64,000 nucleotides of DNA from Heptranchias perlo (lineage: Eukaryota). Location: positions 1 to 64,000 of the forward strand of contig NW_027140008.1 in assembly GCF_035084215.1 (NCBI RefSeq). Direction: 5' to 3'. Made by a program: the position numbers and the translations under genes. Shown piece by piece: positions 1 to 64,000 of this stretch. The notes under the pieces are model-generated. The model was not told the origin of the DNA, made no database searches, and saw only the letters and a list, made by a program, of their open reading frames with translations. How positions within the stretch are numbered: position 1 is the stretch's first letter; every line of letters begins with the position of its first letter.

Positions 1-3000
1 TCCCCCTCACACTGACCCCGCCCCCTCACACTGACCCCTCCCCTTCACACTGACCCCGCCCCCTCACACTGACCCCTCCCCCTCACACTGACCCCGCCCC
101 CTCACACTGACTCCTCCCCCTCACACTGACTCCTCCCCCTCTCACTGACTCCTCCCCTCACACTGACCCCGCCCCCTCACACTGACTCCTCCCCTCACAC
201 TGACCCCTCCCCCTCACACTGACTCCTCCCCCTCACACTGACTGCTCCCCTCACACTGACCCCGCCCCCCTCACACTGACCCCCTCCCCTCACACTGACC
301 CCTCCCCCTCACACTGACCCCCTCCCCCTCACACTGACTCCTCCCCCTCTCACTGACTCCTCCCCTCACACTGACTCCTCCCCGCTCAGACTGACTCCTC
401 CCCCTCACACTGACCCTTCCCCCTCACACTGACCCCTCCCCCTCACACTGACTCCTCCCCCTCACACTGACCCCTCCCCCTCACACTGACCCCTCCCCCT
501 CACACTGACTCCTCCCCCTCACACTGACCCCTCCCCCTCACACTGACCCCCGCCCCCTCACACTGACCCCCGCCCCCTCACACTGACCCCTCCCCCTCAC
601 ACTGACCCCTCCCCCTCACACTGACTCCTCCCCCTCACACTGACCCCGCCCCCTCCCACTGACCCCTCCCCCTCACACTGACTCCTCCCCCTCACACTGA
701 CTCCTCCCCCTCACACTGACTCCTCCCCCTCACACTGACTCCTCCCCCTCACACTGACTCCTCCCCTCACACTGACCCCTCCCGCTCACACTGACCCCGC
801 CCCCTCACACTGACCCCTCCCCCTCGCACTGACCCCGCCCCCTCACACTGACGCCCCCCCCTCACACTGACTCCTCCCCCTCACACTGACCCCTCCCCCT
901 CCCACTGACCCCGCCCCTCACACTGACCCCTCCCCCTCACACTGACCCCCGCCCCTCACACTGACTCCTCCCCCTCACACTGACCCCTCCCCCTCACACT
1001 GACCCCTCCCCCTCACACTGACTCCTCCCCCTCACACTGACTCCTCCCCCTCACACTGACTCCTCCCCCTCACACTGACCCCTCCCCCCTCACACTGACC
1101 CCTCCCCCTCACACTGACCCCACCCCCTCACACTGACCCCTCCCCCTCACACTGACTCCTCCCCCTCACACTGACTCCTCCCCCTCACACTGACCCCTCC
1201 CCCTCACACTGACTCCTCCCCCTCACACTGACTCCTCCCCCTCACACTGACTCCTCCCCCTCACACTGACCCCTCCTCACCGCTCACACTGACCCCGCCC
1301 CCTCGCACTGACCCCGCCCTCTCGCACTGACCCCGCCCCCTCACACTGACTCCTCCCCCTCACACTGACCCCTCCCCCCTCCCACTGACCCCGCCCCCTC
1401 ACACTGACCCCTCCCCCTCACACTGACCCCCGCCCCCTCACACTGACTCCTCCCCCCCCTCACACTGACACCTGACCCTCCCCCTCACACTGACCCCTCC
1501 CCCTCACACTGACCCCTTCCCCCTCACATGACTGACCCTCCCCCCTCACACTGACTCCCTCCCCCTCCCACTGACCCCTCCCCCTCACACTGACTCCCTC
1601 GCCCCTCACACTGACTCCTCCCCCTCACACTGACCCCTCCCCCTCACACTGACCCCGCCCCCTCACACTGACTCCTCCCCCTCACACTGACCCCTCCCCC
1701 TCACACTGACCCCTCCCCTCACACTGACCCCACCCCTCACACTGACTCCTCCCCCTCACACTGACCCCCTCCCCCTCACACTGACCTCCCCCTCACACTG
1801 ACCCCTCCCCCTCACACTGACCCCCTCACACTGACCCCTCACAACTGACACCCTCCCCCTCACACTGACCCCACCCCCTCACACTGACCCCTCCCCCTCA
1901 CACTGACCCCGCCCCCTCCCACTGACTCCCTCCCCCTCACACTGACTCCTCCCCCTCACACTGACTCCTCCCCCTCACACTGACCCTCCCCCTCCCCCCC
2001 CTCAGCACTGACCCCTCCCCCTCACACTGACCCCGCCCCCTCACACTGACCCCTCCCCCTCGCACTGACCCCTCCCCCTCACACTGACCCCGCCCCCTCA
2101 CGACTGACTCCTCCCCCTCACACTGACCCCTCCCCCTCCCACTGACCCCGCCCCCTCACACTGTCCCCTCCCCCTCCACACTGACCCCCGCCCCCTCACA
2201 CTGACTCCTCCCCCTCACACTGACCCCGCCCCCTCACACCTGACCCTCCCCCTCACACTGACCCCTCCCCCTCACACTGACCCCCGCCCCCTCACACTGA
2301 CTCCTCCCCCTCACACTGACCTCCTCCCCCCTCACACTGACCCCGCCCCCCTCACACTGACTCCTCCCCCTCACACTGACCCCCCGCCCCCCTCACACTG
2401 ACTCCTCCCCCTCACACTGACTCCTCCCCCTCACACTGACCCCTCCCCCTCACACTGACTCCTCCCCCTCACACTGACCCCTCACACTGACCCCTCCCCC
2501 TCACACTGACCACACCCCTCACACTGACTCCTCCCCCTCAGACTGACTCCCTCCCCCTCACACTGACCCCCTCCCCCTCACACTGACCCCTCCCCTCACA
2601 CTGACCCCCTCCCCCTCACACTGACCCCTCCCCCTCACACTGACTCCTCCCCTCACACTGACTCCTCCCCCTCACACTGACCCTCCCCTCACACTGACCC
2701 CGCACCCTCACACTGACCCCTCCCCCTCACACTGACTCCTCCCCCTCACACTGACTCCTCCCCTCACACTGACCCCGCCCCCTCACACTGACCCCTCCCC
2801 TCACACTGACCCCTCCCCCTCACACTGACCCCGCCCCCTCACACTGACCCCGCCCCTCACACTGACCCCTCCCCCTCACACTGACCCCTCCCCCTCTCAC
2901 TGACCCCTCCCCCTCACACTGACCCCGCCCCCCTCACACTGACTCCGCCCCCTCACACTGACCCCTCCCCCTCACACTGACCCCCTCCCCCTCACACTGA

Positions 3001-6000
3001 CCCCTCCCCCTCACACTGACCCCGCCCCCTCACACTGACCCCTCCCCCCTCACACTGACCCCTCCCCCCTCACACTGACTCCCGCCCCCCTCACACTGAC
3101 TCCTCCCCCCTCACACTGACTCCTCCCCTCACACTGACCCCGCCCCCTCACACTGACTCCTCCCCCTCACACTGACCCCGCCCCCTCACACTGACTCCTC
3201 CCCCTCACACTGACCCCTCCCCCTCACACTGACTCCTCCCCCTCACACTGACCCCTCACACTGACCCCCTCCCCCTCACACTGACCACACCCCTCACACT
3301 GACTCCTCCCCCTCAGACTGACTCCTCCCCCTCACACTGACCCCTCCCCTCACACTGACCCCCTCCCCTCACACTGACTCCTCCCCCTCACACTGACCCC
3401 CCTCCCCCTCACACTGACTCCTCCCCTCACACTGACTCCTCCCCCTCACACTGACCCCTCCCCCTCACACTGACCCCGCACCCTTCACACTGACCCCTTC
3501 CCCCTCACACTGACTCCTCCCCCTCACACTGACTCCTCCCCTCACACTGACCCCGCCCCCCTCACACTGACCCCCTCCCCCCTCACACTGACCCCTCCCC
3601 CTCACACTGAACCCCGCCCCCTCACACTGACCCCGCCCTCACAATGACCCCTCCCCCTCACACTGACCTCCCTCCCCCTCTCACTGACCCCTCCCCCTCA
3701 CACTGACCCCGCCCCCTCACACTGACTCCGCCCCCCTCACACTGACCCCTCCCCTCACACTGACCCCTCCCCCCTCACACTGACCCCTCCCCCTCACCAC
3801 TGACTCCTCCCCCTCACACTGACCCCCTCCCCACCTCACACTGACTCCTCCCCTCACACTGACCCCGCCCCCTCACACTGACTCCTCCCCCTCACACTGA
3901 CCCCGCCCCCTCACACTGACCCCTCCCCCTCAAACTGACCCCGCCCCTTCACACTGACCCCTCCCCTCACACTGACTCGTCCCCTCACACTGACTCCTCC
4001 CCTCACACTGACCCCGCCCCCTCACACTGACCCCGCCCCCTCACACTGACTCCTCCCCCTCACACTGACTCCTCCCCCCTCACACTGACTCTCCCCCTCA
4101 CACTGAACCCGCCCCCTCACACTGACCCCTCCCCCCTCACACTGACTCCTCCCCCTCTCACTGAACCCGCCCCCTCACACTGACTCCTCCCCCTCACACT
4201 GACTCCTCCCCCTCTCACTGAACCCGCCCCCTCACACTGACTCCTCCCCCTCACACTGACTCCTCCCCCTCACACTGACTCCTCCCCCTCTCACTGAACC
4301 CGCCCCCCTCACACTGACTCCTCCCCCTCAGACTGACTCCTCCCCCTCACACTGACCCCTCCCCCTCGCACTGACCCCCGCCCCTTCACACTGACCCCTC
4401 CCCTCACACTGCCTCCTCCCCCTCAGACTGACTCCTCCCCTCACACTGACCCCTCCCCCTCAAACTGACCCCGCCCCTTCACACTGACCCCTCCCCTCAC
4501 ACTGAATCCTCCCCTCACACTGACCCCCGCCCCCTCACACTGACCCCTCCCCCTCACACTGACCCCTCCTCCCTCACACTGACCCCTCCCCCTCACACTG
4601 ACCCCTCCCCCTCACACTGACCTCTCCCCTCACACTGACCCCTCCCCCTCACACTGACCCCTCCCCCTCACACTGACTCCTCCCCCTCACACTGACTCCT
4701 CCCCCTCACACTGACCCCGCCCCTCACACCTGACCCCGCCCCCTCACACTGACCCCTCCCCCTCACACTGACCCCTCCCCCTCACACTGACTCCTCCCCC
4801 CTCACACTGACTCCTCCCCCTCTCACTGACCCCGCCCCCTCACACTGACTCCTCCCCCTCACACTGACCCTCCCCCTCTCACTGAACCCGCCCCCTCACA
4901 CTGACTCCTCCCCCTCACACTGACCCCTCCCCCTCACACTGACCCCGCCCCTCACACTGACCCCGCCCCCTCACACTGACTCCTCCCCCTCACACTGACC
5001 CCTCCCCCCTCACACTGACTCCTCCCCCTCACACTGACCCCGCCCCCTCACACTGACCCCTCCCCCTCACACTGACCCCTCCCCCCTCACACTGACCCCC
5101 TCCCCCTCACACTGACCCCTCCCCTCACACTGACTCCTCCCCCTCACACTGACCCCGCCCCCTCACACTGACTCCTCCCCATCACACTGACCCCTCCCCC
5201 TCACACTGATCCCTCCCCTCACACTGACTCCTCCCCCTCACACTGACCCCAGCCCCCTCACACTGACCCGCCCCCTCACACTGACCCCTCCCCCTCACAC
5301 TGACCCCTCCCCCTCTCACTGACTCCTCCTCCCCCTCACACTGACTCCTCCCCCTCACACTGACTCCTCCCCCTCACACTGACCCCACCCCTTCACACTG
5401 ACCCCTCCCCTCACACTGACCCCCGCCCCCTCACACTGACTCCTCCCCCTCACACTGACCCCGCCCCCTCACACTGACCCCTCCCCCTCACACTGACCCC
5501 TCCCCCTCACACTGACTCCTCCCCCTCACACTGACCCCTCCCCTCACACTGACCCCTCCCCTCACACTGACTCCTCCCCTCACACTGACCCTGCCCCCCT
5601 CACACTGACTCCTCCCCCTCACACTGACTCCTCCCCCTCACACTGACCCCGCCCCCCTCAAACTGACCCCGCCCCCTCACACTGACCCCGCCCCTTTACA
5701 CTGACCCCTCCCCTCACACTGACTCCTCCCTCACACTGACCCCCGCCCCCTCACACTGACCACCTCCCCCCTCTCACTGACCACCTCCCCCTCACACTGA
5801 CCCCTCCCCTCACACTGACTCCTCCCCCTCACACTGACCCCGCCCCCTCACACCTGACCCCTCCCCCTCACACTGACCCCTCCCCCTCACACTGACCCCT
5901 CCCCCTCACACTGACTCCTCCCCCTCACACTGACCCCTCCCCTCACACTGACCCCTCCCCTCACACTGACCCCTCCCCTCACACTGACTCCTCCCCTCAC

Positions 6001-7300
6001 ACTGACTCCTCCCTCACACTGACCCTGCCCCCTCACACTGACTCCTCCCCCTCACACTGACTCCTCCCCCTCACACTGACGACCCCCCCCTCAAACTGAC
6101 CCGCCCCCTCACACTGACCCCGCCCCCTTTACACTGACCCCTCCCTCACACTGACTCCTCCCCTCACACTGACCCCGCCCCCCTCACAATGACCACCTCC
6201 CCCTCTCACTGACCACCTCCCCCTCACACTGACCCCTCCCTCACACTGACTCCTCCCCCTCACACTGACCCTCCCCCTCACACTGACCCCTCCCCCTCAC
6301 ACTGACCCCTCCCCCTCACACTGACCCCGCCCCCTCACACTGACCCCCTCCCCCTCACACTGACCCCGCCCCCTCACACTGACTCCTCCCCTCACACTGA
6401 CCCCCGCCCCCTCACACTGACTCCTCCCCCTCACACTGCCCCCGCCCCTCACACTGACCCCTCCCCCTCACACTGACTCCTCCCCCTCTCACTGACCCCG
6501 CCCCCTCACACTGACTCCTCCCCCTCACACTGACCCCTCCCCCTCTCACTGAACCCGCCCCCTCACACTGACTCCTCCCCCTCACACTGACCCCCTCCCC
6601 CTCACACTGACCCCGCCCCTCACACTGACCCCGCCCCTCTCACTGACCCCTCCCCCTCACACTGACCCCTCCCCCTCACACTGACTCCTCCCCCTCTCAC
6701 TGACCCCGCCCCCTCACACTGACTCCTCCCCCTCACACTGACCCCGCCCCCTCACACTGACCCCTCCCCCTCACACTGACCCCTTCCCCCTCACACTGAC
6801 TCCTCCCCCTCACACTGACCCCTCCCCCCTCACACTGACCCCTCCCCCTCTCACTGAACCCGCCCCCTCACACTGACTCCTCCCCCTCACACTGACCCCT
6901 CCCCCTCACACTGACCCGGCCCCTCACACTGACCCCGCCCCCCTCTCACTGACTCCTCCCCCCTCACACTGACCCCCTCCCCCTCACACTGACCCCTCCC
7001 CCCTCACACTGACTCCTCCCCCTCACACTGACCCCTCCCCCTCACACTGACCCGGCCCCCTCACACTGACTCCTCCCCCTCACACTGACCCCTCCCCCTC
7101 ACACTGACCCAGCCCCTCACACTGACCCCGCCCCCTCTTACTGACTCCTCCCCCTCACACTGACCCCTCCCCCTCACACTGACTCCTCCCCCTCACACTG
7201 ACCCCTCCCCCTCACACTGACCCCTCCCCCTCACACTGACCCCCTCCCCCTCACACTGACCCCTCCCCCTCACACTGACTCCTCCCCCTCACACTGACTC
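1..7300. repeat. C-rich satellite, ~19-bp unit (CCCCCTCACACTGAC[C/T]CCT/G)
   Basis: Continuous tandem array with a ~19-bp period and variable C runs. Confidence 0.97.
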
Positions 7301-7319
7301 CTCTGGTGGTTGTTCCCAT

Positions 7320-7990
7320 GCGGAGGGTCGGTACTGGAGGGAGCGCCGCACTGTCGGAGGGTCAGTACTGAGGGAGCGCCGCACTGTCGGAGGGTCGGTA
7401 CTGAGGGAGCGCCGCACTGTCGGAGGGTCAGTACTGAGGGAGCGCCGCACTGTCGGAGGGTCAGTACTGAGGGAGAGCCGCACTGTTGGAGGGTCAGTAC
7501 TGAGGGAGAGCCGCACTGTCGGAGGGTCGGTACTGAGGGAGCCCCGCACTGTCGGAGGGTACAGTACTGAGGGAGAGCCGCACTGTCGGAGGGTCAGTAC
7601 TGAGGGAGCGCCGCACTGTCGGAGGGTCAGTACTGAGGGAGAGCCGCACTGTCGGAGGGTCAGTACGGAGGGAGCGCCGCACTGTCGGAGGGTCGGTACT
7701 GAGGGAGCGCCGCACTGTCGGAGGGTCAGTACTGAGGGAGGGCCGCACTGTCGGAGGGTCAGTACTGAGGGAGGGCCGCACTGTCGGAGGGTCAGTACTG
7801 AGGGAGAGCCGCACTGTCGGAGGGTCAGTACTGAGGGAGGGCCGCACTGTCGGAGGGTCAGTACTGAGGGAGGGCCGCACTGTCGGAGGGGTCAGTACTG
7901 AGGGAGCGCCGCACTGTCGGAGGGTCAGTACTGAGGGAGCGCCGCACTGTCGGAGGGTCAGTACTGAGGGAGCGCCGCACTGTCGGAGGT
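7320..7990. repeat. 33-bp minisatellite (GAGGGAGCGCCGCACTGTCGGAGGGTCAGTACT)
   Basis: Tandem units; the 11-aa periodic ORFs are by-products. Confidence 0.95.
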
Positions 7991-8469
7991 TCCTTGTGCC
8001 CCTATTGAGTGGATGTTAATGATCGAATGGATCCTTTTGGAAGATGAGCAGAAGGGAGTTCTTCACGATGTCCTGGGACCAAAATTACTTCTTGAACTGA
8101 AGACGACATTGGAAAGGAACAATTCACCGGGCGACCCATCTCATTGGCTGCCTGCGGGATCTTGCTGTGTGCCCGATTACAACAGGGTTACTTGATTGGC
8201 TGTTGAATTGTTTTGAAAAGCCCCGAGGCTCCGAAAGTCCCCTCTATAAATGGGAGATTCTCTCTTTCCCTCCCCAGAGAGCGAATTATTCAATCAAACA
8301 TCAGGCTGATTTCTCAATCTCCCACTGATATCTGGTTCTGCATCCTTCACTTCCCCTTCTGACAGACACGACGAATGTGTCACTCACGGTCAGGCACTGA
8401 CCCAGGGAGTTTGGTGAATTTAGTAACGATTATAAATAAACTCTTGGCAGGGAGGGGAGGCAAGTTTCA

Positions 8470-9110
8470 AATGTTAATCCCGGGGTTTAAGGGTTTAAAT
8501 TCCGAGGACAGGTCGCACAGACCGGGGCTTGTATTCCCTCGAGTGTTGAAGATTGAGGGGTGATCTAATCGAGGGGGTTTAAGGATTCGATAGGGTCGAT
8601 GGAGAGAAACTATTTCCTCTGGTGGGGGGAGAGAGTCCAGAACAAGGGGGCAGAACCTTAAAATTAGAGCCGGGCCGTTCAGGGGTGATGTCGGGAGGCG
8701 TTTCCTCACACAAAGGGGAGTGGGAATCTGGAACTCTCTCCCCCCAAAAAAAGCTGTGGAGGCCGGGGGTCGATTGGAGGTTTCAAGACTGAGATCGATC
8801 GATTTTTCTTAGACAAGGTTATCAAGGGTTGTGGAAATAAGGCAGGTAGGTGGAGATACAATACAGATCAGCCCTGATCCAATTGAATGGAGGAACAGGC
8901 TCGAGGGGCTGAACGGCCTCCTCCTGTTCCTGTGTAACGGGCTCGAGGGGCTGAATGGCCTCCTCCTGTTCCTGTCTTCCTTTGGGAAACTACAGTTATG
9001 AGGAGAGACTCGAATACTGGGAATATTTCCACTGGAGCAGAGAACACTAAGAGGAGATTTAATCGAGGGTTTTTGATTGAGTTCCCAGGAAGGGGAGTGG
9101 GGAAAGACGG
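8470..9110 (+). mobile_element. CR1 LINE 3' fragments (degenerate)
   Basis: Resembles the ORF2 C-terminus and 3' UTR (GGCTGAATGGCCTCCTCCTGTTCCT) of the other CR1 copies in the window. Confidence 0.75.
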
Positions 9111-9189
9111 ACATCACCAGGTCAAAATGTGAAATAAGGAGCTAAACTTCCAACAGGTTCGATACTGACTCACACTCACCCCAGACACG

Positions 9190-10345
9190 GAGCAGGTCAG
9201 GTACAGGGTTAGATACAGAGTAAAGCTCCCTCTACACTGTCCCATCAAACACTCCCAGGGTCAGGTACAGGGTTAGATACAGAGTAAAGCTCCCTCTACA
9301 CTGTCCCATCAAACACTCCCAGGGTCAGGTACAGGGTTAGATACAGAGTAAAGCTCCCTCTACACTGTCCCATCAAACACTCCCAGGGTCAGGTACAGGG
9401 TTAGATACAGAGTAAAGCTCCCTCTACACTGTCCCATCAAACACTCCCAGGGTCAGGTACAGGGTTAGATACAGAGTAAAGCTCCCTCTACACTGTCCCA
9501 TCAAACACTCCCAGGGTCAGGTACAGGGTTAGATACAGAGTAAAGCTCCCTCTACACTGTCCCATCAAACACTCCCAGGGCAGGTACAGGGTTAGATACA
9601 GAGTAAAGCTCCCTCTACACTGTCCCATCAAACACTCCCAGGTCAGGTACAGGGTTAGATACAGAGTAAAGCTCCCTCTACACTGTCCCATCAAACACTC
9701 CCAGGGTCAGGTACAGGGTTAGATACAGAGTAAAGCTCCCTCTACACTGTCCCATCAAACACTCCCAGGGCAGGTACAGGGTTAGATACAGAGTAAAGCT
9801 CCCTCTACACTGTCCCATCAAACACTCCCAGGGTCAGGTACAGGGTTAGATACAGAGTAAAGCTCCCTCTACACTGTCCCATCAAACACTCCCAGGGCAG
9901 GTACAGGGTTAGATACAGAGTAAAGCTCCCTCTACACTGTCCCATCAAACACTCCCAGGGTCAGGTACAGGGTTAGATACAGAGTAAAGCTCCCTCTACA
10001 CTGTCCCATCAAACACTCCCAGGGTCAGGTACAGGGTTAGATACAGAGTAAAGCTCCTTCTACACTGTCCCATCAAACACTCCCAGGGTCAGGTACAGGG
10101 TTAGATACAGAGTAAAGCTCCCTCTACACTGTCCCATCAAACACTCCCAGGGTCAGGTACAGGGTTAGATACAGAGTAAAGCTCCCTCTACACTGTCCCA
10201 TCAAACACTCCCAGGGCAGGTACAGGGTTAGATACAGAGTAAAGCTCCCTCTGCACTGTCCCATCAAACACTCCCAGGGTCAGGTACAGGGTTAGATACA
10301 GAGTAAAGCTCCCTCTACACTGTCCCGTCAAACACTCCCAGGCTG
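9190..10345. repeat. 63/64-bp satellite (GGTACAGGGTTAGATACAGAGTAAAGCTCCCTCTACACTGTCCCATCAAACACTCCCAGG)
   Basis: Tandem units; the same family occurs at 21957-22880 and 62870-64000. Confidence 0.95.
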
Positions 10346-10989
10346 GGTTAGAATACGTGCTATTTTTAGCTCGGTTATCTCACTCTCACGCGAGCAGTAT
10401 GACTCCTCGTGCACTTTCCATTTATTTTGTCTGTTCAGCCTCTTTCATCTCTTGTGAAACTCCTTCCTCTTTTTGCAGAATGGGAACTCATGATGTGGTC
10501 TCGAGCTCCCCTTCTCACGGACCAGCTGTTGTAAACAGTGTGCAAGGGAGTGGGCTGAAGGAGAGAGTGACATCGACTGACGACCGGCACCCCATCGCCC
10601 CCTCACCCCCCCCTCGAAACCCCCTGCGGCCTCTCTCTCCCTGGGAACTGGTTAGTGAGTGACCCTTGACCTGTGGCTTCACAGGAGAGTCTGCGGACTG
10701 AATCGAGCCCCTCCCCCCACCCCTGGACAAGGAGCGAGCGAGCGAGGGGTCTTAGAGACAGGACTGGTGGGTGTCCCTCTCTCCCTCCGACCCCTGACCT
10801 CGCTGTCTTCTGTTAGACACTGACCGACCACAGTCCGCGGGGGAGTTGGGGCCTCACTGGGTGGTGTTCGCAATGACCCCTAACCCGAACCCAACTCCCC
10901 CCGACTCCACCGGTCCATTGGTTTAACCAGAGCACCAAACATCCACCGTCAGCGAGGGATGGAGGGAGAGACTGGTCATTCAGAGAGGA

Positions 10990-13900
10990 CTGAGGGGTAA
11001 CTGGACTGAGGAGTAACTGGAGTGAGGAGTAACTGGATTGAGGGGTAACTGGACTGAGGAGTAACTGGACTGAGGAATAATGGTCTGAGGAGTAACTGGA
11101 CTGAGGAATAAATGGACTGAGGGATAACTGGACTGAGGAGTAACTGGATTGAGGAGTAACTGGACTGAGGAGTAACTGGACTGAGGAGTAACCGGACTGA
11201 GGAATAACTGGTCTGAGGAGTAACTGGACTGAGGAGTAACTGGACTGAGGGGTAACTGGACTGAGGAATAACTGGTCTGAGGAGTAACTGGACTGAGGGG
11301 TAACTGGACTGAGGAGCAACTGGACTGAGGAATAACTGGTCTGAGGAGTAACTGGACTGAGGAGTAACTGGACTGAGGAATAACTGGTCTGAGGAGTAAC
11401 TGGACTGAGGAGTAACTGGACTGAGGAATAACTGGTCTGAGGAGTAACTGGACTGAGGGGTAACTGGACTGAGGAGTAACTGGACTGAGGAATAACTGGT
11501 CTGAGGAGTAACTGGACTGAGGAGTAAATGGACTGAGGAGTAACTGGACTGAGGAATAAATGGACTGAGGAGTAACTGGACTGAGGAGTAACTGGACTGA
11601 GGAATAACAGGACTGAGGAGTAACTGGACTGAGGAATAACAGGACTGAGGGGTAACTGGACTGAGGAGTAATTGGACTGAGGGGTAACTGGACTGAGGAG
11701 TAACTGGACTGAGGAGTAACTGGACTGAGGAGTAACTGGACTGAGGAGTAACTGGACTGAGGAGTAACTGGATTGAGGGGTAACTGGACTGAGGAGTAAC
11801 TGGACTGAGGAGTAACTGGATTGAGGGGTAACTGGACTGAGGAATAACAGGACTGAGGGGTAACTGGACTGAGGAATAAATGGACTGAGGAGTAACTGGA
11901 CTGTGGGGTAACTGGACTGAGGGGTAACTGGACTGAGGAATAAATGGACTGAGGAGTAACTGGACTGAGGGGTAACTGGACTGAGGAATAAATGGACTGA
12001 GGAGTATCTGGAGTGAGGAGTATCTGGAGTGAGGAGTATCTGGAGTGGCGAGTGTCTGGAGTGGCGAGTGTCTGGAGTGAGGAGTATCTGGAGTGAGGGG
12101 TGCCTGGAGTGGCGAGTGTCTGGAGTGGCGAGTGTCTGGAGTGACGAGTGTCTGGAGTGACGAGTGTCTGGACTGAGGAGTATCTGGAGTGACGAGTAAC
12201 TGGAGTGAGGGGTGCCTGGAGTAACGAGTATCTGGAGTAGCGAGTGTCTGGACTGAGGAGTATCTGGAGTGACGAGTGTCTGGACTGAGGAGTATCTGGA
12301 GTGACGAGTAACTGGAGTGAGGAGTATCTGGAGTGAGGAGTATCTGGAGTGAGGAGTATCTGGAGTGAGGAGTATCTGGAGTGGCGAGTGTCTGGAGTGG
12401 CGAGTGTCTGGAGTGAGGAGTATCTGGAGTGACGAGTGTCTGGAGTGACGAGTATCTGGAGTGAGGGGTGCCTGGAGTGGCGAGTGTCTGGAGTGGCGAG
12501 TGTCTGGACTGAGGAGTATCTGGAGTGACGAGTAACTGGAGTGAGGGGTGCCTGGAGTAACGAGTATCTGGAGTAGCGAGTGTCTGGACTGAGGAGTATC
12601 TGGAGAGACGAGTGTCTGGACTGAGGAGTATCTGGAGTGACGAGTAACTGGAGTGAGGAGTATCTGGAGTGAGGAGTATCTGGAGTGAGGAGTATCTGGA
12701 GTGAGGAGTATCTGGAGTGGCGAGTGTCTGGAGTGAGGAGTATCTGGAGTGGCGAGTGTCTGGAGTGAGGAGTATCTGGAGTGACGAGTAACTGGAGTGA
12801 GGAGTATCTGGAGTGAGGAGTATCTGGAGTGAGGAGTATCTGGAGTGAGGAGTATCTGGAGTGGCGAGTGTCTGGAGTGAGGAGTATCTGGAGTGGCGAG
12901 TGTCTGGAGTGACGAGTATCTGGAGTGAGGGGTGCCTGGAGTGGCGAGTGTCTGGAGTGGCGAGTGTCTGGACTGAGGAGTATCTGGAGTGACGAGTAAC
13001 TGGACTGAGGAGTATCTGGAGTGAGGAGTATCTGGAGTGGCGAGTGTCTGGAGTGGCGAGTGTCTGGAGTGAGGAGTATCTGGAGTGGCGAGTGTCTGGA
13101 GTGGCGAGTGTCTGGAGTGACGTGTATCTGGAGTGAGGGGTGACTGGAGTGAGGAGTATCTGGAGTGGCAAGTGTCTGGAGTGACGAGTGTCTGGACTGA
13201 GGAGTATCTGGAGTGGCAAGTGTCTGGAGTGACGAGTATCTGGAGTGAGGAGTATCTGGAGTGAGGAGTATCTTGAGTGAGGAGTATCTGGAGTGGCGAG
13301 TGTCTGGAGTGACGAGTATCTGGAGTGAGGAGTATCTGGAGTGAGGAGTGTCTGGAGTGAGGAGTATCTGGAGTGGCGAGTGTCTGGAGTGACGAGTGTC
13401 TGGAGTGGCGAGTATCTGGAGTGAGGAGTATCTGGAGTGAGGAGTATCTGGAGTGAGGAGTATCTGGAGTGAGGAGTATCTGGAGTGGCGAGTGTCTGGA
13501 GTGAGGAGTATCTGGAGTGACGAGTGTCTGGAGTGAGGAGTGTCTGGAGTGAGGAGTATCTGGAGTGAGGAGTATCTGGAGTGAGGAGTATCTGGAGTGA
13601 GGAGTATCTGGAGTGGCGAGTGTCTGGAGTGGCGAGTATCTGGAGTGGCGAGTGTCTGGAGTGACGAGTATCTGGAGTGGCGAGTGTCTGGAGTGGCGAG
13701 TGTCTGGAGTGGCGAGTGTCTGGAGTGAGGAGTATCTGGAGTGAGGAGTATCTGGAGTGAGGAGTATCTGGAGTGGCGAGTGTCTGGAGTGAGGAGTATC
13801 TGGAGTGAGGAGTATCTGGAGTGAGGAGTATCTGGAGTGTGGAGTATCTGGAGTGAGGAGTATCTGGAGTGAGGAGTATCTGGAGTGAGGAGTATCTGGA

Positions 13901-15710
13901 GTGACGAGTATCTGGAGTGGCGAGTGTCTGGAGTGAGGAGTATCTGGAGTGACGAGTGTCTGGAGTGAGGAGTGTCTGGAGTGGCGAGTGTCTGGAGTGA
14001 GGAGTATCTGGAGTGAGGAGTATCTGGAGTGACGAGTATCTGGAGTGGCGAGTGTCTGGAGTGAGGAGTATCTGGAGTGAGGAGTATCTGGAGTGGCGAG
14101 TGTCTGGAGTGGCGAGTATCTGGAGTGAGGAGTATCTGGAGTGAGGAGTATCTGGAGTGAGGAGTATCTGGAGTGGCGAGTGTCTGGAGTGACGAGTGTC
14201 TGGAGTGAGGAGTATCTGGAGTGAGGAGTATCTGGAGTGGCGAGTGTCTGGAGTGACGAGTGTCTGGAGTGGCGAGTGTCTGGAGTGAGGAGTATCTGGA
14301 GTGAGGAGTATCTGGAGTGACGAGTATCTGGAGTGGCGAGTGTCTGGAGTGAGGAGTATCTGGAGTGAGGAGTATCTGGAGTGGCGAGTGTCTGGAGTGA
14401 CGAGTGTCTGGAGTGGCGAGTGTCTGGAGTGAGGAGTATCTGGAGTGAGGAGTATCTGGAGTGACGAGTGTCTGGAGTGAGGAGTATCTGGAGTGAGGAG
14501 TATCTGGAGTGGCGAGTGTCTGGAGTGAGGAGTATCTGGAGTGAGGAGTATCTGGAGTGAGGAGTATCTGGACTGAGGAGTATCTGGAGTTAGGAGTATC
14601 TGGAGTGAGGAGTATCTGGAGTGAGGAGTATCTGGAGTGAGGAGTATCTGGAATGAGGAGTATCTGGAGTGAGGAGTATCTGGAATGACGAGTATCTGGA
14701 GTGGCGAGTATCTGGAGTGAGGAGTATCTGGAGTGACGAGTATCTGGAGTGGCGAGTGTCTGGAGTGAGGAGTGTCTGGAGTGAGGAGTATCTGGAGTGA
14801 GGAGTATCTGGAGTGGCGAGTGTCTGGAGTGAGGAGTGTCTGGAGTGGCGAGTATCTGGAGTGGCGAGTGTCTGGAGTGAGGAGTATCTGGAGTGACGAG
14901 TGTCTGGAGTGAGGAGTATCTGGAGTGACGAGTATCTGGAGTGAGGAGTATCTGGAGTGACGAGTATCTGGAGTGGCGAGTGTCTGGAGTGGCGAGTGTC
15001 TGGAGTGAGGAGTATCTGGAGTGACGAGTATCTGGAGTGGCGAGTGTCTGGAATGACGAGTATCTGGAGTGGCGAGTGTCTGGAGTGACGAGTATCTGGA
15101 GTGAGGAGTATCTGGAGTGACGAGTGTCTGGAGTGACGAGTATCTGGAGTGGCGAGTGTCTGGAGTGACGAGTATCTGGAGTGAGGAGTATCTGGAGTGA
15201 CGAGTGTCTGGAGTGACGAGTATCTGGAGTGGCGAGTGTCTGGAGTGGCGAGTGTCTGGAGTGACGAGTGTCTGGAGTGGCGAGTATCTGGAGTGGCGAG
15301 TGTCTGGAGTGACGAGTGTCTGGAGTGAGGAGTATCTGGAGTGGCGAGTGTCTGGAGTGACGAGTATCTGGAGTGGCGAGTGTCTGGAGTGACGAGTATC
15401 TGGAGTGGCGAGTGTCTGGAGTGACGAGTGTCTGGAGTGACGAGTGTCTGGAGTGACGAGTATCTGGAGTGACGAGTGTCTGGAGTGACGAGTATCTGGA
15501 GTGGCGAGTGTCTGGAGTGACGAGTGTCTGGAGTGAGGAGTGTCTGGAGTGACGAGTATCTGGAGTGGCGAGTGTCTGGAGTGACGAGTGTCTGGAGTGA
15601 CGAGTGTCTGGAGTGGCGAGTATCTGGAGTGGCGAGTATCTGGAGTGGCGAGTGTCTGGAGTGAGGAGTATCTGGAGTGGCGAGTGTCTGGAGTGAGGAG
15701 TATCTGGACC
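10990..15710. repeat. 16-bp minisatellite in two sub-domains (GGAGTAACTGGACTGA to ~12000, then GGAGTATCTGGAGTGA variants)
   Basis: Direct inspection; explains the 747-aa repetitive minus-strand ORF. Confidence 0.95.
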
Positions 15711-15749
15711 GAGGGGAGGAGAGTGTCAGCTCTCTTTGCCCAGTGTCCT

Positions 15750-15968
15750 CAGCTGTGCCCAGTCCCAGTCACTGGACTCACTGGCTCGAGTTAATGAGGA
15801 AAGTCCCTCAGCCTGCCAATCACACACTGGAGGCTGTATCACAGAGTGCTGAGTAATGAAGAGAGGGGAAGTAATGAAGAGTGAGTGTGAGAGGAGAGAC
15901 TGCCGGAGGACCAGTCCCCAGCACTCTGACCGTGTCGAGAGATGTGTCGGCTGAGATCTCAACCCAGC
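15750..15968 (+). promoter_or_regulatory. Putative promoter/5' UTR of the Ig-like gene: E-box, NF-kB site, CCAAT, PU.1/Ets site
   Basis: CAGCTG 15750-15755; GGAAAGTCCC 15798-15807 (reverse complement of canonical kB GGGACTTTCC); CCAAT 15816-15820; GGGGAAGT 15865-15872. All lie in the short unique stretch just upstream of the leader ATG. Confidence 0.5.
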
Positions 15969-16014
15969 ATGAAGTCGATGATTTTTATCTCCCTCCCCGT
16001 CTTCCTGATGGCCG
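15969..16014 (+). CDS. Ig-like receptor exon 1: signal peptide MKSMIFISLPVFLMA(G)
   Basis: ATG, 15 mostly hydrophobic codons plus 1 nt, then a GTAAGG donor (phase 1). Splices in frame to the V exon giving MKSMIFISLPVFLMAGLAGG, the classic split Ig/TCR leader. Confidence 0.85.
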
Positions 16015-16044
16015 GTAAGGTTTACGTAGAGATTTATATCGAGG

Positions 16045-17475
16045 CTACAGTGCAGAAACAGGCCATTCGGCCCATCGGGTCTATCCCGGTGTTTATGCTC
16101 CACACGAGCCTCCTCCCTCCCTCCTCCATCTCACCCTCTCACCATCTCCTTCTGTTCCTTTCTCCCCCATGTGTTTATCGAGCTTCCCCTTAAATGCATC
16201 TCCACTATTCACCTCAACCACTCCTTGTGGGAGTGAGTTCCACATTCTCACCACTCTCTGGGGAAAGAAGTTTCTCCTGAATTCCCCATTGGATTTATTA
16301 GTGACTCTCTTATATTTATGGCCCCCCCCCCCTAGTTCTGGTCTCCCCCACAAGTGGGAACATCTTCTCTACGTCTACCCTATCGAACCCTCTCATAATC
16401 TTAAAGACCTCCATCAGGTCACCCCTCAGTCTTCCCTTTTCCAGAGAAAGAGCCCCAGCCTGTTCAGCCTTTCCTGATAGTTATAAACCTCTCAGTTCTG
16501 GGATCATCCTGGTAAATCTTTTTTGCACCTTCTCCAGTGCCTCGATATCCTTTTTATAATATGGAGACCAGAACTGTGCACAGTGCTCCGAGTGTGGTCT
16601 AACCGAGGTATATGGAGACCGGAACTGTGCACAGTGCTCCGAGTGTGGTCTAACCAAGGTATATGGAGACCAGAACTGTGCACAGTGCTCCAAGTGTGGT
16701 CTAACCGAGGTATATGGAGACCAGAACTGTGCACAGTGCTCCGAGTGTGGTCTAACCAAGGTATATGGAGACCGGAACTGTGCACAGTGCTCCGAGTGTG
16801 GTCTAACCAAGGTATATGGAGACCGGAACTGTGCACAGTGCTCCGAGTGTGGTCTAACCAAGGTACATGGAGACCGGAACTGTGCACAGTGCTCCGAGTG
16901 TGGTCTAACCGAGGTATATGGAGACCAGAACTGTGCACAGTGCTCCGAGTGTGGTCTAACCCAGGTATATGGAGACCAGAACTGTGCACAGTGCTCCGAG
17001 TGTGGTCTAACCCAGGTATATGGAGACCAGAACTGTGCACAGTGCTCCGAGTGTGGTCTAACCAAGGTATATGGAGACCAGAACTGTGCACAGTGCTCCG
17101 AGTGTGGTCTAACCCAGGTATATGGAGACCAGAACTGTGCACAGTGCTCCGAGTGTGGTCTAACCAAGGTATATGGAGACCAGAAATGTGCACAGTGCTC
17201 TGAGTGTGGTCTAACCCAGGTATATGGAGACCAGAACTGTGCACAGTGCTCTGAGTGTGGTCTAACCCAGGTATATGGAGACCAGGACTGTGCACAGTGC
17301 TCCGAGTGTGGTCTAACCAAGGTATATGGAGACCGGAACTGTGCACAGTGCTCCAAGTGTGGTCTAACCCAGGTATATGGAGACCAGAACTGTGCACAGT
17401 GCTCCAAGTGTGGTCTAACCCAGGTATATGGAGACCAGAACTGTGCACAGTGCTCCGAGTGTGGTCTAACCGAGG
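16045..17475 (-). mobile_element. CR1 3' fragment with an internal 51-bp tandem expansion
   Basis: The VRPHSEHCAQFWSPY repeat is an amplified CR1 ORF2 motif (LVRPHLEYCVQFWSPY) and is followed by KKDIEALEKVQKRFTRMIPEL and RRNFFPQRVVRMWNSLP. Confidence 0.9.
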
Positions 17476-17577
17476 TTCGATACCAAGGTTTATATTGACT
17501 GATGTCAAAGAGTGTAGCTGTAGCTGTGAACAGCCTACGTTTCCTGAGTCCGTTAGCTGCGTACCTCCTATTTTCAG

Positions 17578-17958
17578 GTCTTGCCGGCGGTGTGGGCAAC
17601 TTTCGATTCTCGTCCACCTTGATGACGGTGCAGGAGGGTGAGTCAGTCAACATGGAGTGCCGATTCTCCCGCAAAACCGACGATCGTTACTTGATCTGGG
17701 GGTCCGTGCCCCCGGGCAGCAGGGTCATCAAACAACTGGTGTACTGGAGCCCTGGGTCGCAGGTGCCCACCTTTACGACGGGCGAGCCTCACCGTTACGT
17801 GGCCGAGAAGAACTTTGCCCAGTCACTCATGTCCCTGCGGATCATCAATGCCACGCAGCGAGACTCCACCAGATACTTCTGCCAATTCACAAACCACCAG
17901 GGAGACCTGAACGCGACAGACTGGTGTGGATGTGGGTCGACACTGAAGGTTGAGGCCG
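17578..17958 (+). CDS. Ig-like receptor exon 2: single-exon VJ-type V-set domain
   Basis: TTTTCAG acceptor, GTAAGG donor, 381 nt, phase 1-1. Motifs: TVQEGESVNMEC (B-strand Cys), YLIW (Trp), MSLRIINATQRDSTRYFC (DxxxYxC) and J-like WCGCGSTLKVE within the same exon. Confidence 0.93.
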
Positions 17959-18209
17959 GTAAGGGGAGTTCCACCGTAACTCGTTCGAAGCCCGGGGAGG
18001 GGCAGGGGGGGATGGTCAGTCCTTGGGCCGGGCACCAAATTTGGAGGGGGGTCGGGGGCAGGGGGCTGGAGTAGAAGAGCCAGAGGGGGTGGTGGGGGGG
18101 AAGAGGGTGGAGAAGGGCGGGAGGGAGAGTGGAGCAGAAGGGACGCAAGCTTTGGGTATCAAGGGCAGAAGGTTGTAGGAGGAGGGGGAAGATTTGGGCT
18201 GGGGAGGAG

Positions 18210-19697
18210 CCCCACAGTTTGGGGGTGAACAGTCCCACAGTTTGGGGGGTGAGGAGTCCCCACAGTTTGGGGGGTGAGGAGTCCCACAGTTTGGGGTGAG
18301 GAGTCCCCACAGTTTGGGGGTGAGGAGTCCCACAGTTTGGGGGGTGAGGAGTCCCACAGTTTGGGGGGTGAGGAGTCCCCACAGTTTGGGGGGTGAGGAG
18401 TCCCACAGTTTGGGGGGGTGAGGAGTCCCACAGTTTGGGGGGGTGAGGAGTCCCACAGTTTGGGGTGAGGAGTCCCACAGTTTGGGGGTGAGGAGTCCCA
18501 CAGTTTGGGGGGTGAGGAGTCCCACAGTTTGGGGGTGAGGAGTCCCACAGTTTGGGGGGGTGAGGAGTCCCACAGTTTGGGGGTGAGGAGTCCCCACAGT
18601 TTGGGGGTGAGGAGTCCCACAGTTTGGGGGGTGAGGAGTCCCACAGTTTGGGGGTGAGGAGTCCCACAGTTTGGGGGGTGAGGAGTCCCCACAGTTTGGG
18701 GTGAGGAGTCCCACAGTTTGGGGTGAGGAGTCCCCACAGTTTGGGGGGTGAGGAGTCCCCACAGTTTGGGGGTGAGGAGTCCCCACAGTTTGGGGGGTGA
18801 AGAGTCCCCACAGTTTGGGGGGTGAGGAGCCCCCACAGTTTGGGGGGTGAGGAGTCACACAGTTTGGGGGATGAAGAGTCCCCACAGTTTGGGGGGTGAG
18901 GAGCCCCCACAGTTTGGGGGGTGAGGAGTCCCACAGTTTGGGGTGAGGAGCCCCCACAGTTTGGGGTGAGGAGCCCCCACAGTTTGGGGGGTGAGGAGCC
19001 CCCACAGTTTGGGGTGAGGAGCCCCCACAGTTTGGGGGTGTGAGGAGTCCCACAGTTTGGGGGGTGAGGAGTCCCACAGTTTGGGGGGTGAGGAGTCCCA
19101 CAGTTTGGGGGGTGAGGAGTCCCACAGTTTGGGGGTGAGGAGTCCCACAGTTTGGGGGGTGAGGAGCCCCCACAGTTTGGGGGGTGAGGAGTCCCCACAG
19201 TTTGGGGGGTGAAGAGTCCCCACAGTTTGGGGGGTGAGGAGTCCCCACAGTTTGGGGGGTGAAGAGTCCCCACAGTTTGGGGGGGTGAGGAGTCCCACAG
19301 TTTGAGGGGTGAGGAGCCCCCACAGTTTGGGGGTGAGGAGCCCCCACAGTTTGGGGGGTGAGGAGCCCCCACAGTTTGGGGGGTGAAGAGTCCCCACAGT
19401 TTGGGGGGTGAGGAGCCCCCACAGTTTGGGGGGTGAGGAGTCCCACAGTTTGGGGGGTGAGGAGCCCCCACAGTTTGGGGGGTGAGGAGCCCCCACAGTT
19501 TGGGGGGTGAAGAGTCCCACAGTTTGGGGGGTGAGGAGCCCCCACAGTTTGGGGGGTGAGGAGCCCCCACAGTTTGGGGGGTGAAGAGTCCCACAGTTTG
19601 GGGGGTGAGGAGCCCCCACAGTTTGGGGGGGTGAGGAGCCCCCACAGTTTGGGGGGTGAAGAGTCCCCACAGTTTGGGGGGTGAAGAGTCCCCACAA
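18210..19697. repeat. G-rich ~25-bp minisatellite (CCCACAGTTTGGGGGGTGAGGAGTC) in the V-C1 intron
   Basis: Tandem units. Confidence 0.95.
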
Positions 19698-19824
19698 TGG
19701 GTTTCCAAGTATCTTGGTGTTTATTGTTGATATCTGTGTCTCTGTTTTATAAAATGAGAGAATTTGACATCATGGTGGGACAGCATTCGACCCATTGCAT
19801 CCGTGCCCTCTCTCTGAACCAGCT

Positions 19825-20410
19825 CTCCCCTCGATTCTGGCCGAGGGACAGACTGTCAGTGATTGGCCCCTCGATTCTGGGCGAGGGACAGACTGAGATC
19901 AGTGATTGGCCCCTCGATTCTGGGCGAGGGACAGACTGTCAGTGATTGGCCCCTCGATTCTGGACGAGGGACAGACTGTCAGTGATTGGCCCCTCGATTC
20001 TGGCCGAGGGACAGACTGTCAGTGATTGGCCCCTCGATTCTGGGCGAGGGACAGACTGTCAGTGATTGGCCCCTCGATTCTGGGCGAGGGACAGACTGAG
20101 ATCAGTGATTGGCCCCTCGATTCTGGGCGAGGGACAGACTGTCAGTGATTGGCCCCTCGATTCTGGGCGAGGGACAGACTGTCAGTGATTGGCCCCTCGA
20201 TTCTGGGCGAGGGACAGACTGTCAATGATTGGCCCCTCGATTCTGGGCGAGGGACAGACTGTCAATGATTGGCCCCTCGATTCTGGGCGAGGGACAGACT
20301 GTCAATGATTGGCCCCTCGATTCTGGGCGAGGGACAGACTGTCAGTGATTGGCCCCTCGATTCTGGGCGAGGGACAGACTGTCAATGATTGGCCCCTCGA
20401 TTCTGGGCGA
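19825..20410. repeat. 40-bp minisatellite (CCCCTCGATTCTGGGCGAGGGACAGACTGTCAGTGATTGG)
   Basis: Tandem units running up to the C1 acceptor. Confidence 0.95.
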
Positions 20411-20445
20411 GGATCTGTGATTGGCCGTCTCGATTCTGGTTGCAG

Positions 20446-20763
20446 TCCCACCAATGGCTACTCCCTCGGTCCACCTCCAATTCCCGCCCCCGGAGGAGAT
20501 ATCGGAGAACGGTTTCACCGCCCTGCTCTGCCTCGTCACCGGATTCTACCCATCGAGGGTCCGAATTTCCTGGTATGTGAACGGCAAGCCGGTGACGTCA
20601 GGAACGAGTGAACTGTGCCTGTCCAAGGACCCCACGGAGAGGTACACAGCCATTGGCCGGCTGGAGGTCAGTGGCCCAGAGTGGGTGAGTGCCGACACGT
20701 ACCAGTGTGTCGTCTCGCACCAGACGCTGACCCGGCCCATCGCCAAGGAGATCAGGACGAGCG
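20446..20763 (+). CDS. Ig-like receptor C1-set domain C1
   Basis: TTGCAG / GTGAGT, 318 nt, phase 1-1. PSVHLQFPP..ALLCLVTGFYPSRVRISWYVNG..RYTAIGRLEVSGPEWVSADTYQCVVSH shows the C1-set CxxxGFYP, W and YxCxVxH motifs. Confidence 0.95.
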
Positions 20764-20989
20764 GTGAGTGTCTGGATTGGTGGGGATCCAGCGTGGGGTG
20801 GGGAGTGGGAGGTGGGTGGTGGCAGTGGGGGTGCGAGGGGAGTGCGAGTGAGCGTGCGAGGGGCGTATGAGGGGCAGTGATTGAACATGCGAGGGGCGTG
20901 CGAGGGGGCGGCGATTGAGCGTGCGAGGGGTGAGCGAGGGGCAGCGATTGAGTGTGTGTGCGAGGGGTGTGGGAATGAGGGGGCGATTG

Positions 20990-21575
20990 TGTGAGAGGCG
21001 TTTGAGTGAGCGTACAAGGGGTGTGCGAGTGAGCGTGCGAGGGGCTGTGATTGATTGTGCGAGGGGCTTGTGAGTGAGCGTGCGAGGGGCTGTGATTGAT
21101 TGTGCGAGGGGCTTGTGAGTGAGCGTTCGAGGGGCTGTGATTGATTGTGCGAGGGGTGTGCGAATGAGCGTTCGAGTGAGCACACGAGGGGCATGCGAGG
21201 GGCGGATTATTGAGCGAGCGAGTGAGTGTGCGAGGGGTGTGCGAGGGGCGGATTATTGAGCGAGCGAGTGAGTGTGCGAGGGGTGTGCGAGGGGCGGATT
21301 ATTGAGCGAGCGAGTGAGTGTGCGAGGGGTGTGCGAGGGGCGGATTATTGAGCGAGCGAGTGAGTGTGCGAGTGAGTGTGCGAGGGGCGGATTATTGAGC
21401 GAGCGAGTGAGTGTGCGAGGGGTGTGCGAGGGGCGGATTATTGAGCGAGCGAGTGAGTGTGCGAGGGGTGTGCGAGGGGCGGATTATTGAGCGAGCGAGT
21501 GAGTGTGCGAGTGAGTGTGCGAGGGGCGGATTATTGAGCGAGCGAGTGAGTGTGCGAGGGGTGTGCGAGGGGGTG
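20990..21575. repeat. G-rich ~46-bp minisatellite in the C1-C2 intron
   Basis: GCGAGGGGCGGATTATTGAGCGAGCGAGTGAGTGT units. Confidence 0.9.
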
Positions 21576-21632
21576 TGATCTCTCACCGTGACCTAATGTC
21601 TTCATTCTGTCCTCTCCCTGGTCAATCTGCAG

Positions 21633-21953
21633 CTCGATACCCATCGGCCCCCAGACTCCACATCCTACCCCCCAGTTACAGCGAGATGGACACCAATGGG
21701 ACGGCCACATTGGGGTGTCAGGCTGATGGGTTTTATCCCAAGAGCATCTCCTTCACCTGGCTGGTCGGGACACTCCAGCCGACCTACTCCTCTGAGGCCG
21801 GCCGCACCACGAGGCACGAGAATGGGACCTACAGTTCCAGCAACTGGTTAACGGTTCCCGTCCGAGAATGGAATTCAGGCTCACTCTTCACCTGCCGGGT
21901 CGAACACCTCTCGTCACCAACCCCACTGACCCACAACCTCAGCAAACACGACG
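21633..21953 (+). CDS. Ig-like receptor C1-set domain C2
   Basis: CTGCAG / GTAAAT, 321 nt, phase 1-1. PRLHILPPS..TATLGCQADGFYPKSISFTW..NGTYSSSNWLTVPVREWNSGSLFTCRVEH. Confidence 0.95.
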
Positions 21954-21956
21954 GTA

Positions 21957-22880
21957 AATGTCCCATCAAACACTCCCAGGGCAGGGACAGGGTTAGATAC
22001 AGAGTAAAGCTCCCTCTACACTGTCCCATCAAACACTCCCAGGGTCAGGTACAGGGTTAGATACAGAGTAAAGCTCCCTCTACACTGTCCCATCAAACAC
22101 TCCCAGGGCAGGTACAGGGTTAGATACAGAGTAAAGCTCCCTCTACACTGTCCCATCAAACACTCCCAGGGCAGGGACAGGGTTAGATACAGAGTAAAGC
22201 TCCCTCTACACTGTCCCATCAAACACTCCCAGGGTCAGGTACAGGGTTAGATACAGAGTAAAGCTCCCTCTACACTGTCCCATCAAACACTCCCAGGGTC
22301 AGGGACAGGGTTAGATACAGAGTAAAGCTCCCTCCACACTGTCCCATCAAACACTCCCAGGGCAGGTACAGGGTCAGATACAGAGTAAAGCTCCCTCTAC
22401 ACTGTCCCATCAAACACTCCCAGGGCAGGTACAGGGTTAGATACAGAGTAAAGCTCCCTCTACACTGTCCCATCAAACACTCCCAGGGTCAGGGACAGGG
22501 TTAGATACAGAGTAAAGCTCCCTCTACACTGTCCCATCAAACACTCCCAGGGTCAGGTACAGGGTTAGATACAGAGTAAAGCTCCCTCTACACTGTCCCA
22601 TCAAACACTCCCAGGGTCAGGTACAGGGTTAGATACAGAGTAAAGCTCCCTCTACACTGTCCCATCAAACACTCCCAGGGCAGGTACAGGGTTAGATACA
22701 GAGTAAAGCTCCCTCTACACTGTCCCATCAAACACTCCCAGGGTCAGGTACAGGGTTAGATACAGAGTAAAGCTCCCTCTACACTGTCCCGTCAAACACT
22801 CCCAGGGTCAGGTACAGGGTTAGATACAGAGTAAAGCTCCCTCTACACTGTCCCATCAAACACTCCCAGGGCAGGTACAG
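21957..22880. repeat. 63/64-bp satellite
   Basis: Same unit as 9190-10345; starts right after the C2 donor. Confidence 0.95.
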
Positions 22881-23084
22881 TGATGTAGTGATTGACGGTG
22901 ATTATCTGTGATATTATTTTGCCCGATGATTGTACGGGTGTTTTGGATTGGGCTGGGATGTGGACAAGTCCTTGCCTTGGACTGACCCACAGCCTCCTGT
23001 CCCTCCAGCCATGGCCTCTACCTTCGTCTGGAACCTTCTTTCTGTGCGTTGCTTGCAGGTTTGAAATGATAGGAATCCCAAGCC

Positions 23085-24430
23085 TTTGAAAATTCTCATC
23101 CTTGTTTTCAAATCCCTCCATGGCCCTCGCCCCTCTCCCTATCTCTGTAACCCCCTCCATGGCCCTCGCCCCTCTCCCTATCTCTGTAACCCCCTCCATG
23201 GCCCTCGCTCCTCTCCCTATCTCTGTAACCTCCTCCATGGCCCTCGCCCCTCTCCCTATCTCTGTAATCCCCTCCATGGCCCTCCCCCCCCAATCTTTGT
23301 AACCCCCTCCAGCCTCACACCCCTCCCTATCTCTGTAACCTCCTCCAGCCCCACACCCCTCCCTATCTCTGTAACCTCCTCCAGCCCCACACCCCTCCCT
23401 ATCTCTGTAACCTCCTCCAGCCCCACACCCCTCCCTATCTCTGTAACCTCCTCCAGCCCCACACCCCTCCCTATCTCTGTAACCCCCTCCAGCCCCACAC
23501 CCCTCCCTATCTCTGTAACCTCCTCCAGCCCCACACCCCTCCCTATCTCTGTAACCCCCTCCATGGCCCTCGCTCCCCTCCCTATCTCTGTAACCCCCTC
23601 CATGGCCCTCGCCCCTCTCCCTATCTCTGTAACCCCCTCCATGGCCCTCGCTCCTCTCCCTATCTCTGTAACCTCCTCCATGGCCCTCGCCCCTCTCCCT
23701 ATCTCTGTAATCCCCTCCATGGCCCTCCCCCCCCAATCTTTGTAACCCCCTCCAGCCTCACACCCCTCCCTATCTCTGTAACCTCCTCCAGCCCCACACC
23801 CCTCCCTATCTCTGTAACCTCCTCCAGCCCCACACCCCTCCCTATCTCTGTAACCTCCTCCAGCCCCACACCCCTCCCTATCTCTGTAACCTCCTCCAGC
23901 CCCACACCCCTCCCTATCTCTGTAACCCCCTCCAGCCCCACACCCCTCCCTATCTCTGTAACCTCCTCCAGCCCCACACCCCTCCCTATCTCTGTAACCC
24001 CCTCCAGCCCCACACCCCTCCCTATCTCTGTAACCTCCTCCAGCCCCACACCCCTCCCTATCTCTGTAACCCCCTCCAGCCCCACACCCCTCCCTATCTC
24101 TGTAACCCCCTCCAGCCCCACACCCCATGGCAAGGGCCATGGGCAGCTTTCGTCCAATTCTGGCCTCTTGTCCATCTCCCGATTCCCATCGCTCCACCAT
24201 TGGCGGCCGTGCCTTCAGCTGCCCTGGGCCCTGAGCTCTGGAATCCCCTCCCTAAACCTCTCCCCCTCTCTCTCCTCCTTTAAGACGCTCCTTAAAACCT
24301 GCCTCTTTGACCGAGCTTTTGGTCGCCTGTCCTAATATCTCCTCATGTGGCTCGGGGTCAGATTTTGTCTGATAATCGCTCCTGTGAAGCTCCTTGGGGA
24401 CGTTCTACTCCGTTAAAGGCACTGTACAAA
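23085..24430 (+). mobile_element. L2-like LINE 3' fragment with internal minisatellite expansion
   Basis: KILILVFKSLHG.. motif and an L2-type 3' region (GCCTTCAGC..CTCTGGAATCCCCTCCCT..TTTAAGACGCTCCTTAAAACC); internal tandem CCCTATCTCTGTAACC units. Confidence 0.75.
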
Positions 24431-25917
24431 CAGGAGTTGTTGACTTTACTCCTGTCCAAAGTGATACCGAGAATCATAGAAAATTTACTGCACAGAATGA
24501 GGCCATTCGGCCCATCATGTCCGTGCCGGTCGAAAATGAGCCCCCCAGCCTAATCCCACTTTCCCGCACTCGGTCCCTATCCCTGTGGGTTTCGGCTCTT
24601 CAGGTACTCTTTAAATGAGTTGAGGGTTTCTGCCTCTCCCACCCTCTCAGGCAGTGAGTTCCAGACTCCCACCACCCTCTGGGTGAAAACATTTCTCCTC
24701 AGCTCCCCTCTAATCCTTCCACCAATTACTTTAAATCTATGCCCCCTGGTCACTGACCCCTCTGCTAAGGGAAATAGGTCCTCCCTATCCACTCTATCTG
24801 GGCCCCTCATAATTTTATCACCTCAATTAAATCTCCCCTCAGCCTCCTCTGTTCCAATGAACACAACCCCAGCCTATCCAATCTTTCCTCATAGCTAAAA
24901 TTCTCCAGTCCTGGCAACATCCTCGTAAATCTCCTCTGCACCCTCTCGAGTGCAATCACATCTTTCCTGTAATGTGGTGACCAGAACTGTACCCAGTACT
25001 CAAGCTGTGGCCTAACCAGTGTTTTATACAGTTCCAGCATAACCTCCCTGATCTTATATTCTGTGCCTCAGCTAATAAAGGAAAGTATTCCATATGCCTT
25101 CTTAACCACCTTATCTACCTGTCCTGCTACCTTCAGGGATCTGTGGACATGCTCTCCAAGGTCCCTCACTTCCTCTCCACCTCTCAGTATCCTCCCATTT
25201 ATTGTGTACTCCCTTGCCTTGTTTGCTCTCCCCAAATGCATTACCTCACACTTCTCCGGATTGAATTCCATTTGCCACTTTTCTGCCCACCTGACCAGTC
25301 CATTGATATCTTCCTGCAGTCTACAGCTTTCCTCCTCACTATCAACCACACGGACAATTTTTGTATCATCTGCAAACTTTTTAATCATGCCCCCTACATT
25401 TAAGTCTAAATCATTAATATATACCACAAAAAGCAAGGGACCAGTACTGAGCCCTGCGGCACCCCACTGGAAACAGCCTTCCAGTCACAAAAACACCCGT
25501 CGACCATTACCCTTTGCTTCCTGCCGCTGAGCCAATTTTGGATCCAATTTGCCACATTCCCTTGGATTCCATGGGCTTTTACTTTTTTGACCAGTCTGCC
25601 ATGTGGGACCTTGTCAAAAGCCTTGCTAAAATCCATGTAGACTACATCAAATGTGTTACCCTCATTGACCCTCCTTGTTACCTCCTCAAAAAATTCAATC
25701 AAGTTAGTCAGACACGACCTTCCCTTAACAAATCCATGCTGACTGTCCTTGATTACTCCGTGCCTTTCTAAATGATTATTTATCCTGTCCCTTAGAATTG
25801 ATTCCAATAATTTTCCCACCCCCGAGGTTAGACTGACTGGCCTGTAATTACTCGGTCTATCCCTCGCTCCCTTTTTAAACAATGGTACAATGTTAGCAGT
25901 CCTCCAATCCTCCGGCA

Positions 25918-28900
25918 TAAGAACATAAGAACATAAGAAATAGGAGCAGGAGTAGGCCATTCGGCCCCTCGAGCCTGCTCCGCCGTTCGATCAGATCATG
26001 GCTGATCTTCGACCTCAACTCCACTTTCCCGCCCGATCCCCATATCCCTTGATTCCCCGAGAGTCCAAAAATCTATCAATCTCAGCCTTGAATATACTCA
26101 ATGATTCACCATCCACAGCCCTCTGGGGTAGAGAATTCCAAAGATTCACAACCCTCTGAGTGAAGAAATTCCTCCTCATCTCAGTCTTGAATGTCCGACC
26201 CCTTATCCTGAGACTATGCCCCCTGGTTCTAGACTCTCCAGACAGGGGAAATAATCTCTCAGCATCTACCCTGTCAAACCCCCTCAGAATCTTATATGTT
26301 TCAATGAGATCACCTCTCATTCTTCTAAACTCCAGAGAGTATCGGCCCATTCTACTCAATCTCTCCTCATAGGACAATCCTCTCATCCCAGGAATTAATC
26401 TAGTGAACCTTCGTTGCACCGCCTCTAAGGCAAGTCTATCCTTCCTTAGATAAGGAGACCAAAACTGTACACAGTACTCCAGGTGAGGTCTCACCAAAGC
26501 CCTGCACAATTGTAGTAAGACTTCCTTACTCTTGTACTCCAATCCCCCTTGCAACCATCTTCAGCCAGAAGTGCCGAGTGGATAATCCATCTCAGCCTCC
26601 TCCCGATATCCCCACCATCACGGAAGCCAGTCTTCGGCCAATTCGATTCACTCCACGTGATATCAAGAAACGGCTGAGTGCACTGGATACAGCAAAGGCT
26701 ATGGGCCCTGACAACATCCCAGCTGTAGTGCTGAAGACTTGTGCTCCAGAACTAGCTGCGCCTCTAGCCAAGCTGTTCCAGTACAGCTACAACACTGGCA
26801 TCCACCCGACAATGTGGAAAATTGCCCAGGTATGTCCTGTCCACAAAAAGCAGGACAAATCCAATCCGGCCAATTACCGCCCCATCAGTCTACTCTCAAT
26901 CATCAGCAAAGTGATGGAAGGTGTCGTCGACAGTGCTATCAAGCGGCACTTACTCACCAATAACCTGCTCACCGATGCTCAGTTTGGGTTCCGCCAGGAC
27001 CACTCGGCTCCAGACCTCATTACAGCCTTGGTCCAAACATGGACAAAAGAGCTGAATTCCAGAGGTGAGGTGAGAGTGACTGCCCTTGACATCAAGGCAG
27101 CATTTGACCGAGTGTGGCACCAAGGAGCCCTAGTAAAATTGAAGTCAATGGGAATCAGGGGGAAAACTCTCCAGTGGCTGGAGTCATACCTAGCACAAAG
27201 GAAGATGGTAGTGGTTGTTGGAGGCCAATCATCTCAGCCCCAGGACATTGCTGCAGGAGTTCCTCAGGGCAGTGTCCTAGGCCCAACCATCTTCAGCTGC
27301 TTCATCAATGACCTTCCCTCCATCATAAGGTCAGAAATGGGGATGTTCGCTGATGACTGTACAGTGTTCAGTTCCATTCGCAACCCCTCAAATAATGAAG
27401 CAGTCCGAGCCCGCATGCAGCAAGACCTGGACAACATCCAGGCTTGGGCTCATAAGTGGCAAGTAACATTCGCGCCAGATAAGTGCCAGGCAATGACCAT
27501 CTCCAACAAGAGAGAGTCTAACCACCTCCCCTTGACATTCAACGGCATTACCATCGCCGAATCCCCCACCATCAACATCCTGGGGGTCACCATTGACCAG
27601 AAACTTAACTGGACCAGCCATATAAATACTGTGGCTACAAGAGCAGGTCAGAGGCTGGGTATTCTGCGGCGAGTGACTCACCTCCTGACTCCCCAAAGCC
27701 TTTCCACCATCTACAAGGCACAAGTCAGGAGTGTGATGGAATACTCTCCACTTGCCTGGATGAGTGCAGCTCCAACAACACTCAAGAAGCTCGACACCAT
27801 CCAAGATAAAGCAGCCCACTTGATTGGCACCCCATCCACCACCCTAAACATTCACTCCCTTCACCACCGGCGCACAGTGGCTGCAGTGTGCACCATCCAC
27901 AGGATGCACTGCAGCAACTCGCCAAGGCTTCTTCGACAGCACCTCCCAAACCCGCGACCTCTACCACCTAGAAGGACAAGAGCAGCAGGCACATGGGAAC
28001 AACACCACCTGCACGTTCCCCTCCAAGTCACACACCATCCCGACTTGGAAATATATCGCCGTTCCTTCATCGTCACTGGGTCAAAATCCTGGAACTCCCT
28101 TCCTAACAGCACTGTGGGAGAACCGTCACCACACGGACTGCAGCGGTTCAAGAAGGCGGCTCACCACCACCTTCTCAAGGGCAATTAGGGATGGGCAATA
28201 AATGCCGGCCTCGCCAGCGACGCCCACATCCCGTGAACGAATAAAAAAAAAAATAAAGGCCAACATGGCATTTGCTTTCCTAATTACTTGCTGTACCTCC
28301 ATGTTAACTTTTTGTGTTTCTTGTACGAGGACACCCAAATCCCTCTGAACACCAACATTTAATAGTTTCTCACCATTTAAAAAATATTCTGTTTTTCTAT
28401 TCTTCCTACCAAAGTGAATAACCTCACATTTCCCCACATTATACTCCATCTGCCACCTTCTCACCCACTCACTTAACCTCTCTATATCCCTTTGCAGACT
28501 CTTTGTGTCCTCCTCACAGTTTACTCTCCCACCGAGCTTTGTATCGTCAGCAAACTTGGAAACATTACACTCGGTCCCTTCATCTAAGTCATTAATATAG
28601 ATTGTAAATAGCTGAGGCCCAAGCACTGATCCCTGCGATACCCCACTAGTTACAGCCTGCCAACCTGAGAATGACCCGTTTATCCCTACTCTCTGTTTTC
28701 TGTCCGTTAACCAATCCTCTATCCATGTTAATACATTACCCCCGACCCCATGAGCCCTTATCTCGTGTAACAACCTTTTATGTGGCACCTTATCGAATGC
28801 CTTTTGAAAATCCAAATATACTCCATCCACTGGTTCCCCTTTATCCACCCTGCTAGTTACACACTCAAAAAACTCTGATAAATTTGTCAAGCACGATTTC

Positions 28901-31203
28901 CCTTTCATAAAACCATGTTGACTCTGCCTGATCATATTATGATTTTCTAAGTGCCCTGTTACCACTTCCTTAATAATGGATTCCAGCATTTTCCCGATGA
29001 CTGATGTCGGTCTAACTGGCCTGTCGTTCCCTGTTTTCTCTCTCTCTCCTTTCTTGAATAGCGGGGTTACATTTGCCACCTTCCGATCCACTGGGACCGT
29101 TCTGGAATCTGGGGAATTTTGGAAGATCACAACCAATGCGTCCACTATCTCTGCAGCCTCCTCTTTTAGAACCCTGGGATGTCGGCCATCAGGTCCAGGG
29201 GATTTATCGGCTTTTAGTCCCATTAATTTCTCCAGTACTTTTCCTTATCACTAAAAAGGTGGGTGGTAGGGGGCAGGTGGGGGGAAATTTAGAAATCTAA
29301 TGAGAAAAGTTAAGACAATAGAGCAGTGTCGTGATTTGGGTAAAGATAAACAGAGTGTGGCAGGAAGGGACAGAGAGTTTACCAATAACAGAGCATCAAC
29401 AAGTACGGTCAAAATAGGAAAAAATGGTAAAAAGTCAAAATGGAAGGCTCTTTATCTGAATGCACGGAGCATTCGTAACAAGAGAGAGGAATTAGTGGCA
29501 CAAATAGAGATAAATGGGTTTGATCCAATTGTCATTACAGAGACATGGGCGCAAAAATGACCAGGGTTGGGAACTAAATATTCCAACCCTTTAATTTAGT
29601 GATATTAATTGTTTTAAGTTCCTCACTCTCATTAGCCCCTTGGTTCCCCACTATTTCTGGTTTGCTTTTTGTGTCTTCTACTGTGAACAGATACAAAATA
29701 TTTGTTTAATGTCTCTGCCATTTCCTGATTCCCCATTATAATTTCTCCTGTCTCAGCCTCTAAGGGACCAACGTTTACTTTTGCTGCTCTCTTCCTTTTT
29801 ACATACTTGTAGAAACTCTTACAATCTGTTTTTATATTTCTCGCTAGTTTACTCTCAGATTCCACTTTCTCCCTTTTTATCAATTTTTTGGTCGTCCTTT
29901 GTTGGTTTCTGAAACTCTCCCAATCCTCAGGCTCACGACTCTTCTTAGTAACATTATAGGCCTCTTCATTTAATCTAATACTATCCTTAATTTCTTTATT
30001 TAGCCTCGGGTGGATCACTTTTCCCGTGGAGTTTTTATTTCTCAAAGGAATGTGTATTTGTTGAGAATATTGAAATATTTCTTTAAATATTCGCCATTGC
30101 TTTTCATCCATCAAACCCTTTAATTTAATTTCCCAATCTACCTTTGACAACTCACCCATCATACCATGTAATTGGCTTTATTTAAGTTTAAGTCTAGTTT
30201 CTGACTTGAGTACGTTACTTTCAAACTCAATGTGAAATTCTATCATATTATGATCGCTCTTCCCCAGAGGATCCCTTACTGTGAGATTACTAATTAACCC
30301 TGTCTCATTACATAATACAAGATCTAAATTAGCCTGTTCCCTGGTTGGTTCCATGTCGTGCTGCTCTCGGAAACCGTCTCGAATACATTCCATGAACTCG
30401 TCCTCCAAACTACCTTTGCCAGTTTGATTTGCCCAGTCTATGTGAAGATTAAAGTCCCCCATGATTACTGCATTACCTTTGTTACAAGCTCCGATTATTT
30501 CATCATTAATACTCTGGCCAACAGTATAGCTACCATCAGGGGGCCTATAAACCACTCCCACCAGTGTTTTCTGACCCTTGTTATTTCTAATTTCCACTCA
30601 GACTGATTCTATTTCCTGATCCTCCGAGCCGAGATCCTTGCTCACCCCTGTCCTTATCTCACCCTTTATTATCAGGACTACGCCCCCTCCTTTCCCCTCC
30701 TACCTGTCTTTTCTAAATGTCATGTACCCTGGAATATTTAGTTCCTAACCCTGGTCATTTTTGCGCCCATGTCTCTGTAATGACGATTGGATCAAACCCA
30801 TTTATCTCTATTTGTGCCACTAATTCCTCTCTCTTGTTACGAATGCTCCGTGCATTCAGATAAAGAACCTTCCATTTTGACTTTTCACCATTTTTTCCTA
30901 TTTTGACCGTACTTGTTGATGCTCTGTTATTGGTAAACTCTCTGTCCCTTCCTGCCACACTCTGTTTATCTTTACCCAAATCACGACACTGCTCTATCGT
31001 CTTAACTTTTCTCATTAGATTTCTAAATTTCCCCTCACCTACCCCCTACCACCCACCTTTTTAGTTTAAATCCCTACCTACAGCCCTAGTTATTCGATTC
31101 ACCAGGACACTGGTCCCAGCCCTGTTTATGTGGCGCCCGTCCCATCGGAACAGTTCCCTCTTTCCCCAGTACTGGTATCAGTGTCCCATGAATCGAAACC
31201 CCT
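25918..31203 (-). mobile_element. CR1 LINE 'B' nested in A
   Basis: 3' tail (TTCTTATG)n on the minus strand at ~25918-25940; ORF2 pieces 26015-26554, 28254-29223 and 29632-31015; ORF1 tail ~31070-31203. GCA is present at both junctions. Confidence 0.85.
26555..28253 (+). mobile_element. 5'-truncated poly(A)-tailed CR1-superfamily LINE 'D' with a long open RT frame, nested in B
   Basis: 536-aa ORF with GPDNIP, NYRPISLL, QFGFR, DIKAAFDRVWH, GVPQGSVLGP and FADD; ends GAATAAAAAAAA. Host B rejoins as CCCTTGCAA^TAAAGGCCAAC. Confidence 0.92.
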
Positions 31204-32235
31204 GCACCTCGCCTGTATCCAGGGAGGATTGGAAAATGATGGTCAGAGTCTCCGCTATTTCCTCCCTGGCTTCTCTTAACAGCCTGGGATACATTTCATC
31301 CGGGCCTGGTGATTTATCCACTTTCAAAGATGCTAATCCCCTTAATACTTCCTCTCTCACTATGTTTATCCCATCCAATATTTCACACTCCTCCTCCTTA
31401 ACTACAATCTCTGCATCGTCCCCCTCTTTTGTGAAGACAGAAGCAAAGTATTCATTAAGAACCATACCCACATCTTCCGCCTCCACACACAGTTTACCTT
31501 TTTGGTCTCTGATAGGCCCGACTCTTTCCTTAGTTATCCTCTTGCTCTTTATGTATTTATGAAACATCTTTGGGTTTTCCTTAATTTTACTTGCCAGTAT
31601 TTTCTCATTCCCTCTCTTTGCTTTCCTAATTTCCTTTTAAATTTCCCCCCCCTGCACTTTCTATCCTCCTCTGGGCTTTCTGCAGTATTGAGCTCTTGGT
31701 GTCTGACATAAACTTCCCTTTTTTGCCTTATCCTACCCTGTTCGCTCCTTGTCATCCAGGGGGCTCTGGATTTGGCAGCCTCTCCCTGTTTCTTTGTGGG
31801 AACATGTTTACTCTGAACCCCTTGAACTCCTCCCACTGCTCTGACACTGATTTACCTTCAAGCAGCTGTTTCCAGTCCACTTTTGCTAAATCACTTCTCA
31901 GTTTAGTAAAATTGGCCTTTCCCCAGTTGAGAACTTTTACTCCTGTTCTATCTTTGTCCTTCTCCATAACTGTGCTAAATCCAACTGTATTATGACACTA
32001 TCACCAAAATACTCTCCCACTGATACTCCTTCCACCTGCCCAGCTTCATTCCCTAAAACTAAATCCAGAACTGCCCCCTCTCTTATTGGGCTTGCTATAT
32101 ATTGGCTAAAAAAGTTCTCCTGAATGCAATTTAAGAATTCTGCTCCCTCTATACCCTTCACACTGATTCTATCCCAATTAATATTAGGGGAGTTGAAATC
32201 CCTCACTATTATTGCCCTATTGTTTTTGCACTTCT

Positions 32236-32477
32236 GCACGTTCCCCTCCAAGTCACACACCATCCCGACTTGGAAATATATCGGCCGTTCCTTCATTGTT
32301 GCTGGGTCAAAATCCTGGAACTCCCTTCCTAACAGCACTGTGGGAGAACCTTCACCACACGGACTGCAGCGGTTCAAGAAGGCGGCTCACCACCACCTTC
32401 TCAAGGGCAATTAGGGATGGGCAATAAATGCCGGCCTCGCCAGCGACACCCACATCCCATGAACGAATAAAAAAAAA
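32236..32477 (+). mobile_element. Short 3' copy of LINE D inserted in A
   Basis: Nearly identical to ~28011-28253, has a poly(A) tail, and is flanked by the TSD (A)CTTCT. Confidence 0.9.
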
Positions 32478-33038
32478 CTTCTCAGAAATTTGCCTCCATA
32501 TTTGCTCCTCTATCTCCCTCTGACTGTTTGGGGGTCTATAGTTCACTCCCAGCAGTGTGACTGCCCCTTTTTTGTACTTTAGCTCAACCCATGTGGCATC
32601 ATTTGATGATCCTTCCAACATATCATCCCTCCTCACGGCTGTAATTGTTTCTGTAACCAATATTGCCACCACCCTCCCCCCCCTCCTTCTTTATCCCCCT
32701 CTCTGTCTCGTCTGAAAACCCTGTAACCAGGGACGTTGAGCTGCCATTCCTGCCCCTCTTCAAGCCATGTTTCAGTAATAGCGATGATATTGTACTGCCA
32801 CGTGTCTATCTGTGCCCTCAGCTCATCCGCCTTATTCACTGTACACCTTGTATTGAGGTATATTCCTTTAAGCACTGCCAAACTCCCTTATTGTCTGGTT
32901 TCTAACTTTTGTTCCCTCTGCTTTCCAAACTCACTTACTAATTTTCTGCCTTCCATTTCCAGTTCTGCTTTTCTCCCTTCTGAATCTACGCTCAGGTTCC
33001 CATCCCCCTGCCAAGCTAGTTTAAACCCTCGCCAACAG

Positions 33039-35395
33039 TGCAATTGTGCAATGAGAAAGGATTAATTAACAATCTCGTTGTGAGGGGTCCCTTAGGGAAG
33101 AGTGACCATAACATGATAGAATTCCTCATTAAGATGGAGGGTGAAGTAGTTGAATCCGAAACTAGGGTCCTGAATCTAAATAAAGGAAGTTATGAAAGTA
33201 TGAGGTGTGAGTTGGCGATGATAGATTGGGGAACTTTACTAAAAGGGATGACGGTGGATAGGCAATGGCTAATATTTAAAGAACGTGTGCAGGAATTACA
33301 ACAATTATTCATTCCTGTCTGGCGCAAAAATAAAACAGGAAAGGTGGCTCAAACATGGCTTACAAAAGAAATTAGTGACAGTATTAGATCCAAAGAGGAG
33401 GCATATAAAATTACCAGAAAAAGCAGCAAGCCTGAGGATTGGGAGCAGTTCAGAATTCAGCAAAGGAGGACAAAGAGATTGATTAAGAGGAGAAAAATAG
33501 AGTATGAGAGTAAACTAGCAGGGAACACAAAAACTGACTGTAAAAGCTTCTATAAACATGTCAAGAGAAAAAGATTAGTGAAGACAAATGTAGGTCCCTT
33601 ACAGTCAGAAATGGGGGAAATTATAATGGGGAACAAAGAAATGGCAGAACAATTAAACACATACTTTGGTTCTGTCTTCAGAAAGGAGGACACGAATAAC
33701 CTGCCAGAAATGTTAGGGAACCAAGGGTCTAGTGAGAGGGAGGAACTGAAGGAAACCAGTATTAGTAAAAAAAATAGTGCTAGGGAAATTAATGGGGCTA
33801 AAGGCTGACAAATCTCCAGGGCCTGATAATCTACATCCCAGAGTACTAAAGGAAGTGGCCCTGGAAATAGTGGATGCATTGGTGGTCATCTTCCAAAATT
33901 CTATAGACTCTGGAACAGTTCCTACAGATTGGAGGGTGGCAAATGTAACCCCACTATTTAAAAAAGGAGGGAGAGAAAAAACAGGGAATTACAGACCAGT
34001 TAGCCTAACATCAGTAGTGGGGAAAATGCTGGAGTCTATTATAAAAGATGTGATAACAGAACACTTGGAGGGCATTAACGGGATTGGACAAAGTCAGCGT
34101 GGGTTTATGAAAGGGAAATCATGCTTAGCAAATCTACTGGAGTTTTTTGAGGATGTAACTAGTAGAATAGATAGGGGAGAACCAGTGGATGTGATGTATT
34201 TGGATTTTCAGAAGGCTTTTGATAAGGTCCCACACAAGAGGTTAGTGTGCAAAATTAAAGCACATGGGATTGGGGGGAATATACTGGCATGGATTGAGAA
34301 TTGGTTGACAGACAGGAAACAGAGAGTAGGAATAAACGGGTCTTTTTCCGGGGTGGCAGGCAGTGACTAGTGGGGTACCGCAGGGATCGGTGCTTGGGCC
34401 CCAGCTATTCACAATATATATCAATGATTTGGATGAGGGAACTAAATATAACATTTCCAAGTTTGCTGACGACACAAAGCTGGGGTGGAATGTGAGCTGT
34501 GAGGAGGATGCAAAGAGGCTCCAATGTGATTTAGACAAGTTGGGTGAGTGGGCAAGAACATGGCAGATGCAGTATAACGTGGATAAATGTGAGGTTATCC
34601 TCTTTGGTTGTAAAAACAGAAAGGCAGATTAATATCTGAATGGTGATAGATTGGGGAAAAGGGGAGGTGCAACGAGACCTGGGTGTCCTTGTACACCAGT
34701 CACTGAAAGCCAGCATTCAGGTGCAGCAAGCAGTTAGGAAGGCGAATGGTATGTTGGCCTTCATTGCAAGAGGATTTGAGTACAGGGGCAGGGATGTCTT
34801 ACTGCAGTTATACAGGGCCTTGGTGAGACCACATCTGGAGTATTGTGTGCAGTTTTGGTCTCCTTATCTGAGGAAGGATGTCCTTGCCATGGAGGGAGTA
34901 CAACGAAGGTTTACCAGACTGATTCCTGGGATGGCAGGACTGACGTATGAGGAGAGATTGGGTCGACTAGGCCTATATTCACTCGAGTTTAGAAGAATGA
35001 GAGGGGATCTCATCGAAACATATAAAATTCTAACAGGACTAGACAGACTAGATGCGAGGAGGATGTTCCCGATGGCTGGGGAGTCCAGAACCAGGGGTCA
35101 CAGTCTCAGGATACGGGGTATGCCATTTAGAACCGAGATGAGGAGAAATTTCTTCACTCAGAGGGTGGTGAACCTGTGGAATTCTCTACCACAGAAGGCA
35201 GTGGAGGCCACGTCATTAGATGTATTCAAGAAGGAGAGAGATATATTTCTTAATGCTAAAGGGATAAAGGGATATGGGGAAAAAGCGGGAACAGGGTACT
35301 GAGTTAGACGATCAGCCATGATCATTTTGGATGGCGGAGCAGGCCCGAGGGGCCGAATGGCTTACTCTTGCTCCTATTTTCTATGTTTCTATGTT
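33039..35395 (+). mobile_element. CR1 LINE 'E' (5'-truncated ORF2) inserted in ORF1 of A
   Basis: Frameshifted ORF2 pieces 33038-35302 (KSPGPD, NYRPVSLTS, DFQKAFDKVPH, GVPQGSVLGP, FADD); (TTTCTATG) tail; TSD AACAG at 33034-33038 and 35396-35400. Confidence 0.9.
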
Positions 35396-35614
35396 AACAG
35401 CACTAGTGAACCTCCCCGTGACGATATTGGTCCCAGCCCTGTTTAAGTGCAACCCGTCGGGCCTGTACAGGTCCCACCTCCCCCAGAACTGGGCCCAATG
35501 CCCCAGGAATCTAAAGCCCTCCCTCCTGCACCATCTCTCCAGCCACGCATTCATCTGCTCTACCCTCCTATTTCTATACTCACTAGCATGTATATTTCTT
35601 GGAAAATGTTCCAG

Positions 35615-36360
35615 AATCTGTAAACTCAATGGTAGAATTTTAAAGGGGGTGCAGGAGCAGAGAGACCTGGGGGTGTGTGTACACAAATCTTTGAAGGTGG
35701 CAGGACAAGTGGAGAAGGCTGTTAATAAAGCATATGGGATCCTGGGCTTTATTAATAGAGGCATAGAGTACAAAAGCAAGGAAGTTATGTTAAACCTTTA
35801 TAAAACACTGGTTAGGCCTCAGCTGGAGTATTGTGTCCAGTTCTGGGCACCGCACTTTAGGAAGGATGTGAAGGCCTTAGAGAGGGTGCAGAGGAGATTT
35901 ACTGGAATGGTCCCAGGGATGAGGGACTTCAGTGATGTGGAGAGACTGGAGAAGCTGGGATTGTTCTCCTCAGAGCAGAGAAGGTTAAGGGGAGATTTGA
36001 TCGAGGGGTTCAAAATCAGGAAGGGTTTTGAGAGAGTAAATAAGGAGAGACTGTTTCCAGGGGGCAGGAGGGTCGGGAACCAGAGGACACGGATTTAAGG
36101 TGATCGGGGAAAGAGCCAGAGGGGGAGATGAGGAGAATGTTTTTTTACAGCGAGTTGTGATGATCTGGAATTCACTGCCTGAAAGGGGAGTGGGAACAGA
36201 TTCAATAATAACTTTCAAAAGGGGAATCGGAGAAATACTGGAAGGGAAAAAATTACAGGGCTACGGGGAAAGAGCAGGGGGAGTGGGACTGATTGGATAG
36301 ATCTTTCAAAGAGCCGGCACAGGCCCAATGGGCTGAATGGCCTCCTCCTGTGCTGTGAGA
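35615..36360 (+). mobile_element. CR1 3' fragment
   Basis: [32 protein letters not shown]. Confidence 0.85.
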
Positions 36361-36374
36361 TTCTAACCTTTACA

Positions 36375-37965
36375 ATGTATAGAACATTGGTTAGACCACA
36401 CTCGGAGCACTGTGCACAGTTCTGGTCTCCATATACCTCGGTTAGACCACACTCGGAGCACTGTGCACAGTTCTGGTCTCCATATACCTCGGTTAGACCA
36501 CACTCGGAGCACTGTGCACAGTTCTGGTCTCCATATACCTTGGTTAGACCACACTTGGAGCACTGTGCACAGTTCTGGTCTCCATATACCTGGGTTAGAC
36601 CACACTTGGAGCACTGTGCACAGTTCTGGTCTCCATATACCTCAGTTAGACCACACTCGGAGCACTGGGCACAGTCCTGGTCTCCATATACCTTGGTTAG
36701 ACCACACTTGGAGCACTGTGCACAGTTCTGGTCTCCATATACCTTGTTTAGACCACACTCGGAGCACTGTGCACAGTTCTGGTCTCCATATACCTTGGTT
36801 AGACCACACTCGGAGCACTGGGCACAGTCCTGGTCTCCATATACCTTGTTTAGACCACACTCGGAGCACTGTGCACAGTTCTGGTCTCCATATACCTGGG
36901 TTAGACCACACTCGGAGCACTGTGCACAGTTCTGGTCTCCATATACCTCAGTTAGACCACACTCGGAGCACTGTGCACAGTTCTGGTCTCCATATACCTC
37001 AGTTAGACCACACTTGGAGCACTGTGCACAGTTCTGGTCTCCATATACCTTGTTTAGACCACACTCGGAGCACTGTGCACAGTTCTGGTCTCCATATACC
37101 TTGGTTAGACCACACTCGGAGCACTGGGCACAGTCCTGGTCTCCATATACCTTGTTTAGACCACACTCGGAGCACTGTGCACAGTTCTGGTCTCCATATA
37201 CCTGGGTTAGACCACACTCGGAGCACTGTGCACAGTTCTGGTCTCCATATACCTCAGTTAGACCACACTCGGAGCACTGTGCACAGTTCTGGTCTCCATA
37301 TACCTGGGTTAGACCACACTTGGAGCACTGTGCACAGTTCTGGTCTCCATATACCTTGGTTAGACCACACTCGGAGCACTGTGCACAGTTCTGGTCTCCA
37401 TATACCTCGGTTAGACCACACTCGGAGCACTGTGCACAGTTCTGGTCTCCATATTATAAAAAGGATATGGAGGCACAGGAGTAGGTGTAAAAAAGATTTA
37501 CCAGGATGATCCCAGAACTGAGAGGTTTATAACTATCAGGAAAGGCTGAACAGGCTGGGGCTCTTTTCTCTGGAAAAGAGAAGACTGAGGGGTGACCTGA
37601 TGGAGGTCTTTAAGATTATGAGAGGGTTCGATAGGGTAGACGTAGAGAAGATGTTCCCACTTGTGGGGGAGACCAGAACGAGGGGGGGCCATAAATATAA
37701 GAGAGTCACTAATAAATCCAATGGGGAATTCAGGAGAAACTTCTTTCCCCAGAGAGTGGTGAGAATGTGGAACTCACTCCCACAAGGAGTGGTTGAGGTG
37801 AATAGTGGAGATGGATTTAAGGGGAAGCTCGATAAACACATGGGGGAGAAAGGGATAGAAGGAGATGGTGAGAGGGTGAGATGGAGGAGGGAGGGAGGAG
37901 GCTCGTGTGGAGCATAAACACCGGGATAGACCCGATGGGCTGAATGGCCTGTTCCTGTGCTGTAG
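36375..37965 (+). mobile_element. CR1 3' fragment with 51-bp tandem expansion
   Basis: Same structure as 16045-17475, in the opposite orientation. Confidence 0.9.
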
Positions 37966-37994
37966 ACTCGATGTTTAACACTCTCCTTTTCTAG

Positions 37995-38312
37995 TGCCTT
38001 CTCCACAGCCTCCCTCCATCTTTCTCCACCATCCTCCTGCTGATGAGACGAGGACACCAGGCCTGACCCAGCTCCTGTGTGGCGCGACAGGATTCTACCC
38101 GGGAGTGATCTCGCTGAGCTGGGAGGTGGATGGTCAGAAGGTCAGCTTGGGCCTGTCAGACAGCGACCCCTCGCTGGCTCCAGACGGGAGTTACACCCTG
38201 ATCAGCCGGCTGGACGTCACCATCTCTGAGTGGGAGGCTGGATCTCTGTACAGCTGCGTTGTGTCCCACAGGTCACTGCCGGTGCCAGTCAGGAGACAGA
38301 TCAGAGGTGGAG
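37995..38312 (+). CDS. Ig-like receptor C1-set domain C3
   Basis: CCTTTTCTAG / GTGAGT, 318 nt, phase 1-1. PSIFLHHPP..QLLCGATGFYPGVISLSWEVDG..DGSYTLISRLDVTISEWEAGSLYSCVVSH. Confidence 0.95.
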
Positions 38313-38538
38313 GTGAGTGACTTACGACTGATACGGACCGGGTCACGTCCCGAAATTGGTCAGTCCCAGAGGGATGAGAGGTCAGTGTGTGACCCACTGC
38401 CCTATCAGAGAGAGAGAGGAGTCTTCCGTCCCCTCTGTCTGCGGCTGGATTTGACCCCAAGGTCCTCGAGGTGAAATTGAGTTTGTTCCTCCAGTTTCCC
38501 TCTCTCCTAATCCATGTTTCTTCTCCCTCCCCCCTCAG

Positions 38539-38859
38539 CACTCCCTCCCTCCCCTCCGTCTCTTCATCTGGTTCCACCGTCCATCCGGGAGATTCTAACC
38601 AATCGGACGGCTACGCTGGCCTGCATCGCCACTGAGTTCTACCCGGCTACGATATCCTTCGAGTGGCGGGTGGGGGGCTCGGAGATGGCCCATGGCCTCC
38701 GGACCCTGCCCCTTGCTGCCAATCCGGGCGGGACCTTCAGTTCCAGGAGTGAGTTAACGGTGCCTGTGGAGAGGTGGGAATCGGGCGAGAGCTTCACCTG
38801 TCTGGTTCGCCACCAATCACTGGGGAGCCCGGTAACCAGCACCGTCGCTAATGGAGACA
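38539..38859 (+). CDS. Ig-like receptor C1-set domain C4
   Basis: CCCCTCAG / GTGAGT, 321 nt, phase 1-1. PSLHLVPPS..TATLACIATEFYPATISFEW..GTFSSRSELTVPVERWESGESFTCLVRH. Confidence 0.95.
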
Positions 38860-38884
38860 GTGAGTAATCGACGGGGGTGGGGTC

Positions 38885-39530
38885 CGGTCTCAGAGACCAG
38901 GCCTGGGGGGGAGTGGGGGATGGGGGTCCACAGGGTCTCGGAGACCAGGCCTGGAGGGTGGAGTGGGGGACGGGGTTTGCAGGGTCTCGGAGACCAGGCC
39001 TGGGGGGTGGAGTGGGAGATGGGGTCCACAGGGTCTCGGAGACCAGGCCTGGGGGGTGGAGTGGGGGACGGGGTTTGCAGGGTCTCGGAGACCAGGCCTG
39101 GGGGGGAGTGGGGGATGGGGGTCCACAGGGTCTCGGAGACCAGGCCTGGAGGGTGGAGTGGGGGATGGGGTCCACAGGGTCTCGGAGACCAGGCCTGGGG
39201 GGTGGAGTGGGGGACGGGGTTTGTAGGGTCTCGGAGACCAGGCCTGGGGGGTGGAGTGGGGGACGGGGTTTGCAGGGTCTCGGAGACAAGGCCTGGGGGG
39301 TGGAGTGGGGGACGGGGTTTGCAGGGCCTCAGAGACCAGGCCTGGGGGGTGGAGTGGGGGATGGGGTCCACAGGGTCTCGGAGACCAGGCCTGGGGGGTG
39401 GAGTGGGGGACGGGGTTTGTAGGGTCTCGGAGACCAGGCCTGGGGGGTGGAGTGGGGGACGGGTTTTTTAGGGTCTCGGAGACCAGGCCTGGGGGGTGGA
39501 GTGGGGGACGGGGTCTGCAGGGTCTCGGGG
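38885..39530. repeat. G-rich 49-bp minisatellite (second copy at ~44641-45286)
   Basis: CAGGGTCTCGGAGACCAGGCCTGGGGGGTGGAGTGGGGGA.. units. Confidence 0.93.
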
Positions 39531-39706
39531 CCAGCCCTCGGTGTGGGGAGGGGAGATGGACTGACTCTCTGCAGCCTGTGCGTCCTCTCTGGGCCAGGTA
39601 ACCGGCTGGGACGGGACGGGGGACAGAATGTGGTGACCCAGACAAATTGTGATGGGAGTAAAGGGGAATGACCAGGTCCAGAGCACTTGCCCTGTGTCCA
39701 GCACAG

Positions 39707-39760
39707 GCCCCAAAGACCTGGAGAAAACCCTGAGAACTAATCCCCCATCACCCCTAGACG
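39707..39760 (+). CDS. Candidate hinge/linker mini-exon (S)PKDLEKTLRTNPPSPLD
   Basis: TGTGTCCAGCACAG acceptor, G|GTGAGA donor, 54 nt, phase 1-1, open and Pro-rich; lies in the unique island between two minisatellites. Confidence 0.55.
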
Positions 39761-39774
39761 GTGAGAGAGTCGGG

Positions 39775-40270
39775 GGACTGGAGGGAGGGGCTTCGATGGG
39801 AGGGTTAGGGGATTAGAGGGAGGGGCTTGGATGGGCGGGTTAGGGGATTAGAGGGAGGGGCTTTGATGGGAGTGTTAGGGGATTAGAGGGAGGGGCTTTG
39901 ATGGGAGGGTTAGGGGATTAGAGGGAGGGACTTTGATGGGAGTGTTAGGGGATTAGAGGGAGGGGCTTTGATGGGAGGGTTAGGGGATTAGAGGGAGGGG
40001 CTTCAATGGGAGGGTTAGGGGCTTAGAGGGAGGGGCTTTGATGGGAGGGTTAGGGGATTAGAGGGAGGGGCTTTGATGGGAGGGTTAGGGGATTAGAGGG
40101 AGGGGCTTTGATGGGAGGGTTAGGGGATTAGAGGGAGGGTCTTCAATGGGAGGGTTAGGGGCTTAGAGGGAGGGGCTTTGATGGGAGGGTTAGGGGATTA
40201 GAGGGAGGGGCTTTGATGGGAGGGTTAGGGGATTAGAGGGAGGGGCTTTGATGGGCGGGTTAGGGGATTG
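39775..40270. repeat. G-rich 35-bp minisatellite (copy at ~45531-45886, four units shorter)
   Basis: GGATTAGAGGGAGGGGCTTTGATGGGAGGGTTAGG units. Confidence 0.93.
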
Positions 40271-40416
40271 GTGGAAGGAATAGATTACAAGGAGATGGGT
40301 TTCGATCGGCGATTAACGGTAGTTGAGGTCAGAGCTTCACTCGATGGGTGACAGCACCAGACGGGGGAGCCCAGGTTTCTCTGGGGCTTTTAAACCAATT
40401 CTTTTACTAATTGCAG

Positions 40417-40740
40417 CCCAGCGTCTGAAGTGTCCTGAAATAGTCACCATGGAAGTGGATTGGCAGAGGGTCACAGCCACCGCTGGGACCACACACCTTG
40501 CCTGCTTTGTGTTCGGCTTCTACCCTGGGGACGTGTACTTGACCTGGCGAGCTGAGGGCATCGAGGTCACAAACTCAACCATGACCTTCCCGGTGATCCC
40601 TGACCAGGGCGGGACATTCCGGACGGTCAGTCAGCTCTCGGTCCCATCGGAAGACTGGGAGGGGGGCCGAGTCTACAGCTGTCTGGTGGGACACCAGTCC
40701 TCGAAAGTGCTGATGGAGAGTCACCTCAGTAAGGATGGAG
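40417..40740 (+). CDS. Ig-like receptor C1-set domain C5
   Basis: CTAATTGCAG / GTAAGG, 324 nt, phase 1-1. RLKCPEIV..THLACFVFGFYPGDVYLTW..GTFRTVSQLSVPSEDWEGGRVYSCLVGH. Confidence 0.95.
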
Positions 40741-41019
40741 GTAAGGAGGGAGCCTCTCACTCGGATAACTCTCTGAGCTGCCTCCGCAGCCCAACCTCCC
40801 TAAACTCCAACTCATCCTAAACTCCTGACGGCCCCACGTCCTCCTGCTCTTTGCACCCCCCTCCCTCCCTTCCCCTCCCCTCCCCTGATCCACGCCCCAC
40901 TGGCTCTTTTGCTCCTCTGACACTTCAGTTCCAAATTCTTGTCCAGGTTGTCACTCCTGCCTCCGTATCATTCCCTCTGTCCCTTTCTCTGTGATCTCCT
41001 CCTTCCTTATATAGAATTA

Positions 41020-43180
41020 CACAGAATTTACAGCACAGGAACAGGCCATTCAGCCCATCAGGTCTATCCCGGTGTTTATGCTCCACACGAGCCTCCTCCC
41101 TCCCGACTCCATCTCACCCTCTCACCATTTCCTTCTATTCCTTTCTCCCCCATGTGTTTATCGAGCTTCCCCTTAAATCCATCTCCACTATTCACCTCAA
41201 CTACTCCTTGTGGGAGTGAGTTCCACATTCTCACCACTCTCTGGGGAAAGAAGTTTCTCCTGAATTCCCCATTGGATTTATCAGTGACTCTCTTATATTT
41301 ATGGCCCCCCCCTAGTTCTGGTCTCCCCCACAAGTGGGAATATCTTCTCTACGTCTACCCTATCGAACCCTCTCATAATCTGAAAGACCTCGATCAGGTC
41401 ACCCCTCAGTCTTCTCTTTGAGAGACAAGAGCCCCAGCCTGTTCAGCCTTTCCTGATAGTTATAAACCTCTCAGTTCTGGGATCACCCTGGTAAATCTTT
41501 TTTTGCACCTTCTCCTGTGCCTCGATATCCTTTTATATCCTAAAGCCCCCGCACACTTGCTTCTGCTCTCCAACACCCTTCTCTTTAACCCCTGCTCCTT
41601 CTGCTTGACCAGTGTTGCTCTCAGTGTTGGGGGGGTGGAAATCTGGAACTCTCTCCCCCAAAAATCTGTGGAGGCTGGGGGTCAATTGAAAATGTTAAAC
41701 TAAGATCGATAGATTTTTGTTGGGTGAGGGGATTCAGGGTTACTGAGCCAAGGCGGGTAAATGGAGTGAAGATACAGATCAGCCATGATCTAATGGAATG
41801 ACGGGACAGGCCCGAGGGGCAGAATGGCCTCCTCCTGTTCCTGTGTAACAGGCCCGAGGGGCTGAATGGCCTCCTCCTGTTCCTGTGTAACAGGCCCGAG
41901 GGGCTGAATGGCCTCCTCCTGTTCCTGTGTAACAGGCTCGAGGGGCTGAATGGCCTCCTCCTGTTCCTGTGTAACAGGCCCGAGGGGCTGAATGGCCTCC
42001 TCCTGTTCCTGTGTAACAGGCTCGAGGGGCTGAATGGCCTCCTCCTGTTCCTGTGTAACAGGCTCGAGGGGCTGAATGGCCTCCTCCTGTTCCTGTGTAA
42101 CAGACTCGAGGGGCTGAATGGCCTCCTCCTGTTCCTGTGTAACAGGCTCGAGGGGCTGAATGGCCTCCTCCTGTTCCTGTGTTCACCAGGCTCCTCTCCT
42201 CTGGGAATCCATTCCCTCCATCTGATCGCTTGCCTTCCTGATTTTAGAAACTTCCTTCAAATGCGAACTCTATCCCTGAACCCTGAACTTTATCCAATAC
42301 TAATCCCATCTCGGCTCCAAACACTTCCTGAACCTTCCTTCCCCACTGGATAAAACCTTCTCAAATCCAAACACAACCCCGAACTCATTATCTCCACCTC
42401 GAACTCTGAACCCCAACTCCGTCCATTTCCCCCTTCTGCCTGGTGTTTAGTATAGTATCACAGCATGTTATAGCACAGGATGAGGCCGTTCAGCCCATCG
42501 GGCCTGTGCCGGCTCTTTGAAAGATCTATCCAATCAGTCCCACTCCCCCTGCTCTTTCCCCGTCTCCCTGTAAATTTTTTCCCTTCCGGTATTTCTCCGA
42601 TTCCCCTTTTGAAAGTTATTATTGAATCTGTTCCCACTCCCCTTTCAGGCAGTGAATTCCAGATCATCACAACTCGCTGTAAAAAAACATTCTCCTCATC
42701 TCCCCCTCTGGCTCTTTCCCCGATCACCTTAAATCCGTGTCCTCTGGTTCCCGACCCTCCTGCCCCCTGGAAACAGTCTCTCCTTATTTACTCTCTCAAA
42801 ACCCCTTCCTGATTTTGAACCCCTCGATCAAATCTCCCCTTAACCTTCTCTGCTCTGAGGAGAACAATCCCAGCTTCTCCAGTCTCTCCACATCACTGAA
42901 GTCCCTCATCCCTGGGACCATTCCAGTAAATCTCCTCCGCACCCTCTCCAAGGCCGTCACATCTTTCCTAAAGTGCGGTGCCCAGAACTGGACACAATAC
43001 TCCAGTTGTGGTCGAACCAGTGTTTTATATAAAGGTTCATCATAACTCCCTCGCTTTTGTACTCTGTGCCTCTATTTATAAAGCCCAGGATCCCGAATGC
43101 TTTTCTAACCACTTTCTCAACCTGCCCTGCCACCTTCAATGATTTGTGTCCATTTACCCCCAGATCTCTCTGTTCCTATT
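41020..43180. mobile_element. CR1 3' fragments (mixed orientation) and a 42-bp CR1-tail minisatellite; duplicated at ~46636-48796
   Basis: RRNFFPQRVVRMWNSLP on the minus strand; AGGCTCGAGGGGCTGAATGGCCTCCTCCTGTTCCTGTGTAAC repeats at ~41810-42185; minus-strand CR1 piece 42460-43170. Confidence 0.8.
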
Positions 43181-43324
43181 CCTGTAATTGAGAAGTTGGA
43201 CCTGAGGAGAACAGAGTGAGGGACAGAGATCAGTGAGGACAAGATCCTCCAGGAAACAGGAGCTTGATAATCCTGAGAAAGATCACTCCCTGCTCTCAGT
43301 GTCTTGCTGCACTGACTCGCGATG

Positions 43325-44180
43325 AGAGAGGGATCGTCCCTCCCTCCCTCTCACTCCTCTGTGAAGAGGGATCGTCCCTCCCTCCCTCCCACTCCTCTGT
43401 GAAGAGGGATCGTCCCTCCCTCCCTCTCACTCCTCTGTGAAGGGGAATCGTCCCTCCCTCCCTCTCACTCCTCTGTGAAGGGGAATCGTCCCTCCCTCCC
43501 TCCCACTCCTCTGTGAAGAGGGATCGTCCCTCCCTCCCTCTCACTCCTCTGTGAAGGGGAATCGTCCCTCCCTCCCTCCCACTCCTCTGTGAAGAGGGAT
43601 CGTCCCTCCCTCCCTCCCACTCCTCTGTGAAGAGGGATCGTCCCTCCCTCCCTCCCACTCCTCTGTGATGAGGGATCGTCCCTCCCTCCCTCTCACTCCT
43701 CTGTGAAGAGGGATCGTCCCTCCCTCCCTCCCACTCCTCTGTGAAGAGGGATCGTCCCTCCCTCCCTCCCACTCCTCTGTGAAGAGGGATCGTCCCTCCC
43801 TCCCTCCCACTCCTCTGTGAAGAGGGATCGTCCCTCCCTCCCTCCCACTCCTCTGTGAAGAGGGATCGTCCCTCCCTCCCTCCCACTCCTCTGTGAAGAG
43901 GGATCGTCCCTCCCTCCCTCTCACTCCTCTGTGAAGAGGGATCGTCCCTCCCTCCCTCCCACTCCTCTGTGAAGAGGGATCGTCCCTCCCTCCCTCTCAC
44001 TCCTCTGTGAAGGGGAATCGTCCCTCCCTCCCTCCCACTCCTCTGTGAAGAGGGATCGTCCCTCCCTCCCTCCCACTCCTCTGTGAAGGGGAATCGTCCC
44101 TCCCTCCCTCCCACTCCTCTGTGAAGGGGAATCGTCCCTCCCTCCCTCCCACTCCTCTGTGAAGGGGAATCGTCCCTCCC
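43325..44180. repeat. 38-bp minisatellite (GAAGAGGGATCGTCCCTCCCTCCCTCCCACTCCTCTGT)
   Basis: Tandem units; the tandem-duplication junction lies at its right end. Confidence 0.95.
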
Positions 44181-44294
44181 TTCTGCCCCTCTGTCTGCGG
44201 CTGGATTTGACCCCAAGGTCCTCGAGGTGAAATTGAGTTTGTTCCTCCAGTTTCCCTCTCTCCTAATCCATGTTTCTTCTCCCTCCCCCCTCAG

Positions 44295-44615
44295 CACTCC
44301 CTCCCTCCCCTCCGTCTCTTCATCTGGTTCCACCGTCCATCCGGGAGATTCTAACCAATCGGACGGCTACGCTGGCCTGCATCGCCACTGAGTTCTACCC
44401 GGCTACGATATCCTTCGAGTGGCGGGTGGGGGGCTCGGAGATGGCCCATGGCCTCCGGACCCTGCCCCTTGCTGCCAATCCGGGCGGGACCTTCAGTTCC
44501 AGGAGTGAGTTAACGGTGCCTGTGGAGAGGTGGGAATCGGGCGAGAGCTTCACCTGTCTGGTTCGCCACCAATCACTGGGGAGCCCGGTAACCAGCACCG
44601 TCGCTAATGGAGACA
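44295..44615 (+). CDS. Duplicated domain C4'
   Basis: Translation identical to C4; splice sites intact; offset +5756. Confidence 0.85.
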
Positions 44616-45462
44616 GTGAGTAATCGACGGGGGTGGGGTCCGGTCTCAGAGACCAGGCCTGGGGGGGAGTGGGGGATGGGGGTCCACAGGGTCTCGGAGA
44701 CCAGGCCTGGAGGGTGGAGTGGGGGACGGGGTTTGCAGGGTCTCGGAGACCAGGCCTGGGGGGTGGAGTGGGAGATGGGGTCCACAGGGTCTCGGAGACC
44801 AGGCCTGGGGGGTGGAGTGGGGGACGGGGTTTGCAGGGTCTCGGAGACCAGGCCTGGGGGGGAGTGGGGGATGGGGGTCCACAGGGTCTCGGAGACCAGG
44901 CCTGGAGGGTGGAGTGGGGGATGGGGTCCACAGGGTCTCGGAGACCAGGCCTGGGGGGTGGAGTGGGGGACGGGGTTTGTAGGGTCTCGGAGACCAGGCC
45001 TGGGGGGTGGAGTGGGGGACGGGGTTTGCAGGGTCTCGGAGACAAGGCCTGGGGGGTGGAGTGGGGGACGGGGTTTGCAGGGCCTCAGAGACCAGGCCTG
45101 GGGGGTGGAGTGGGGGATGGGGTCCACAGGGTCTCGGAGACCAGGCCTGGGGGGTGGAGTGGGGGACGGGGTTTGTAGGGTCTCGGAGACCAGGCCTGGG
45201 GGGTGGAGTGGGGGACGGGTTTTTTAGGGTCTCGGAGACCAGGCCTGGGGGGTGGAGTGGGGGACGGGGTCTGCAGGGTCTCGGGGCCAGCCCTCGGTGT
45301 GGGGAGGGGAGATGGACTGACTCTCTGCAGCCTGTGCGTCCTCTCTGGGCCAGGTAACCGGCTGGGACGGGACGGGGGACAGAATGTGGTGACCCAGACA
45401 AATTGTGATGGGAGTAAAGGGGAATGACCAGGTCCAGAGCACTTGCCCTGTGTCCAGCACAG

Positions 45463-45516
45463 GCCCCAAAGACCTGGAGAAAACCCTGAGAACTAATCCC
45501 CCATCACCCCTAGACG
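45463..45516 (+). CDS. Duplicated candidate hinge mini-exon
   Basis: Identical to 39707-39760. Confidence 0.5.
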
Positions 45517-46032
45517 GTGAGAGAGTCGGGGGACTGGAGGGAGGGGCTTCGATGGGAGGGTTAGGGGATTAGAGGGAGGGGCTTGGATGGGCGGGTTAGG
45601 GGATTAGAGGGAGGGGCTTTGATGGGAGTGTTAGGGGATTAGAGGGAGGGGCTTTGATGGGAGGGTTAGGGGATTAGAGGGAGGGACTTTGATGGGAGTG
45701 TTAGGGGATTAGAGGGAGGGGCTTTGATGGGAGGGTTAGGGGATTAGAGGGAGGGGCTTCAATGGGAGGGTTAGGGGCTTAGAGGGAGGGGCTTTGATGG
45801 GAGGGTTAGGGGATTAGAGGGAGGGGCTTTGATGGGAGGGTTAGGGGATTAGAGGGAGGGGCTTTGATGGGCGGGTTAGGGGATTGGTGGAAGGAATAGA
45901 TTACAAGGAGATGGGTTTCGATCGGCGATTAACGGTAGTTGAGGTCAGAGCTTCACTCGATGGGTGACAGCACCAGACGGGGGAGCCCAGGTTTCTCTGG
46001 GGCTTTTAAACCAATTCTTTTACTAATTGCAG

Positions 46033-46356
46033 CCCAGCGTCTGAAGTGTCCTGAAATAGTCACCATGGAAGTGGATTGGCAGAGGGTCACAGCCACCGCT
46101 GGGACCACACACCTTGCCTGCTTTGTGTTCGGCTTCTACCCTGGGGACGTGTACTTGACCTGGCGAGCTGAGGGCATCGAGGTCACAAACTCAACCATGA
46201 CCTTCCCGGTGATCCCTGACCAGGGCGGGACATTCCGGACGGTCAGTCAGCTCTCGGTCCCATCGGAAGACTGGGAGGGGGGCCGAGTCTACAGCTGTCT
46301 GGTGGGACACCAGTCCTCGAAAGTGCTGATGGAGAGTCACCTCAGTAAGGATGGAG
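46033..46356 (+). CDS. Duplicated domain C5'
   Basis: Translation identical to C5; splice sites intact; offset +5616. Confidence 0.85.
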
Positions 46357-48939
46357 GTAAGGAGGGAGCCTCTCACTCGGATAACTCTCTGAGCTGCCTC
46401 CGCAGCCCAACCTCCCTAAACTCCAACTCATCCTAAACTCCTGACGGCCCCACGTCCTCCTGCTCTTTGCACCCCCCTCCCTCCCTTCCCCTCCCCTCCC
46501 CTGATCCACGCCCCACTGGCTCTTTTGCTCCTCTGACACTTCAGTTCCAAATTCTTGTCCAGGTTGTCACTCCTGCCTCCGTATCATTCCCTCTGTCCCT
46601 TTCTCTGTGATCTCCTCCTTCCTTATATAGAATTACACAGAATTTACAGCACAGGAACAGGCCATTCAGCCCATCAGGTCTATCCCGGTGTTTATGCTCC
46701 ACACGAGCCTCCTCCCTCCCGACTCCATCTCACCCTCTCACCATTTCCTTCTATTCCTTTCTCCCTCATGTGTTTATCGAGCTTCCCCTTAAATCCATCT
46801 CCACTATTCACCTCAACTACTCCTTGTGGGAGTGAGTTCCACATTCTCACCACTCTCTGGGGAAAGAAGTTTCTCCTGAATTCCCCATTGGATTTATCAG
46901 TGACTCTCTTATATTTATGGCCCCCCCCTAGTTCTGGTCTCCCCCACAAGTGGGAATATCTTCTCTACGTCTACCCTATCGAACCCTCTCATAATCTGAA
47001 AGACCTCGATCAGGTCACCCCTCAGTCTTCTCTTTGAGAGACAAGAGCCCCAGCCTGTTCAGCCTTTCCTGATAGTTATAAACCTCTCAGTTCTGGGATC
47101 ACCCTGGTAAATCTTTTTTTGCACCTTCTCCTGTGCCTCGATATCCTTTTATATCCTAAAGCCCCCGCACACTTGCTTCTGCTCTCCAACACCCTTCTCT
47201 TTAACCCCTGCTCCTTCTGCTTGACCAGTGTTGCTCTCAGTGTTGGGGGGGTGGAAATCTGGAACTCTCTCCCCCAAAAATCTGTGGAGGCTGGGGGTCA
47301 ATTGAAAATGTTAAAACGAAGATCGATAGATTTTTGTTGGGTGAGGGGATTCAGGGTTACTGAGCCAAGGCGGGTAAATGGAGTGAAGATACAGATCAGC
47401 CATGATCTAATGGAATGACGGAACAGGCCCGAGGGGCAGAATGGCCTCCTCCTGTTCCTGTGTAACAGGCCCGAGGGGCTGAATGGCCTCCTCCTGTTCC
47501 TGTGTAACAGGCCCGAGGGGCTGAATGGCCTCCTCCTGTTCCTGTGTAACAGGCTCGAGGGGCTGAATGGCCTCCTCCTGTTCCTGTGTAACAGGCCCGA
47601 GGGGCTGAATGGCCTCCTCCTGTTCCTGTGTAACAGGCTCGAGGGGCTGAATGGCCTCCTCCTGTTCCTGTGTAACAGGCTCGAGGGGCTGAATGGCCTC
47701 CTCCTGTTCCTGTGTAACAGACTCGAGGGGCTGAATGGCCTCCTCCTGTTCCTGTGTAACAGGCTCGAGGGGCTGAATGGCCTCCTCCTGTTCCTGTGTT
47801 CACCAGGCTCCTCTCCTCTGGGAATCCATTCCCTCCATCTGATCGCTTGCCTTCCTGATTTTAGAAACTTCCTTCAAATGCGAACTCTATCCCTGAACCC
47901 TGAACTTTATCCAATACTAATCCCATCTCGGCTCCAAACACTTCCTGAACCTTCCTTCCCCACTGGATAAAACCTTCTCAAATCCAAACACAACCCCGAA
48001 CTCATTATCTCCACCTCGAACTCTGAACCCCAACTCCGTCCATTTCCCCCTTCTGCCTGGTGTTTAGTATAGTATCACAGCATGTTATAGCACAGGATGA
48101 GGCCGTTCAGCCCATCGGGCCTGTGCCGGCTCTTTGAAAGATCTATCCAATCAGTCCCACTCCCCCTGCTCTTTCCCCGTCTCCCTGTAAATTTTCTCCT
48201 TCCAGTATTTCTCCGATTCCCCTTTTGAAAGTTATTATTGAATCTGTTCCCACTCCCCTTTCAGGCAGTGAATTCCAGATCATCACAACTCACTGTAAAA
48301 AAACATTCTCCTCATCTCCCCCTCTGGCTCTTTCCCCGATCACCTTAAATCCGTGTCCTCTGGTTCCCGACCCTCCTGCCCCCTGGAAACAGTCTCTCCT
48401 TATTTACTCTCTCAAAACCCCTTCCTGATTTTGAACCCCTCGATCAAATCTCCCCTTAACCTTCTCTGCTCTGAGGAGAACAATCCCAGCTTCTCCAGTC
48501 TCTCCACATCACTGAGGTCCCTCATCCCTGGGACCATTCCAGTAAATCTCCTCCGCACCCTCTCCAAGGCCGTCACATCTTTCCTAAAGTGCGGTGCCCA
48601 GAACTGGACACAATACTCCAGTTGTGGTCGAACCAGTGTTTTATATAAAGGTTCATCATAACTCCCTCGCTTTTGTACTCTGTGCCTCTATTTATAAAGC
48701 CCAGGATCCCGAATGCTTTTCTAACCACTTTCTCAACCTGCCCTGCCACCTTCAATGATTTGTGTCCATTTACCCCCAGATCTCTCTGTTCCTATTCCTG
48801 TAATTGAGAAGTTGGACCTGAGGAGAACAGAGTGAGGGACAGAGATCAGTGAGGACAAGATCCTCCAGGAAACAGGAGCTTGATAATCCTGAGAAAGATC
48901 ACTCCCTGCTCTCAGTGTCTTGCTGCACTGACTCGCGAT

Positions 48940-50845
48940 GAGAGAGGGATCGTCCCTCCCTCCCTCTCACTCCTCTGTGAAGAGAGGACTCGTCCCTCCC
49001 TCCCTCCCACTCCTCTGTGAAGAGGGATCGTCCCTCCCTCCTTCCCACTCCTCTGTGAAGGGGAATCGTCCCTCCCTCCCTCCCACTCCTCTGTGAAGAG
49101 CAATCGTCCCTCCCTCCCTCCCACTCCTCTGTGAAGAGCGATCGTCCCTCCCTCCCTCCCACTCCTCTGTGAAGAGGGATCGTCCCTCCCTCCCTCTCAC
49201 TCCTCTGTGAAGGGGAATCGTCCCTCCCTCCCTCCCACTCCTCTGTGAAGAGCAATCGTCCCTCCCTCCCTCCCACTCCTCTGTGAAGAGCAATCGTCCC
49301 TCCCTCCCTCTCACTCCTCTGTGAAGAGCAATCGTCCCTCCCTCCCTCCCACTCCTCTGTGAAGGGGGATCGTCCCTCCCTCCCTCCCACTCCTCTGTGA
49401 AGGGGAATCGTCCCTCCCTCCCTCTCACTCCTCTGTGAAGGGGAATCGTCCCTCCCTCCCTCCCACTCCTCTGTGAAGGGGAATCGTCCCTCCCTCCCTC
49501 TCACTCCTCTGTGAAGAGCAATCGTCCCTCCCTCCCTCCCACTCCTCTGTGAAGAGGGATCGTCCCTCCCCTCCCTCTCACTCCTCTGTGAAGAGCAATC
49601 GTCCCTCCCTCCCTCCCACTCCTCTGTGAAGAGCAATCGTCCCTCCCTCCCTCCCACTCCTCTGTGAAGGGGGATCGTCCCTCCCTCCCTCCCACTCCTC
49701 TGTGAAGAGGGATCGTCCCTCCCTCCCTCCCACTCCTCTGTGAAGAGCAATCGTCCCTCCCTCCCTCCCACTCCTCTGTGAAGAGCAATCGTCCCTCCCT
49801 CCCTCCCACTCCTCTGTGAAGAGGGATCGTCCCTCCCTCCCTCCCACTCCTCTGTGAAGAGGGATCGTCCCTCCCTCCCTCCCACTCCTCTGTGAAGAGG
49901 GATCGTCCCTCCCTCCCTCTCACTCCTCTGTGAAGAGCAATCGTCCCTCCCTCCCTCCCACTCCTCTGTGAGGAGCAATCGTCCCTCCCTCCCTCCCACT
50001 CCTCTGTGAGGAGCAATCGTCCCTCCCTCCCTCCCACTCCTCTGTGAGGAGCAATCGTCCCTCCCTCCCTCCCACTCCTCTGTGAAGAGCAATCGTCCCT
50101 CCCTCCCTCCCACTCCTCTGTGAAGAGCAATCGTCCCTCCCTCCCTCCCACTCCTCTGTGAAGAGGGATCGTCCCTCCCTCCCTCCCACTCCTCTGTGAA
50201 GGGGAATCGTCCCTCCCTCCCTCCCACTCCTCTGTGAAGAGCAATCGTCCCTCCCTCCCTCCCACTCCTCTGTGAAGAGCGATCGTCCCTCCCTCCCTCC
50301 CACTCCTCTGTGAAGGGGAATCGTCCCTCCGTCCCTCCCACTCCTCTGTGAAGAGGGATCGTCCCTCCCTCCCTCTCACTCCTCTGTGAAGAGCAATCGT
50401 CCCTCCCTCCCTCCCACTCCTCTGTGAAGAGGGATCGTCCCTCCCTCCCTCCCACTCCTCTGTGAAGAGGGATCGTCCCTCCCTCCCTCCCACTCCTTTG
50501 TGAAGAGGGATCGTCCCTCCCTCCCTCCCACTCCTCTGTGAAGGGGAATCGTCCCTCCCTCCCTCCCACTCCTCTGTGAAGAGCAATCGTCCCTCCCTCC
50601 CTCCCACTCCTCTGTGAAGAGGGATCGTCCCTCCCTCCCTCCCACTCCTCTGTGAAGAGGGATCGTCCCTCCCTCCCTCCCACTCCTCTGTGAAGGGGAA
50701 TCGTCCCTCCCTCCCTCCCACTCCTCTGTGAAGAGCGATCGTCCCTCCCTCCCTCCCACTCCTCTGTGAAGAGGGATCGTCCCTCCCTCCCTCCCACTCC
50801 TCTGTGAAGGGGAATCGTCCCTCCCTCCCTCCCACTCCTCTGTGA
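48940..50845. repeat. 38-bp minisatellite (long array)
   Basis: Same unit as 43325-44180. Confidence 0.95.
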
Positions 50846-50989
50846 GGGTTGCGGAGTGATTGGAAGGTTGTGTCTAACGATCTCCGGCCCCCACGGTTGA
50901 ATAGTTCACCACTCTTCTACCGGGATATAACTCTGAATAGTTCATCGGATGTTAACTGGATGCAACATGTGAACCTCTGCACCACACAG

Positions 50990-51127
50990 GGCCCTGGACT
51001 TGGCGCGGAAAGATTCAGCTCGCAGCCTGGCTCTGGGTACTCTGTGCAGTCGGAGGGCTGGTCATCTACACTGTCATCATCCTGGCCATTTACCAAGGCC
51101 TCAGGACCTGCTCGCGGAAGGGACAGT
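50990..51127 (+). CDS. Ig-like receptor transmembrane exon
   Basis: ACACAG acceptor, T|GTAAGT donor, 138 nt, phase 1-1. Translates GPWTWRGKIQLAAWLWVLCAVGGLVIYTVIILAIYQGLRTCSRKGQ: a hydrophobic helix followed by basic stop-transfer residues. Confidence 0.88.
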
Positions 51128-51188
51128 GTAAGTGGGGCATGTGCTGGGTTTATTGGGTCTGACCCAGAGTAACTCCTGCTGTAGTCCG

Positions 51189-51194
51189 AATAAA
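51189..51194 (+). terminator. Candidate intronic poly(A) signal AATAAA
   Basis: Starts 27 nt after the in-frame TGA (51160-51162) reached by reading through the TM donor. Confidence 0.45.
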
Positions 51195-51234
51195 GTCTCG
51201 AAATTACAGACAGCGATGTTATAACACACAAAAC

Positions 51235-54200
51235 ACACAGACAGGTAGATCAGGGCCCAGGTACAGAGACAGACAGACAGGTAGATCAGGGCCCAGGTAC
51301 AGAGACACACAGACAGGTAGATCAGGGCCCAGGTACAGAGACACACAGACAGGTAGATCAGGGCCCAGGTACAGAGACAGACAGACAGGTAGATCAGGGC
51401 CCAGGTACAGAGACACACAGACAGGTAGATCAGGGCCCAGGTACAGAGACACACAGACAGGTAGATCAGGGCCCAGGTACAGAGACACACAGACAGGTAG
51501 ATCAGGGCCCAGGTACAGAGACACACAGACAGGTAGATCAGGGCCCAGGTACAGAGACACACAGACAGGTAGATCAGGGCCCAGGTACAGAGACACACAG
51601 ACAGGTAGATCAGGGCCCAGGTACAGAGACACACAGACAGGTAGATCAGGGCCCAGGTACAGAGACACACAGACAGGTAGATCAGGGCCCAGGTACAGAG
51701 ACGCACAGACAGGTAGATCAGTGCCCAGGTACAGAGACACACAGACAGGTAGATCAGGGCCCAGGTACAGAGACACACAGACAGGTAGATCAGGGCCCAG
51801 GTACAGAGACAGACAGACAGGTAGATCAGGGCCCAGGTACAGAGACGCACAGACAGGTAGATCAGGGCCCAGGTACGTGGACAGGTAGATCAGGGCCCAG
51901 GTACGTGGACAGGTAGATCAGGGCCCAGGTACGTGGACAGGTAGATCAGGGCCCAGGTACGTGGACAGGTAGATCAGGGCCCAGGTACGTGGACAGGTAG
52001 ATCAAGGCCCAGGTACGTGGACAGGTAGATCAAGGCCCAGGTACGTGGACAGGTAGATCAAGGCCCAGGTACGTGGACAGGTAGATCAGGGCCCAGGTAC
52101 GTGGACAGGTAGATCAGGGCCCAGGTACGTGGACAGGTAGATCAGGGCCCAGGTACGTGGACAGGTAGATCAGGGCCCAGGTACGTGGACAGGTAGATCA
52201 AGGCCCAGGTACGTGGACAGGGAGATCAGGGCCCAGGTACGTGGACAGGTAGATCAGGGCCCAGGTACGTGGACAGGTAGATCAAGGCCCAGGTACGTGG
52301 ACAGGTAGATCAGGGCCCAGGTACAGAGACACACAGACAGGTAGATCAGGGCCCAGGTACAGAGACAGACAGACAGGTAGATCAGGGCCCAGGTACAGAG
52401 ACACACAGACAGGTAGATCAGGGCCCAGGTACAGAGACACACAGACAGGTAGATCAGGGCCCAGGTACAGAGACACACAGACAGGTAGATCAGGGCCCAG
52501 GTACAGAGACACACAGACAGGTAGATCAGGGCCCAGGTACAGAGACACACAGACAGGTAGATCAGGGCCCAGGTACAGAGACACACAGACAGGTAGATCA
52601 GGGCCCAGGTACAGAGACGCACAGACAGGTAGATCAGTGCCCAGGTACAGAGACACACAGACAGGTAGATCAGGGCCCAGGTACAGAGACACACAGACAG
52701 GTAGATCAGGGCCCAGGTACAGAGACACACAGACAGGTAGATCAGGGCCCAGGTACAGAGACACACAGACAGGTAGATCAGGGCCCAGGTACAGAGACAG
52801 ACAGACAGGTAGATCAGGGCCCAGGTACAGAGACGCACAGACAGGTAGATCAGGGCCCAGGTACAGAGACACACAGACAGGTAGATCAGGGCCCAGGTAC
52901 AGAGACGCACAGACAGGTAGATCAGTGCCCAGGTACAGAGACACACAGACAGGTAGATCAGGGCCCAGGTACAGAGACACACAGACAGGTAGATCAGGGC
53001 CCAGGTACAGAGACAGACAGACAGGTAGATCAGGGCCCAGGTACAGAGACGCACAGACAGGTAGATCAGGGCCCAGGTACGTGGACAGGTAGATCAGGGC
53101 CCAGGTACGTGGACAGGTAGATCAGGGCCCAGGTACGTGGACAGGTAGATCAGGGCCCAGGTACGTGGACAGGTAGATCAGGGCCCAGGTACGTGGACAG
53201 GTAGATCAGGGCCCAGGTACGTGGACAGGTAGATCAGGGCCCAGGTACGTGGACAGGTAGATCAAGGCCCAGGTACGTGGACAGGTAGATCAAGGCCCAG
53301 GTACGTGGACAGGTAGATCAAGGCCCAGGTACGTGGACAGGTAGATCAGGGCCCAGGTACGTGGACAGGTAGATCAAGGCCCAGGTACGTGGACAGGGAG
53401 ATCAGGGCCCAGGTACGTGGACAGGTAGATCAGGGCCCAGGTACGTGGACAGGTAGATCAAGGCCCAGGTACGTGGACAGGTAGATCAGGGCCCAGGTAC
53501 AGAGACACACAGACAGGTAGATCAGGGCCCAGGTACAGAGACACACAGACAGGTAGATCAGGGCCCAGGTACAGAGACACACAGACAGGTAGATCAGGGC
53601 CCAGGTACAGAGACACACAGACAGGTAGATCAGGGCCCAGGTACAGAGACACACAGACAGGTAGATCAGGGCCCAGGTACAGAGACACACAGACAGGTAG
53701 ATCAGGGCCCAGGTACAGAGACACACAGACAGGTAGATCAGGGCCCAGGTACAGAGACACACAGACAGGTAGATCAGGGCCCAGGTACAGAGACACACAG
53801 ACAGGTAGATCAGGGCCCAGGTACAGAGACGCACAGACAGGTAGATCAGTGCCCAGGTACAGAGACACACAGACAGGTAGATCAGGGCCCAGGTACAGAG
53901 ACACACAGACAGGTAGATCAGGGCCCAGGTACAGAGACAGACAGACAGGTAGATCAGGGCCCAGGTACAGAGACGCACAGACAGGTAGATCAGGGCCCAG
54001 GTACAGAGACACACAGACAGGTAGATCAGGGCCCAGGTACAGAGACACACAGACAGGTAGATCAGGGCCCAGGTACAGAGACAGACAGACAGGTAGATCA
54101 GGGCCCAGGTACAGAGACACACAGACAGGTAGATCAGGGCCCAGGTACAGAGACACACAGACAGGTAGATCAGGGCCCAGGTACAGAGACAGACAGACAG

Positions 54201-54785
54201 GTAGATCAGGGCCCAGGTACAGAGACACACAGACAGGTAGATCAGGGCCCAGGTACAGAGACACACAGACAGGTAGATCAGGGCCCAGGTACAGAGACAC
54301 ACAGACAGGTAGATCAGGGCCCAGGTACAGAGACACACAGACAGGTAGATCAGGGCCCAGGTACAGAGACACACAGACAGGTAGATCAGGGCCCAGGTAC
54401 AGAGACACACAGACAGGTAGATCAGGGCCCAGGTACAGAGACACACAGACAGGTAGATCAGGGCCCAGGTACAGAGACGCACAGACAGGTAGATCAGTGC
54501 CCAGGTACAGAGACACACAGACAGGTAGATCAGGGCCCAGGTACAGAGACACACAGACAGGTAGATCAGGGCCCAGGTACAGAGACACACAGACAGGTAG
54601 ATCAGGGCCCAGGTACAGAGACAGACAGACAGGTAGATCAGGGCCCAGGTACAGAGACGCACAGACAGGTAGATCAGGGCCCAGGTACGTGGACAGGTAG
54701 ATCAGGGCCCAGGTACGTGGACAGGTAGATCAGGGCCCAGGTACGTAGACAGGTAGATCAGGGCCCAGGTACGTGGACAGGTAGA
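51235..54785. repeat. Higher-order array of alternating 36-bp and 28-bp unit blocks
   Basis: ACAGGTAGATCAGGGCCCAGGTACAGAGACACACAG blocks alternate three times with ACAGGTAGATCAGGGCCCAGGTACGTGG blocks. Confidence 0.95.
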
Positions 54786-54887
54786 CAGTTATCAGAGCCA
54801 GGGAGAAGAGGCCATTTGCACTGAACTCAGGGTAATGTCACTGACAAAATGCATCTGATTTTTGTTCTCCACTCTCCTCTCCTCCAG

Positions 54888-54973
54888 GCAATATCAGTGG
54901 GACTGGTGACACACTCTGGGCAAAGGGTGGAATTCAATTGGATGTCGTCCGCCCCCTGGATCAGAACGGGTAG
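54888..54973 (+). CDS. Ig-like receptor cytoplasmic-tail exon (C)NISGTGDTLWAKGGIQLDVVRPLDQNG*
   Basis: Very strong polypyrimidine acceptor (TTTTTGTTCTCCACTCTCCTCTCCTCCAG); phase matches the TM donor; open to TAG at 54971-54973. Confidence 0.7.
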
Positions 54974-55004
54974 GATCGGGATTCAATGTCCGTCAGACTG
55001 TCCC

Positions 55005-56600
55005 GGTCTCCATATACCTTGGTTAGACCACACTCGGAGCACTGTGCACAGTTCTGGTCTCCATATACCTGGGTTAGACCACACTCGGAGCACTGTGCAC
55101 AGTTCTGGTCTCCATATACCTGGGTTAGACCTCACTCGGAGCACTGTGCACAGTCCCGGTCTCCATATACCTTGGTTAGACCACACTTGGAGCACTGTGC
55201 ACAGTTCTGGTCTCCATATACCTTGGTTAGACCTCACTCGGAGCACTGTGCACAGTCCTGGTCTCCATATACCTCGGTTAGACCACACTCGGAGCACTGT
55301 GCACAGTTCTGGTCTCCATATACCTCGGTTAGACCACACTCGGAGCACTGTGCACAGTCCTGGTCTCCATATACCTCGGTTAGACCACACTCGGAGCACT
55401 GTGCACAGTTCTGGTCTCCATATACCTCGGTTAGACCACACTCGGAGCACTGTGTACAGTTCTGGTCTCCATATACCTGGGTTAGACCACACTCGGAGCA
55501 CTGTGCACAGTTCTGGTCTCCATATACCTCGGTTAGACCACACTCGGAGCACTGTGTACAGTTCTGGTCTCCATATACCTGGGTTAGACCACACTCGGAG
55601 CACTGTGCACAGTTCTGGTCTCCATATACCTTGGGTAGACCACACTCGGAGCACTGTGCACAGTTCCGGTCTCCATATACCTTGGTTAGACCACACTCGG
55701 AGCACTGTGCACAGTTCCGGTCTCCATATACCTTGGTTAGACCACACTCGGAACACTGTGCACAGTTCTGGTCTCCATATACCTGGGTTAGACCACACTC
55801 GGAGCACTGTGCACAGTTCTGGTCTCCATATACCTTGGTTAGACCACACTCGGAGCACTGTGCACAGTTCTGGTCTCCATATACCTTGGTTAGACCACAC
55901 TCGGAGCACTGTGCACAGTCCTGGTCTCCATATACCTTGGTTAGACCACACTCGGAGCACTGTGCACAGTCCTGGTCTCCATATACCTTGGTTAGACCAC
56001 ACTTGGAGCACTGTACACAGTTCTGGTCTCCATATACCTTGGTTCGACCACACTCGGAGCACTGTGCACAGTTCTGGTCTCCATATTATAAAAAGGATAT
56101 AGAGGCACTGGAGAAGCTGCAAAAAAGATTTACCAGGATGATCCCAGAACTGAGAGGTTTATAACTATCAGGAAAGGCTGAACAGACTGGGGCTCTTTTC
56201 TCTGGAAAAGAGAAGACTGAGGGGTGACCTGATCGAGGTCTTTAAGATTATGAGAGGGTTCGATAGGGTAGACGTAGAGAAGATGTTTCCACTTGTGGGG
56301 GAGACCAGAACTAGGGGGGGCCATAAATATAAGAGAGTCACTAATAAATCCAATGGGGAATTCAGGAGAAACTTCTTTCCCCAGAGAGTGGTGAGAATGT
56401 GGAACTCGCTCCCACAAGGAGTGGTTGAGGTGAATAGTGGAGATGGATTTAAGGGGAAGCTCGATAAACACATGAGGGAGAAAGGAACAGAAGGAGAGGG
56501 TGAGAGGGTGAGATGGAGGAGGGAGGGAGGAGCCTCGTGTGGAGCATAAACCCCGGGATAGACCCGATGGGCCGAATGGCCTGTTTCTGCACTGTAGCCT
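55005..56600 (+). mobile_element. CR1 3' fragment with 51-bp expansion (part of an inverted copy of intron 1)
   Basis: Reverse complement of ~16045-17475 with a few substitutions. Confidence 0.9.
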
Positions 56601-56627
56601 CGATATAAATCTCTGCGTAAACCTTAC

Positions 56628-56673
56628 CGGCCATCAGGAAGACGGGGAGGGAGATAAAAATCATCGACTTCAT
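56628..56673 (-). pseudogene. Orphan inverted copy of the leader exon (MKSMIFISLPVFLMA-G|gtaagg)
   Basis: Same peptide and donor as exon 1, on the minus strand; no V exon follows it and the promoter motifs were not copied. Confidence 0.8.
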
Positions 56674-56819
56674 GCTGGGTTGAGATCTCAGCCGACACAT
56701 CTCTCCACACGGTCAGAGTGCTGGGGACTGGTCCTCCGGCAGTCTCTCCTCTCACACTGACTCTGTTCACAGAATGGCCGGTTTCTGTGCTGTCGACTCG
56801 ATCTGGCAGATCATCAGAA

Positions 56820-58130
56820 AGGGGGGGGCCGGGGTCACACTGTCCCTCGGGGGGGGGGGGCCGGGGTCACATTGTCCCTCGGGGGGGGGGGGGCCGGGGT
56901 CACACTGTCCCTCGGGGGGGGGGGGCCGGGGTCACATTGTCCCTCGGGGGGGGGGGGCCGGGGTCACACTGTCCCTCGGGGGGGGGGGGGCCGGGGTCAC
57001 ACTGTCCCTCGGGGGGGGGGGGGCCGGGGTCACATTGTCCCTCGGGGGGGGGGGCCGGGGTCACACTGTCCCTCGGGGGGGGGGCCGGGGTCACATTGTC
57101 CCTCGGGGGGGGGCCGGGGTCACACTGTCCCTCGGGGGGGGGGGGCCGGGGTCACACTGTCCCTCGGGGGGGGGGGCCGGGGTCACACTGTCCCTCGGGG
57201 GGGGGGGGGCCGGGGTCACATTGTCCCTCGGGGGGGGGGGGCCGGGGTCACACTGTCCCTCGGGGGGGGGCCGGGGTCACATTGTCCCTCGGGGGGGGGG
57301 CCGGGGTCACACTGTCCCTCGGGGGGGGGGGGGCCGGGGTCACACTGTCCCTCGGGGGGGGGGGCCGGGGTCACACTGTCCCTCGGGGGGGGGCCGGGGT
57401 CACATTGTCCCTCGGGGGGGGGCCGGGGTCACATTGTCCCTCGGGGGGGGGGGGGGCCGGGGTCACACTGTCCCTCGGGGGGGGGCCGGGGTCAAACTGT
57501 CCCTCGGGGGGGGGGGGGCCGGGGTCACACTGTCCCTCGGGGGGGGGGGGGGGCCGGGGTCACACTGTCCCTCGGGGTCGGGGGGGGGGGCCGGGTCACA
57601 CTGTCCCTCGGGGTGGGGGGGCCGGGTCACACTGACCCTCAGGGTGGGGGGGCCGGGTCACACGGTCCCTCGGGGTGGGGGGGCCGGGTCACACGGTCCC
57701 TCGGGGGTCTCGTACAGTTGAGCCTGGTTCAGTTGCTGTGTGCTCCCATGTGTCGGGTGCGTTCTGCTGGTGTCGGGGGTCCTCAGTGGGGTCCCAGATG
57801 TGGGGAGTGGGTCCTCGGTGGGGTCCCAGATGTGGGGAGTGGGTCCTCGGTGGGGTCCCAGATGTGGGGAGTGGGTCCTCAGTGGGGTCCCAGATGTGGG
57901 GAGTGGGTCCTCGGTGGGGTCCCAGATGTGGGGAGTGGGTCCTCGGTGGGGTCCCAGATGTGGGGAGTGGGTCCTCGGTGGGGTCCCAGATGTGGGGAGT
58001 GGGTCCTCAGTGGGGTCCCAGATGTGGGGAGTGGGTCCTCGGTGGGGTCCCAGATGTGGGGAGTGGGCCCTCAGTGGGGTCCCAGATGTGGGGAGTGGGT
58101 CCTCAGTGGGGTCCCAGATGTGGGGAGTGG
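56820..58130. repeat. Two G-rich minisatellites (GGCCGGGGTCACACTGTCCCTCG(n); 32-bp GGTCCTCGGTGGGGTCCCAGATGTGGGGAGTG)
   Basis: Tandem units; the Gly-rich ORFs are artefacts. Confidence 0.93.
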
Positions 58131-58229
58131 GCCTTGTTCCACCACCTGTTGCTGGAGCTCTTGATGTTGGTGCAGCCCCCGGTCCTCAGACAGCGAGAGC
58201 TGGAGAACAGCCAGGCTCGGGCTGGGTTA

Positions 58230-59415
58230 CACACACACTCTGAGCACACACCAGACACGTGTAGGGTGTGTAACATACCAAGCACACACCAGACATGTGT
58301 AAGGTGTGTGTAACATACCAAGCACACACCAGACACGTGTAGGGTGTGTGTAACATACCAAGCACACGCCAGACACGTGTAAGGTGTGTGTAACATACCA
58401 AGCACACACCAGACACGTGTAAGGTGTGTGTAACATACCAAGCACACACCAGACACATGTAAGGTGTGTGACTTACGCACGGAGCTCACAACATGCACAT
58501 GTAGGTATGCGTTACACAATGAGCTCACACCGGACCTGTTTAATTGTGTGTTACCCACTGAGCTCCCACCGAGCTCACAGCAGACAGGTGTGTGTGTTTG
58601 TTACACACTGAGTTCACACCAGACATGTGAAGGTGTGTGTTGTACACACAGCTTACACCAGACAACACCAAACTCACACCAGGTACATGTAACATGTGTT
58701 TTACACAACAAGCTCACACCTACACGTGCCTGCTGTGAGCTCAGTGTGCAACACAGATCTACACAGGCCTGGTGTGAGCTTGGTGTGTAACACACACCTA
58801 CACGTGTCGGGTGTGAGCTCGGTGTGTAACACACACCTACACATGTCGGGTGTGAGCTCAGTGTGTAACACACACCTACACATGTCAGGTGTGAGCACGG
58901 TGCGTAACACACACCTACACGTGTCGGGTGTGAGCTCGGTGTGTAACACACCCTACACGTCGGGTGTGAGCTCGGTGCGTAACACACCCTACACGTGTCG
59001 GGTGTGAGCTCGGTGCGTAACACACCCTACACGTGTCGGGTGTGAGCTCAGTGTGTAACACACCCTACACGTGTCGGGTGTGAGCTCGGTGTGTAACACA
59101 CCCTACACGTGTCGGTTGTGAGCTCGGTGTGTAACACACCCTACACGTGTCGGGTGTGAGCTCGGTGTGTAACACACCCTACACGTGTCGGGTGTGAGCT
59201 CGGTGTGTAACACACACCTACATGTGTCGGGTGTGAGCTCGGTGTGTAACACACACCTACACGTGTCGGGTGTGAGCTCGGTGTGTAACACACCCTACAC
59301 GTCGGGTGTGAGCTCGGTGTGTAACACACCCTACACGTGTCGGGTGTGAGCTCGGTGTGTAACACACACCCTACACGTGTCGGGTGTGAGCTCGGTGTGT
59401 AACACACCCTACACT
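58230..59415. repeat. CA/GT-rich ~40-bp minisatellites
   Basis: ACACGTGTCGGGTGTGAGCTCGGTGTGTAACACACC units. Confidence 0.9.
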
Positions 59416-59659
59416 CAGGGAATTTCAGCGACTCTTTGACCTATCCAGGTCTCACCTCATCCTTAACTGATGTCTTTTTATTTCAGGGTACAAAGTAATG
59501 TGATGTAAAAGGGGCAGAGAGATCCCAGCGATCGCACATTGTCTAAAAACTCTGAACTGCTCCAGCACAGGTCGGTCTTCACTACTGTCTTCATGATCAA
59601 TGGAACAGGAAGCTGTTTAAACAATAGGCTGTTTGGTGCAATAACCCTGTCCTAGTACT

Positions 59660-60945
59660 GGATCTCACCCAATCGGGCATCGATCACCCAATCAGGGATC
59701 AATCTCACCCAATCGGGCATCTATCACCCAATCGGGGATCAATCTCACCCAATCGGGCATCTATCACCCAATCAGGGATCAATCTCACCCAATCGGGCAT
59801 CGATCACCCAATCGGGGATCAATCTCACCCAATCGGGCATCTATCACCCAATCGGGGATCAATCTCACCCAATCGGGCATTAATCTCACCCAATCGGGCA
59901 TCTATCTCACCCAATCGGGTATTAATCTCACCCAATCGGGCATCTATCATCCAATCGGGCATCTATCACCCAATCGGGCATTAATCTCACCCAATCGGGG
60001 ATCTATCTCACCCAATCGGGCATTAATCTCACCCAATCGGGCATTAATCTCACCCAATCGGGGATCAATCTCACCCAATCGGGCATTAATCTCACCCAAT
60101 CGGGCATCTATCATCCAATCGGGTATCGATCACCCAATTGGGCATCTATCACCCAATCGGGCATCTATCTCACCCAATCGGGCATTAATCTCACCCAATC
60201 GGGCATCTATCACCCAATCGGGCATCTATCTCACCCAATCGGGGATCTATCACCCAATCAGGGATCAATCTCACCCAATCGGGCATCGATCTCACCCAAT
60301 CGGGCATTAATCTCACCCAATCGGGGATCAATCTCACCCAATCGGGGATCAATCTCACCCAATCGGGGATCTATCTCTCCCAATCGGGGATCAATCTCAC
60401 CCAATCGGGCATCGATCTCACCCAATCGGGGATCAATCACCCAATTGGGCATCAATCTCACCCAATCGGGGATCAATCACCCAATCGGGCATCTATCACC
60501 CAATCGGGGATCTATCACCCAATCGGGCATCAATCTCACCCAATCGGGGATCTATCACCCAATCGGGCATCGATCTCACCCAATCGGGGATCAATCTCAC
60601 CCAATCGGGCATCTATCACCCAATCGGGCATCGATCTCACCCAATCGGGGATCAATCTCACCCAATCGGGGATCAATCTCACCCAATCGGGGATCAATCA
60701 CCCAATCGGGGATCAATCACCCAATCGGGGATCAATCACCCAATCGGGGATCAATCACCCAATCGGGCATCTATCTCACCCAATCGGGCATCGATCACCC
60801 AATCGGGGATCAATCACCCAATCGGGCATCTATCTCACCCAATCGGGCATCGATCTCACCCAATCGGGGATCAATCTCACCCAATCGGGGATCAATCACC
60901 CAATCGGGGATCAATCACCCAATCGGGGATCAATCACCCAACCCA
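59660..60945. repeat. 20/22-bp minisatellite (ATC[TC]ACCCAATCGGG[G/C]ATC)
   Basis: Tandem units. Confidence 0.93.
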
Positions 60946-61084
60946 GTGCCAGTCCCAGATATCATCCCATTAATCACCTCCTGTGGTGAGCTCCCAACAT
61001 TAACAAACTGCAATATTCCTGCATTTGGTGAACCATTAAACTCCTTCCTACTGCCTGTGTTTCTGTGTTGTTTTATTTATACCG

Positions 61085-61705
61085 TCTCCACCCCCACCCT
61101 CGCCCCCAGCCCCTCCCACCCCCAGCCCCGCCCCCACCCCCAGCCCCGCCTCCAGCCCCTCCCACCCCCAGCCCCGCCCCAGCCCCTCCCACCCCAGCCC
61201 CGCCCCCATCTCCTCCCAGCCCCTCCCACCCCAGCCCCGCCCCCATCTCCTCCCAGCTCCTCCCACCCCAGCCCCGCCCCCACCCCCAGCCCCGCCTCCA
61301 GCCCCTCCCACCCCCACCCTCACCCCCAGCCCCTCCCACCCCCAGCCCCGCCCCAGCCCCTCCCACCCCAGCCCCGCCCCCACCCCCCAGCCCCGCCCCA
61401 TCTCCTCCCACCCCAGCCCCGCCCCCACCCCCCAGCCCCGCCCCAGCCCCCCCACCCCAGCCCCGCCCCATCTCCTCCCACCCCAGCCCCGCCCCCAGCT
61501 CCTCCCACCCCCATCTCCTCCCACCCCAGCCCCGCCCCCACCCCCAGCCCCGCCCCAGCCCCTCCCACCCCAGCCCCGCCCCCATCTCCTCCCACACCAG
61601 CCCCGCCCCCACCCCCCAGCCCCGCCCCCCCAGCTCCTCCCAGCTCCTCCCAGCTCCTCCGCCCCCCAGCTCCCCCCGACCCCTCCCCCCAGCTCCTCCC
61701 ACCTC
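61085..61705. repeat. C-rich low-complexity repeat
   Basis: CCCACCCCAGCCCCGCCCC units; the Pro-rich ORFs are artefacts. Confidence 0.9.
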
Positions 61706-61789
61706 CGATCCCACAGACTCGGCAACTCTCTTCCTTCTGGCTCTGGAACGATCCTCCCCCGTTTATCCAGAGCCGTTAACGTGGTCAAA

Positions 61790-62770
61790 CCTCCCAGGGC
61801 ACTTCACAGGAGCGATTAACAAATGAAATTTGACACCGAGTCACATGAGGAGATATCAGGACAGGCGACCAAAAGCTCGGTCAAAGAGGGAGGCTTTAAG
61901 GAGCGTCTTAAAGGTGGAGAGAGAGGCGGGGGGGTTTAGGGAGGGAATTCCAGAGCTCAGGGCCCCGGGCAGCTGAAGGCACGGCCGCCAATGGTGGAGC
62001 GATGGGAATCGGGGGGATGGACAAGAGGCCAGAATTGGAGGAGCGCAGAGATCTGGGAGGGTCGTAGGGGCTGGAGGAGGTTACAGATAGGGAGGGGGGG
62101 CGAGGGCCATGGAGGGATTTGAAAACAAGGATGGAGAATTTTAAAATGGAGGCGTTCCTGGACCGGGAGCCAATGTAGGTCAGTGAGCACAGGGGGTGAG
62201 GGGTGAACGGGACTCGGTGCGAGTTAGGATACGGGGGGAGGGCAGAGTCTTGGATGAGCTGGAGTTTACGGAGGGTGGGAGATGGGAGGCCGGTCAGGAG
62301 AGTATTGGAACAGGCCAGTCTGGAGGTAACAAAGACACGGACAAGGGTTTCAGAGCAGATGAGCTGAGGCAGGGGTGGAGACGGGTGATGTTAGAGGTGG
62401 ATGTAGGCGGTCTCGGTGATGGAGCAGATATGTGGTCAGAAGCTCAGCTCAGGGTCAGATAGGTCACCGAGGTTGTGAACGGCCTGGTTCAGCCTCAGAC
62501 AGTGGTCAGGGAGAGGGATGGAGTCGGTGACGAGGGAACGGAGTTTGTGACCGGGACTGAAGACAACGGCTTCGGTCTTCCCAATATTGAGTTGGAGGAA
62601 ATTTCTGCCCATCCAGTCCTGGATGTTGGACAAGGAGTGTGAGAAATGAGAGACAGTGGAGGGGTCGCGGGAGGTGGTGGTGAGGTAGAGCTGGGTATCG
62701 TCAGCGTACATGGGGAACCTGACGTCGTGTTTTCCGATGATGTCGCTGAGGGGCAGCACGGAGATAAACA
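61790..62770 (-). mobile_element. L2-like LINE 3' fragment
   Basis: MYADDTQLYL..WMGRNFLQLNIGKTE and LHWLPVQERLHFKIL motifs. Confidence 0.85.
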
Positions 62771-62869
62771 TCAGGAAACAGCTGTGATCACAATTCAAGG
62801 ATGGCCACAAGTTAGACAACACACCGAGGGTCAGAGTGATAGGTGAGAAGGTCAGGAGAGATTGATGGG

Positions 62870-64000
62870 TACAGAGTAAAGCTCCCTCTACACTGTCCCG
62901 TGAAACACTCCCAGGGTCAGGTACAGGGTTAGATACAGAGTAAAGCTCCCTCTACACTGTCCCATCAAACACTCCCAGGGCAGGTACAGGGTTAGATACA
63001 GAGTAAAGCTCCCTCTACACTGTCCCATCAAACACTCCCAGGGTCAGGTACAGGGTTAGATACAGAGTAAAGCTCCCTCTACACTGTCCCATCAAACACT
63101 CCCAGGGTCAGGTACAGGGTTAGATACAGAGTAAAGCTCCCTCCACACTGTCCCATCAAACACTCCCAGGGCAGGTACAGGGTTAGATACAGAGTAAAGC
63201 TCCCTCTACACTGTCCCATCAAACACTCCCAGGGTCAGGTACAGGGTTAGATACAGAGTAAAGCTCCCTCTACACTGTCCCATCAAACACTCCCAGGGTC
63301 AGGTACAGGGTTAGATACAGAGTAAAGCTCCCTCTACACTGTCCCATCAAACACTCCCAGGGCAGGTACAGGGTTAGATACAGAGTAAAGCTCCCTCTAC
63401 ACTGTCCCATCAAACACTCCCAGGGCAGGTACAGGGTTAGATACAGAGTAACGCTCCCTCTACACTGTCCCATCAAACACTCCCAGGGTCAGGTACAGGG
63501 TTAGATACAGAGTAAAGCTCCCTCTACACTGTCCCATCAAACACTCCCAGGGCAGGTACAGGGTTAGATACAGAGTAAAGCTCCCTCTATACTGTCCCAT
63601 CAAACACTCCCAGGTCAGGTACAGGGTTAGATACAGAGTAAAGCTCCCTCTACACTGTCCCGTCAAACACTCCCAGGGTCAGGTACAGGGTTAGATACAG
63701 AGTAAAGCTCCCTCTACACTGTCCCATCAAACACTCCCAGGGCAGGTACAGGGTTAGATACAGAGTAAAGCTCCCTCTACACTGTCCCATCAAACACTTC
63801 CAGGGTCAGGTACAGGGTTAGATACAGAGTAAAGCTCCCTCTACACTGTCCCATCAAACACTCCCAGGTCAGGTACAGGGTTAGATACAGAGTAAAGCTC
63901 CCTCTACACTGTCCCATCAAACACTCCCAGGGCAGGTACAGGGTTAGATACAGAGTAAAGCTCACTCTACACTGTCCCATCAAACACTCCCAGGGCAGGT
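62870..64000. repeat. 63/64-bp satellite
   Basis: Same unit as 9190-10345. Confidence 0.95.

What the first reader, a model, noticed from the sequence alone, without database searches (positions are those of the whole stretch)
17860..17958. Germline VJ with a Cys-substituted J motif (W-C-G-C-G-S-T-L-K-V) and a sequon in the fixed CDR3
Seen: after YFC comes QFTNHQGDLNATDW then CGCGSTLKVE, so the F/W-G-x-G diglycine bulge is written C-G-C-G. The CDR3-equivalent loop carries an N-A-T sequon, and there is a second NAT after the E strand. Known: the aromatic residue of F/WGxG packs the VH-VL interface. Inference: replacing it with Cys suggests no conventional light-chain pairing and possibly a disulfide-locked V-V homodimer or a CxC redox/metal site.
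Basis: partly seen in the sequence, partly recalled or inferred. Interest (0 to 1): 0.7.

Follow-up and report, generated by a model that had tools for sequence, protein, structure and literature searches.

The report
Shark UrIg2 cysteine-locked V domain
This exon encodes the variable domain of UrIg2, a known shark antibody-like gene that is not rearranged, and its two extra cysteines likely lock two copies of the protein together, as the published crystal structure of the nurse shark protein shows; the motif is therefore ordinary for this gene.

Summary
The motif is real: W-C-G-C-G-S-T-L-K-V and two N-A-T sequons lie in one spliced V-J exon (17578-17958), unchanged in one DNA and three probable RNA assemblies of one sample. 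The gene is the orthologue of UrIg2: best PDB match 9DMX, E 7.9e-52 against 2e-7 for the next; tree support 100/99. Its cysteines fall at 112 and 114, where the 2.8 A nurse shark structure shows two inter-chain V-V disulfides in a non-Fv homodimer (PMC12227049). Both cysteines are kept in 9 of 9 published UrIg2 rows. Not found in print: this copy's seven-C-domain string, a C1 cysteine shifted by two residues, and a probable third UrIg-family gene (G000:C14), spliced, with the same C-x-C, with relatives in four other shark species. The scan reported the same gene and the third-gene lead before on another genome (e1-9514630). Interest 0.25.

The parts
15969..16014 (+). Leader exon (split leader, phase-1 donor); the database model starts at an upstream ATG at 15942
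   Evidence: Only hydrophobic ATG..GT candidate upstream; its 3' end is the loose end in front of the V exon in 3 of 3 probable RNA contigs
17578..17958 (+). Single V-J exon of UrIg2 (381 nt; canonical Cys23 at 17658, Trp36, Cys97 at 17880)
   Evidence: Pfam V-set E 8.2e-11; 9DMX E 7.9e-52; splice sites; contigs cover 17577-17958 exactly
17847..17855 (+). N-A-T sequon after the E strand (Asn86); present in 4 of 7 UrIg2 rows aligned here, absent in nurse shark
17910..17918 (+). N-A-T sequon at the end of the CDR3-equivalent loop (Asn107); N-x-T in 7 of 7 UrIg2 rows, 0 of 8 third-lineage rows, 0 of 2 UrIg rows
   Evidence: marked as potential site in fig. S2A legend; occupancy not shown
17922..17936 (+). 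W-C-G-C-G: Trp111, Cys112 (17925-17927), Cys114 (17931-17933); predicted inter-chain disulfide pair
   Evidence: Numbering from 17592 gives Cys 23, 97, 112, 114, the same numbers as the structure paper
20446..20763 (+). Constant exon 1 (orthologue of UrIg2 C1); extra Cys at 20616-20618 (residue 180), two residues before nurse shark inter-chain Cys182
   Evidence: 105.5 bits to 9DMX C1 against 21.5 and 38.7 to C2 and C3; spliced to V in contigs
21633..21953 (+). Constant exon 2, closest to 9DMX C2
   Evidence: Pfam C1-set; 61.2 bits to C2 against 32.8 and 33.0
37995..38312 (+). Constant exon 3, best stretch on 9DMX C1
38539..38859 (+). Constant exon 4 (C2-like), first copy of the duplicated pair
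   Evidence: 77.3 bits to 9DMX C2, 72.2 to C3
40417..40740 (+). Constant exon 5 (C3-like), first copy
   Evidence: 105.8 bits to 9DMX C3
44295..44615 (+). Constant exon 6, identical in DNA to exon 4
   Evidence: 321 of 321 bases
46033..46356 (+). Constant exon 7, identical in DNA to exon 5
   Evidence: 321 of 321 bases compared
50990..51127 (+). Transmembrane exon
   Evidence: Exact match to P0001 residues 901-947; in frame with the exons before it; splicing not checked in RNA
54888..54973 (+). Short cytoplasmic exon; 3' end unsettled (stop at 54971 or a further splice)
   Evidence: Exact match to P0001 residues 948-974; sequence

Best explanation
The exon encodes the V domain of the shark's UrIg2, a germline-joined antibody-like gene, and Cys112 and Cys114 on its G strand likely form two symmetric disulfide bonds to the same residues of a second chain, which would make a covalent homodimer without a light chain. 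Shown here: the sequence, the single exon, leader-V-C1 splicing, orthology and conservation of both cysteines. Shown in the nurse shark orthologue only: the bonds, the A/G-strand pairing, the missing G-strand bulge, and expression highest in gill and liver. Inferred: that this protein pairs the same way, that it is a membrane protein with seven C domains stacked in Fc-like pairs, and that the paired V domains present two fixed binding surfaces for an innate ligand or for homophilic adhesion. The Asn107 glycan, if attached, would sit beside the cysteine pair at the tip of the dimer.
For: Best PDB sequence match by 45 orders of magnitude. All five distinct C exons also match 9DMX, first in rank for 4 of 5. 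Window V groups with six UrIg2 V domains at 100/99, apart from UrIg; 60-65% identity to three of them against 36% to this genome's own UrIg. Cys numbers 23, 97, 112, 114 coincide with the paper's. Both Cys in 9 of 9 published rows, W-C-G-C-G in 4 of 9. AlphaFold2 monomer (pLDDT 85.4) matches 9DMX first: E 7.7e-15, TM 0.82, rmsd 1.9 A.
Against: No dimer was modelled or measured for this sequence. The crystallised protein was made in mammalian cells, so the native oxidation state is inferred even for nurse shark. This copy keeps both glycines (C-G-C-G against C-S-C-G), so its G strand could bend differently; the monomer model has strand only from the second Cys onward. The third inter-chain bond is not conserved: the C1 Cys is at 180, not 182, and white shark P0003 has none. 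The TM centre reads L-V-I-Y, not the L-L-I-F named in the paper. Linkage to the antigen-receptor complex cannot be tested on a 69,235-base contig. The ligand is unknown in print.
Confidence: 0.9

Rival explanations
1. The C-x-C is an intra-chain redox or metal-binding site.
For: Two cysteines two residues apart, conserved. Nothing else.
Against: In 9DMX both are in inter-chain disulfides. The domain is extracellular, behind a signal peptide. UrIg keeps only the second Cys in 2 of 2 rows, which fits a dimer bond and not a two-Cys site.
Confidence: 0.03
2. The cysteines link UrIg2 to a different chain in vivo, for example UrIg or the third UrIg-family protein, as a heterodimer.
For: This genome holds two more family members with the second Cys, one with both; the third gene's spliced contigs occur in the same runs. 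The paper leaves open whether UrIg and UrIg2 act together.
Against: UrIg2 alone forms a well-buried homodimer (about 1,120 square A per V). The number of C domains differs strongly between the paralogues. Shared runs do not show shared cells.
Confidence: 0.05
3. It is a germline-joined conventional Ig light or heavy chain gene, or a decayed one, and the cysteines are drift or error.
For: Databases label orthologues as light-chain-like or heavy-chain-like; sharks have germline-joined Ig genes.
Against: No other letters in 4 of 4 assemblies; conservation across sharks and rays; open frame from leader to TM; 28-30% identity to two rearranging-type V segments of this genome; antibodies match 45 orders of magnitude worse.
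Confidence: 0.02

Closest known systems
UrIg2 of nurse shark (Flajnik et al. 2025, PMC12227049; PDB 9DMX)
   Same: Single VJ exon, split leader, C1-set domains, TM exon; Cys112 and Cys114; N-x-T at 107; near-identical repeated C2-C3 pairs.
   Different: W-C-G-C-G against F-C-S-C-G; extra sequon at 86; seven C exons (C1, C2-like, C1-like, then C2-C3 twice) against nine; C1 Cys at 180 against 182; TM centre L-V-I-Y against L-L-I-F. The genus name given for P0001 occurs 0 times in the paper's main text.
UrIg (MHC-linked; described in PMC12227049 and PMC10751288; the original J Immunol 2023 paper could not be read)
   Same: Non-rearranging VJ plus C1-set domains, reported as a disulfide-linked homodimer; keeps Cys114.
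   Different: W-S-G-C-G, no CDR3 sequon, three C domains, secreted. This genome's own UrIg lies on C42, 36% identical in V.
Rearranging Ig and TCR V domains (VH-VL, V-alpha/V-beta)
   Same: V-set fold, canonical Cys-Trp-Cys, J-like end T-L-x-V; VH domains are the next fold matches (TM about 0.75).
   Different: No recombination signals, F/W-G-x-G replaced, pairing by A and G strands and disulfides in the orthologue, no light chain.

Membership tests
UrIg2 | VJ domain in one exon, no recombination signal | tested here: met
   Exon 17578-17958; no RSS-like hit in 17479-20445; contigs cover it unbroken
UrIg2 | Split leader | tested here: met
   Leader exon 15969-16014 joined to V in 3 of 3 probable RNA contigs
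UrIg2 | V groups with UrIg2 and not with UrIg or rearranging V | tested here: met
   7 rows on one branch, 100/99; 60-65% identity, in or just above the paper's 50-60% range
UrIg2 | Non-canonical Cys112 and Cys114 on the G strand | tested here: met
UrIg2 | Several C1-set exons with near-identical repeated C2-C3 pairs, then a TM exon | tested here: met
   Seven C exons, one duplicated pair, TM exon in frame; the paper calls the number variable
UrIg2 | Inter-chain C1 cysteine at 182 (nurse shark structure) | tested here: not met
   Ser at 182, Cys at 180. The published white shark orthologue has no such Cys either, so it is not family-wide
UrIg2 | Linkage to IgH, TCR-alpha-delta and PSMB5 | not testable with these tools
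   Contig C1841 is 69,235 bases; no second gene was recognised on it
UrIg2 | Disulfide-linked homodimer through A and G strands | not testable with these tools
UrIg2 | Expression highest in gill and liver, not lymphoid tissue | not testable with these tools
   Runs are contigs with no tissue given
UrIg (MHC-linked) | W-S-G-C-G, three C domains, no TM, about 80% V identity between species | tested here: not met
   36% and 35% to two UrIg rows; TM present; a separate UrIg gene on C42
Rearranging or germline-joined Ig/TCR | F/W-G-x-G J motif and signals or Ig-type C regions | tested here: not met

The most novel reading that the evidence does not exclude
The cysteine lock marks an older and larger family than published: sharks carry a third, undescribed non-rearranging UrIg lineage (here G000:C14:59904028-59915409, minus strand; V-C1-C2-C3-TM with cytoplasmic tyrosine motifs), outside both the MHC and the antigen-receptor complex, with the same W-C-G-C. 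It would be a signalling receptor form of the family, imply that the double G-strand disulfide is ancestral and that UrIg lost Cys112, and add a third candidate relic of the V gene invaded by the RAG transposon.
Probability: 0.6. Interest if true: 0.6.

Novelty: new member of a known kind. Interest (0 to 1): 0.25.

Why it matters
The motif itself matters little now: its role is known from a crystal structure. This copy adds one more shark to the conservation record and one more C-domain arrangement. The side result matters more if it holds. The published model has two relics of the pre-RAG antigen receptor, one in the MHC and one in the antigen-receptor complex. A third, membrane-bound lineage with tyrosine motifs on another chromosome would change that count and give a way to look for ligand and signal.

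Tried and rejected
1. Suspected that the database's leader exon was a repeat, because it recurs inverted at 56700-56626; rejected, since contigs splice it to V. 2. Sequencing error: rejected. 3. Homodimer modelling: the complex predictor was not available, no verdict. 4. ESM Atlas gave no answer for the third-lineage V. 5. The original UrIg paper (J Immunol 2023) is not held; it or its supplements may mention further family members. 6. No run is on record as RNA; X5-X8 are guessed RNA, though their contigs skip introns at canonical ends; one sample only, so not independent and no expression level. 7. A regex control for Cys at the J position among fetched proteins (4 of 12) mixed family and non-family rows; not used. 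8. Number of C2-C3 pairs in the mRNA: contig lengths point both ways (X6 and X8 end about 25 nt into the repeated exon; X5 is short enough for one pair); unresolved. 9. Batoid-like origin of C exons 2 and 3: exon 2 joins the sawfish first C domain at 99/98 but on a branch flagged as long, exon 3 is unresolved; not claimed. 10. MHC-paralogon markers: PBC and NOD domains hit C9, C34, C40, C42 and not C14; no proteasome hit on C14 among 26 matches; counts are lower bounds. 11. P0130 (53 residues of V) was left out of the tree. 12. In some searches some exon borders were entered one base off; exons from leader to TM were corrected, the last exon was not.

Full report
Observation. The window is vertebrate DNA rich in repeats. 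An open frame at 17499-18071 holds a V-set domain (Pfam E 8.2e-11). It ends YFCQFTNHQGDLNATDWCGCGSTLKVEA, followed by a phase-1 donor at 17959. The cysteines are TGT codons at 17925 and 17931; the sequons lie at 17847 and 17910. One DNA assembly and three probable RNA assemblies of one sample show no other letter in the exon, and the RNA-type contigs run from the leader exon into V and on into C1. No recombination signal was found in the exon or the following intron.

Identity. The V domain's best match among solved structures is 9DMX, shark UrIg2 V-C1-C2-C3, at E 7.9e-52; the next is 2.2e-7. 9DMX reads F-C-S-C-G-T-T-L-K-V here. The five distinct constant exons match 9DMX too, first in rank for 4 of 5. 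A database protein, P0001 (980 aa, labelled uncharacterised, Heptranchias perlo), maps exon by exon at 100%. The exons from leader to TM have AG/GT ends, phase 1, and an open frame. The layout is leader, V, C1, C2-like, C1-like, C2, C3, C2, C3, TM, short tail. In a tree of 21 V domains the window's V sits with six UrIg2 orthologues at 100/99, apart from two UrIg rows (100/98) and five outgroup rows. An AlphaFold2 monomer (pLDDT 85.4, 15-row alignment) finds 9DMX first by fold (TM 0.82, rmsd 1.9 A).

What is published. I read the abstract, results sections 6, 7 and 10, passages of 8, 9 and 11, the first part of the discussion, section 16, methods section 18, part 1 of 2 of the supplementary PDF and the UrIg rows of table S1 of PMC12227049. 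Recombinant nurse shark V-C1-C2-C3 is a disulfide-linked homodimer. Two non-canonical bonds join the V domains at 112-112 and 114-114, a third joins C1 at 182-182, and the V domains meet through A and G strands, unlike an Fv. The G strand lacks the bulge of VH domains. Counting from 17592, the window's cysteines are 23, 97, 112 and 114, the same numbers. Fig. S2A keeps both cysteines in 9 of 9 UrIg2 rows: W-C-G-C-G in 4, F-C-G-C-G in 2, F-C-S-C-G in 3; the row labelled Etsp ends with the window's own N-A-T-D-W-C-G-C-G-S-T-L-K-V-E-A (read from dot notation). The legend marks the sequon as a potential site. Glycans were modelled only at 144, 253 and 328, and residues 104-109 of chain A were not modelled. 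Function is left open: innate binding or homophilic adhesion are suggested. Of PMC10751288 I saw passages only. The original UrIg paper could not be read.

Mechanism. The most likely reading is the published one carried over to an orthologue: each chain gives Cys112 and Cys114 to symmetric bonds with a second chain, the place of the light-chain-packing aromatic is taken by a covalent link, and the protein stands on the membrane as a rod of paired domains with two fixed V tips (inferred; 0.9). Results against a simple transfer: this copy has Gly where nurse shark has Ser between the cysteines; its C1 cysteine is at 180 with Ser at 182, and white shark has none; the TM centre is L-V-I-Y; no dimer was modelled. 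A redox or metal site has no support. A heterodimer with a paralogue is not excluded.

Conservation tested here. In one search, 7 of 7 UrIg2 rows have both cysteines and N-x-T before the aromatic residue; 4 of 7 have the sequon after the E strand; 2 of 2 UrIg rows read W-S-G-C-G. Three of the seven (P0002, P0003, P0007) are species already in the paper, so they are not independent of it. The second cysteine is invariant in 15 of 15 family rows of alignment A2.

Side result. The search of the own genome gave six V matches: the window, UrIg on C42, two rearranging-type V segments on C240, and two on C14. The first C14 match belongs to a gene with split leader, V (W-C-G-C-A), three C exons, a TM exon and a tail with two tyrosines. 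Contigs join V-C1 in 3 of 4 runs, C1 to the next exon in 4 of 4, and leader-V in 2 of 4, at canonical ends; in X5 the second C exon is left after about 72 bases for the third, which keeps the frame. TM and tail splicing were not checked. The second match is an inverted, broken copy. Relatives occur in Scyliorhinus torazame, Mustelus asterias, Chiloscyllium punctatum (two adjacent locus tags) and Rhincodon typus. Seven of eight such rows have both cysteines, none has the CDR3 sequon. They form one side of a branch at 88/86, which the tool rates as neither shown nor rejected; in the smaller tree they did not group. V identity is 46-48% to both UrIg and the window's UrIg2. Neighbours are a matrin-3-family gene and a P450 gene (CYP26-like by recall). 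Searches for 'urig2', 'urig3', 'UrIg + elasmobranch + paralog', 'UrIg + Flajnik' and two on non-rearranging shark genes (also 3) showed no paper on a third gene, and table S1 lists only UrIg2 entries; subscription journals are mostly not held.

Verdict. The motif is real, conserved and already explained by a crystal structure. The gene is a new member of a known kind. Interest 0.25; the third-lineage lead is the part worth following (probability 0.6, interest 0.6 if true).

Noticed in passing
G000:C14:59904028-59915409 (minus strand; loci L002, L009, L010): Probable third UrIg-family gene: split leader, V with W-C-G-C-A, C1, C2, C3, TM, tail with S-T-Y-E-N-V and a second Tyr. Spliced in probable RNA contigs; the C2 exon has lost its Trp and only its first 72 bases are used. 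Relatives in four other shark species.
   Followed up: yes
G000:C14:59936855-59942683 (plus strand; L004, L012, L013): Inverted, broken second copy of that gene: V exon interrupted by about 770 bases, W-C-G-Y-R, truncated C1, a tail-like piece near 59949800.
   Followed up: partly
G000:C42:3891503-3894620 (L003, L019): This genome's UrIg: compact V-C1-C2-C3, W-S-G-C-G. C42 also has a divergent NOD-domain hit and a proteasome hit, which fits the MHC chromosome; not tested further.
   Followed up: partly
window 55169-56764 (minus strand): Inverted 1.6-kb copy, 96% identical, of the leader exon, its flank and the 51-base minisatellite, just behind the gene's last exon; no V follows it on that strand.
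   Followed up: partly
window 38420-43500 and 44180-49120: The C2-C3 exon pair is duplicated with its introns at 99.2-99.8% identity: very recent duplication, gene conversion, or assembly artefact.
   Followed up: partly
window 20616-20618: C1 cysteine lies two residues before the nurse shark inter-chain Cys182; white shark has none.
   Followed up: partly
window 26407-28185: 593-codon open frame of a LINE-type reverse transcriptase (label recalled) inside the 16-kb intron between C exons 2 and 3.
   Followed up: no
G000:C14:59880288-59885938 (plus) and 59960357-59977624 (minus): Neighbours of the third gene: a matrin-3-family RNA-binding gene and a P450 gene (CYP26-like by recall). They could fix its chromosome of origin.
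   Followed up: partly
G000:C14:59922673-59928892 (L011): Fragmented frames that look like remains of an LTR retroelement (integrase-like piece; label recalled) between the two C14 copies.
   Followed up: no
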